Shown one piece after another: positions 1-64,000 of a stretch of 64,000 nt of DNA. This DNA comes from Auanema rhodensis (taxonomy: Eukaryota > Animalia > Nematoda). The notes beneath the pieces are model-generated. The model searched no databases. It saw nothing but the letters and a program-made list of their open reading frames with translations, and had not been told where the DNA came from. Numbering within the stretch: position 1 is the first letter of the stretch; each line of letters opens with the position of its first letter. The stretch is from the NCBI GenBank assembly GCA_964057225.1, contig OZ059898.1, positions 7,068,001 to 7,132,000 on the forward strand. Reading direction: 5' to 3'. The translations under genes were made by a program, and so were the position numbers.

Positions 1-58
1 AGTTAGCATCTAACTTTTGATTCACTTACAAAATTTATTAAAAAAAATCTATTTCAAG

Positions 59-1412
59 CCTGCTGCTGCTCCGTCCACGGGATTGCCACTTCATTCATCT
101 GTGTTTGATCAGTCATGCTCTGTAGTAAGAAATCCGTCAGCACTATCTCATCGTCCTCATTCTACCTCATTATTATTAACGTAAATTTGGAATATGCAAA
201 AGTAAAGCTTTATATCCCTCTTGAAGGTCCCGAACATCGAAGAAAGCCGATCCTATGGCTTATTCAACCATTGAACACAACAATGCTTATGATGAATCTT
301 CTGTATCACGTCAAACAATTCTTGAAAGATTAAGAAGGTTTGTTTTAGAAGCTGCTTTTATTTTAAATAACAAATATACTTTAGATTTTTCCGTACTAGA
401 CCTACTGTTGAAAGCTTGAAAGAGAAAGGAATTTATAAACGTAAATCAGAACATTATAATTGGCTATTTTATTCATTATTATACATTTTAGCTGAACCTG
501 TGTTTGGCAGCACTTTATCGAATATTTGTCAACTAGAGCATAGTCTTGTTCCTAAATTTATTAGAACTGTTACTGAGTTAATTGAAAATAAAGGTTTAGA
601 AGTTGACGGGCTTTACAGGTACTGTTCACGTTTTTTTGCTTAATATATTTATTAAAATTTACAGAGTCAGTGGTAATTTATCAGCAGTTCAGAAAATAAG
701 ATGCCAAGTAGACCAAGGTTGATTTTCTTCTACAATTTTAGCTAATGTTATGATATTTTTTCAGATAAATATAATGCTTTGGTAAATGAAGAAGACGTTC
801 ATGTCCTAACTGGCTCTTTAAAACTGTTTTTCCGTGAATTAGCTGAACCCGTATTCCCAATGGCCATGACAAAGGACTATCTATCAGCTATCAGTATGAA
901 TATTTGTTGTTTTCTTATCATTATTTCATTCTTGCAGAGATTCAAAATGGAAAGCAACGTTTTAAAAAGTTTGATGATTTATTGAAAAATTTACCTCCTG
1001 AGAATCGGGAAACTTTGAAACTTTTATTACGTCATCTTCATAGGTTGTTTGAAATATTTATATGATAATTATGTAATAATTGGTATTTAAGGGTGGCTGC
1101 TCATTCAGATAAAAATCGAATGCAAACCCATAATTTAGCTATAATGTTTGGACCAACATTGTTTTACAATGGTGAAGAGAAAACGAAGAAGGAAAATAAT
1201 AAAAAAGGCAAGAAGGATAATAAAAAGGTACGTCATTTGTTTTGCAAACCTCCCGTAACTGAGGATTATTTCAGGAAGAACCCGCTCCAATACAGTCTAA
1301 CTCCCATCTTGCCTTTAATATGATCATGCAAGGCCAAATAGTTGAATATTTATTGAACGAACATAGTCGTTTTGAAGCTCTTCAAGGGCCAATACAAACA
1401 TATCCTGCTTAG
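59..1412 (+). CDS. tag-325: 3' portion of a spliced RhoGAP gene (ARHGAP12/15/27-like, C. elegans tag-325-like); 5' exons lie left of the window
   Basis: Exons joined at GT-AG introns give FFRTRPTVESLKEKGIYKPEPVFGSTL..VPKFI..IENKGLEVDGLYR|VSGNLSAVQK..DVHVLTGSLKLFFRELAEP..LPPENRETLKLLLRHL..NRMQTHNLAIMFGPTL. This is a classical RhoGAP domain with the arginine finger (GLYRVSG). Stop TAG at 1410-1412. The symbol is from recall of family and neighbour, not from a search. Confidence 0.88.
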
Positions 1413-2162
1413 CTTTGATGCTAGAATCTTCGGTATTGCATGTAGCTCATATATTTTTTCACTTATCATGAGAAAATTTAAATTTTCTCTGACATCACAG
1501 TTGGTATTTAATGCACGTTCTTCGCGATTTGTTTCTAATTTCACTTTCTGCTAAGCCATAATAACAATAGTCAAAATGAACAGTTCATCATTTCCTCTCC
1601 TTTATTACGAATTCCTCTTTAAAATTTGTTTTTCTCCATCTCACTTATTTCCAATGCGTGTAATGATCATTTATACTTTTATGAAAATTAGTCTATATCC
1701 TTCTCTTCGCCAGATAATGTGCTTTAAGTATATATGCTGTGTCCTATTTGCCGGTTTTTTGTGCTCGCAGGTAGAGACCTTTTAGATTTTTACTCTTCAT
1801 CTCTAACTTAATTTGTTGTGTAGTTGCTGCTATCACCGCTTACTACTGGTTGAATTCTGGTTGTGGTCCCTTCTTCTTTCTTCCATTTCTATGCTCTTTA
1901 TTTATTTTTCAATCATGTAGTATACACTTTTTGGATATACTATGTATATAAGTAGGTTACATCCTATATCTATATTGTAACCCGCGTTTTCTCAGTCCTG
2001 TGGTATATTTGAAGTGTACAAATGTCAAAGATATTTATTATTACCCATGTACTATAAAGCGCCGTAATTTATTACTTAATGTTAATGTTAATTTGAGATC
2101 TCAACCATTTCACGTGGAAGAATTATCTCCATACTTGGTTTCAATTGAAGAACATGCTTTAG

Positions 2163-2168
2163 TTTAAG
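2163..2168 (+). promoter_or_regulatory. Putative trans-splice acceptor (TTTAAG) 2 nt before the metl-5 ATG
   Basis: Sequence agTTTAAGatATG; resembles the nematode TTTCAG acceptor immediately upstream of a start codon. Confidence 0.45.
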
Positions 2169-2170
2169 AT

Positions 2171-3032
<862 letters not shown>

Positions 3033-3818
3033 AATTTTTTATCTATTCCATTGCTTCTCTAACTTTTTTAAATTTGAACTTGAACTTGATACATGGGCTT
3101 ATTTTAAGTTTCTAGGAATTTATATGATATTTCATTATTAATAAGTAGTAAATAAGTTTTTACTGTAGTTTTTATTTTGATTTATAAGCAGTTTGGACTG
3201 CGTTCTGTGCTATAACATGCTTTTTATTAAAAACCTAGAAACTGCCTCCTTACTGCTTCCGCGTTACTCAAGGTTCCGTTATTTTCTTTTTTTAAAGTTC
3301 AATTGTAACTGGAACTAATATCACTTATTTTATCTGTTTGTATGAGTTTCAACTTGAACTGTGAACAATTGCTTTAAAAAAATTGCGGAACGATAGTATG
3401 ACGTTGTAAAATTATTTGCAAATGGGGTGAATGCCAGATTTCAACTTATATATGGGTTCAAGCTGTAACAAGTAATTTTCTTACGTAAATCGTAAATTTT
3501 TGTAGAGTTAGAATAGTTTTAAACTTCGAAACAATTTTATTTGATTTTAGAATCTCTATATGGAGTGAGAAAAAAAACAATTTTGTATAGATATATTACA
3601 ATTTTTATTCAGGCTAACCAGACATTCATATACATACATAAATATAAGTTATAAACAATTAATTTATATTACATAAAATGAAAAAGAATGAACATGGGAT
3701 ATGTTATTGATGATTAATAACCAAAAAAGGTTTTCTTCTGATGATTTCAGTAAAAATTTACATTATTGCGTCAAGTTTCAATACAAATTAGTTAATTTTC
3801 AGTGTCTATTTGTGGATA

Positions 3819-4731
3819 TTAACACCAATCTGTGTGTTGACAAATTTTCTGTTCGACTGGATATGAGCGATCGAAGAAAACTCCGTTAACGTACATAGTT
3901 GGCCAAATCTGTAACAAGTAATTGACTTCAGATTCTATTTCAACAAGAAGGAACATACTCTAACTCCAGCTCTATGAGTGTTAACCATTGAATAATAGTT
4001 GAGAAGTTCTCCTGTTTGGGTAGTTGAGCATTCGATAAGTTTCCTAAAAGTTAAACAAATTATTTAATTTTAAAAAGATTATAAATACTTTTGAGTATTT
4101 GGTGATAATCGGTTCAAACATCTTGAGAAAGCTTCACGAAGTGTAGTCATTCCTTGAATACAAGTAACTAAACCAAGATGACGACGTGGGAAATACTAAA
4201 ATATTCTTGTTAAGTAAATTTTGACCTTCAAATGTTACCGAAATGGCACAATTTTGAAGTCTATTCAGATCACATTCACTTGGTCCATGCATACAAGTGC
4301 AATGGAAGTTACGGTTATAGTCGTAAGCACAATCTCCCTTTCCGAATGGAATAATCTAAAAATATATTTTAAATGAAATTAATGTCTTATATTCTATTTA
4401 AAACCAAAAATACTATTTAAATCTTTTTTTTATTATTTTATTTATGACTAGTTTAGTGGTAGACGTTTAAGATTGAGAGATGAAAAGTTTCAAAATTATA
4501 TTTTAACAATTCTTTTATTGTGGTTTCAATTTCTTCTTATATCTTTGCAGTAAATTAGAAAAAAATTACCTGAAGGTTCATGATTCCTGGTTTTCCAACA
4601 TAGAATGGCCATATTTGTTCTCTAAGAAGTTTCGTACAGTATGGACATTGAGATTCAGTGAAGATTGTCACATTAACAACTTGAGCTTGAGACAAGATTG
4701 GGAGCAGAAGAACGAACAGTAAAGGAAGCAT
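3819..4731 (-). CDS. GILT-like (gamma-interferon-inducible lysosomal thiol reductase family) secreted/lysosomal protein, 5 exons
   Basis: Signal peptide MLPLLFVLLLPILSQAQ; active-site ESQCPYC; IIPFGKG; GILT signature CMHGPSECDLNRLQNC; WPTMYVNG; ends QKICQHTDWC with TAA at 3819-3821. Confidence 0.9.
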
Positions 4732-7700
4732 TTTCTATTCGATTGTTTTCTCTTTCAAATTTATTAAAATCTACGAGATATACTATTGATATATTCGTTT
4801 CTTGTTGTGTCGAAATTTATTCGAACGAATTGAGATCAATCTGAAAAAAATAAATTAAGCTTAAACAGAGAATATCGTCCGAACATAAGATTGAGATCTA
4901 TGTATGTTATGATTAACGAAAAAAATATACAAGTAAAAAGAAAAAAATCTGTAAAGTAGGAAGCAGTTTCAGATACAAAAACCACTTCAGATTATTAATA
5001 AGAATGACTGAAATAAATGAAATTAACTGAAACCAAAACCATGTAACAACTTTACAAGAATTCTAATGCTAAAATAAAAAAAAGTTGAACATAAGTATGT
5101 TAAACAGGAAGAAATGAATATTTTACATTGTAATTGTGTAACTTAACTTCTTTAGAGAATTATTTGATAATTAAGAAATTATGATAAGATAGAGAAAAGA
5201 GATAGAGAAAGTGAGAAAAAGAGAAATGCGAAAAATTTTTTATGAAGAAGGAAGGAAGCAGGATGAGAGGATACTTCGGTTGGTTTTCTTATTTCTTTAT
5301 TGAAGTTGTTTCACAAATAGGTCGAACTTAAGTGAGCGAAACGATCTGCTGGATGAAGCTTTGTTGTTGTTTGAACGGCTGTTGTTACGTAAAATGGAAT
5401 AGAAGATGTTGTATATTGAAAACAAAACGATTGACATGGATAGTCGGTGAAGGGATTAAGAAGTGACATGAAAATTTGAATCCGGTAAGCGTAGTCACCG
5501 GATGAAAAGGAAACATGGAATGAAGAACATGAAAGAATCTATATAGCAGTAATGCATATGAGACATCTAAATAAGGATGGGCTTTCATAACCAGTCGTAT
5601 GTATCTCACTAACAAGTATAAGATTTGTACATGAGATTTGAATAAAAAGCTGTTTTGAAATCTCTGATCAAAATCAGACAATATGCTTCAGGCATTTTGA
5701 TTTATTTCATATGTACAAACGTGAAGTTTCTCTGTTCTAGCTTTGAAAACGACATGGAACTGGAGCAGACACAGAAGTTGACGATGTTGATCGCTATGTC
5801 AGTAACGACATCGGTGGTGGCGTCAATAACTACAGAAGCGAGAACAAACGAGGAAGAAGCTTGAGGAACAAGATGATGGAGATCATTCAGTATATGAAGA
5901 GGCCAAGAGGATGATGAAGAAACAGGGATAGATGTGAACCAACTTGTTTCTTATTCAGCTGGCATGTACAGATTAGTAATATTTCACCTCAACGTTCTTC
6001 ATTCCTTCCTCTGTCTCACGTTCAACAATTGAAGCTTGTTCTTAGAAACATTGGATGACGGTATCGTTGACCTCGAAACACACAATACAGGATTTTTCAT
6101 TCATAATTGGCTCTTTAAGGATGATATGCCATATGAATATAAAGAAAAGTATAAGGATATATAAAGTAAATACATTAGAATGAGTGTTACAAATAATTTC
6201 AAAGAATGCAATTGATGTTGATGTTGTATAGAGTCATCTAGTGACAATGATCTAACTATCTGAAGATGTTGTTATAAATAAAAAACGCTGATCTGTCGTT
6301 CAAATGAAGAAGATGATGACCGAAAGACGAAATAATTCTGTTGAGAGGGTGACAAACCCAATTCCAGTTTGTACATTGTGTATCAAGCTTGAATAGCCAC
6401 CAGGAACTGATAGAATGATGTGAGCTCGTAAGCTGATCTGAAAACATACCATGATGGCTTTGTACTGAGTAAATCAGATACAGAAGATGATTTCATAGAA
6501 ATCTGCGACTGAAAGTGTGTGATTGGCTTGTAGTTAGTGACAAACACAGTGGGCTATCTTCATATTTAAAAGTTTTGAACTTATAAAGCATAAGTTCTAA
6601 AATGATAGAAGCAACCGTATGGAAGGAAATGGTTTGTGAGCAATGAATAATCTGAAAGATGGAAATGAAAAAGAGAAATGCCATAAATTGACAAATCAGA
6701 TGGGCGGAGAAATAAAAATAGGGAAGTATGGTGTGTGATATGGTGAGAATAGAGGAATAGAAAGATGAGTGGAGAAAAAGAAAAAGAAATAGGATGAGAA
6801 GAGGCAGAAAGAGGATGAATAGTTAGGATGCCATAAGGTTACTTCGTTTCACCGTCTCTATGAAATCGTCTACACTTACTGTCATTCTTATATAGCCGTT
6901 CTTGGTCCGCCTACTCCTCCTCCTCCGTTACTTGTTTCAATTGAAAATAGTAGTTGAAAGGAGCAGTTAAGGGTCAGTTTAACAATGAATGTTAAATGTA
7001 AGACAAGTTCAACGAAGAACCAATAGGAAATGATGTAAAAATGTTTCAAAGAAGAGACGAAAAAGCTTTAATATGACAAGTGGTTAAGATTTGTTAAGAC
7101 AGTTATTGAAGCAAATAAGATTCTATTCTAAGTCTTTCTAAGCATTGTTAACATGATTATGCTAGTAGATCATAGAAAGGTGTAGAGGATGGCTAGGTAC
7201 GAATGAAACTGAGAAGACAAGAAAGGAGAAGAAGTGAAATCTATTTTGATGTGATGGCTTGGATATTGAGAAAGTGTAGAAGATCAGGAGGAAAAGAGAT
7301 AGATAGTTTTGAATTAGAAAGGAAAAGCGATTGTCGATGTCCTTGAATGGCAGGGCAAGATATAACCAAGGCAAACATGAAAAATAAAGAGATATAGATA
7401 GTCTTTAAGCTTTTATTTTTTCAACAATGAATGACGTAATTGATGAGTAAGAAATTCTTTTAAGAAATAAACTTCAAATTTAAAAATAAAAAAAGAATAT
7501 CTATCTAGCTATATCATTTGATTATATTATCGCCAAATTTAGGTAAAAAAAAATAATTGGAGATGTTTATCGTATTAAAAAGAAAAATTAATAAATAAAA
7601 AGTTGTGAAAGTGAAGAAGAGGTGTTTTGTTTGATATAGCCGACATTCTAGTCTATATGAAAGTAGAATAACGTGTTGAATTCATTTTTTGAATTGTTAT

Positions 7701-10700
7701 ATATAGAGATTATTAAGAATTGAATACAGATTTAAAGAACAAGATGAAGTAGAATATAAGAGAGAAGAAGTCAGATAGATAGATAGAAAGAGAGAGACAG
7801 AGAAAATAAGAGAAGATGGTTCAAAGTGAACTTCTGTAATAGTTTATTTGCACAAACTGATTTAGATTGAGCAATTATGACTATAAAGAGATGAAAGAGA
7901 GAGGAATATTCTGTTGTTAAGAGGCAATATTTGAAGAAAATAAGCGATAGAACATAGACTAAACTTATATTAGATATATGTTGTATATATTAAATTAATA
8001 TTTTGATCAGTTTTATTAATTTTTTTATTTTTAATTATATTTGCCAACTGGTTATCTTTAAAAATTGCTTTTTCAGTCACGTTCCAGAAGAAAGATCGTG
8101 AAAAGTTCAATCCGAGCATGTTATGTGTCATAGCAAACAAAGTGATCGTGTTGCTCTTTGAAACATTTTCCAATTTCGAGTGTTTTCTCAATAGTATTGT
8201 CATATTATTTAGTTTTATTTAGTTAGGTTCTAAAAGATTTTGGTTTAATTTGATAGTATAAGTACAAGTAGTTGAATGATTGATCTTAAATTATCATGAG
8301 TTTTTTTTCTTTTTTTTATGAAAGAAAATATTAAATTGAATAGTAATTTGAAATAATCAGAGTACAAAATACTTGAATTTCTTTTTGATTTTCATTGGTT
8401 TTCATCTCTTTTCTCCTCTTTTTTTCTTTTAATTTCATGCACACTTGAAAAATTCACATATGTATATAGCTAAAGACGATCAAAAGATTTTTTATAGAAA
8501 TTATTATAATAATTATTTATTAAGTTTAAATTCAATTAATATATTAAGATTATTTTAAAACTTATGTAATAAGCTATTATAAGATCATAAAAATAATGAA
8601 ATGACCATAGTTTATTAGTTTAAAACATGAACCGGATATGCCCTTCAGATAAGTTTTCAACCTGCTATAGTTTATGATATAGAATGGCAAATGAAAATAG
8701 GTTGGATTTGAAGGTCAGAAAAAGATAATATTTAGATGGTTTTGAACTCATAGATGACGTTAGATGGTGGGATGAGAACACGAATTGGAAGAAAAATGAA
8801 AGATATAGATGACCACAATAGGTTTATGATATGATAAAGCATAGACAATGGCATATAAAGGGTAAAAGATCATTTGAAATTTAATTTTAATGTTGATAAA
8901 TGATTCAATTTAATTGAAATGAATGATTGTTTAATGATTTCTATTTTGTTTTTGATTCATAAAATATTTAATAAAGATAGTTTAAACAGTAAAGATTTGA
9001 AGAATCAAGTATTGAGTAAGTATAAAAGATTGAATGGGCTAAAGAATAAGCGAATTGTGATGAAAAAGTTTTGAAACCGGTCTCGATGGATTTCTTTTAT
9101 TTCTTTCTACAATCTTGATGTTTGTTTTCGATTTTTATCCTCTTGATTTACAATTACATGATAATCTGAGAAGTTGTTGATATACTTATATGTACATTCC
9201 ATTTTTATCTTTAATTATAAAAAAATTATAATTATATTTTCATATAGGTTTGAAAAAAATTCATAGTTTCATCCATGGAAAATGAAATTTTCATTGCAAA
9301 ACTGGACGGATCTTTAAGGAATTTTTCTCATTTCATGGTACCACTTTCATTTATTTATTTATATTATTTTTTAATATTGATTACCAAATAACTAAAAAAG
9401 GGGGAAATGTTGAATTTCATTTCCTGCGACAGATGTAACCTGAAAAAAATTTCCCGCGGAAGTTTCAACGCTTTGAAAAAGGTTTTTTTTCTGCATCTTT
9501 GTATGGGTTTTCTAAGCACCTCGTATTGACCATACAGAGAATTCATCGATAAGCATTTAGATCTGACAGATGAGTGTCTTATTATGAAGAAGTTAACTTG
9601 CTTAGGAAAAGCCAAGGAATGAAGCTTTTGTTTGTTGCAGTTTTTAGATGAAATAGCCAGATGGCAGGCATAAGGTGGCCTTCAGATATGGCAAGTCAGA
9701 AAAATCATAGAACGGATAATAAACTGAGATGAAGGAGCGGCCACTTGCATAGTTCGAAAAGAAAAGTCGCAAAACTGGGAACTGATGGTAAGAGGATCGG
9801 GGTTGCATGGTAGAGATGTTTAGGGAAGTTGATTTAGATAGCGTTGGTTAGTTTTGGGTGATTGTACAGAGGAAGCTGATCTGGCTTTTTAGAAAACTTA
9901 TAAGATGGTCATTTAGGATATTATAGGGAGAATAAAGAGACAGTGAGTTTGTGAGTGAAAGAGAAAAGGAGAAAAGAAAAGAGACTAAGAGAGAAAGAGA
10001 ATGAGAGAGAAAGAAAGAGAGAGAGAAAGAGAAATAAAGAGAAAATTAGATAATTGAAAGTGCGAATACATGTTTCCTTTTGAGATATGTTTATTTATAA
10101 TCTAGATTTATAGATAATATAAAATATCTGATCATACAACATCACTCACTGATTATGAATCTAGTTTAGAGTTTTAAGCTTATTTTAAAATATTACTTTA
10201 TTAATATGAGAAAATAATTTCAAATAATATAATTTACATTTATAGATAATATAAAATATTTATTAATTATAATAAACAATATAATTAAAATAAAATTATA
10301 AAATTTATAATATCTTATAAATAAGTATGTAAAATTCATCAGCTTGCGATAATCATGCACGCCAAGATTTTATCGAATGTTCAACATCCGTAGAAGAAAC
10401 AGCTAAAGAAGATGGATTAGAAATAGTTAAAGCCGGTTGTTATGTCATCTACTCTATTCTCCTCGATCTCTTCAATCCTCTACTGTCTTTAATCTAATTT
10501 CTTTCAATCGTTTTTCATCAAAAATCGCTTTCGGGTTCGACTGTGTCGTCATCGTACAGAGTTAGGGACCTAAGCTTACATTTGTTACCCATTTATCGAT
10601 ATCCTGTTTTTCTAGTTCCATGATTACATAATGATACTCATAAATCGAACCATATGTATAAGATGTTATATAATTCTTCCGAATCCAATAAATCTATTAG

Positions 10701-10818
10701 AAGTAGATCAATGAGTAAATATTTCGAAATCATTACAGATATTACAGTATAATTTCACTTTTTTAATGAATTAATTGTCAAGTTCTTCTTATTTTAAATT
10801 ACAACTAGTATACCAATT

Positions 10819-11503
10819 TCAAATAGTCTCAAAGTTGGATATGTATGTATACATCTTCTTCCTAAAAACTTGACCGGCTTTAAAGATTGTCTCGAAACTC
10901 CTATTAGCAAACAATTTGTGTTGAACTTGATTTGCTGACTCATAGCTACTATTGAAAAGTAGCTAACAAAAAATATAATTAATTTAAATAATTATAATTC
11001 ATTTTAAAAGATTTTTATATATTTTTGATATTTATGGTAATATTAAATATTTTTATTAAAATAATTATTATTTTAACTTTATTCAAAAATTAAACATTTT
11101 CTCTCTAGTATTTAGTATAAATATCTTGATTATTTAAAATTTTATTAAAATCTAATATATTTATTTAATTATACAATAAATAGTATATTTAAAATAATAT
11201 ATAATTAATTAATTAAATTTATCAAAATAATATTTATTAGATTATTATTTATTAAATCCAATTATAATACAAATTGAAATATTTAAATGATAAATTTAAA
11301 AATATAAAAATCTTTTAAAATGAATTATAATTATTTAAATGAATTATATTTTTTGTTAGCTACTTTTCAATAGTAGCTATGAGTCAGCAAATCAAGTTCA
11401 ACACAAATTGTTTGCTAATAGGAGTTTCGAGACAATCTTTAAAGCCGGTCAAGTTTTTAGGAAGAAGATGTATACATACATATCCAACTTTGAGACTATT
11501 TGA
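10819..11503. repeat. Long inverted repeat: 202-bp arms (10819-11020 and 11302-11503), ~281-bp very AT-rich spacer; foldback/MITE-like
   Basis: The left arm tcaaatagtctcaaagttggat...aagatttttatat is the reverse complement of the right arm atataaaaatctt...ccaactttgagactatttga, with one mismatch seen. No clear target-site duplication. Confidence 0.93.
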
Positions 11504-11552
11504 CTACAAAATATTATTATTTTGTATATAAAAAATATAAATTCTGTACAAA

Positions 11553-11558
11553 TTTATT
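11553..11558 (-). terminator. Candidate polyadenylation signal (AATAAA) of tir-1
   Basis: First minus-strand AATAAA noticed, ~775 nt after the tir-1 stop. Weak evidence in AT-rich DNA. Confidence 0.35.
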
Positions 11559-12331
11559 TGAAAAAAAAAAATAATATATACATTTTATAGATAATATAAG
11601 AGGTAATAATGACAACAACAATATTGTACCTGCACCGTTTTCTAATAAGAGACAGCCAGAAAAAAAACAAAATGGAAATATATATATACGTAAAATATAA
11701 AATTAATTACAATATTAAACCCAAAATGCAAAAAATATAGTGCTTGTTGCAATATTCACCGAATTGTAAAAAAAATGAAAAAAATAATGTAGGGAATGAT
11801 TGCATCATTATTAAAGATAATAATAATAATTATAATAATAATAATAATATAGCTATAATCATGCTTTTCATATATAAACTATCTAATACTTTTGACACTA
11901 TATTGGGATTTGTTTGTGTTTTTTTTTAAAAAAATAATTTCAAAAATAAGGATTTAACCTATTCGTTCTACTGTAGTGAAAGATGATGCCCGTAATATAA
12001 CAAGAGAAGAATGAGACAAAGTGATAGTGGCAGAAAGAGATCGTGGATATCGAATTCAGAAGTATTGAGCTCATGTATTGTACATAACTAGGTTGTTTCA
12101 CCTACAGTTTTGGCTCATTTTCCTTTTGATATTCCAATAATTTGATTTGATTATAAATGCAAAAGGAAAACATAAAACCAAAAATGGATTAGTTTCAAAT
12201 GGATGGTTTTGAAGAACAGTGACAAAGATAAAGAAATCATTTGCACAACTGCTTATATGATATGATTTCAAATGTTGAAACTAACTCAAACAAGGCAACA
12301 TTATAATAATAATAAAGCTCATTGGCTAGAA

Positions 12332-14586
12332 CTATGACTTATCACAAGCAGTTGATACAGATGATTGCAGCATTTTTCGTCGCGAATTTTCACGAGTAGA
12401 AAGATTACTAAGGGGTGTAGGTGAAGTTGCTCCGGATGACCGATTTGCAGATGAATTCGTCTTCACATGAGTAGGAGTTGCAGGATCATTTATTCTCATT
12501 GTACGATATGATGAATTCTGACGAAGATTTGCCGCCGAATGAACAGCACGCTGAGAAGCTGTGGATGCATTGGTTCGACGAGATAGAGCTTGTGGAGTTG
12601 TTCCATGCTAAAACAACAGATTATAAATATTATAAGTTTAATTATATGATGTAAAATTGTTAATTTGAAAATAGTACTAACCGATGGAGAATTAGATCGT
12701 TGGTTCATGGACTGGGATCGGTTTAGTTCGCCTTCCAAGAAACGAACAACCTTGTGCATACAAGCATCTTGATAATCATGTACCCATCTGAAAAGAAAAG
12801 AATATAAAAAACAAAAATAATATTATTTTACTTACTTAACGCCATTGTATTTAGTGATATGTCGAATATCTATAGGGATTTGATCTTCATCTTGTGGAAA
12901 TTCAAATGATTGATCAAAGATTGGAATTATATTCTTATGAAATTGGAAAGCACATCGTAACTAAAACTTATAATTAACAAAAGTTTAAAAAAAATGTTTA
13001 TAAACCTCTTTGTGAATCCAATCTTCACAATTATGATCATTTAATAGACGATCAAGTGAATGAGGTGTTAACACAAGGATGAAATGTTTAGCAGCTTGAA
13101 TATTCTTTAAAAGTGATGAATCAAACTTTCCAGCGTAAAGCTTGTCAACATCAATAAAAACCTAAAGATAACATAGTATGATTGATATACGAATCATTAA
13201 AAATTACTTTATATCCACGAAGTTGAAGTAGAACTTTGATTAAACTTGCTAATTGATTACCAGTACTTCGTCGATAACTGATGAAAACATCAATCTGTTT
13301 ACTTAGCATTGCAACTTCTACATCATCAGGATGTTTAGCATCTAAAGAAACATAAATATTAATAGAAATCTTTTAAAAGTACACGAAATACCTCTGAATG
13401 CTTGAAGTAATTTCAAACGATGAATAGGATTCATGATGCCACATGCACTTTGCATGAGGTCATCTGTGAGTAAGGCTAACATAGACCGATTAATACCACT
13501 TGATAACATCTTAAATATAATAAAATACAATTATATAATTATATAATTATATAATATTACCTTATATGTATAAACAGAAAGTTCAGGACTTAATGACATA
13601 AGTAATTGATCAAGATTACTTTCATCAACTCCTGAATAGTCAGCAGCTATTTTGAGACTTTCTAATTCACGCATAAATCGTTTTCGATGTAAACCAGATT
13701 GCATTTCTAAGTCTATTTCTAAGTCACGTTCACTTAAATGTAGTAAAAGATCTCCATCAACCATTTGTCTGGCAAATCTATCTACGTAATCCTCGAAACC
13801 AATCTATAACGGTAAGACTTAGTTTGAACTTTTTTATCAGAAGAGTTACCTTCTTAACCCAATATTGGACATCGTTAGTTGTCCAGCTTGGAACCTGCTG
13901 AGCCAGCTTATAAGGAACTTCTTCTCCGATAACGGTTAAAGCTTCACTTGCAAACTTGGCAGCAACTTCATCGGGTGATGAAGCTACTTCCTTCAGTGCT
14001 TGAATAGCTCCGATTTCCTGAAAATGAAAAAATGAAAATGACGCTGAAGAAAAGGTTTAAAAAATTTTTGTTTGATATTAGAAATCATCTTATCTATTTA
14101 AATGAATTAAAACGTTTGATACATAAACATTAAACGAAAAAACAAACAATCAAAGAGTTTTCGATAAAGATGCAGTGCTGATGATGATGATGATGTTGAG
14201 TAAATGCTGTTATACATTATTTTTTCAAACTTGATTATCTTGAATTATATAAAATTGTAAAATAATTTATAGAGAGAGAGAGAGAGAGAGAATATTGAAT
14301 AACTCAGGGCAGCAAGAACAAGAATGAAATGATGTAGATGAAGGTGATGAAGACGAAGGTATTGGCTGTGGCTAGTCAACCAGCCAAAGCCAACTAGCCG
14401 ATTGTTTGCAAGTGAGATGAGTCATAGCTACAAACGGTTAGCCATTTTGTGTGTATTATATGTATCTCAGGTACTTTACAAATCAAAACTTCCCTCAAAC
14501 GTGGTGAATACAGGATTTCATACTTTAAATCAAATTCTGATATTTATTCTTTTAATTTTCTCGAAATTTATAAAAAAGTAATGACA

Positions 14587-14633
<47 letters not shown>

Positions 14634-17600
14634 GAGTAAAATATCATATAAAATCTATGAAATATGAAAGAAAAAAGTTTTTTTTTATTTATAAATTAAT
14701 AAAATTTATATTATAATATAATATATTTATATGATATGAATAAATGAATGAGATTAATATGATGTTTATATATGAATTGATGATAGAAGAAAGAAATATG
14801 AAGATTGAAAAGCTATCAGATAAGATATATTATTTCTTCGAAATAGTATAAAAGTGAAATCAATGTAAATATTTTTCTAATTATTATAATAAATAAATAA
14901 ATAATTATATTTATATTTATAAAATCAATAAATAGAATTAAATATATTTTAACCAGTTCTATTAATTCATCTCGTATTTCTAATTCAATTAAATCAAAAA
15001 GTGATCAGAATTGAAAGTTCGATTTATGTTAGTTATTCTTGCAATGATTTCATCATCATCTGTAATTTAACATAAGCATGTCGCACTTTGAAGCTTGGCT
15101 GTTCTCAAGAGATTGAATGAAGATGACCGTCAAACCAATACAAAAGCTTTATATGATGATTGTAATTGTCTAACAAAGGAATTAGCTCATTGTCCTTCAA
15201 TTAAATTGCCTCAAACTTTCAGTTTTTCTTCAATATTCCTGCACCGATAATTCCTGTATTTTCGGATTTCAACGTGGGTGGTCAAATCGTTTTAGCGATC
15301 ACAGATATATCTCCATTACTCTCCCCCCTATTTCTACGTTTTAACAACTTTTTCGTCAACATGCCTTTTCTCCATTTTCCGTAATTTTAACGACAACATT
15401 GCGAAATATGTCGAAATCTTTGTCAAATGTTAGATGAACGGGTAGAATTGACGAAGAAAGAATGAACGAAAGATAGAAAAGAGAAAAACGCTTGTGCTAA
15501 GAAGTCAGGTATTCAATTGAGAGAGAAAAGTGAGTTATAGTGTAGATTTCGAAGAAAGGTTCACCGTTAATCAACCAATTAACAAATTTTAGACGGGAGA
15601 GATTTAGAACACATAGTTTGACGAATGGGACAAGGCTTAAGAGCCGGATTAGGACACGTTATTCAGCGAATACGAAGACTGTATGGGAGGGCTTGAGAAT
15701 ACGATAGGAAGATAAAAAGAGAAAGATGTGATAGAAATTGAAGAAAGATGTATATTTGGAAACGAGTAATTTCACTTAATCTTTATCTTCTTCATCTGTT
15801 TGGGATTTAGAGGCGAAGGGGTATATAGCGAAGAAAATACTTTATCATCTCTGATGTTATGATATATGATTCTTTATTCAAATTTATTAATAGAGCTCAT
15901 TGTGATTTTATAGATAATTTGATTAATTAATGGAAAAATCATTTAATTGTTCAATATCCCCTCTCCCTTTTCATTTATTTCTCTTCTCTTCTCAATCACT
16001 GTTTCGTTTCCTTTACCAACTATGTATGTGTGTCTCATGTCTCGAAAATCCTGAGTGAGTGGCGAAGGGGAAAGACTGATAGAGAAACAGATAGAGGAAA
16101 CAGCTTCTTCAAGTTGGTGGTAGCAACAAGAAGCACAAAAAGCAAACCGGAATAACACAGACGATTCACCCTCTCGTCTTCTCATAATGTTTTTCTCAAA
16201 AAAATCGGACAGAGAGGAAGAGCTGGACTTTTCCTGGCTTTGAATTGACCCTTCTAGGACTTTTTGGTTTGCAGGATGTATCATCTCAGTTGCTTTTGCG
16301 AGAAATTCAAACATTCAAGGTGATTGATGCACAGGTCAGAAAGAAAAGAAAGCAAAGAGAACATTTAGAAATACTAAGAAAAAGAAAGAGAGAATGAGGG
16401 AAATAAGAAGATACAGAGAGCGATAAGAACTTTGAGATCAGGAACAACAAGAGGAAGCCGAAAGAATGCTTTTTTGAGTCAAAATACTCTGTTGTGAGCA
16501 ATGAAATAAGAATGTTTGTTTATTTGTTTCAATTAGTAGTAAACAAAATGTATAAATTATAATAAAGTAAGATGAAGTACAACCGTTCATGGCTAAACTA
16601 ATATTTAGAATTGTAATTTACGTGAAAAAGATATTTTTTACGTGTTATATAAAACATTTTATTTAGTTATTACATTATTTATTAATTAATATATCATATA
16701 TTTTACTAATTATCAGATATAGTATTCCGTAAAATATTCTGCCATTTCCATATGAATAGCCCTCAGTGTTTCACCAAAAAACCAGTTGACATCAGTTGTT
16801 CTCCTTTGTCATTTCACATGGATTCACCTCACACTCATTCCCTTAAAGCTCCCCTCATCTCTCTCTCTCTCTCTTCTCTCATTTTTTTTATTTGTTTGTA
16901 GTACATCCGGAATATGCCTCATCTGCATTTTTTTGATTTATAGCAGATTCCCATTAACATCAGTGCTCTCTTTTGAAAGGTTGGTTGTGTTAATGTTTCG
17001 AAATACAACCACAATAATGTTTAGATCAACTATATGATAGAACAGTAAAAGGAAATTAAAATAAGGTGAGAGATATAGATAAAACATGAAATATAGAAGA
17101 GTCAAAGAGAGAAAAAGAAAGCAATGAAGAGAGAGAGAAAGAAAGAAAGGAAAAGATAACCTGATAAGACAATTTTTCGTACAATTTGTACAAACGTGTA
17201 GTCATTTATTAGATAGAATGATGATATACTAGTGATCATAAGGATCATAATCAAAACAAATTGGTGAACAGGACAGATATAGCGCAACGACGAAACGGTT
17301 GACGTCTATGATGACGTGGACGGAAATGATGAAAAATCATATATAACAGTTCATTACCTAACATATATTGAGGAGGAATTATATATTATAATATCTAGTT
17401 ATAGAATATTATTAAATAAATAAAACATTTATATTGTACTTGATGTATGATGAATGAAAAACATATATGATGACATATAGTTAGTTTAATGATACTGACT
17501 AATTATAATAAATCATATAAATATAATTAAGAAACTAAAAGATTAATATTTTCTTGAGAAAAAAAAAAGAAATAATATTGATAAATTCAAAATGAAAGAC

Positions 17601-20600
17601 TGATATTCTTTATCATTTTCTTATATTTCATTATTGAATATCTAATCGTATGAAAAGACGAATTGACTTTTGATTTGCTTTCATTCAAACTATCTTCATC
17701 CTTTAATTGATTATTATTATATATACTTGTAAAATATAATAATTATATTAATAGAATAATATCAATTTTCTATCAATCGTCGGCAGTTTTAATCTTTCGG
17801 TTTAGTCATATCGGAAAGCATCAACTGGACCTGCTGCTTTAAGTCAGTCAGCTTAAAAGATTGACCATGCACCTATGTGCAATGTATACGAACGCCAACA
17901 ATCCGTTTGACTCTTCCTCCCCCGCTTTTCGACAATTTTTTTTCAAAAAAATGAAAGAAAAACTTGAAAACAAAGATGATGCTAATGAAGAAAAATCAAA
18001 GAATAGATTAAGAAACTTTATAGAATAAATTAACTAAAAAAACAATGAATAAACGTTAAAAGTATGAAAAAAAAAAGATCATATATAGGACTACATATTA
18101 ATACTTATAATCATAGTATTATATAAAAAAGATTTAATATCTTTTTAAATAATCTAGATATGAATGAATATATTGATAAGATGGAAAAACATCTTCTTAT
18201 TACATCAATATGACATTATTCTATGGTCTTTCTCTTATTCATTTGCTAAATTTCCTTGAAAAGAGTCATATCACTTATAACTCATATCAGCAATTGAAAT
18301 CAGTCATCATTCTATCAATGTAAGAAGATGTTTTAGTTCCTTCTTCATACATATATCAAACTTTTTTTGGTCAACACAACAACCAATTGTTTCATTTTGA
18401 ATCATGATCGTAGCTTGCAGCTCTTAGATGTGAATCTAGTTCAAAAACTTGGCTCATATGACCGGATGAAACTTGAAGAGTCATCTGAAATCTTGAAGAA
18501 AACATTCTCGGCTCTCTATTTCTCTTTCGCCACCAGAAGCTGAAGCCTGAGCTCTCAAGAGAGTGAGCGAATACTTCACTTGAGCTTGTTCGAGTATCGA
18601 ATATGGGAGTTTAGCTAAAACGAAGTCGAAGATGACAACAACAATTTTCTACAGTTTTTTCAACGGAAAAAGGAATATTTGTCTCTTGAAACTTCCGAAT
18701 TTGGTCAAGTATCGCCCTATGCCCGATATATGCCGTCGTTCGCTTATTTGTCCAATTCCCGATGAGAAATAGAACCATGAGTTGATAAGTCTTAATAGTT
18801 CAAGTTGATTTAGGTGAATCAGACGTCAATAGTATAAAAAACTGACTCGTTTCTTGTCTTATTAACAAGAATACGACAATAGTATTAGCCCGTATTATCA
18901 GATAGCTTGCTTTGTCTACCTATCTGATTCATCACTGTCAGCTCATCTGAAGAGAATATGACGTCGTCATGTATAGGCAACATGAAGAGCAACCAGAATA
19001 TGTTCACTCAGAACGTGCCCACTCACGACGTGAAATATTCCAAGACAACAACATGTTCATGATGTGTCTTATTCAAATGAACAAAAGTGAAGAATGGAAG
19101 AAATTTTTTTAGAAATTCATATTGCGAATTGAAAAGAGTTTTGTGTATTCTTACTATATTGCTTCGTATAATGTGCTTTTAACCGCTTAACATGTTGAGA
19201 TCATATAAGAAAGTGAGAGATAGAGAAATTGAAAAAAAAAGAAAAAGAAAAGAAAGACGATTTTTTTCTCTCGTGCAGACACCCTAGCCATGAATCAGCA
19301 AGACTTATTTCATTCTGCAAGGCTAGCAACTAGCTAAACTGAAGTACAATTGAATGAGAGAGATAATATAAGTATTAGAGATACTGTCAGGATAGGGGAA
19401 AAACGAGAACTTCCAGAGCTTTAATCTGGGACAATGCCATAACATGCTTGATAATTCTGAAGAGAAATAGAGATACAAAGGTAAACATATTGTCTTTGAA
19501 GTAGAGATCACTGTCTGCTTTCTAAAGTTTCTTTTCTCTTAAGCTTTCATTCTTTTAAGTTCTTTTCAACTAACTGTATGCACTTTGCGAAACAACAGAT
19601 CAGTTTGTAGACAAAGATCAGATGAGAATCATTAACAAATATAAAGAATAGTTAAACTTTCTAAAACCATATCAATCTATTCTTTCTTGTCTTTTATTAT
19701 ATTTTTTGATCTTTTTTTTTCTTTATTTTATTTGAACATTCTTGATTATAGAATCTAATGATCCTTAATGTAAAGAAAAAAAAAGAATATAAATGGGGTA
19801 GATATGAATGAAAGATAACATAAAATGAAAAATAAAATAAACCAATATCATATATTCTAAATAGTTAATGAATAATTATAAATTATTATCAAATCATTTT
19901 AGAAATCTATTCAAATCATCTATCTCTATCATATTTACATATTCATATATATATATATTTATATATTTATATATTTATATCATTATATAAAAACATTAGA
20001 CGTTCAAATACTAATGATCATTGCTTGCCAGACCCAAATTGTATTGAAAACAAGGTCAACGAATCAGACTGATTTCATTTTACGGGGAAAAGAAAGAGAA
20101 GACCGAATGATCCAAATCATCATGTTACTTTTATATAAGAATATCCTTTAAAAAAATAAAAGTATATATTCATATAGAGAGAAAAGAAGATAAGGAAAGA
20201 GGTAGAGAGAGATTGAGAGAGATAGAGGGTGGACGAGAATTATGTGCTTCGATTTGCAAAAGTTTCTTCTCAAGGACTAACACAAATAGCAAATTTTGAC
20301 CATGATTAAAGTACAAAACAAGTACAATATTCCTTTGACAGTATGCTTTATTCAATTGAGTTCATGACGGTTTTTCTTAATTTCGCCCTCCTTCTCCCCG
20401 AATTGTTTTCTCAGTTGAATCTCTATTAAAGATTATTCAACATGAAAAGTAGAGAAATAACAACAATTTTCCAAAAGAAACATAGATGATCCAAATAGCC
20501 TTTGAACTTTTCTCCAGATGCAATTTGTTTTCATTCCAACTATCTTTCCTTTTCTTTGTTTTTTCGTCTCATTTTCCCTTTTCGCCGTTTTCCTCATTCC

Positions 20601-21682
20601 ACTTCATCTTTGAATTGAGCATGAATCATCGGCATATAATCTAGTTAATTTATAAGATTTTCCTTATAACTTACTGAGAAAATGATTTATATTTCTCAAA
20701 CAAGTTAATTATTTCAATAAAATTAATTATAATTTATTAGAAATTTATACAAAAAAATGTTATTTTTATCAAGATTAGCAAAAGTTTATTCATTTTCTAA
20801 GAGAGAATTTTGAAATTAATCATTCTTCTTTTCTACCTACTTTCCCTTTTGTAATATATAATACAAATTGACAGAAAAAGGAGTGAAGGAAAGGAAATGG
20901 ATGAAAGGAGATGTGACTAACCCCCATGAGTCAGAGTCACGAAGCTGCTGTTCGGTGCTGACTGGCTAGCTAACTAGCTAGGTCTAGCTGGCTGGCTGGT
21001 TGGCTGCTGTTGTGTATGTATGTGTGTCACCCAAGGGTAAAAGAAGGAAGACGGTGTTGATGTTAGCTTATTCAGAGAAACCGTTGGTGGGGTCGACCGG
21101 ATGCGGAGCCGGTCCAGCTCTTGTCTGAACGATCATAAAAGGGAATGAGAGTACTCTTCAGATCGGCATCCATATAAGACTGAGATTGAGAGAACGAAGA
21201 ACAGGAGATAGATAGAGATATAGATCAGGATATACCGGCTTATTGAAGAGCAACAGCTTTTGATCTATTTATCAACATCAAATAATTAAAAAAAAGAAAA
21301 TGCCAATAAGATTCAGAAAGATGTAAAATCAAATTTGAATGATTATATGATATTATCAGTATATTATAATTAATTCATACATCCTAAGAAGACGAATAAT
21401 TTCGCATAGTTAATATAGTAATGAAACTGATAATAGATAATAAAACTATAGTAAAATATGTAAAGGTCGTTAGAGAAAATATTGTTATCTAAGTAATTGT
21501 CAGCTCAAGAGATCATGTGATGGAATAGCCGGTCACTTTCTGATTATCTAAGCTTTACGTTCTACTTTATTTCACATCAACGTGTGAAACTCGGCAAGAG
21601 TTTGCATACGGAAGAAATAACTAGAAAAAGGAAGAGATCTTAAGATTAAGTGGGAGAAGAAGAAACACAGATTAATATGAAG

Positions 21683-21731
<49 letters not shown>

Positions 21732-24700
21732 AAGAGAGAGAGAGAGAAAAAGTAAAGAAGCTTGTCTATCCACAAGATAGTATGCTATATCTCTTCACAA
21801 CAAACATACAGAGGTTCAGAGACAGAAACTTGCGAAGAAAATCAATTTTTTGTCTCAAAACGTTCAACAACGATTGATTAGCATGAATTTGAAACGAAAA
21901 GAAATGAATGATAAGCTGATAGTAGTGGAATTATAAATAATGACCTTAACTATGGATAAAACAATAAACAATATTTTGAATGATATCAATTAACTGTATA
22001 ATACTAGAATTTTTTTTAATTTTTAAGAAATAATTTGTAATAATATTAGTTATTATATACACAAATTGTACTATATATAGTAATATATTACTATAAATAG
22101 ATTATTTTAATAGTGACGAATGATCATGAACAAGTGTAAAGCTAGATTGAAGAAAGAGGAATAGTAATATGAAAATAATACTGTTTAGTAACGGTGGAAG
22201 GTAGCTGCATATGACAAAGATCACATTGATAGACTGTTGTTAATGATTCTATTCAAATAGACAAAGATCATTCAGATGATGATGATGATGATGTCCAATT
22301 ATACATGTAGAAGAGACAGGGTGGACAGGAATCTGTCCGTATTTAGGATTAAGAGAGTTGATGAGACTTGAATAAAGTTAGGATAAACTAGAGAAGGCAT
22401 AAGCGAGGAGATTGGGTGTTCAAATGATCATCATCATGATCATCATCATGATGACGTGTGAAAGTAGAAGACAAAGATAAGTTAGGATAACCAGCCATAT
22501 TGTATATAAGGATTAGAAGGTAGGATGGTTACGATAAGACAGTTTGAAGGCTGGAAAGTAGCACTGATGAGACAAAGGTTGGAAAAAATACTTTAAAAAT
22601 ACACGTCAACATAGTGATCCAGGAGATGAACATTGAGTGAGAAGATGTGATAGATGAATGAAAGTGATAAAGAGAGCATGTCTGCCTTTCTAACAGAGAA
22701 AAATAGAGTTATGAGATGATAATAAGTTGAATAGAGAGATAGTATATGGCACGTACGCATCATCAGATGACAAAGTATTTGCAAAATCTAATTGATTTAA
22801 ACAAATAACAGATTCGAATAGTAATAATAATAATAATAATGATGATGATGGTGATGATGATGATAATGATATTATGGAACATGATGATGAGGTTTCTAAT
22901 CAGTTATATAGTTAGATAGACAGTTATTCAAAAAATAAAGATATCATAGGTGAAAGTATAAAATTTGAATCAAATGACAAGTTATCTTGAGAAAACTACA
23001 ATGTAAAACCACAAACACATTTTTGGGATTGCTGTCATTTTCAAATTATGAATCAGTCAAATAAAAAATAATTTTAAAAAGGAAGTAGACTCACAGGTGC
23101 GTATGGATGGAAGAAACGACGTGTTCGTGAACGGCGAAATCGTTCTAAGGCCACAGATTTTCTCATTAACTGCGATGGACGTGCCAATATTGCTGTCTTC
23201 GTTTGCATATTGTTCGGACGCCAATCCAGATCGGCAATGCAGGTTGTAGCAGCTCCATTGTTCAGCTTCGGTAAATGAGCAAGTGATGTTGGACGAGTTG
23301 GCTGGACAGCAGCAACTGGTACTGGAGACTTAAGTGGTGAAGGCATCGGAGCGACATGTACAGTGCTGAGGCTGTTGGTATTAGTCACAGCCGAAGTTAT
23401 CGTAGATGAGCTGATGGATGAAGCAACTGATTCGATATTGGATGAGGATGTTTGATATTGATCAATCAAATTGCCATCATCTGCAACCATACATGATGCT
23501 GTCATTGGAGCATCACAGCACATTGTCGCTGTATTAGATGATGTGGTCGGAATACAACTTTTGAGATAGCAGTTAGCTTCAGCGGATGCGGTTTGGTCGT
23601 CGTAAACCGTCGACAACGGTCGACAAACTGCCGACGAAGGCGAATAGACGTGAATGGCCGGAATACTAGCAGCGGAATCAGCTCGAGAGCTGGTAGAAGT
23701 ACAGCAGGTGCACTTAGTGGATGCAGTCACACTAGGAATATTACAAGTGATAGGTGCAGAAGCGCAATAGTTGCGACAACTACGCCAGATAAGCTTCGTC
23801 AGATTGTCTGTTTGTCCGGAATATACTAGATACCGGATACAGGCAAACGTACAGAATAAGATAGAAGCAAATGTAGATCTAGTAAATGAGGATGATTTGC
23901 AAATTGCAAGACTTCTGCAGGCGTAATTGACAATTATCCTGAATTAAAAGAATAGGATTTACAATCAGATGACAAGACAAATTCACTGATAACGATGAAT
24001 ATTCAAAATATGAAATTAATTTAAATAAATGTTGAGGAATGAAGTAAAGGATAAATAGACACGAGCGCGTGTAATGTGGGGGCCCCACTACAAAACGGGA
24101 CACCACTGCACAGAAAGACTTATAACTCGTCGGTGGTCGGCGCCCTGACAGCCTGTAGACAGACTGTTAGACCCGCCTACCACCGGCTGGTCGGCACCGC
24201 CCACTTACCATCATCACCGCCGGCGCTCTCCGTGCAAATGATGAGAGACTAGAAATTGTACAGAAAGATGGAGAGAAAGGCAGAAAATGAGTTAGTGGAT
24301 GATAGACGGGTGTAGTAGAGGCATGATCATTACTATCAGCTGTACGCTGATAATACAGAAAGATCTTATAAATTGGGTATGGGTGAAAGTTTAAATACTC
24401 ACTAAGAGTTAATACATATGTCCTAAGGATATTTCATGTAATATTTTTGTACGATAAAGGTGCAAAGAGAGGGAAAGGCTAAGAGAGAGAGAGAGAGAGA
24501 CATAAAATATGCTTATCAGAGATCTCTTAGCACAAAGATCTATGTTCTATGAATTAGTATAGCCTCTGAATCATTTCATTATTTGAACTATATATGTATA
24601 TATTATAGTTCATCGATAACAACAAGATCATTTTGATCATAAAAATGTATTTATAAAAAGCTTAGGTAAAATAAGTTCTAGAACTATATGTATGTGTGCA

Positions 24701-26477
24701 TGTGTGTAAGAACAGTTTGCAGACATACAATCACCAATACAATTCAATTGGCTAGTGCTTGTTGCAATGTCATTGAGAACCATGTGATTGGCTTTTCTTG
24801 AATGCCTCGAGGGTACTAAATGGTGGCTTTCAAGTTGCTACAGCCGACAACGATGATAGCGATGTCATTCATCTAGTTGTTGAATCATCAACTATAATAA
24901 AGCTACAAAAAATGCTGAAATTTTCATTTTTTCTTCCAATTTACTGCAAAACTCAAAGAAATAAAAAGGCGATAGTTGAATAAACATGAAATATATGATA
25001 TATATAGTATAAAGTGAACATTTTCTTATATATTCAATTCAATTGTCTAAAAATTATAGAAGGAACCTTCTGAATATAACATTGAACCACGAATTCGTTG
25101 AATAAGTTGTCGAAGACACATAAAACTATGTGTTGTCATCATTGTTTCCTGACGATTAAGCTATTTCGAACTATCAGTTTGATGATGAAATGAAATTATA
25201 TTTTAATATAATGATGATAATGCTATATGATAATCAAATATATTAATTCTTCATCTTATATAATCAACTCTTTACTTCATCAGCACAAATTATACCGTTG
25301 ATTCGTTGATCATCAGAGTTATTATCAAAATTTTTCGTGTGATAAACGTACTAAATAGCTTGGATTGTCGAATGATATCGATGAAATGCTACAAACCATT
25401 ACAATCGTAATCAACAACTATAGAGCTATCACTAGTTTAATAATCCAAAGACCTGAGGAATGCATGATTATGAACAGCAATCATGTTTTACAGTTCCTGA
25501 TATTTTCAAACATTAAATGAAAATTCACAATATACATCATTTTTCTTCTAGTTTTTCAAAAAAAAAGTTATATTTGTGCAGAAACTACTCAAACTACAGA
25601 ACTTTTTAAAAATAATATTGTCTGTTTTGTAGGGGTCAATTATGAGACTAGTAGTACCAGTATCTAGTTAATTGGACAAGCGGACACTTGAACTTGAATT
25701 CCAGACAGAGAAACGTTAGAGAGAATTGAAATATTATGTGTGTGTGAGAGAGAGAGAGATAGTGAGAATGAAAATACACAGAGAATAAGAACCTGCCAAT
25801 CAAGACGACGTGTCATTTCTCGCCTGTTTCCGAATATCAGACAGAGATCGTCGTCATCGGAACATCAAAAGCATACTAGAATTCAAAAGCTGACCTAGCG
25901 ATAACCGTGAGAAACATGGAACATGAGAGAAATCGAAATCACCTAGCTTGTACTTTGCTTATATAAGGCCACAGTATAGGAAGAGAGAGACGGAGAGATA
26001 GGACAAAGAATGTCAATGGGATTCTTACAAGCATTAGTTAGTATAGTTATTTGGTAAGTAAATTAACCCACATAATCATAACAAATATCAGAAAAATAAA
26101 ATTTAACAAAGAGTGGGTGGTGGGGGTGGAGGCAAAGAACAGAGCAAAGAAAGGGAAACAATAGAAAGATACTGAAAGTAAGAGAAAATAAAGAAAATAA
26201 GTAAAGACTGTTAACAAATTTTGTTACCAGAAAAAAAAGAAGAACGCGATAACTTTTGTTCCATATGATCTGAAGATGTCTTTGATCTCTGGATGATGAA
26301 TTAGATAAAGAATGTCCATAAAACTAGGTGTGTGAAATTTCGAACAACAAGGGTAATATACAATTTTACACCAAAAGTCTAAAGATTCACTAGTTCACGT
26401 GGCCATATAATAGAGAACATGGTCTAGGAAAAAGAGAAATAGGGTAGAGAGAGAATGGGCAACAAAGAGTAAAAGAA

Positions 26478-26528
<51 letters not shown>

Positions 26529-29500
26529 AGCATATAGAGAAAGAATCAGCGATTAACAATGTGATTTGACGATTGATGAAACGTTCTTTAAAAAACTTAT
26601 CATAGAAATGAAAATCTATAATTATCGTCAAAAGATTCATAGGCAATAAGAAAGATGTAGACAGTGAATTCAGTAATGAAAAAGCTTGTCAGAAGTGTTC
26701 CAGACAAGACAGGTGTATCACATCACCAGTTTCTTGCATCTTCTAATGATTGTGAAAAATATTTGTAGAAGTCTGGCAAGATAAACAGTCATAAACAGAG
26801 AGATACGATTAGGATCATATAGGATTGAATACAAACCAAAAATAAAAAAAGAAATTGAAAATTTGAATACAACGTGAATTGTGATGAAACTGAATCAAAA
26901 ATGTACTATATATCGTATAGTATACATATATATATATATATATATACTATACTACACTATACTATATATATATATATATATATCAAAATCATATTTCATC
27001 ATGTTATTTAAAAACATTACTTATCAATCATTCAAATAATTTACTTAATTTCACGTGATACATCTTCTCTTTAAGAAGTAAGATCATACTTTAAAATTCA
27101 TTTTTTTCTAATCATTAATGAAGATACAAACATCTACAAATATCGTTTTTTGTTACTTTTTCTCTGCTCCTGCAATTCAGAAAACCAAATTACAAAAATC
27201 AAAGGTTGACATCAGAAGCCAACAAACCTATCATTCTATGTGCATGAGGTATTCCCTGTTTCTCTATGTTTCTCGATAATACTCTTTCATCATACTAACT
27301 TATCAATTTATTATATACTATAACAATAGAATATATCCTAGATTATATGAATCTGGAATATTAGATTATTTATTATACTATATAAAGGTTAGATGTACAG
27401 AAGTGTTTTGACTTCTTGTCGAATTTAGATAGTTCATCTGACTTTACTGATAGCAAACTTCCGCTCTTCGTTTTCTTAACATAGTTCCGGTTTCCGTATC
27501 AAATCAGCTTTCTTTCTTTCGGCCTTTCTTGCAGCCTCTCTCTTTCTGATTCTCTGATATTCTCCATTTTATTCATTTGCAATTTCACATCAAAGTGATT
27601 ATGTTATTGAGTAATAGTTCAAAAATAGAAATAACCTGCCTATTTTGGGAAATTTCTAGAAAACTCTCAATTCAGATGAACAAATGGTTGACAGAGAGAA
27701 ATATTTAGAGAAGAAGAGGAAGAGAATAGAGTTAGATCATGAAGAACATCCGATTTATCGAGCAAAAAACAGTACAGATCTCATAACTATATATATATAT
27801 ATATATATATAGTATATATATAGAATACTATCTATATTGGATTTTCAAATTAAACCAGAAAAAAAGTTCATATTCACATTCAAATATATTTTCAAATAAA
27901 AAAAATAAATAATGAGAAATATGAGATTAATTTTAATCAAAATGTGAAAGAAATATTTATCTTATCGATAGTAATAGTAACTATTGAAAAATTAAAAATG
28001 GTTTGTACGTTTGATTACATTCCATTGCTTCTCTTACTTAGTTTTTGTATTAAACCAAAGGTTTAAGCTTACTTGTTTGAGAATAGCAAAAGAATGCGCG
28101 TAGGCGCCAGAGAATGTGATTATTTGTCTAAATACATAATAAACTTTTCTAACCTGGAACCTTGGCGAATTATATTCTTATAAGATAATAATTCTTCATA
28201 ATCCTTATAAAAATATCAAATAATGTAAGAATGAAACAAAAATATTAAAAATAGAGCATTGAAACTTTAAATTTTGCACATACAATGATAAATAGAGTAT
28301 ATTCAAAGTTATATATCTTCTATATTATGTAAACTGTTATATGAATATAGCAATATCATCTATGTATCTATATATACTACTTCAGTTTAGCTATTTATTT
28401 GCCGAAATTTAAATAATTCTTTTTAATCAATCGAAAGAATTAATAACATCCGGCAATAAAGGCCACATGATTGAAGAGAATGATATGAATGGAATGAGTG
28501 AATATTTCTGTACAAAATTTAAACTTTTCAAGTACTTTAGTACATTGAACCTCAATAAATGTATAGTTAAATAGAATAAAAAAAAAGAGAAATTAGTAAA
28601 ATATATCATTTTTTTCTTAATTCTAAACTATAATAGAATATATAGATTAATAAAGAAAAATAATTAAAAATGTTATGTATTATATAAGACTTATAGAGGA
28701 GGAGGGGGGATTCTAAAGAACATAACAGCAAGTTGTTTGACATCTAATGGTATGTATTACAAGATTTTTGAATCAAAACCAACGCACCCTATAGTTCTAA
28801 TTGGAACAGATAGAAGATAATTGAATTCAAGATCATTTTTTAACTATCAAATGTCAATTAATACTAATTAATATTCTCCCTAACCGGAAATAAAACAAGA
28901 AAAACAGTAATAACATATTTGGCAGTAATATGAAATACGTGATAATCACTTTGATAAGTTTTAAACTTATTTTATGAATTATATATCGTATTATAAACAT
29001 AATTATTAATATATTAAAGACCATATACATGTATATAAACGAAAAATGATATCCACGTGAAATACGTGACTTTTCTATATGCTAATTATCATTTCTATCT
29101 TTCTAATCATCTCCAAATGGTTGATCTATGTATAAGACTAACGATAAAAGAATGGGAAAATCGTAATATACCCCCAGATATTATTCAGTTTTCGTTAACA
29201 TTATCGTTTATATTTCTATTTTTAAAATTCAGTTAAAGATCAAGTTGAAGATAGATGATATAACATCAATAATGTGTGAAATTCAAAGTAAAATGAATCA
29301 TTTTCAACAGTTCAAGTGTTAAAAATTTCAACTAGTCCAGATAAGAATTATGTCGATCAAATTTAGTCGATACAGAACAGCAAAGTCCAAAAACAAATTG
29401 AAATACAAAGAAAAATAAATAAATAAACAAATGATATTAATCACTTACGTTAGAATAATCATAATTTTATTGGTTTATCTACGAATTAATTATATTGATA

Positions 29501-30372
29501 ATACTAATAGTTTATATCTAAAATCAAAAAAAAAACGTTGACATGCTAGTTAATCATATTATTTTGTATTATCAACATAACTAAATGATGATTCATCTTT
29601 TATATTTTTGCAAAGAAAAAATCAAAACTCTTATCCAAAAACGTAAAGAATGTATTCTAATATCAAACGATAATTATTTGGTTTATATATTATATATATA
29701 TATATATAAATATTATATTAAACATACTTGAAATACTTCCAACTTATTCTGATCTTTCTTAATAGTTGCTTCCATAGTAAAATGATATGCTGCTGCACTG
29801 TGTGCTTCACGTTTAGCTGATTTCAGAACTGGTAACAATCTAAAAATAAATATAAATAACTCTAAATATATTATAAATATAAAAAAAAATTAAAATTTTA
29901 CATTTATTCCTATTTCAATTATTGTAAATATAGAAGTTTTTGAATTTTATAGAACATTATTAATTTATTTTACATGTCATTCTTCTCCACATTTACATAT
30001 TAATTCTTAAAATGTTTCACGCAAGTTTCACGTGCATCTTAGCTTTAAAAGCTTTGAAACAGGCTTCTATAAGCTTTTATTCAAGTTTTAAGTTGTATCA
30101 TAGACTGTGTAGCTTGGCCTACAGATAATTAGATTGGAGACTAAAGTTTGTTCTTGTCTCCTCATCTCTTCATTTGTCATTCATCTTAACTATACTATAT
30201 GTATAGTTTATGATAACACAGAATTATCACTAATTATTCATAATTTGAAACATTTTCCGATCAAATAATATATTGGATAGAGACACTTGAAAATGAACAG
30301 ATAATCAGAGAATCAATCATGATAGCTTCAATAATTCTGTTAATTCTATTGTCTCTCTTTCCTTCTCTCTCT

Positions 30373-30413
<41 letters not shown>

Positions 30414-30851
30414 TCTCTCTAGCTCTCTCTCTCTCTCTTTTTACCACTCATCTATCTAGCTTTGTTTTGTCTCAAATAAACTTTCGAAATATTCCATATC
30501 ATGCTTCTTCTTCATATCTTTTCTCCTTTTTTTTGATTTCTGTTTTCCCAAGAAAAAATAAAAAAATATAAAGATATGAACACACATTAAGATATATCTA
30601 TATGTTGTGCAATATGTATCTTTAATCATAAAAAGTAGAACATATGTATAAAAAGAAGGGAAACACCCATGATTACATGTCACCCAAAAACATTTATGAG
30701 ATTTCTTTACAGTTTAATAGCCTGTAATTGAATGAATCCAATATACAAAAATAATAACTGAGAACTATATAGAATACAAGTATAGTTCATAGCATAAATA
30801 ATAAATTATAATTATGTATATGATCCTCTTTCATTTGCTTTCTCCGTCTTC

Positions 30852-30914
<63 letters not shown>

Positions 30915-33900
30915 TTTCTCTTCTATTCTCTCACTCCTTCTTTGTTACAGACGTACACTCTTAGTTAACAATGAACCAGATTTTATACATAATAAAATTA
31001 AATTTTACGGAGATCATATTATCAACTTATCATCTTTCGATTTTTTCCTTTGATCTATCTATTACAAGATGAATTATAAATAGAACTAAGGGAAATCAAA
31101 CTTATAAGAGAAAAAGCTGAAATACCTTTGAAGCCATTCTTTAGGCTCTCCTTGTGAGTGCTTATAATGATTTTCAGCGAACGAAGCTGGTGGATGTGAG
31201 GTTAGAAATGGTTCAACAAGAGCTAGAGTATCCGTACAGTTTAAGGCCAGGCCGATTTCCTAAAAATAAATAAATAATATATTTTGACAAATAATGATAT
31301 AATATAACTATAATTTGTATTAAAGTTGTATTTTCTTGTATTCATCTTTACAGTATTCCAAAAATAAGATAAAACTTCAACATTTTTGTTATGAAAATAT
31401 TTGAAGTTTAATGATAAGATGATATTTTTATGTTATAAATCTTAGATATTAATATATTTTATAAAACTATATATAAAGTATCTAAAACATTATTATATAA
31501 TAATAATAATTATACGTTATACATTAAAAATATAATATTTCAAATATTATATTAAAAAGCTACGTGAAAATGTGAATATTAATTTGAAATGACCTATGAT
31601 GATTCAGTTTATAATATAAATATGTATATCATATATGTAATTACATGACTGAAACAATCTTTAAACTTTTTAGTGAGTCAAGTACATGATTTGATCGTTT
31701 GTTGATCTTTTCAGACCAAAAAGATATAAAATGCATTTGATGTGTAGTGTTTTCCTTTCTCTTTTCACTTCTCTATCTGTTTCAGTAGAAGAACTGACAA
31801 AGCTTTGTAAGTATAAAGATATATGGATATGTTGATTTAACTATATTCATATAAATTTAAAAAAAATTATGAATATTATAATATACATATATAGTATATC
31901 ATAAAGAATATAGCATAATAACATATCGTTATCCTTTTTATTAAAATATTTCAATTCATTTTAAACATTAAATTTGAAAAACGTGGTCCGAAAGTATTTT
32001 TATAATAACAAAACTAGATTATCGTACCTTTGCACTGGCAACAACACAAATGGCTAAACAGGCATAATATCGGGTGAGCTCATCAGCTTGTGTCGCAAGC
32101 AGGAAAAGCCATTCCGGAACCTAAAATATTTAAGAAATGATAATTGGAAATGATGATTCATTCTTTAAATATTAAAGAGCATTTTAATCAGTCTTTTAAA
32201 ATCAAAACTATATATAGTATATAACTATATAGTAATTAAATAATATTTGATAAATATACCTTTTTAGATATAATTTTCTTTTTTCCTTCACTACATGAAT
32301 AAAGACATAAATTACATAAAGCTAAGGCAGCATGACGTAGTGTGATTGGGGTATCCTTTTCACGTTTACATGTTAACAATATATGATCAAGAACTCCATA
32401 TTCAATTAAACTAAAAGAATTATATATATATTTATTATATAAATTATAAAATACTTACGTTAATGATGTGCTATTTGCATGTTTCAGCATTTTTTCCATA
32501 ATGCTTAAACTCATTCGTTGCTGTTCTCCATTCTTATTAAGCTTCATGGCCATTCCAACAAGCTTTTTAAGCCAACCCTATAATAATCATATCATAGGTT
32601 TTATAACATTTTTATAAATTTATTCAAACTAACCTTATTAACTATATATTCACGATTATTAAGTAACATGCACTCTTCTAATACACGTCCTGCAGCTAAT
32701 CTTACTGAAATATAATATTAATAATTAAACAAAAATAAAAATAATAATAAAGAATTACCTGATTCAGTAGTGGTTTGAGAAAAAAAAAGTTTAACCAAAT
32801 TATCAAGATATGTTTGATCGCGTAAATAGTCACATAAGGCTGTAGATAAATCATGTGAAACTTTAGCAGTATTCCATGCTTTTGTCATAACTTTAGCTAC
32901 TATAGTACATCCCTATAATTAAAATTATTAAAATAAATATATAATTATATGAAATAATAACCTCAACTACTTGTTCATCAAGATCAGTTATTATCAAAGT
33001 AAAAGCTTTATCAATAAATGATTGATATTTACTAAGTTTTGTTTTAAGTGTGTGCATATTGAAGACTTGCTCTGTATTTGATTGCTTGGATATTGGTCCG
33101 CCATTTACTACAGAATCTTGCTAAAAAAAGAATATTGATTATAATAAAAATAAATATTTAAATAAAAAATAATTATTTTAATTTTCATTATATCATCTTT
33201 TCAAATTACATAGCCATATTTGATATTTATGTTTGAATAATAGACGAGATGAAGATGATGAGCATATATTAGCTAGAGAATACCTGTGTAAGACGTCGAT
33301 GAAGATTTGTCATTTCGATGCCACAAGCACAGAATATAGATCGAGCATAAGAAACGAAACTATTAGAATTATCGACAGCGAGAACTTCAGATGAGATTGA
33401 ATTTAACAATCCCATCGACATACAATCAGGTGAACTTATGAGGAATGACGCATAAAGTAATCTTCATCATCATCTCTTTTATTATTATTTCACTCATTTT
33501 TTAAAAAAATATTTCAGACCAGCATTGTGGTTCTCGATAAAAAAATATTTGAACTACTAGAGAGATAGAGATGTCGATAGAGGTATATGCTAAGTCATCA
33601 TACAGAAATAACTCAAATAGAGAGATCATCATGAAAATGAATATACAACATCCCAATCGGATAGAACTGAATGAACTCAATCTAGAGAGTGCTTGTAAGG
33701 TAGAGTGATGAGATTTAAACTGGAATCTACAGTACACCCATTTTGTGACAATTCTGTTTCAAACTACGTGACATTCATGCTGATGTAATCGAATTGAACT
33801 GTAGTTCTAATCATTATACATATATTAATTATCCTAATATATGTTTCAATAAGAAATCTCTCAAAATTAAATGAATATCATAGTACATTAAAGGTTATTT

Positions 33901-36900
33901 TATTATAAGTTTTGAAAAGATTATATTAAAAACTTATTTATACTTTTAATATTATATAGTATAAGAAAACTTCTTCAAAAAAAGAAAAAAAAGTATATTA
34001 TACTTTATATGAATATATCCCTTAATACAATATAATTGTAGAAAAAATTTACATTTTTTTTCAAATTATATATTATTTTATAATTTTATATTATTTATTT
34101 AATAAAATATAAATTATAAAAATTGCTTTTCATCACTCACATAAACTTTTTGGCTATATGTCTAATTTTGAAACAAACTATTTAGTTATATATATATATA
34201 TATTATATAAAATATAATATAATATTATATATTTTATAGATAAATAATTATTGTTATATGTATATCTTTCCCAATTTAGAATATAATGTAATGGTCACAG
34301 CGTACCTGAATCAGATTGAAGCGATGAGGTGGTGATGATCGATCAGCTATGGGTGATAATTCTCCATCCATGTCCATTTCCGGACCAGCTGGTAAACTTC
34401 CGGCAGCAGAACCTTCAGACTGAAATTTAAAAAAATACATATATGTATTATTATTATATGTAATCATAATAATAATTAGAAGAAAAAGAATTTGGTTCAA
34501 ATAAAAGAAGAATTAATCTTCCGGATATTTTGATTAATACTTCTCATTGTGTATCATATTATCATTTCTCATCAATTATTTTTTTTTGTTCAATATAAAG
34601 ACTATTTCTTTTGAATTATTTTTCCAATAATCATTTTGTTGTTTCAGATTCTAAATATATTTCAGATGTGACGTCAGCGAATAGCTAATAATCCGTATTA
34701 AGTAACGATTAATATTGAATTATTGAACTTCAATATTATAACTATCATAACTATTAAATAAAAATAATTGAGGGAAAAAATTCGATATGAAAAGATTTGT
34801 TTTAAATGAAAAATAGGTAATAAGAAATTAAAGTTGAAACATGCAGCTTACTTTGAAACGACGATATTCAGATTCCTTCCTTTGAGCCATCGCCTCTTGA
34901 GGATTTGGTGTAGAAAGAGATTGTTGAAGACTTCTCTCACTAGCTCCCTATAAATAAAATAAATATAATATTTAATAATAATAAAGAAAACTTTTTTTTT
35001 TCTTTTTTTTAACAATTAAACGAGAAAAAAAAATTTTTCATTCATATTAAAATTTTAAAATGATAGATGATCTCGTTAGTAGTGGTAGTAGTACTAACGA
35101 ATTTTCTAATTCACACACTAAAACACTAATTCATTTCACGAAGATGAACGTAAAAGTTGATTCAAAATCAGAAGAAAGTATTAAAGTAATTTGGATAATC
35201 AAATTAGTTTTTGATAAATGATGTCATATGTTCAAGTATCATAGAAAACAGTAACGAAAGAACATTAAATATGAAAATAACAAAGAAAGATAGGAAATTG
35301 TATGAATAATAAAGAAAATAATATAGTTAAATAGAGTTACATCTATAAGTAAAACGTTGACTATGTAAGCATAGTTTCTCAAAATCATTCAATGATTTGG
35401 ACATTTGTTTGCCTTACATGTAACTTTGGTACGAGATTCGTCAGTTTTATGCGCAAGAATTTCGCAATGAATACGAAAATCAAGAGGAGAACCTATTTCT
35501 CTTTTTTTTTCTCAAAAAACGAAGTTCTTTGTTTTTTTCTGGGAGCTAAGACAGCTTATACTGAAAGGTTATTCATCTTTTCAAATTCCATTCGATTAAG
35601 CTTAGCTTCAGCAAGTCTACAACGCCCATGCATCCCTTTTCACTTCCCTCAGGTTATCGGATGCCCCGAGGGTTTCATTAAGCTATGGAACAGATTTTAC
35701 TAAATAGATTTTCTATTTTCAGCTAATGAGCTTGGTTTTCATTTCAACATCAGTAAACATTTGGTTAGATACATTTTAAAAAAAATTGAAAGAAAAGTTT
35801 TGGAGCATAAAATAGACTACGAATGTAAAATGAGGAAACTTTCTTCTCATTAATACAAAGAAAAAAGTTTGAGAAAAGAAAAAAACTTTTAGAAACGGAA
35901 AGAGACCTCGAAAAAGCCTCCGGAAATTTTAGGAAACCATTTAAGGATGTGAAATGAAGGCTCTTAAATTTCTATCTCAAATTTCATTATTTTTAGATTA
36001 TTATAAAATAAAATAAAAATATTATATGTTTAGATAATTTTTCAAAAATATACTTGCTAATTAGTGATATGCAAATTGAGATATTTCTTTAATAAATTAT
36101 ATAATTAACTAACCAATCCTGTTTTTCCATTATAATTTCCAAAAGAGCTTTCTTCATTTTTTCCATATTCAGGTCGAATTTCATCTGGTTTCAGAAGTGA
36201 TTCGTGTCGAAAAATCAGTGGAGTTCCGCCATTTGATGATGGTGTAGCTTCATTAGTAATGTGATTATTTGTTCCATTATACTATATTAATAAGAAATTA
36301 ATATAATAAAATTAGAAAAAAAGCTATAAATGTACATACCTGAGGATAAGGTGGAGCACTTTTTGGAGGTATTGGAGGCAGTGTTATTGCAGGAGTCCGA
36401 AGGCTATTTGGAGTCATAATTGATGTTGAATCTTCAGAACATTCATCATCATCTAACTCCAACCATAGATCATCAGTTCTAAATAAAATATTAAAATGAA
36501 GATTCAATTCAGATTTATTATATATTTTTTTTAAATTAAAAAAAAATTATTTTTTTCTATTATGAAAAACTGGCAAATATTCTTTCACCTTATTCCCAAT
36601 AATTTTTTTCTTATTCTTCAGATTTCATTGAATAATTTGTAGAAAAATTAAAATTTTCATTTTTATTTGTATCTTGAATGAAATTGTTAATATAACTATG
36701 TATGTATATCTATATGAATATCTACTTTATACTATACATTTGACACCTACAAATAGTTAATTTAACTTTTATCTATATATATATATATATATATATAAGT
36801 TAGAATATATAATTAGTTCAATGCTTCATTTTCTATTATAAAAATTTATAAAAAATTTATTTTTTTTTTGTTAAAATTAGAAGAGACTTCAGGGTATTTT

Positions 36901-37208
36901 TATTCTTTCTTTCTCATTTTCTTGTTTCATATATTGAGATGAACTAAAAGAAATGAAATATATAGATGTATGTGCTTATATGTGAAAGAAGCAATTAGAA
37001 TCTGAATGATGACAAAAAGAAAAAGAGAAAGACAAGAGAGAAAACCAAGAGAGAAAGAGAGAGAGGGGGGAGAGAGAGAGGAAGAGAAGACATATACATA
37101 TAGTATAGATATGTTAATTATGCCAAAAAATATTATAAAATCCAAAATTTTAGTTAATTTATATATTAAAAAAATGATATAAAATATTAATAAGAATAAA
37201 TGTATTAG

Positions 37209-37266
<58 letters not shown>

Positions 37267-40200
37267 AAAGAGAGAGGTATGTAATTAATTTAAAAAATAA
37301 ATGAATGATAAACTAAAATGATATCAATACAAGATTATAAAATAAAAATAAACAAATAGAATTCTATTAATCTGAAGAATAAAAATATTATAGAAATATA
37401 TTCAAACCTGATGATAAGATTGTGAATATTCTTGGATCTCATTTGAGGCAATTCTTCGATCTGAGAATTAGTTGTAGACATTTCGTTTTAAAAATTCCAA
37501 GACTTATAAGAATAACAGAATAAATGAAAAAATAGCAAATGAATGAAGGTTGATGTTCAGAAGGAAAAAAAGGGAATCGTGATCGTCTGATTCTAACACG
37601 AAAGAATCGAAGCTATAGAATGACTTACTAGCATGGACATGCGGTCTTACGCCTTTCAAGCAGAATATTCTCAAAGGGTAAGTGGAGAATGAAGAGACTG
37701 AGAAATAAAAGAAATGAGTCGAATAGAAATAGATGAAATAGGAGAAATATATAAGTAAAGATGCTCATCTTATCTTATAGATTATAGTTAACATGATATA
37801 TTGATTTAAAAAAAAAAGAAAAATGTTGAGTAAAGAATTGAAAATTATCTTTTCATGTTATCTAACTATAGTTGTATACGTTTTGCAGTTTCTTTAAAAT
37901 AAAATGTAATTATGTAATTAAATATTTTTTTCTTTTTAGACATATAGTTAAGGATATTTGTAAAATATATGTATCTTCTTTGTATATATTTTACAATACA
38001 TAGTATATATATACTATGTATGACGTCTGAATAAAATAAAAAAAAAAAAGAAGAAAAATCTAATTCAAAATAGAAGTAAGGTTGAAAATAGAAATGCAAC
38101 TGAGTACTATATTCGCAAATGAAAATAATCAGTAAAGGTCAATTACGTGGATGTTACGTGAAAACATGAAGCATATAATTGAAAATCTTTTTGAATTTCA
38201 GTTACAAAAGCATTTTTGCTACCTTAATGTAGTCGATAATATGTATTTTCATAATGAATAACTACATTTGAATTAACTTAAACAAAAAAAAAGAAGGAGA
38301 TAATTTAAAAAAACAATATATATTATACTATATGTATAGAGAATGTATTGAAATTTTTAAAATATTGTATATTTTATCATTTACTATTGACAATAAGTTA
38401 AAAAAACATCAAATTAACTAGAATTTTTAGATAAATAGTTCTGAAATATAAAAGAATGAACAGAAGGAAACGAAATACTCGACGAGAATGAGTCATTCTT
38501 ATACAACTCAGACAATCAAATACATCATACACTTGAGTTGAAAAATTCTAAAGATATCTATTCATATATTATTCAAAAAATATTTTAAATTATTTAAAAT
38601 AAAATATTTAAATAAATAATCAATTGATTATAATTTTGATAAATAAAAATAATTATGTGTATACATAATTTATTTTTAAAAAAAACGTGAAAAATGTTTT
38701 AGTTAAAAATGAAGTTTTGCCACTAAAAATGCCTATAAGCCGTGATGTGATCAAAAGGAATATGCAAAATTGTCAACTACAAACTATATCATATAAATAT
38801 ATATGATATAGTTAATAATACAGACTACTAAATAAATGAAGTTGATAACGACCATCGAACTCCACATACACGAGTAGAATGAAAAAGGTTAATGAGGCGG
38901 ACAGTTTACAACAACAATTTGTCGTATGAGTTAACAAGAAGTATTTACGTCAATTTTGCAAAAAAATTGAGATGAAAACCAAAAAGATATATACAAACTT
39001 AGAAAACGAGAGAGAAATAGAGAGAGAGTTAAGAAAACAATGAGACTATAGAACAGATTATTGAAGGTTTAAAGCAAGAAAGTATAGTTTGTTGAATCAA
39101 AAGATCAGAATGAGTAAGAATCAAGCAAAAAATTCAAAAGTAAACTACATAGAATGAAGCAGCACAGAAACAAGAAAACTTCTATATTTCAGCAAATGGT
39201 AATCTGTGTCGTCGATTTGTTATAACTAACTGTAATGAGTCAACAAGAGTTTTCAGTGGCAAACAATCTACAAAAGCAGGAAAAGATGAATCTTAACCTT
39301 CTTTTTTTATTTTTTTTTTCAATCAAAATGATTCAATGATTTAGTGATGAAACGAACATTTCTATTATTTAATTGAATAGAAATTACATGTATGACAAAG
39401 TAATTAGGTTTCTTTAAATGCTTGTTAATCACTAAATCTAAGTAAAAAGTATATAAATTAACTATATGTTCAAATATACATAAGAAGTCAATTCTTTTAC
39501 TTCTTGATCATTTGCTTATCTTTGCTCCGAATAGTTTGTAGATTCAATACAAACTATGACAAGTTGAAGGTTTGACAGATCATAGTTAACTATTTTTTGT
39601 TATATAAAATGAACGGAAAGAAAAAAAGGAAATGTAAAGAATTTAGACAAAAATTTGAATAAACATTATAAAATATTTTATAAATAAAATAATTTTATGG
39701 GTAACTTGTTGAACAAAAACCAAAAATATTATATAAATAAATATATACTTTGATAAAAAGGTTTATATATTATTGAAAATTTTAAAAAATATTCATAATT
39801 GGGGAAACAAGGTATGAATAATGAATAAAATTATTATTTTTAGATAAAAAAAAACAAAATAAATTCTCATAAATATATAGTATATTGAGTATATGATAAG
39901 CGTTTTAACATATAATATTATATACTAAAAATAAATTATTTATTATAACAAATTGAACTATGCTTTAAGGATGAATTGATTAAAAACCTTATTATAAGTA
40001 AATAGAGAAAGAGTAAAAGAATGAGAAAATCCGAAAAGAAAAAAAAACCGAAATTCAAATTGAATGAAGAAATTTCAAATTCAAATAATTAAAGTTTGCA
40101 ATTTTATTGAAAAGAATTGCATTAAACTGCTAATCTCTCACTAACCATTTGGCACAAAAATCGTTTGCAAATTCTTTTTTTTTTCAATGAAAAAGGTTAA

Positions 40201-43200
40201 AAACAACACAAAAAATGTTTATTTTCAATTATATATGAAATTGTCTTGTGAAGATGAACAAAAGGAGTTTCAATTTGATGTTTACTTAGGATTGTCTAAC
40301 TAAAATCATTTAGAGATCAATATGTGTATACATAGTATTTGAGTCATTTAAGAGAATTTTAAAAGAAATTTTTCTTGTTTTGTATCAAAATCTCATTTAA
40401 CTATGCATATAATTAATGAATCACATATATTATATTTAATAGAACTAACCTTGTTTGAACAAAAATATCTATATATGAACTCATGATGAGAAAGAATTGT
40501 GCAAGTTGGAATAGTAATAGATATGAAAAATAGTTAAACTAATCTTATACTACATAATAAAGAATAGATTAGTCCATATACAAGCTAGATTTAAAACTAA
40601 AACTTCTTATAAGAATAGAATAAGATTGAAATATGACCAAAATATAAAATATTACAAAGTTTAAGAAAAAGAATTCGAAAATTTTATGAAATTTTTGTTA
40701 AGTTTTAGCAAAAATAACAAAATGAACACAGAATTTTAGGGATTAAGAAGAAGAAAATCAGTTTCAGAATATTAGGCAAGGATTATAGAAAGGATAAAAA
40801 TAATATAAGAAATATAATATTATAAGGAAGAATAAAAAAAAATGAAAAATGACAAGTTGCAAGTTGCAAGTGAAGTAACTAAAGTCAATATTTAGAAGTT
40901 GCAAGATAGTTATTGAATTACTTTGTACAAGCAAATAGTTTTCGAATAGATTTCAAAGGAAGATAATGAAAAATTTTGATTGCAATGATAGCAACAGGTT
41001 ATTTCTCAGGACATAAACATGAAAAAGGAACAATAAGCTCAAATGAGAAATTGAAACAATGAGTCAAAATGATGAATAGTTAATTATAATTAAAATAGTA
41101 AAAATATTATTATATAATATAATAAAATTAATTATTTTAAATATATATGAATCTTTTTACTAAAGATTTTTGTTAAGGATAATAAGATAATTCTATGATT
41201 TAACGGAAAATCAATTGAAAATGTTATGACTCTTGTATATAACTTGATAACTAGTTTTTTTCAAAAGGGAAAAATATATAAAAAGCATTTATATTAACCA
41301 AATAATCAACTTACTCTTGAATTTTATGTAAGCATTGAAGAACTTTTTCTTGAAAAGGCGAATGTTGAGTTGGTGACTGTGCTTTCAAATTCGCTTTATA
41401 AGATAAAAAATGTGAAGATGAAGAGGACATCTCTTGTTCATTGAAAGTCATATTCAAACAATTTGGTCTTTCAATTATTTTGAAGATATCATCTGTTGCA
41501 GACGTTTCACCTGCATCTGAAGGTGATGTGCTACAGGCCACGCTTGACATATCAGCCAACGAAGATGGATCGTCAGATGTGGATGATTCAGCGGGAACAA
41601 ACTCAAATTCTGATAATCCATTATGTTGAAGACTATTGAATACTGTGCCTAATTTTCGACGAGATTGATAATCGTAATCTTCATGGCCCAACTCAATCTT
41701 ATGACACTCCGCTGGAGAAGGCATTCTCTTCTAATATGATATCAATTAAGAATTATTTCAATATTTTCAATTAATAAAATGAATATTGAGATTCAAAATG
41801 TGAGAAAATATTTGTAAAATCAGTTCTAAAGATTTGATAAAACAACAAAAAAATTGAAAATAAAACACATAAATGATCAATTTTCTTGTAAAGAGCAAAA
41901 CTTTTATTATCATGTGTAAATAAAAAAATAAATAATAATTGATAGCCAGATAAGGTATGATAAACTATATATTGATACTCGCTCACTCAATCAACTCAAA
42001 CATGAAGTAACATACGAATGTCGTATTCTGAATCTTGAGCACAACCTTACGCTATTTGCTCGATCGATTATCGAATTGAACTCGAAAATTGTCGATATAT
42101 GTATGTATGTGAATAAGAAAAAATCTTTTCTTATCAATGAAACCTTTGAAATTCTCTATCAAAATTGAGGAATTTTCAATTTATGATACATATTCACATG
42201 ATTACTTTCTTTTTTTTTAAATTTTAACTATTATAATATCATATGTGAAATATAATGTTTGAAAAACGAAAAAAAAATTAAAACTCTTGTTGCTTTTTGA
42301 GCGAAAAACTTTTTTTTTGCAAATTAAAAGGTCAATTTTCGAACAGCATGATAAAACCTAATACACAGGTTGTGGCGCGACCTCAACTTGTTTCGTTAAA
42401 ATCAAAAATTACGATTCTTAATACATTGAAAGAGGATGACGCCATTTACGGTGGAAATCAAATTTTTACGAACACATAAGCACTTAGATTGTGATAAATT
42501 TGATTTTATTGAATTAAAAATGATTGAAGGAAACGCTTTCAGTTTTTCTCATTTTTAAAATCCATTTTATAAAGAGCCCATGTGTGTCTGCTTATCAAAT
42601 CTTTTACTTTCTCTCGTTATAAGCTTTAATATTATAAAAATCATTATAGAATAATTAAAAAATTTTTTTTGTTTCAATTTAGATTAAAAACTTTAATTCA
42701 ACTTAATGAGATGAGTAAAATATGAGATAAATACTTGAAAATGATAAACAAATAGAAAAATATGTATCAACCTGATCTGAACTACTGAATATGGGAATTG
42801 CAAGCTTTTTAAAAAAAAAGAAAATGTTTGATCAAAATTATTTTCAATTAGACAGGAAAGAAGAGAAAGAAAAATAGAGAGAGAAGGAAGGAAAGAGAGA
42901 GAGAGAAAGAGACAATAGCCTTCAGATTGTCATTATAGACTTGATATTAATCTTATCAGTGTGATCAGTATACAACTAAACATCGTGAAGGTAATAGAAA
43001 TATGAAACTAAAGATGAGAAATGATGGATTTCAAATAATTGAAAACATGAGAATTTTTGAGTGAAATAACAACAACAGCTATATGAACTATGAAATGCCT
43101 TGTTTGAAAGAAGTTGAAAGAGTGTGAGATACAAATATTTAATTCTGATAACATGTAGACCTCACGACTCGATAAAGACTCATACCGGCTGCTGTCGGAT

Positions 43201-44457
43201 CAAGACATAATGGCGTTGTGTCTATGTTGTTCATAAGATAATGGAAATTGAATAGAGTTGTTTGAATTTCTAATATACGAAGATAATAGCTTGTAAATGA
43301 TTAAAAAGTCCAGATATATGGTAAAGTTAATAGAAATCAGCGGTAAAGAGGAAAATGCTCAACAATTGTTGATTACAAAGCTTAAGAGGAATGCTTGAAA
43401 GCTTGAACGATAGTTATCAATGAAGATAAAGAATAGTCTTCATTATTTGTAAAATAGAGCAGATACAAGTAAGCTTATTATGAATTTCCCTTATAATAAT
43501 GGATAAACACATAATTTAAATAAAGTCAAAAGAATAAATCAATGAAAATAATGAAAAAAAATATATTTGTTTAACCAAATATAGTAAACTGTCGTTTTTG
43601 AGGTGATCAAATAAAGAAATATATAGAAAAGAGAAAGAGGAACATTTCATAAATCAAAATATAATAAAGCAGCAACATTGAAATAGAAAACTTGACTGAA
43701 ACTAGTCTATACCAAAGAGTTAAGTATGACTTAACTCTTAAATATAGAAAAATAGTCCATCAAAGAAATATAAAATAAAGTATTTGATTATTTATTATGT
43801 GCAAATAAAGAGTTTAGTATGATATGATGATCTCATAATGAATTCAAATATGAAATCATATATTTAATGTAAAAATCATGAAAAATGATTCATAAATATT
43901 ATATTGTCTTTATATTAACTATAAACGAATAATTCATATATTAGCTTTTCCTTTTTGATTCTTCCATAAAAATCTTGAAGATGATTACATAAATGCAATA
44001 AAAGCCATTAAATTGCAAAAAAAATAAAACTTTTCTTATCGTATAGTTACGAGCATGGAAATCAAATCTAACATCTCCAACAACAGGAGATAGCTAATTA
44101 TCCAAATGAAAAACCGTTTTTCCTACATTGTTATCTAACTATATGGATAATTAATATAAAAAAATATAAATCATCCACTGCCAACGTCCGCGTCCGCCTC
44201 CCCTTCCCTCCCCCTCACTTCCTCTACTCGTTATGTCTGTTAGCTAGCTTTGTAGCCTCTTCTGTTATATCATAAAAATTTGCAAAAAAAAGGTGAAAAG
44301 GAGACATAAACCAGTTCTTCATATTTCAAATGGGGAATTGAGCAAATTGTGAATGAACTAACCTATTATATCGTCCAAGAGGGCTCCGACGACTAGAAAC
44401 AGAAGCATCCTGTCTGGCCAGTAGATTCCGCTCTTCCCGGGTCGGATCATCACCCAT
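12332..44457 (-). CDS. tir-1: TIR-1/SARM1 NAD+ hydrolase (ARM-SAM-SAM-TIR), ~21 exons in the longest-span isoform
   Basis: Approximate exons: 44457-44363, 36479-36340, 36281-36114, 34948-34852, 34419-34306, 33121-32962, 32912-32759, 32707-32634, 32577-32459, 32410-32260, 32121-32028, 31259-31127, 29839-29728, 14017-13850, 13804-13561, 13510-13391, 13341-13208, 13161-13006, 12960-12836, 12787-12682, 12607-12332. Peptides: [150 protein letters not shown]. Stop TAG at 12332-12334. Confidence 0.97.
12682..13341 (-). other. tir-1: Exons encoding the TIR (NADase) domain of TIR-1; catalytic Glu codon at 13006-13008
   Basis: DWIHKE|LRCAF corresponds to the SARM1 DWVHKE motif containing the catalytic glutamate (human E642). 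Confidence 0.93.
14590..14630. repeat. (GA)n microsatellite
   Basis: Pure GA dinucleotide run. Confidence 0.95.
23095..23938 (-). CDS. tir-1: Putative alternative tir-1 exon inside the 15.7-kb ARM/SAM intron (Ser/Thr/Cys-rich, low complexity)
   Basis: Acceptor ttttaattcAG (23939-23940), then a frame open for 1+843 nt with in-frame stops just upstream of the acceptor. Strong donor CCT|GTGAGT at 23094 in phase 0, compatible with the acceptor at 14017. GC content is clearly above the surrounding intron. First in-frame ATG at 23523 (MCCDAPMT). Confidence 0.75.
24060..24240 (-). promoter_or_regulatory. GC/CpG-rich island, likely internal promoter or first exon for short tir-1 isoforms
   Basis: Among the most GC-rich patches of the window (GGGCGG-like boxes), ~150-300 nt upstream of the 23938 acceptor. 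Contains a consensus donor ATG|GTAAGT at 24208. Confidence 0.5.
26481..26524. repeat. (GA)n microsatellite
   Basis: Pure GA dinucleotide run. Confidence 0.95.
30855..30911. repeat. (TC)n microsatellite
   Basis: Pure TC run; a second imperfect run lies at ~30365-30438. Confidence 0.95.
33284..33421 (-). CDS. tir-1: Putative alternative first exon of tir-1 (46 codons) joining directly to the ARM exons
   Basis: [46 protein letters not shown], then CAG|GTATTC donor in phase 0 matching the acceptor at 33121 (QDSVVNG). An in-frame stop lies upstream of the ATG. Confidence 0.65.
37212..37262. repeat. (GA)n microsatellite
   Basis: Pure GA dinucleotide run. Confidence 0.95.
37408..37481 (-). CDS. 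tir-1: Putative alternative first exon of tir-1
   Basis: [24 protein letters not shown] + AG|GTTTGA; phase 2, in frame with the exon starting at 36479 ([11 protein letters not shown]). Confidence 0.55.
41315..41724 (-). CDS. tir-1: Putative alternative first coding exon of tir-1 (136 codons, Ser/acidic-rich)
   Basis: [16 protein letters not shown]...VLQCLHKIQ ends GA|GTAAGT (consensus donor, phase 2), in frame with the 36479 acceptor. Acceptor-like atattAG lies 6 nt before the ATG. Confidence 0.72.
44363..44457 (-). CDS. tir-1: Most distal first coding exon of tir-1 (absent from the ORF track)
   Basis: Acceptor tttatacAG at 44479-44480, then [31 protein letters not shown] + AG|GTTAGT (phase 2), in frame with the 36479 exon. 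GC-rich against its flanks. Confidence 0.78.
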
Positions 44458-45188
44458 GGTTGTTTTAGCTTTCACATCCTGTATAAATCATAAATTATTT
44501 GAAAATATAAAAAACAACTTGTTGACGTACATGCAACATTAGATATTAATTATATGTATGAATAATAATAATAGTATATTTTATAAAATAATTATAATAA
44601 GGAGACAATGAAATCAAAGCATTCTGAACAACCATTCATTACAAGTATATAAGAAAAAAAAAGAAGATATTTTTTCAAAATAAAATGAAACATACTTTAA
44701 TCAAAGGCTTTCGAGATATTTTTGAAACTTCCGGCGGCGCCACGTTGTTATTTTTAATGATCAATGTTGATGAGCTAAGAACGGAGGACGTCAATGCGGC
44801 AAATTATGTAAAATTAGTTGTCAAACTGGAATATTACAATATAGTTAGTTCATGATAATTGCAGAATATTTAGTAAAAAGATTTTGAATATAAGAAAATT
44901 AAAAAAAAAAGATGTTTTGACATTTATAAAAAGAAAATAATAGATGAATAATCGTTACATTTTACACCTACGTAATTTATATCCCGAAAACAAAACATAA
45001 GTTTACAATAAATTTAAAATTAGGAAATGAGAATAGCTAGAATTTGAAAAAAATTAGCATAAATCAATGATAGTCACGATTGAAATGTATGATCACTTCA
45101 CTTCAGTTAATATAGTGAAGAGAAGCTATAAGAAATTAATATTTCAATTAAAAGTTTGTGATTGGCTATGATAATATCAAACTACAGT

Positions 45189-45220
<32 letters not shown>

Positions 45221-48200
45221 TTATGTGTATAATAAAGGCGTGGCAAGATACTTTTCATAAAGTTTACAAAGAAATAAAAAGAAATCTTCTGTCAATATAA
45301 AATAAAAATTTATTTGATCAAATTGCTTGAAACAAAATTTTTTTTTAAAATAGGATTGACGTACATGATGACACTATGCCTTTAATCCAAAATAGATAGT
45401 GGATTAACTTTAGATAGAGAAGAGCACTTTTCATTCTATCGGATACAATGATAGGATTTGAGAAACTAGATATTTACAATGAAAAACAAAAATTAAATAT
45501 ATAAATAATAAAATTTTGCATAATTTAAAAAAAATATTATAAGTAAGTTATAATAGTTAGAATTTAATATTTTAATAATTAAATGAAATAATTTTTAGTT
45601 TTTAATAGAAATATAATGAAAGATCATTTTGTTATCTGACTAATTATTAAGAGAAGAAACATTGTATTTATATATATACATAAATATAAATATAATAAGG
45701 GTGGAGTTATTGAGTGGGAGGAAAAATGATAAATTTTTTTGAAAATTATAAAAGAAAATATTAAGAAAGTACTTATAAAATTAGAAAATCGAGGAGATGT
45801 AATTAAAAAAGTTGAAAGAGGTTAACGTTATCTTAATGCTCTTGAATAATGTAAAGATATGAATGATTATATCATTTAAAACTATCAAAAACGCCTATAG
45901 CAATATGATATAATTAAAATATTTAAAAATAGAATAAAAATTAAAAAAAAGTGAATAATTATATTTATATAAAATTAATAAATGAAATTATAGAAACTAT
46001 AAAAAAATAATATATATAATATAGTATATTTTAATTTTCTTATATAAAAAAAATAAAAAATAAATATAATTTATAGATTAGAATTAAAATATTGAAAGAA
46101 ATTATATAATGATTGAATATACGATAAAGAATGTAAAATGGTTAATAGATATGTTGAAAAGAGGAAAAAGATGACTCAAACTCAAACGAACCGGTTCAAG
46201 GTTCAGAGGATCATAGACGTCATTAATGTTCAACAGTTTGATCAACATCAACATCATTGTCCATAGTTCCTCATTGTATTCGCTCTATCTCTATCCATTT
46301 CTTTTTTACTTTTTCTTTATTTCTCTTATGTACCCATTTGATCTTTCTTCTTTTCTTTCTTTCTTTCTTTCTTTCTACCTATCCTATCTATCTCTCTATC
46401 TGTCCTTATTTCTTCTTTTTTTTTTATATTTTTCGTCATACAAGTGAATGAACTAACGATGATTCAGATGATGCAAAAAACTATTAAAATAAGTGAATAA
46501 AATTACATTTTGAGTGTTCGAAATGTTGATAAGCTTATAAGAAACATATAATATATAGTATATATGTAAGTAAAAACATAAATACGGAAGTAATTAATAA
46601 TCATTTTTATAAATAAGAATCTTATCATTAAATTTTAAAAATATTATATTAATTAACATAAAATAATATAATAATAATAATAATCATATAAACATTTATT
46701 ATTATAATATTATTAATAATAAAGTTATTATTATTAATATATATATATATACTATAAGTGTCGTACTTTTCCAGATTAATGTAATCAAAAAAAAAATCAA
46801 AAAGAAAAAGAATAGAATGCTCTATAATAGTATAAGGATCATATATTAAGTATTGTTTGAAAGAAGAAAGAAAAATGTCAAGTAAACGCCAAATCGTAAA
46901 CAGATAATAATCTTTCTATACTTAATGAAGAAGATATAGAGAATGAAGAAGTATATGATTTATATAAGAGACAGATGAAAAAGAGCAGATACAAAATGAT
47001 CAAATTTGAAAGAAAAAAAAATGATGCAAAAGAGGAACAAATTATAAGACAATGTTATTAAACTAAAACCATGACAACAATTAAAAATAAAAAATTCAAC
47101 ACTTATATAATAAAGAATATATATATATATATATAGTTAAACAAGATGATAAAAGATATAATATAAAGATAAGTTAAAGAGACACAAGAGATATTGACAT
47201 CATTTTGTCTGTGTTTTTCTAAATTTGATTAAATAGTTTCAAGTATCACATGAAATGTTTGATCTGATAAGTCGTATAAAATCAAAATATCAAACTAGTC
47301 CACGTGCCTTGGATGAATTTGTCAAATAGTTGAAGTTATATGACATCATATCCGGATTAACTACGTCTGATTGTTCTTGCCTTGTCCATCTTCACTGTTT
47401 ACAAGACACTTTTAATAGGCAAAAAATATAGTTTTGTAGTATATGAATCATCAATATGTATATTAAAGATCCAAAGAAAATTATAAAGAGAAAGAGTTAA
47501 AGAAGAGGAAGAAGACGATTTAAAAGATTATATGATTGAATGAATTAAATTTGATCAGATTACCAAATAATTATTTAAAATAGATAATGAGATATAAATA
47601 AATAAAATGATAAAAATTAAATTTGTATATATATATATACCTAAATACATATACTGTATATATAACTTTATAATTTTATAAAATAATTAAGAAATGTAGA
47701 AAATAAAATTTAAAATAAAAAAAGTAGTTTATAGTTATCTACAAGAGATTATCACAGGTTTTCAATGGATTAGCGTAGTCATATAAAGAAAGATGATAAG
47801 ATTGAATAGAATAAAAGCATTTATATTAATCATAATTCTAATAGTATATATGGACTTTCATATGATTAAAATAAAAATGTTATAGATAAATATTCTATAT
47901 ATATATATATATATATAAATGATTGTTGAATATAAATCAAATATAAAGAATATATTGTTTGGGTATCTTGGATATTAAGATTTCTGTACATGTATATGTA
48001 TACATATTGATTGATTTTTTTTTCAATTTTCATAAGAAAAGAAAAGATATTAATATTCTATTCAATAAAATAAAATATATGTATATAAGATATTTTTTTT
48101 GTTATATTCATAGACTAAAAATAGAAAATATATGAATGAAAACTACATATTCACATACATACGATTGAAATACAAGATGATCTTATAGGTAATATTTCCA

Positions 48201-50730
48201 AAAATATTAAGTTTTAACAAAAAAAAATAATAAAAATTAAAAACTTTTTTATAAAAAAATTATATACTTAATAATAAACTCCTACATTGAACATAAAAAA
48301 AGAAATAGTGAATACAGAATAGAGAACAAAATACAATCAGTTTTTTTTTTTAAATAATAAAGAAATTTGTATAAATATATATTATAATATATATTGTTTT
48401 CTATAATTACTGTTTTATGTTAAAAATAATCAATAGAAGAATAAAGAAAATTAGTATTTTGAGGTCAGAATCGTAAGAAAGAGCAATATAGATGTTACAA
48501 AAATTAAAAAAATTAATAATATAAATAATATTAAATAATAGCAACAAATAATATAATTAAAAATTAAAAAAATGAATAAAGCAACCGTACAATTAAAAAG
48601 AAATGTTTAAATGAGACATTTAACGTAAAGTTCACGTAAAGTTACATATGTATATGTATGTAATATTATAATTAATTATCATATAAAATAAAGTAATAGT
48701 AAAATATAAAATAGTTATTGTGTGAATATATATTTAAATATTAATTCAAATATATATATATATATATATATAGTATATAATATTTATAAAATATATGTAT
48801 ATGTGTGTGTATGTATTTGAAATAATCTATAAACTGACATATCATCTATTGAACATATATAAAACATGAATTTGTTTCCTCAAAATAGCTTTCTGTTGAT
48901 TTGAAAACTTTTTTTTTTCAGATATCTCATTCAAATGCCATGAGAGAAGCAACAAAAACAATTTTTTTAAAACATGAAATTTTGTATTGGAATAGAATTA
49001 TAAAGAAAAAAAAAAGAATTGAACTATTTGAGATTTTATAATAAAAGGAAGAGAATATACATCGATTTTGAATAGTAAATATAAGTTTGAAAAAGATAAA
49101 AATATAAAATATATCTTATAATATTGTATTAAAATATAAATTTTATAAATTAACAACCTAAAATATATTAAATATTTTATAATATAATAGTGAAAAGAAA
49201 GTTAAATGAAACTAATTATATTTAATTAGTTTATAAAGAGGAAACGACAAAAAATCTAAAAGAATAGTATGAAAAATACATTTACTATATGGGAAGCGAT
49301 ATAAAATATAAAAAGATGGCCAACTTTAGTGAATAGTTAGCTTCGTTAGTCGATGCTTTTGTGAATCAGTATGCTTTTAACACAGCTGTATGCTGAGTTG
49401 CATAATCTGTTCGTTTCTTTACTAATAAAGTAAAATAATTATTGAAATATATGTAAATTTCAAAAAAAACTTAAATATACGTATGTAATATATTAATAAT
49501 TAAAATAATTAACTTACTACTCAATTTCAAAGAAATTAGAATTTGTATGCTCACAGATAGAGGGCGATAGCTAGCGTTAAAGATAAATTAGGAAAAACGG
49601 AGTAAAAGACAGACTAATAGAAAAAGAAAATAAGTGCAATAGTAATATAGAAAAAAAGGAAAAGAGAGAGAGAGAAAGAGAGAGGGAAAAGAGAGATAGA
49701 TAGGGAACCGAATATACCAAATTAGGTAATTCAAATGGAAGCTTCATAGTTAACATTTTAGCTTTCAAAAAACCTTATAAGAGGTTGATGCACTTTAAAA
49801 ATTTAATAATAAATTTAAATGCACCAACTTATAAAAAATATTAAAGGGCGAAAAAAATTTGATCACCAAGCAATATCTGGAAAAAGTTTTAAGAGAACTG
49901 AACCTTATTTTAGTATAAAATGAATATATCAAAAATATGAATCAATCAAAAGTATTTGAAAGATAAAAGAAGAAAACAAGTCAGATTACATAATTAAGAA
50001 ACTAATTAACTATAACATTATTCTAAAGGGATTGCCATAAGAAGTAGAAAAGTATAGAAGAAAGGTACAGGTAAATTGATAAAAATTGAAAAGAAAACAG
50101 AAAAGAAAAGAAAAAAAAGGAATGAATATATTTTGACATGAATAATCAGTGTTGTTAATTTGTAATAACATCTACTTGTTTCTATGATTTTGAAGCATGT
50201 GAAGCTTGAAGACAGGCTGGCAAATGTGGGGAGCTCAGTTTAGGATGAATGTGTGTTTTAGAGTATAAAGGAGAGCAGCAAAGAGAGTAAGAGAGAAAGA
50301 CAAAATATGTACATGTGAGGGGGGGGGGGGGTGATGAAGATGGAAAAAGGAAAAGAAGGCAGAAGAGAAAAAGAAAGAGAGAAAGAGAGTGTTCGCAGTT
50401 CCAGACACATAAATGGGAAGAACAAGCTAGGCAGAAGAAATGCAAAGAGAGAAAGAGAAATAAGGAGAGCTTGTTTCAAAAGATAGAGAGAAACAGACAG
50501 GCCAAATGCAGTAGTTGCAACTCGACGACACCGACGACAGCGACGACGGCGACGGCGACGAATACATGCCTGCCGAGGATCGCGACGGCAGCGACGACGA
50601 TAAGCTTCGAAGTCAGAATCGATACGAGACTGGGTGCCTGAAGAGAGAGAGAAAAAGGGAGAGTAACACTACTAGAAGGAGAAAACTATAGAGAGTCAGA
50701 GTGAACGTTATATGGCAAAGAAGGCTTACG

Positions 50731-50771
50731 AGAGAGAGAGAGAAAGAGAGACAGAGAGAGAGAGAGAGACA

Positions 50772-50853
<82 letters not shown>
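50731..50853. repeat. Long compound (GA)n/GACA microsatellite
   Basis: ~120-nt purine run of GA units with occasional GACA. Confidence 0.95.
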
Positions 50854-50855
<2 letters not shown>

Positions 50856-51309
50856 AAAAGATAAAAGGCTATGTTGAAACGACGGCTCTTGGTGGTCTGA
50901 TTTCATGCCCAGAGGCTATACTCTCGCTTTCTTTCTTTTTTTCAAAGAAGTTCAAGTGAGTCTTAAGATAGATATGAAGTATAAAAAAAAAAGAAGAAAA
51001 AAAAATGACAGTATATCTGATGAATAGAAGAAGAATGAATATATCCTTTTCAACTATAGTTATTTTTTGTTTAATCATTTTCAGATTTCAAAGAGAAAAA
51101 AAAGAAAAAAAATATAACATGAGCAGAGCAGAATCAATACTCTTTTTTTTATTAAAAAATCAATTAATTTTCTTTAAAATTCATGAATTTCATTATGACA
51201 GATGAAGACTGTAATTAACTATTCATACTATTATAAAATATATTAAAATTAATTATATTGTATACAGTAAGATATAAATTAAATTATATTCATTTAAGTA
51301 GTATATATA

Positions 51310-53126
51310 CGAAGAAGTGTTCATATGTTCTTTATGTTCTTACTCATGCTTTCATAAAAATATTAAATAAAATATTAAAAATAATTTATGTTTTAATTGA
51401 TTTTCTAGTTAAAAAGAATAATAATATTTAATAGAAAATTTATTTTATTTTAAAGAAATTTATCATTAATTTATTAAATTCTTTACCAATTTATTACATA
51501 GTTAATATATTAATCATATATCTATCTAATTAAATTAATTTTTATAATTATCTATTCAAAGGATCTTTAAAATTTTAATTCATTGATTTATTTAAAAGTT
51601 GAAATAAAAATCATTTTGCTCTTAAAAATTAAATTCAGTCTCATTAATCTATGATTTCTCGTATGTATATGAAATCAAATTAAGTTATTCATTTATTTCA
51701 AAAATTATATTTTAATTTTTTCGAATAAAAATATTAATTATGTGTATATATTATATAATATATATAGTTATTTCACTATATATGTATACATGTAAAGGTG
51801 CAATGTTAAGGAAATAATCCGTAGATCGTTTCTAAATAGAAATTGTGATTTCTGATGCTTTTAGATCAGATTATAGAACATAACATGTACAAATGATCTT
51901 CCTGAATGAGCTCTGTGGTGGTCCAAACACCAAATCTTACTGAACAATTTTGAAAACAAAATTTGTTTTATTTAAAGAAATAGTTAAAGTTGTAACTATA
52001 TACATACATTGTTAGCTTAACTATAATTTTTAAAATATTGATTGTTTGACTGAATATACATAACTAAGAAGATGATGAAGTTTTGTTTTATTTCTTTGAT
52101 ATATAACCTAAGTATTTTAATTTTATAACAAATTTAATATTTTTTTCCTTTATTTATTACTTTATAATTACAAAATTTTATTTTTTTTTAATTAAAAAAA
52201 AAGTCACATGGTCAAGAATCATTTGACGACACTGTTTTCCATATTTCATGTTCAGTTATTTCTCGTCTATTGAAACTTTTCTGGAACATGTTACCTTCAG
52301 TTTTCTATTTTTTTTTCTTTTCAACAATTGTTTTGAATTTTGTGTTGAAAAAAATTCAAATATGAGTAAGAGAAAGAACAGCTTTGAAACATAAATAATT
52401 CACATATTCTCTATCCAACTAATTCTCTACTTTTTCTTCAAAAAAAAAAGTAAAAAGAAGTATTAATTACGAAGCTTCAATGGAGAATTTAAAATTAAAA
52501 AGAAATATTTTTAATTGTTTTAGCATTTATAACATATTTTTCAAATCATTAATATATAAATTATTTATTATTTTGAAACTATAAAAGGTTATATGCAAAT
52601 CTGTGTAGTAAAGCACATTTATTTGATTTTAAAAGAAAATGAAAAACTATTCATACTACATTAATTATAATATTTATTTAAAACTAATATTCTTTTTACG
52701 ATAAAATTTTTTATATAAAATCTATAACATTGATCGACAATAACTTTTGAAAGTTCAAGCATGCAAAAACTCTTTTCATCACTCCTTTTCTGTCCTCTAA
52801 TTTTCTCTCTCTCTCTCTCTTTCCTTATCTCTTATTCAGTCATGTTTTCTTTCCTAATAACCAATGAATTACATACATATTATATATATGTATAAGTAGT
52901 ATATATACGAGGGATTATAATACCATTTCGACATTTCAGCCGTTTTAGACACATTTTCATTCTTTGAAGTCAGAGAATAACCTCATTTAAAACATTTGTT
53001 TGAAAAAAAAAATGAATTTGAATTGAATTATAAAATCAATTAAAACATAAATTATTTTTAATATTTTATTTAATATTTTTATGAAAGCATGAGTAAGAAC
53101 ATAAAGAACATATGGACACTTCTTCG
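51310..53126. repeat. Inverted repeat: 95-bp arms (51310-51404 and 53032-53126), ~1.63-kb spacer
   Basis: cgaagaagtgttcatatgttctttatgttcttactcatgctttcat...attgatttt versus aaaatcaat...atgaaagcatgagtaagaacataaagaacatatggacacttcttcg; one mismatch seen. Confidence 0.9.
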
Positions 53127-53644
53127 ATGAATTTTTGTATAATACATGGTTGTAATTATAATTTTTAATATTTAAATCAAAATGAGAAAATGAGAGAAAC
53201 GAAAACAAAAAAAATGAATGACACATTCTACGTGAAAAGAACATATGAAAACAAATTAATTTGTTTAAAAATTTGATGAAGAAGTAAGAAAATGAAGAGA
53301 AAAAAGTATATAAAACATATATTATATAGCTATATATGTATATAATATTATATAATAAAGAAAGAATGAATGGTAAACTACTACGTTGACTGATGAGAAC
53401 ACAGAAATCGATCAGAAATTTACATGAAGATAGGTTAAAGGTAATGAGAGAATGATGTATACATATATATTCGTTGTATAGCATCATAATTATATAATAT
53501 AATTATAATAACTAATCACAATTCTCCTGACACAGGTATTTGGGAAAAAAAAAATTTTTTTCTGTTGAAAAAAAAAATATTTAGATGAATATATTCAATC
53601 TAATATAATATGATATATCATTTTCAAACTAAATCTTAGAGATT

Positions 53645-56600
53645 CTAAGAAGGTGGCACTGTTCTATGTGATGTGGTGTGTGTATAGTGATCTGATGTTG
53701 TTATATCATACTGTTCAGTTTCTGTTTCACTATCTTCAGATTCTGAGTCGGCACTTGCATGATGAACCGTTTGAGTTGTGCTCACGACGTTTCCATGCTC
53801 ATCCCGAACTGTGGTTGTGCGAATTTCCTTGGTTGTTACGTCGGTTGTTACACGACGCTCAATTTCTTCCAATGTACCATCCGAAGAAATGGATGCTCCA
53901 TCATCCAAATAAGCTTGAAGAGCTCCAATGTTATCATGTCCAACCATTTCATCACCATATGGCTTCAGCTTGGCACGTGGGATGGTGTAGTAATCAGATC
54001 CTAATATTTCTTGACCAGAAGCACTGGCATCGCTGCCTCCACGTCCACCGAAGCATCTGCATCTGGCACAGAGCCACAAGCAACATAACAAGGTGAGGAG
54101 CAAGAAGAGAAGAGCCAAAAGAAGCATGAGGATGAGACCGGCCTTAGATGGAGCAGCTTCACAGAATTGTCCAGAGTATCCATCAACACAGGCACAGGTA
54201 ACATTATTGGTTAAGCTGTCATGAATACAGTCACCATGTCCGTTACATAAACCACACAAGAGAGCAGCACAGATACGTCCGGGCTCAGATGGGTTACCGT
54301 CAGTATATCTGAAATATATAATTAAGTACAAATTGTTATTATAAGATCTTACCCTTCTGGACAAGCACATTCATATCCATTTTTCTTATCAGTACAGATA
54401 GCAGCAGCTGAGCAATTGTGAAGACCAAGAGCACATTCATCAACATCTTGACTACGGAGACAGATTGAGTCACCAAGTCCAGCCTAATATTCATTTATTA
54501 TCCAATAATAATAATGTTTCATATAATTAAATACCTCAGATAATCTATCAGATTTACGGAGATCAACGAAGCCAGGCTTACAATCACAACGAGCTTGTTC
54601 ATCAACATTATGACAAGTTGAATTGAGTGGACAATAGTTAACATCAGAACAGTAATCAATGGAACAAACACTTCCTGGAATTGCTCCTTCTTGAGCAGCA
54701 TTAACATATGGAGCAACACATTCACATCTAAAATATAATGTAAAGATAGTATATAATATAAAGATATTGTTACTTGTATAGATAATCTAAATCAATACAA
54801 CGAGCATCTGGTGAGCATTCATTTAACTCTGGCTTCTCACATTCATTTACTCCACGATAGCTAAGACATTGACGACCTGGTTTAGATGGGTTCAAATCGC
54901 GATATCCACTTGGGCATTCACAACTGTAATAATTAGTTAATATTATAATTATAAATTATAAAAATTATAATAAACATACGTATATCCATGTCCATCTTCA
55001 TGACATACAGCAGATGGATGACAATCACTACGATAACAAGTAGAGAATGGATTCATTTGATCAGGAGAAATGAAAAGTTTTGATTTTCCAACCTAAATTA
55101 TAATTACATATATGTATATAATTAACTATATTTATATAATTATACCTCATGGTTATTCTTTTTAGCTATATAATCAATTAAATCAGTAAAGACAGTTTTT
55201 GGTTCAGCAACAGCTCCTTTAACGAAATAACTGGTGAAATTGTAGAGGATTCCGTGATCCCATGACTATAAATTTATAAATATTTTATAAAATTATAAAG
55301 AAAAGTATGACAAAAATAAAATAATTTGAATAATATACTAACCACATTACGATCCTTTGGATTTTCAATGTCATTGACCTCAGCAACGATGAAAGAGCTT
55401 TGAAGAGGAGTCTTATCATAACTTTCAGCGACTCCACTTTCGAATCTATTAAAATAAAATAAATAATTATTTCTTATAATATGATTTTACCTGTTGACAA
55501 GAGTCTTAGTCAATGGTTCTCTTGGGTTACTGAGAGCTGGAGAATATTCAACGAATTCATTACCATCACGGATGACATATAATGGTAAATTCCAAGATTC
55601 AACCTAAAACGAATTGTTTTCAATTTATAATTTAAGCTCGAAATATACCAGACGACATTGGCTTTCAGCATTCTTTCTCTTCTGGCCTTTAGGACAACCA
55701 CAGATCTTGCCAGCAATACATTCTTCTCCAAGTTCTGTTTTACAGAAGGTATTTCCACAAGTAATTCCCGAGACTTGATCTTGAGGGAGGCATGGATCAA
55801 GAAGCTTGAAGTCATCTGCGGCCTTCAATCTATCGACACGTCCACCACGAGCAACAACAGCTTCAGCGAATTCTTGGAAGACCTGAGTAGAATGAAATGA
55901 TTCAAAGAATTACTAATTGATTACTATACCTTGCACTGATCGATATCGCCATTTCCAGAAAGAAGAAGAGATGAATTAACAAGCAATCCACGATCCCATG
56001 TTGAGTTTTCAACCTTAGGATTTGTAATGAACTTAATATCAGTAGCAACATAACGAGGAGCAAAGCTAGTTTCTTTCAAAATATCACCCAATCCCTATAA
56101 TATGAATATTTAAATTAATTATATGATATAGCTAATATACCTTCTTGGCACTTTCAACAATTTCAACATGCTCTGGGCTGCTTGGCTTGCTGTAGTCATT
56201 GGAGTAATGAAGTGGTTCATCATCAAATTCCATGACACGTATAACAAGTGGAACCTAAAATAGTAAAACATATTATAATAAATATAAAAACTTTATAACC
56301 TCAGTAACAGGAATACATGGATCTTTTGGACTGGCACGTCCTTCTCCTGGACGACATCCGCATTTCTCTCCTCCGATACAAACCTTAATATCTATCATGA
56401 ACAACAATCAAATATCATTTAAGCATACCTCATGCAGATCTTTATGGCATACGGTATTACCACAAGCATATAGATTTGGAGATAAAGTTGTTGGCTCAGC
56501 ATCTAGAGGCTTGTCAATGACCAGACCTAATTCTTAAAATGAGAAAAATGTTTTAATGAGCAAGCGGAAGCGATCGAGATATCCTCGAAAAACTAAAAAG

Positions 56601-59600
56601 TAAATGCTGAACTGCCTTTTCACCATCATACCCATCTTAAGCTGATAAGAATATACACAATATTCGTTAATTAAAATGCTTATTTATAAAATAAAATAAT
56701 TAATTAATTAAAAAAATATATGAAGCTATAGAAATAAAAACAGAAAAAAGCATAGAAGATGGCTGATTTGCATTTGTTTGGCAGAATAGCTGTTAACTTA
56801 AATTCTGAGATTATATAATGAATATAACAAAAATAATAATAAAATTAATATATAATCTCAGAATAAAGTTAAATTAAAATCAAATTGTTATACTCACCAA
56901 CGCAAACACGACCAGCAGTTGCAGGATCAGTACTTTCATCAAAGAAGCCAGTCTTACATTGGCATAAGTACCCATCATCAGTATCAATACAATCAGCATT
57001 AAGATCACAATTATTATCATTTCGACTTAAACATTCATTAAATCTGTAATAATTATAATAAATATAGAAGATATGATTATATAGGAGATATAACCTGCAA
57101 ACACGTCCAGGCTTAGATGGAACCATATCCTTATATGGTTCATTACATTTACATTCATATCCTTCAACAGTATCAATACATTGAGCATGTCTATCACAAT
57201 CATTTAAGTTTTCTGATTGACATTCATTGATAACTGAAATATTTTAATTAAATATTATAATTTATGTTGTTAATTATTATTTATTTCAAATATAACTTAC
57301 TGAATTTGCAGTTTGTTCCTGGTTTGCTCAGATCTTGATCATGATACTCTGGCTTACATTTGCATTCATAACCGTCTTCTTTATCAATACATAATGCAAA
57401 TCGAGAGCAATTATTAAGATTTGGAATACGGCATTCATCAACAAGCTGAAATAAGTTTTTGATTATAATTTTATAATTTTTCTATTGATATTACTCCAAA
57501 GCAGCTACGTCCTGGTTTTGATGCATCAAGTGAAACATCTTTAGTTCCAATAGGACAACTACATTCATATCCGTCATCAAGATCACGGCATGTTGCTACA
57601 GGATCACAATCATTCAATGATTGATCTAAGCATTCATTAACTTGTTCTTGGCATTCACGTCCTAAATTATTAAATATATATGTATATAGTATATAATATA
57701 TACAAACCAGGTGTAATTGGACTTTTATCAACATAACCATCGCGACATTTACATGTATACTTCTGTGGTCCATCAATTTCTTCACAAATGGCAGCAGCAT
57801 GACAATCGTGTTTTTTATCATCACTACAAACTTGTTCCAAACATTTACGTCCTGCAACATCAGTTTTTGTAGGAGAAAAGGTTTTTTTTTTAAATTATTT
57901 GTCAGCCATTCTTGACGTAAATCTGATGTGAAATACAGAAGCAATTGATTACCTGGACGATGTGGAAGAGGACTTCTATCCAAAAATCCAGCATTACAAA
58001 CACATTCATAATCGTTTGAACCACGTTCAATACAACGAGCATTACGATCACAATCATGCTTACCACCTTCACAAATTTGATTAACTAAAATATTATATAG
58101 TTAATGATAACTATTATAAATATAATTATTACGTTTACGACAATCACGTCCTGGATTTCTAAGTTCATCATGATCAACATATCCATCCATACATTGACAT
58201 TTATATGAATCACGTGTATCTAAATAAGAAAATATTATTAATTATATCATATAAAATATAATTAATTACCAATACAAAGAGCATGTTCATGACATGTATT
58301 CAATTGGCTACTAGCACATTCATCAACCAATGCTTTACAAGAAACACCACCAAATACTTGTGGATTTGGAGAAATATCAACATATCCTTCTTTACATCTA
58401 TATTTATATAATATTATTAATATTTCTTATATATATATATGATAAATACCTGCAAAGGAATCCATCAGGTAAATCAATACATTCAGCATTTCCAGAGCAA
58501 TTATGACGACCTTCAGCACATTCATTATGTTCTAAAATTTATATTTTTTAATAAATTCATAATATATAAATTATAATATTCTTACGTTCTTCACAGATTC
58601 GTCCAGGCTTTGTCTTAGGACTTGTTGATTTATCAAGGAATCCAGAGTTACAGGTGCAAATGTATGATTCATCAGTATCAACACAATGAGCATTACGATC
58701 ACAATCATGAGTTCCAAGAAGACATTCATCAGTTACTATAAGAATAATAAATTAATTATATGATATAATTAATATAATTATATAAACTTACAGCAAATTT
58801 CGGTAATTGGATGACGCTTATAATTGCGAGGACATTGGCAAGTAAACAGACCACGTCCATTTGGAAGACATTTTTCTCTAAAATAACATTTAAATGTAAA
58901 TGTAATTATATAGTTAAGCTAACTTTTTACGGATTTCACATGAATCTGGGATTGATGGATCACATGTACCAATTTCTTGGCATTTTCCAGATTTTCCATT
59001 CTTCTCATATCCTTCTCTGAAATACATTTAAGATTTAACTAATTATAATACAAGATTATTATAAGAAACCTGCATTGACAGACAAATTCTCCACCTGGAC
59101 CGCGAATACATTGTCCATTTGGTCCACATGTACTAGCATCTCCTGGATTACATTCATCAGTAGCTTCGGAAGTTGGTGGTCCACCAATTTCTAATAAATA
59201 ATTATTTAATTTATATTTGTTTTGTGTGAACATACTGCAAACTCCAGTATGTGGATCACGGAATCCAAGATCAGCTGGACAAGTACATCTCCAGTTTCCG
59301 AATGGAGTTTTCTCACAGATTTCAGGATCTGGGCAAGATGTAGCAATCTCAGGATTACAAACATCACCTCCACAAGCCTTGAAATAGAACGTAAAGTTTT
59401 ATAAATAATTGCATGATTAGCATACTTTAGTTACTGGATGTTCTTCAAATCCTGCTGGACATCCACATGTATAACGTCCATTCTTCATAGTACAAACTTG
59501 GTTAAGTGCACGATCACATCCATTATGATTATTTGGATCACATGGACCTTAAGATACATAATCAGAATATAGTTAGTATGTGATTAACAAACCGTTATCT

Positions 59601-62600
59601 GGAGTAGTTGGGGCTTCACTCTGTGGACATGCTACTTTCTGAATAGCAGATCGAAGTCTTGTGTTCAAATCTTCGAATCCATTAACGTGGAAAGTACGAT
59701 CTTTAGCTCCAGAAATTTCTTCTAATTCAGAATCAAGAACGTGATTGGTAACACCAACAGCAAACAGTTGAATATCCAAACGACGAGCATTATCAGCAGG
59801 GATAGTAACATTATCCTGAATATAAGTAATTTATTTTATTATAAATAATATACATACTTGACTTCTTCCATCAGTAATTACGATACCAACACGAGTGACA
59901 CCAGCATCACGACCACGAGCTCCACGTCTCTCGGAGAAAGCTTCATTGGCAACATGTTCGATAGCAGCTCCAGTTCTAGTTAATCCAGTCAAATAACTTA
60001 AATTATAGTTTTAAGAAAGAATAATTTAACAATTTAACTGACTCAATGCTTCTAATAGCTTGATGAAGGGCAGCACTATTCTTGTATTCATTCAATCCAA
60101 ATTCATGACGAATTTGATCAGAATATTGAACAACAGATACACGAGTCTTTTCTGGGCTGATATCGAAAAGCTCAGTAAACTCAGATAAGAAACGAAGAAC
60201 CTAAAATATAAACTTTACAACTTGAAAATGCAACGATTTTACTTCATTCTGGAAGATATAAGATCCAATAGATCCCGAACCATCGATAAGGAAAACAAGA
60301 TCAGTAGCTTGAGCTGGACTGAAATAACACAACGTTTGAATATTAGCAACTTGATTATTGAACTTACCAAGCAGTGCTTAAAGTACATACACGACCAGGT
60401 GGTAGATTAGCATTAGATGAAACATCTACGTATCCATTAATACATTTACATGTATATCCATCAGGTAATTGAACACAATCGGCATTCTTATCACATGAAT
60501 TCAAAGAAGAATCTGAACACTGATGAGATCCTTCAGAACAACGACGTCCAGGAGCCAAGTTATAGCGAGAAGATACATCAGTACAGCCGGATTTACATTT
60601 ACATAAGAATCCATGCTAAATCATTAATTATTTAGAAATAAAATAAAATTATAAAGAAAAATTACTTGAGTATCTTCACATTCAGCCATTGGAGAACAGT
60701 CATGTGTTCCATCAGCACATTCGTTTTTAACTAAAAAAATATATTTTATACATAATTAATTATAATTAAATACTTTGTTGGCATTTTCTTCCTGCAAGTC
60801 TGAATGGATCAGGTGAAATATCCTTGAATCCAGCTTTACATTGACATCTATATCCATCATATGTATTTGAACATAATGCATTATGATCACATTCATTTTG
60901 ACGTTCACATTGAGAAAACACTGAAATATAATGAAAACTCTTAATATTATAGTTAATTATTTATATTTTTTTATTATATAATAGTTAACATATTTTAAAA
61001 CTTACGTTTACATTTTCCATCAGCTTGTTGCACTGAACCACGTTTGCATTGGCAAACCATTTGTCCCTGAGGGTTGAATCTACATTCCTCATTTGGTCCA
61101 CAAGTTCTACTGTCAGAACATTGATTATGAACAGACATATATCCATAATGTTCTGGTCCTTTTGGCCTGTTACATACACGTCCAGGATAATGATTGACAT
61201 CTGATGAAGCATCAACAAATCCAGGTCGACATCTAAAGAATAATTTGAGAATGTTAAAAAAGATTCATTTACAAACCTGCATTCGAATCCGTCTGGACGA
61301 TCGAAACAGTCAGCATTGGATGAACAATCAGCTGTACCATCAAGACATTCATTTTTCATTTCAACACACTAATTATAATTAATTATAATTAATAATTATT
61401 ATTTGAATAATATACCTTTCTTCCTGGAAGTTTACTAACAGAATCAGAAATATCTACAAATCCTGGTTGACAAACACATTGGAAGCCTTCAGGAGTATCA
61501 ACACATGAAGCTTTAGTATCACAATCAACTCCATATCTATAATAAATCAAATAAATGATTATAATTATTAAAAATAATTTATTTACGTTTCTCTTGCTCC
61601 ACATTCATTTTGAGTTCGTTGACAGATTCTACCTGGCTTATTAACACGATCTACTGATACATCAGCAAATCCAGATTTACATTGACAACTATATCCATCT
61701 AACTATAAATAATATAAACAATATAATATAATTAAAAATAAATAAAATTACCTTATCAATACAGTTAGCATCCTTGTGACAACCATTAGTTGATGGACGA
61801 GCACATTCATTAACAAGAAGACATCTTCCGTCAGATAATCTATTCACACCATTTGGACATTCACATTTGTATTGACCATTTGTGAAAACACAAACTTCTT
61901 GTTTCTCTTGACTACATGATAATGGATCATCAACTCGACATTGTAGACTTCCTTTAAATTATTTTATATAATTTATATAATTAAATATTATTAGAATAAT
62001 GAAGCTATAACAATTTAAAATTTTCAATTCAATGTGATGTCAAAAAACCTTCCAAAACATGTTTTCAAATGTTTTTTTTTAAAAACTGAAGTGGAAAGAC
62101 TTCAGCTTTCATGTTAATTCGATTAAAACGTTTTTATAAAAGATAATAATAGATATTATATTTATATATATATATATATAATTATTATAATTAATATTAT
62201 ATTAGTTAATATAATTATATTCAAATATTATATTTCTTATTCTTATGTTCTTCTTTAGTGATATTCTTTTTCTTTCTTTTTCTTTATTTCTAACATCACC
62301 ATCAAAACCGCAAAACTAGTTGGAATCGTTAACCAAAGGGTGTCGTTAGACTAACAGTTGCAATTCAATAAGACATCTTACCCTTCATCTCCTCTCTACG
62401 CCCTTCTAACTATCTATCTAACTACCCACCTACCATTCCCATCTAACATCTATCCCACCAATTTGCTCGTTACAACTTCTTTCATACTTTTCTACCAAAG
62501 TATTATTAAAACTTATATCTATATCTATATATATATAGAAATATACTTAAATAATCTATAATTATAATAATATAGTTAATAATGAAATGAAAAATATATT

Positions 62601-63751
62601 AAAGAAGATGAGTAATATTCTTATTTATATATTAAAAGTACAAAAATAGTTCTTTTGTTCTTTTTGAACGCAACCATTCTATTTGTAACAATTTAATCAA
62701 AATGATTCATTCACGTATTTCCACTTACAAATCTTCAATTATGCAAATTTTTTAAAATAAAAAATTGGTTGATCATGCTAACAGATATAAGCCCCTTTCT
62801 AAGATGGAATTTGCAGAAGGAACATCATCCTCAGATGTCATTCTCTTCTTCTACACAATATCCTAACAATCTATTTCTCTCTTCTTAAACATTGATGTTC
62901 ACTCTCTCTCTCTTTCTCTCTACGACAAACCACAATAGGTATGTATACTGAAGGCGAAATGGAAATGAAGAACTGGTTTGGTTGATGATGGACCACAGCA
63001 AAGTTTGCAATCGTCTAATGTTCAGAAAGAGAGAGATAAAGAAAAAAAGAAAGAGAGAGTAAGAGAGAGAGTAAGAGAAAAAGAGAGAACATAAGAAACA
63101 AAGAAATGCAGAGAGAATTGGTTGGGTGTGGGTAGGTGGTATAACTTAGGTATATGAATTTATAAAGAAAACAAATCACAATGAGTGAGAGTGAAAGAAT
63201 GAGGATAGGGTGAATGAGAGAGAAAATGAAAAGAAAGTAAAATGCCAAATGAAGAGATTGACAGAAATCGAGAAGAAAGAGAGAATTGCAGTTGATGATA
63301 GTATGATCATCTAACTGGGTGTGGTTACCTCTTCTCTCATCTTTCAATTTCATTAGGTGTTTTCGATGGCAACACCCGGTAGCAGTAGCTCATCATTCAG
63401 TAACTGGCTGACAAGCACAATCAGTTCACTGCCATTCGGTGTCAACGTCATGATATGTTTTAGACCCCCATATATAATATTATAAGTAAAAGTAATAAGT
63501 AATAAAATGTTTTATAATTTATATAAATTAATAATAAATATTAATTTATATAAATTATTAAAAATAAATATTTTTATATTTTAAATAGAAATAATAATTA
63601 GCAAATAATATGATATAGTTATAATTCAGTTCCTGTTTAAAATTTAAAGTTATTATAATTTTAATAATTTACCTGATCCTCTGTAGTATGTGACTGAGTG
63701 GGCATGACAGGCAGCTATGCCCAGAAGAAGCAGCGCTATGGCTTTTGCCAT
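53645..63751 (-). CDS. mup-4: MUP-4-type transmembrane matrilin-like hemidesmosome receptor (signal peptide, many EGF/cbEGF repeats, one vWA, two SEA, TM, cytoplasmic tail)
   Basis: ATG 63751 MAKAIALLLLGIAACHA; exon 2 SLQCRVDDPLSCSQEKQEVCVFTNGQYKCECP; vWA MIDAS DLVFLIDGSGSIG (~60243-60320); SEA exons ~55140-56250; TM LILMLLLALLFLLLTLLCCLW; tail SDYYTIPRAKL..EEIERRVTTDVTT; TAG 53645-53647. No N-terminal LDLa repeats, which favours mup-4 over mua-3. Confidence 0.92.
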
Positions 63752-64000
63752 AGTAGAATGTGCCTACAAATAATAAATTATATATATAAATTAAAACAAA
63801 AAATGAAATTTATTGAAGATAACAAGAAGCAGGAAGACGAATGAGGACTACAATTGGTCACTGATAGGATGTGAATCAGTAGTAAGGTGAATTGAAAACG
63901 AGAAAAAGGTTGGACAAGCAAGACGGACGTCGTCACGCCTACATCAACTGTGTTGGAATGGCATTTCGATGAAAATGTAGAAATACAATTATCTATATTT

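What the first reader, a model, noticed from the sequence alone, without database searches (positions are those of the whole stretch)
23095..23938. Hidden 844-nt exon that could replace or bypass the auto-inhibitory ARM domain of TIR-1
Seen: the frame is open exactly from a ttcAG acceptor (23939-23940) to a GTGAGT donor (23094), 281 codons. This is longer than the ORF track shows, because that ORF starts at a GTG. The exon enters in phase 2 and exits in phase 0, the same phases as the last ARM exon (29839-29728) and as the whole block 36479-29728. Established: SARM1/TIR-1 ARM repeats auto-inhibit the SAM-TIR NADase, ARM-less SAM-TIR is constitutively active, and C. elegans has short ARM-lacking tir-1 isoforms. 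Inference: the exon may be (a) the first coding exon of an ARM-less isoform (ATG 23523), (b) mutually exclusive with exon 29839-29728 (…EWLQR|IIVNYACRS…), or (c) joined to any of the three phase-2 first exons. Options b and c would be a splicing switch between an inhibited and a de-repressed NADase.
Basis: partly seen in the sequence, partly recalled or inferred. Interest (0 to 1): 0.8.

Follow-up and report, generated by a model that had tools for sequence, protein, structure and literature searches.

The report
ARM-less tir-1 isoform first exon
The 844-base open frame is a real, expressed exon of a nematode tir-1/SARM1 gene that starts the already known kind of short isoform lacking the self-inhibiting ARM domain; its only odd feature is a 415-base ATG-free leader that looks like coding sequence.

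Summary
Frame 23937-23095 (minus strand) is open for 281 codons, between a ttcAG acceptor and a GTGAGT donor.

- **Expression.** Assembled contigs of four runs from one study cover exactly 23094-23940 and none of the flanking intron.
- **Downstream junction.** The contigs run on into the letters of exon 14017, so junction 23095->14017 is shown.
- **Canonical isoform.** Alignment to C. elegans TIR-1 (PDB 8p2m) shows that the long isoform joins 29728->14017 and skips this exon.
- **Conservation.** Only the last ~85 codons are conserved. They recur in the same intron of a compact tir-1 orthologue, and in Strongylus, Ancylostoma, Diploscapter and Caenorhabditis japonica. The C. japonica model reads ...[10 protein letters not shown]|EIGAIQ, the same junction.
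- **Upstream end.** The contigs stop at the acceptor with only 0-5 foreign letters. The first ATG of the exon in any frame is the in-frame 23523.

This kind of isoform is already known in C. elegans. Options b and c have no support but are not excluded.

One point is unexplained. The 415-nt stretch before the ATG has no stop in frame, no ATG in any frame, and strong codon periodicity.

The parts
23095..23938 (-). Alternative exon of tir-1/SARM1, 844 nt, present in transcripts
   Evidence: Open frame. Contigs of runs X1-X4 cover 23094-23940 with no differing letters and no cover in the flanking intron.
23939..23940 (-). AG of the 3' splice (probably SL1 trans-splice) acceptor, in the context cttttaattcAG|G
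   Evidence: Contigs leave the genome sequence here, with 0, 1, 1 and 5 unlike letters beyond it.
23089..23094 (-). GTGAGT donor of the exon
   Evidence: The loose end at 23094 in all four runs is the reverse complement of window 14016-13988.
23524..23938 (-). 415-nt stretch before the first ATG: no ATG in any frame, no in-frame stop, strong 3-base periodicity. It is either a 5' leader or an N-terminal extension.
   Evidence: probability of no ATG 0.00075, of no stop 0.0014; chi2 40.1, reached by 0 of 5000 conditional simulations, and in phase with the 3' part. No homologue for these residues.
23521..23523 (-). First ATG of the exon, in frame, in the context gcgacaATGt; the likely start codon. 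Further in-frame ATGs lie at 23505 and 23490.
   Evidence: The conserved Met of relatives (MDGG, MSGG, MSSE) aligns near here.
23095..23340 (-). Conserved C-terminal block of the exon (aa 200-281): SPLKSP...RPTSL..LP...[30 protein letters not shown]
   Evidence: All homologues match only this part. The invariant columns are in alignment A1.
23095..23175 (-). Invariant basic motif [12 protein letters not shown]. It resembles a PY-NLS and a site for basophilic kinases.
   Evidence: Invariant in 7 of 7 sequences of A1. The last 45 aa hold 11 K+R against 2 D+E. Its function was not tested.
13850..14017 (-). Common exon ([11 protein letters not shown]...: end of the ARM domain plus linker) to which the alternative exon is spliced
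   Evidence: Aligns to C. elegans TIR-1 8p2m_A residues 382-440. The junction letters are in the contigs.
29728..29839 (-). Last ARM exon upstream; the canonical partner of exon 14017 in the long isoform
   Evidence: Aligns to 8p2m_A residues 345-381 and ends exactly one residue before exon 14017 begins.
24000..24260 (-). GC-rich island (48% GC) just upstream of the acceptor; candidate internal promoter and outron
   Evidence: No transcript contig lies on it. Its role is inferred only.

Best explanation
The 844-nt frame is the alternative first coding exon of a short, ARM-less isoform of the nematode tir-1/SARM1 gene. It is the orthologue of the tir-1b-type exon of Caenorhabditis.

**Shown**
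- The exon sits in the 15.7-kb intron that the long isoform removes (29728->14017).
- It is present in RNA-derived contigs with both predicted boundaries.
- It is spliced in frame to the common exon 14017. That exon carries the last ~28 ARM residues and is followed by SAM-SAM-TIR with the catalytic DWIHKE.
- Its last ~85 codons are conserved and syntenic across rhabditid nematodes.

**Inferred**
- Transcription starts at an internal promoter, the GC-rich island at about 24000-24260.
- The outron is replaced by SL1 at 23938.
- Translation starts at the first AUG (23523). This gives a ~143-aa Ser/Thr/Ala/Pro-rich N-terminus that is probably disordered and ends in the invariant basic motif [12 protein letters not shown].
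- Without the ARM domain, which holds the NMN/NAD pocket and clamps the TIR domain, the protein should be a de-repressed SAM-TIR NADase or scaffold. Its activity would then be set by promoter use, and possibly by localisation or phosphorylation through the basic motif.
For: - **Canonical junction.** Exon 29838-29728 aligns to TIR-1 8p2m_A residues 345-381 and exon 14017 to residues 382-440.
- **Transcript contigs.** In four runs they cover exactly 23094-23940, with zero depth in the flanking intron.
- **Downstream junction.** A 29-letter loose end equals window 14016-13988. With the shared G this makes k-1 = 30 letters, the signature of a graph branch with the canonical isoform.
- **Synteny.** In L002 the ARM exons end at 7434, the homologous exon lies at 9205-9429 with its ATG at 9163, and the SAM exon starts at 10616.
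- **Homologues.** They occur in Strongylus vulgaris, Ancylostoma ceylanicum, Diploscapter pachys and C. japonica. The C. japonica model reads ...[10 protein letters not shown] followed directly by [11 protein letters not shown].
- **Start codon.** ATG 23523 is the first ATG of the exon in any frame, with A at -3.
- **Trans-splicing.** The genome carries more than 3400 canonical SL1 genes. SL1 ends in AG, which fits contigs that match the genome to 23940 and then differ.
- **Literature.** C. elegans tir-1b encodes SAM and TIR without the autoinhibitory N-terminus and acts as an activated form (PMC10121217). tir-1d also lacks ARM, and the isoforms have separate promoters (PMC12857417).
Against: - The 5' partner of the exon was not read. 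The 0-5 letters beyond the acceptor are not printed, so SL1 is inferred rather than seen.
- The 414 nt before the ATG are open in frame and show codon-like periodicity stronger than that of the conserved 3' part. A plain 5' UTR does not explain this.
- A 415-nt leader after a trans-splice site is unusually long for a nematode (my own knowledge).
- The runs are only guessed to be RNA by their record, and all come from one study. Their RNA origin rests on the exon-exact contigs.
- I could not fetch the C. elegans tir-1b sequence itself. Orthology to it rests on C. japonica and on synteny.
Confidence: 0.7

Rival explanations
1. The mRNA is the same SL1-spliced transcript, but translation also starts upstream of 23523 at a near-cognate codon, for example CTG 23802 or GTG 23730. 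This would add up to ~90-138 Cys/Ser/Thr-rich residues. The AUG-free leader would allow both the extended and the AUG-initiated protein.
For: - The frame is open and no ATG occurs in any frame over 415 nt.
- Periodicity gives chi2 40.1, reached by 0 of 5000 simulations conditioned on no stop and no ATG. It is in phase with the coding 3' part and strongest at 23799-23662.
- The amino-acid make-up of the 5' part (S, T, A, C) resembles that of the 3' part.
- In-frame CTG, GTG and ACG codons exist.
- SL1 itself is open in this frame (read from its sequence).
Against: - There is no homologue for these residues.
- The upstream regions of relatives show no periodicity, and S. vulgaris has an in-frame TAA 38 codons before its Met.
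- There are no translation data.
- The signal could be a relic of a recently lost upstream start.
Confidence: 0.15
2. In some transcripts the exon is an internal coding exon, cis-spliced from a phase-2 donor: 31126, which would replace exon 29839-29728, or the first exons ending at 44363 or 41315. All 281 codons would then be translated between an N-terminal exon and SAM-TIR.
For: - The frames are compatible.
- The 5' part is open and codon-periodic without an ATG of its own.
- Contig ends at the acceptor could also arise from several partners of low cover.
Against: - In four runs no contig carries more than 7 letters beyond the acceptor, whereas the 3' side shows the full 30 letters of a shared exon.
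- The differing contig ends (+1, +3, +3, +7 letters) fit a nearby transcript end better than a graph branch.
- Donor 37408 is excluded, because its last letters would have aligned to 23943.
- A 41315 donor ends in GA, not AG.
- Option b would break the last ARM repeat.
- No relative shows such a model.
Confidence: 0.1
3. The exon is a non-productive or purely regulatory inclusion. For example, inclusion after 29728 gives a stop after 19 codons and a target for nonsense-mediated decay, with no protein made from the exon.
For: Joining 29728 (phase 0) to 23938 puts the exon in the frame that stops after 19 codons.
Against: - The protein-level conservation of the last 85 codons includes 21 invariant residues, across Strongylida, Diploscapter, Caenorhabditis and this species.
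- The exon leaves in frame into SAM-TIR.
- The published tir-1b is active in C. elegans (PMC10121217).
Confidence: 0.03

Closest known systems
C. elegans tir-1b (F13B10.1b), the endogenous ARM-less SAM-TIR isoform of TIR-1/SARM1
   Same: - Both are an alternative 5' exon inside the tir-1 gene, spliced to the common SAM-TIR exons.
- Both give a protein without the autoinhibitory ARM domain.
- The Caenorhabditis (C. japonica) model carries the same ...[15 protein letters not shown]|EIGAIQ junction.
- tir-1b is described as an activated form (PMC10121217).
   Different: - The exon here is far longer: 844 nt, with 143 codons from the ATG, against about 46 codons in C. japonica.
- It has a 415-nt AUG-free, open, codon-periodic stretch before the ATG.
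- The C. elegans sequence itself could not be fetched for a direct alignment.
C. elegans tir-1d, an ARM-less isoform with its own promoter (PMC12857417)
   Same: It lacks the ARM domain, is driven by a separate promoter, and is proposed to have higher NADase activity.
   Different: The tir-1d exons are all contained in other isoforms (PMC12857417). The exon here is isoform-specific.
Engineered SAM-TIR fragments of human SARM1 (ARM deletion)
   Same: They have the same domain content. Removal of ARM gives constitutive NAD+ hydrolysis and axon degeneration (established knowledge; used in PMC10121217).
   Different: Those fragments are artificial truncations. Here the ARM-less form is a natural, conserved splice or promoter isoform with an added conserved basic N-terminal motif.
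Basic PY-NLS (transportin/Kap-beta2 signal)
   Same: A basic stretch followed by R-X3-PY (RRFFHPY), in a low-complexity and probably disordered region.
   Different: The match is by pattern only. No binding, localisation or structural test was done.

Membership tests
TIR-1/SARM1 gene (nematode orthologue) | ARM repeats, two SAM domains and a TIR domain with the catalytic Glu, in that order | tested here: met
   The exons align to C. elegans TIR-1 8p2m_A: ARM residues 345-381 and 382-440, SAM residues 438-520. The TIR exon contains DWIHKE. tblastn shows the same exon order in L002.
tir-1b-type ARM-less isoform, first exon | It lies downstream of the ARM exons, in the intron before the common exon that begins EIGAIQ | tested here: met
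   Here the exon is at 23938-23095, between 29728 and 14017. In L002 it is at 9163-9432, between 7434 and 10616.
tir-1b-type ARM-less isoform, first exon | It is spliced in frame to the common SAM-TIR exons in RNA | tested here: met
   Contigs of four runs continue from 23095 into the letters of 14016-13988, and the exon leaves in phase 0.
tir-1b-type ARM-less isoform, first exon | Sequence homology to the Caenorhabditis exon | tested here: met
   The profile search finds C. japonica A0A8R1IP81 (P0010, E 7.5e-11). The invariant motif is [12 protein letters not shown]. C. elegans itself was not retrievable.
tir-1b-type ARM-less isoform, first exon | It has its own 5' end (internal promoter or SL trans-splicing) and its own start codon, with no ARM exon upstream in the mRNA | tested here: inconclusive
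   Contigs end 1-7 letters past the acceptor in all four runs, and the first ATG is in frame. SL1 genes are present. The leader letters were not seen.
   No contig carries ARM-exon letters upstream of 23938. Joining 29728->23938 is out of frame. These are contigs from one study, so absence is weak evidence.
PY-NLS | A basic or hydrophobic N-terminal motif plus R/K/H-X2-5-PY in a disordered, positively charged region | tested here: inconclusive
   The pattern RRFFHPY and the 11 K+R in the last 45 aa are present and conserved. Disorder and karyopherin binding were not tested.

The most novel reading that the evidence does not exclude
The exon may have two outputs.
- As an SL1-capped first exon, its AUG-free leader lets ribosomes reach AUG 23523 and make the tir-1b-like ARM-less NADase.
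- The same 138 upstream codons may also be translated, either from a near-cognate start or after cis-splicing to a phase-2 upstream exon. This would add a lineage-specific Cys/Ser/Thr-rich extension, possibly palmitoylated or membrane-associated, to a de-repressed SAM-TIR enzyme.

This would explain why the leader is at once free of ATGs, free of in-frame stops and strongly codon-periodic.
Probability: 0.2. Interest if true: 0.6.

Novelty: new member of a known kind. Interest (0 to 1): 0.35.

Why it matters
SARM1/TIR-1 is the central executioner of axon degeneration and a p38 immune scaffold, and its ARM domain is the brake.

- **Conservation.** The ARM-less isoform has a dedicated exon that is conserved and syntenic across Rhabditina: Caenorhabditis, Diploscapter, strongylid parasites and this species. 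This argues that the 'brake-less' enzyme is a selected product and not an annotation curiosity of C. elegans.
- **The basic motif.** The invariant [12 protein letters not shown], with invariant Ser and Thr, is to my knowledge not discussed in the papers I read. It points to a concrete handle, such as localisation or phosphorylation, by which a constitutively active NADase could be kept safe.
- **Annotation.** Several genomes annotate this exon as an orphan 'hypothetical protein' (S. vulgaris, A. ceylanicum, D. pachys). It should be merged into tir-1.
- **The leader.** The AUG-free, codon-periodic leader is a small, testable puzzle about translation start choice.

Tried and rejected
- **Family and structure-sequence searches.** Pfam and PDB sequence search of the 281 aa gave nothing meaningful. 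The one PDB hit, BfpB at E 0.011, is low-complexity noise.
- **Exhaustive protein search.** HMMER against 1.84 billion representatives found four hits, all to aa 195-280, and nothing for aa 1-194. The word search with the single sequence added little. The profile search added C. japonica and two Logan ORFs.
- **Repeats and copies.** Tandem repeats as a cause of the periodicity were rejected. A repeat or transposon origin was rejected because the exon is single copy.
- **A small upstream exon.** One ending at the GTAAGT donor near 24212 was rejected. The required frame has a TGA, the ATG frame stops after 19 codons, and no contig lies there.
- **Donor 37408 as partner.** It is excluded by where the contig alignments stop.
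- **Short contigs.** Two short contigs with 20-nt matches at 25193 and 27099 lie on opposite strands and were treated as spurious.
- **Periodicity in relatives.** It is not significant in their upstream regions, but the test lacks power there. Even the known coding parts of L003, L005 and L006 are not significant.
- **L005 against S. vulgaris upstream of the Met.** I counted 3 synonymous and 7 non-synonymous changes, with indels of 3 and 9 nt. This is inconclusive.
- **Hydropathy of the extension.** The maximum is 1.47, below the usual 1.6 for a membrane helix.
- **Promoter scan.** The bacterial promoter scan is irrelevant for a eukaryote.
- **Literature.** Chuang & Bargmann 2005 was not held.
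- Exons were searched one by one, by reference.

Full report
**Where the window lies.** The window is G000:C6:7068001-7132000 of a 181-Mb, AT-rich nematode genome. The minus strand between about 44500 and 12300 carries a tir-1/SARM1 orthologue.
- The SAM exon 13803-13534 hits C. elegans TIR-1 (PDB 8p2m) at E 7e-35, ahead of human SARM1.
- The TIR exon holds the catalytic DWIHKE.

**The observation.**
- Translating 23937-23095 gives 281 codons with no stop. The other two frames are full of stops.
- The frame opens two codons before a good nematode acceptor (cttttaattcAG|G, exon base 1 = 23938). It ends at CCT|GTGAGT.
- Two neighbouring coordinates are off by one: 31126 and 36478, not 31127 and 36479.
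- The exon is a GC island (39-49%) in AT-rich introns. It is single copy and holds no tandem repeat.

**What the long isoform does.** Exon 29838-29728 aligns to TIR-1 8p2m_A residues 345-381 (...KLEVFQ). Exon 14017- aligns to residues 382-440 ([11 protein letters not shown]...). The canonical ARM-SAM-TIR mRNA therefore joins 29728 directly to 14017, and the 844-nt frame lies inside that 15.7-kb intron.

**Transcript evidence.**
- The look-up of sequencing runs gave four small runs of one study. Their record only guesses RNA. They hold 0.59 of the words of 22800-24200, and the exon is 60% of that stretch.
- Laid on 22650-28500, the contigs of all four runs cover 23094-23940 with no differing letter. 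There is zero depth in the adjoining intron. Exon-exact contigs can only come from spliced RNA.
- At 23094 every run has a loose end. Its reverse complement is identical to window 14016-13988, the start of the EIGAIQ exon. Junction 23095->14017 is therefore shown.
- The loose end is 29 letters plus one shared G, which makes k-1. This is what a de Bruijn unitig gives when it meets an exon shared with another isoform. The canonical form is probably present in the same runs.
- At the other end the contigs follow the genome to 23939 or 23940 (the AG). They then carry 0, 1, 1 and 5 letters that do not fit the genome, and stop.
- The transcript is therefore spliced at 23938. Whatever lies upstream is very short or very thinly covered.
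- A normally covered cis-exon would have given 30 or more letters.
- A graph branch among several partners would have given the same end in every run.
- The pattern fits a 22-nt spliced leader best. The genome has more than 3400 canonical SL1 genes, and SL1 ends in AG.
- Donor 37408 is excluded as the partner, because its last letters would have aligned to 23943.
- I could not see the foreign letters themselves, so SL1 remains an inference.

**Relatives.**
- An exhaustive HMMER search of 1.84 billion representatives found only four proteins, all matching aa 195-280. A profile search added more.
- The hits are short orphan ORFs or 'hypothetical proteins' of Strongylus vulgaris, Ancylostoma ceylanicum and Diploscapter pachys, several Logan contigs, and a C. 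japonica model.
- All end in ...RF(R/K).S(R/K)TRRFFHPYA and then run into an intron. The C. japonica model is the exception. It continues ...[16 protein letters not shown], the junction I see in RNA here.
- On the 32-kb contig L002, tblastn with the window's exons shows the same gene order. The ARM exons end at 7434, the homologous exon lies at 9205-9429 with its ATG at 9163, and the SAM exons start at 10616.
- The exon is thus ancient within Rhabditina and syntenic.
- Alignment A1 has 21 invariant columns, nearly all in the last 35 residues, including an invariant Ser and Thr.
- The relatives' start Met (MDGG, MSGG, MSSE) aligns near our three in-frame ATGs (23523, 23505, 23490).
- The length from Met to donor varies from 46 codons (C. 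japonica) to about 205 (Diploscapter).

It is a new member of a known kind, not a new switch.

**The unexplained part.**
- The first 415 nt of the exon contain no ATG in any frame. The first ATG is the in-frame 23523 (P about 0.00075 by Markov-1 simulation, about 0.007 if codon-position composition is allowed for).
- The same stretch has no in-frame stop (P 0.0014), while the other frames have 10 and 4.
- It is strongly 3-periodic, with chi2 40.1. Sequences simulated under 'no stop, no ATG' give a mean of 7.5 and a maximum of 28.5 (0 of 5000 reach 40.1). The maximum over 68 intron windows is 33.6.
- The pattern is C at codon position 2 and T at position 3. It is in phase with the conserved coding part (r 0.63 against 0.32 and -0.94) and strongest at 23799-23662.
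- A plain UTR explains the missing ATGs but not the open frame and periodicity. Plain coding sequence explains the latter but needs a start that the exon lacks.
- Three readings remain:
  - translation from a near-cognate codon in the SL1-capped mRNA;
  - a relic of a recently lost upstream start.
- Relatives give no help. Their upstream regions are not periodic, though the test has low power there. S. vulgaris has an in-frame TAA 38 codons before its Met.

**Mechanism.**
- Shown: an mRNA holding this exon joined to the SAM-TIR exons exists, and its 3' third is under protein-level constraint.
- Inferred from established SARM1 biology: a protein that starts at 23523 keeps only the last ~28 ARM residues. 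It lacks the NMN/NAD allosteric pocket and the ARM-TIR clamp, so its SAM octamer should present active TIR domains.
- Control would then lie in the internal promoter (the GC-rich island at 24000-24260 is a candidate) and in the N-terminal region.
- The invariant basic motif fits a PY-NLS pattern (R-X3-PY after a basic run). It also fits basophilic kinase sites (RxxS/T at the invariant Ser and Thr). Neither reading was tested.

Noticed in passing
G000:C3:6741531-6766487 and C3:14134320-14139114 (loci L007, L008): More than 3400 exact or near-exact copies of the canonical nematode SL1 leader plus donor (GGTTTAATTACCCAAGTTTGAG|GT), in tandem arrays with periods of about 252 and 341 bp. This is far more copies, and a much shorter unit, than the ~1-kb SL1/5S repeat of C. 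elegans.
   Followed up: no
window 24000-24260 (minus strand): A GC-rich island (48% GC in a ~28% GC region) 60-320 nt upstream of the acceptor, with no transcript contig on it. It is a candidate internal promoter or outron of the short isoform. It contains ...GATGATG|GTAAGT, which looks like a donor but is not used in the runs laid.
   Followed up: partly
L005:~300-340 and L006:~430-470: A 33-nt block (TCGTCTCTGGTCACTGCGCATTGTTTG and flanks) about 150 nt upstream of the start Met. It is ~97% identical between two strongylid species, more conserved than the coding part, and each copy is preceded by an AG. It may be a leader or regulatory element of the short tir-1 isoform.
   Followed up: no
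L005:75-456: In this strongylid contig all five ATGs upstream of the conserved Met are in frame, and none is out of frame. Across six species only 2 out-of-frame ATGs occur in about 1480 nt of upstream open frame. Depletion of upstream ATGs seems to be a general feature of this leader.
   Followed up: partly
P0002 (S. vulgaris VDM84855.1), P0004 (A. ceylanicum EYC03386.1), P0006 (D. pachys PAV75739.1): Public annotations list this exon as separate small 'hypothetical proteins' that read through the donor into the intron. They are probably mis-annotated fragments of tir-1.
   Followed up: partly
window 23521-23523 onward: The predicted N-terminus begins Met-Cys-Cys, a pattern seen in N-terminally palmitoylated proteins. 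It is not conserved in the relatives.
   Followed up: no
window 53600-62000 (minus strand): The neighbouring gene has many EGF-like Cys-rich exons, a VWA-like stretch and a C-terminal membrane helix. It is an extracellular-matrix or adhesion receptor type gene and was not examined.
   Followed up: no
window 44363, 41315, 37408 (minus strand donors): Three alternative first coding exons of the long isoforms, each with its own ATG. All end in phase 2 and feed the exon that starts at 36478. This mirrors the multi-promoter layout of C. elegans tir-1a/c/e.
   Followed up: partly
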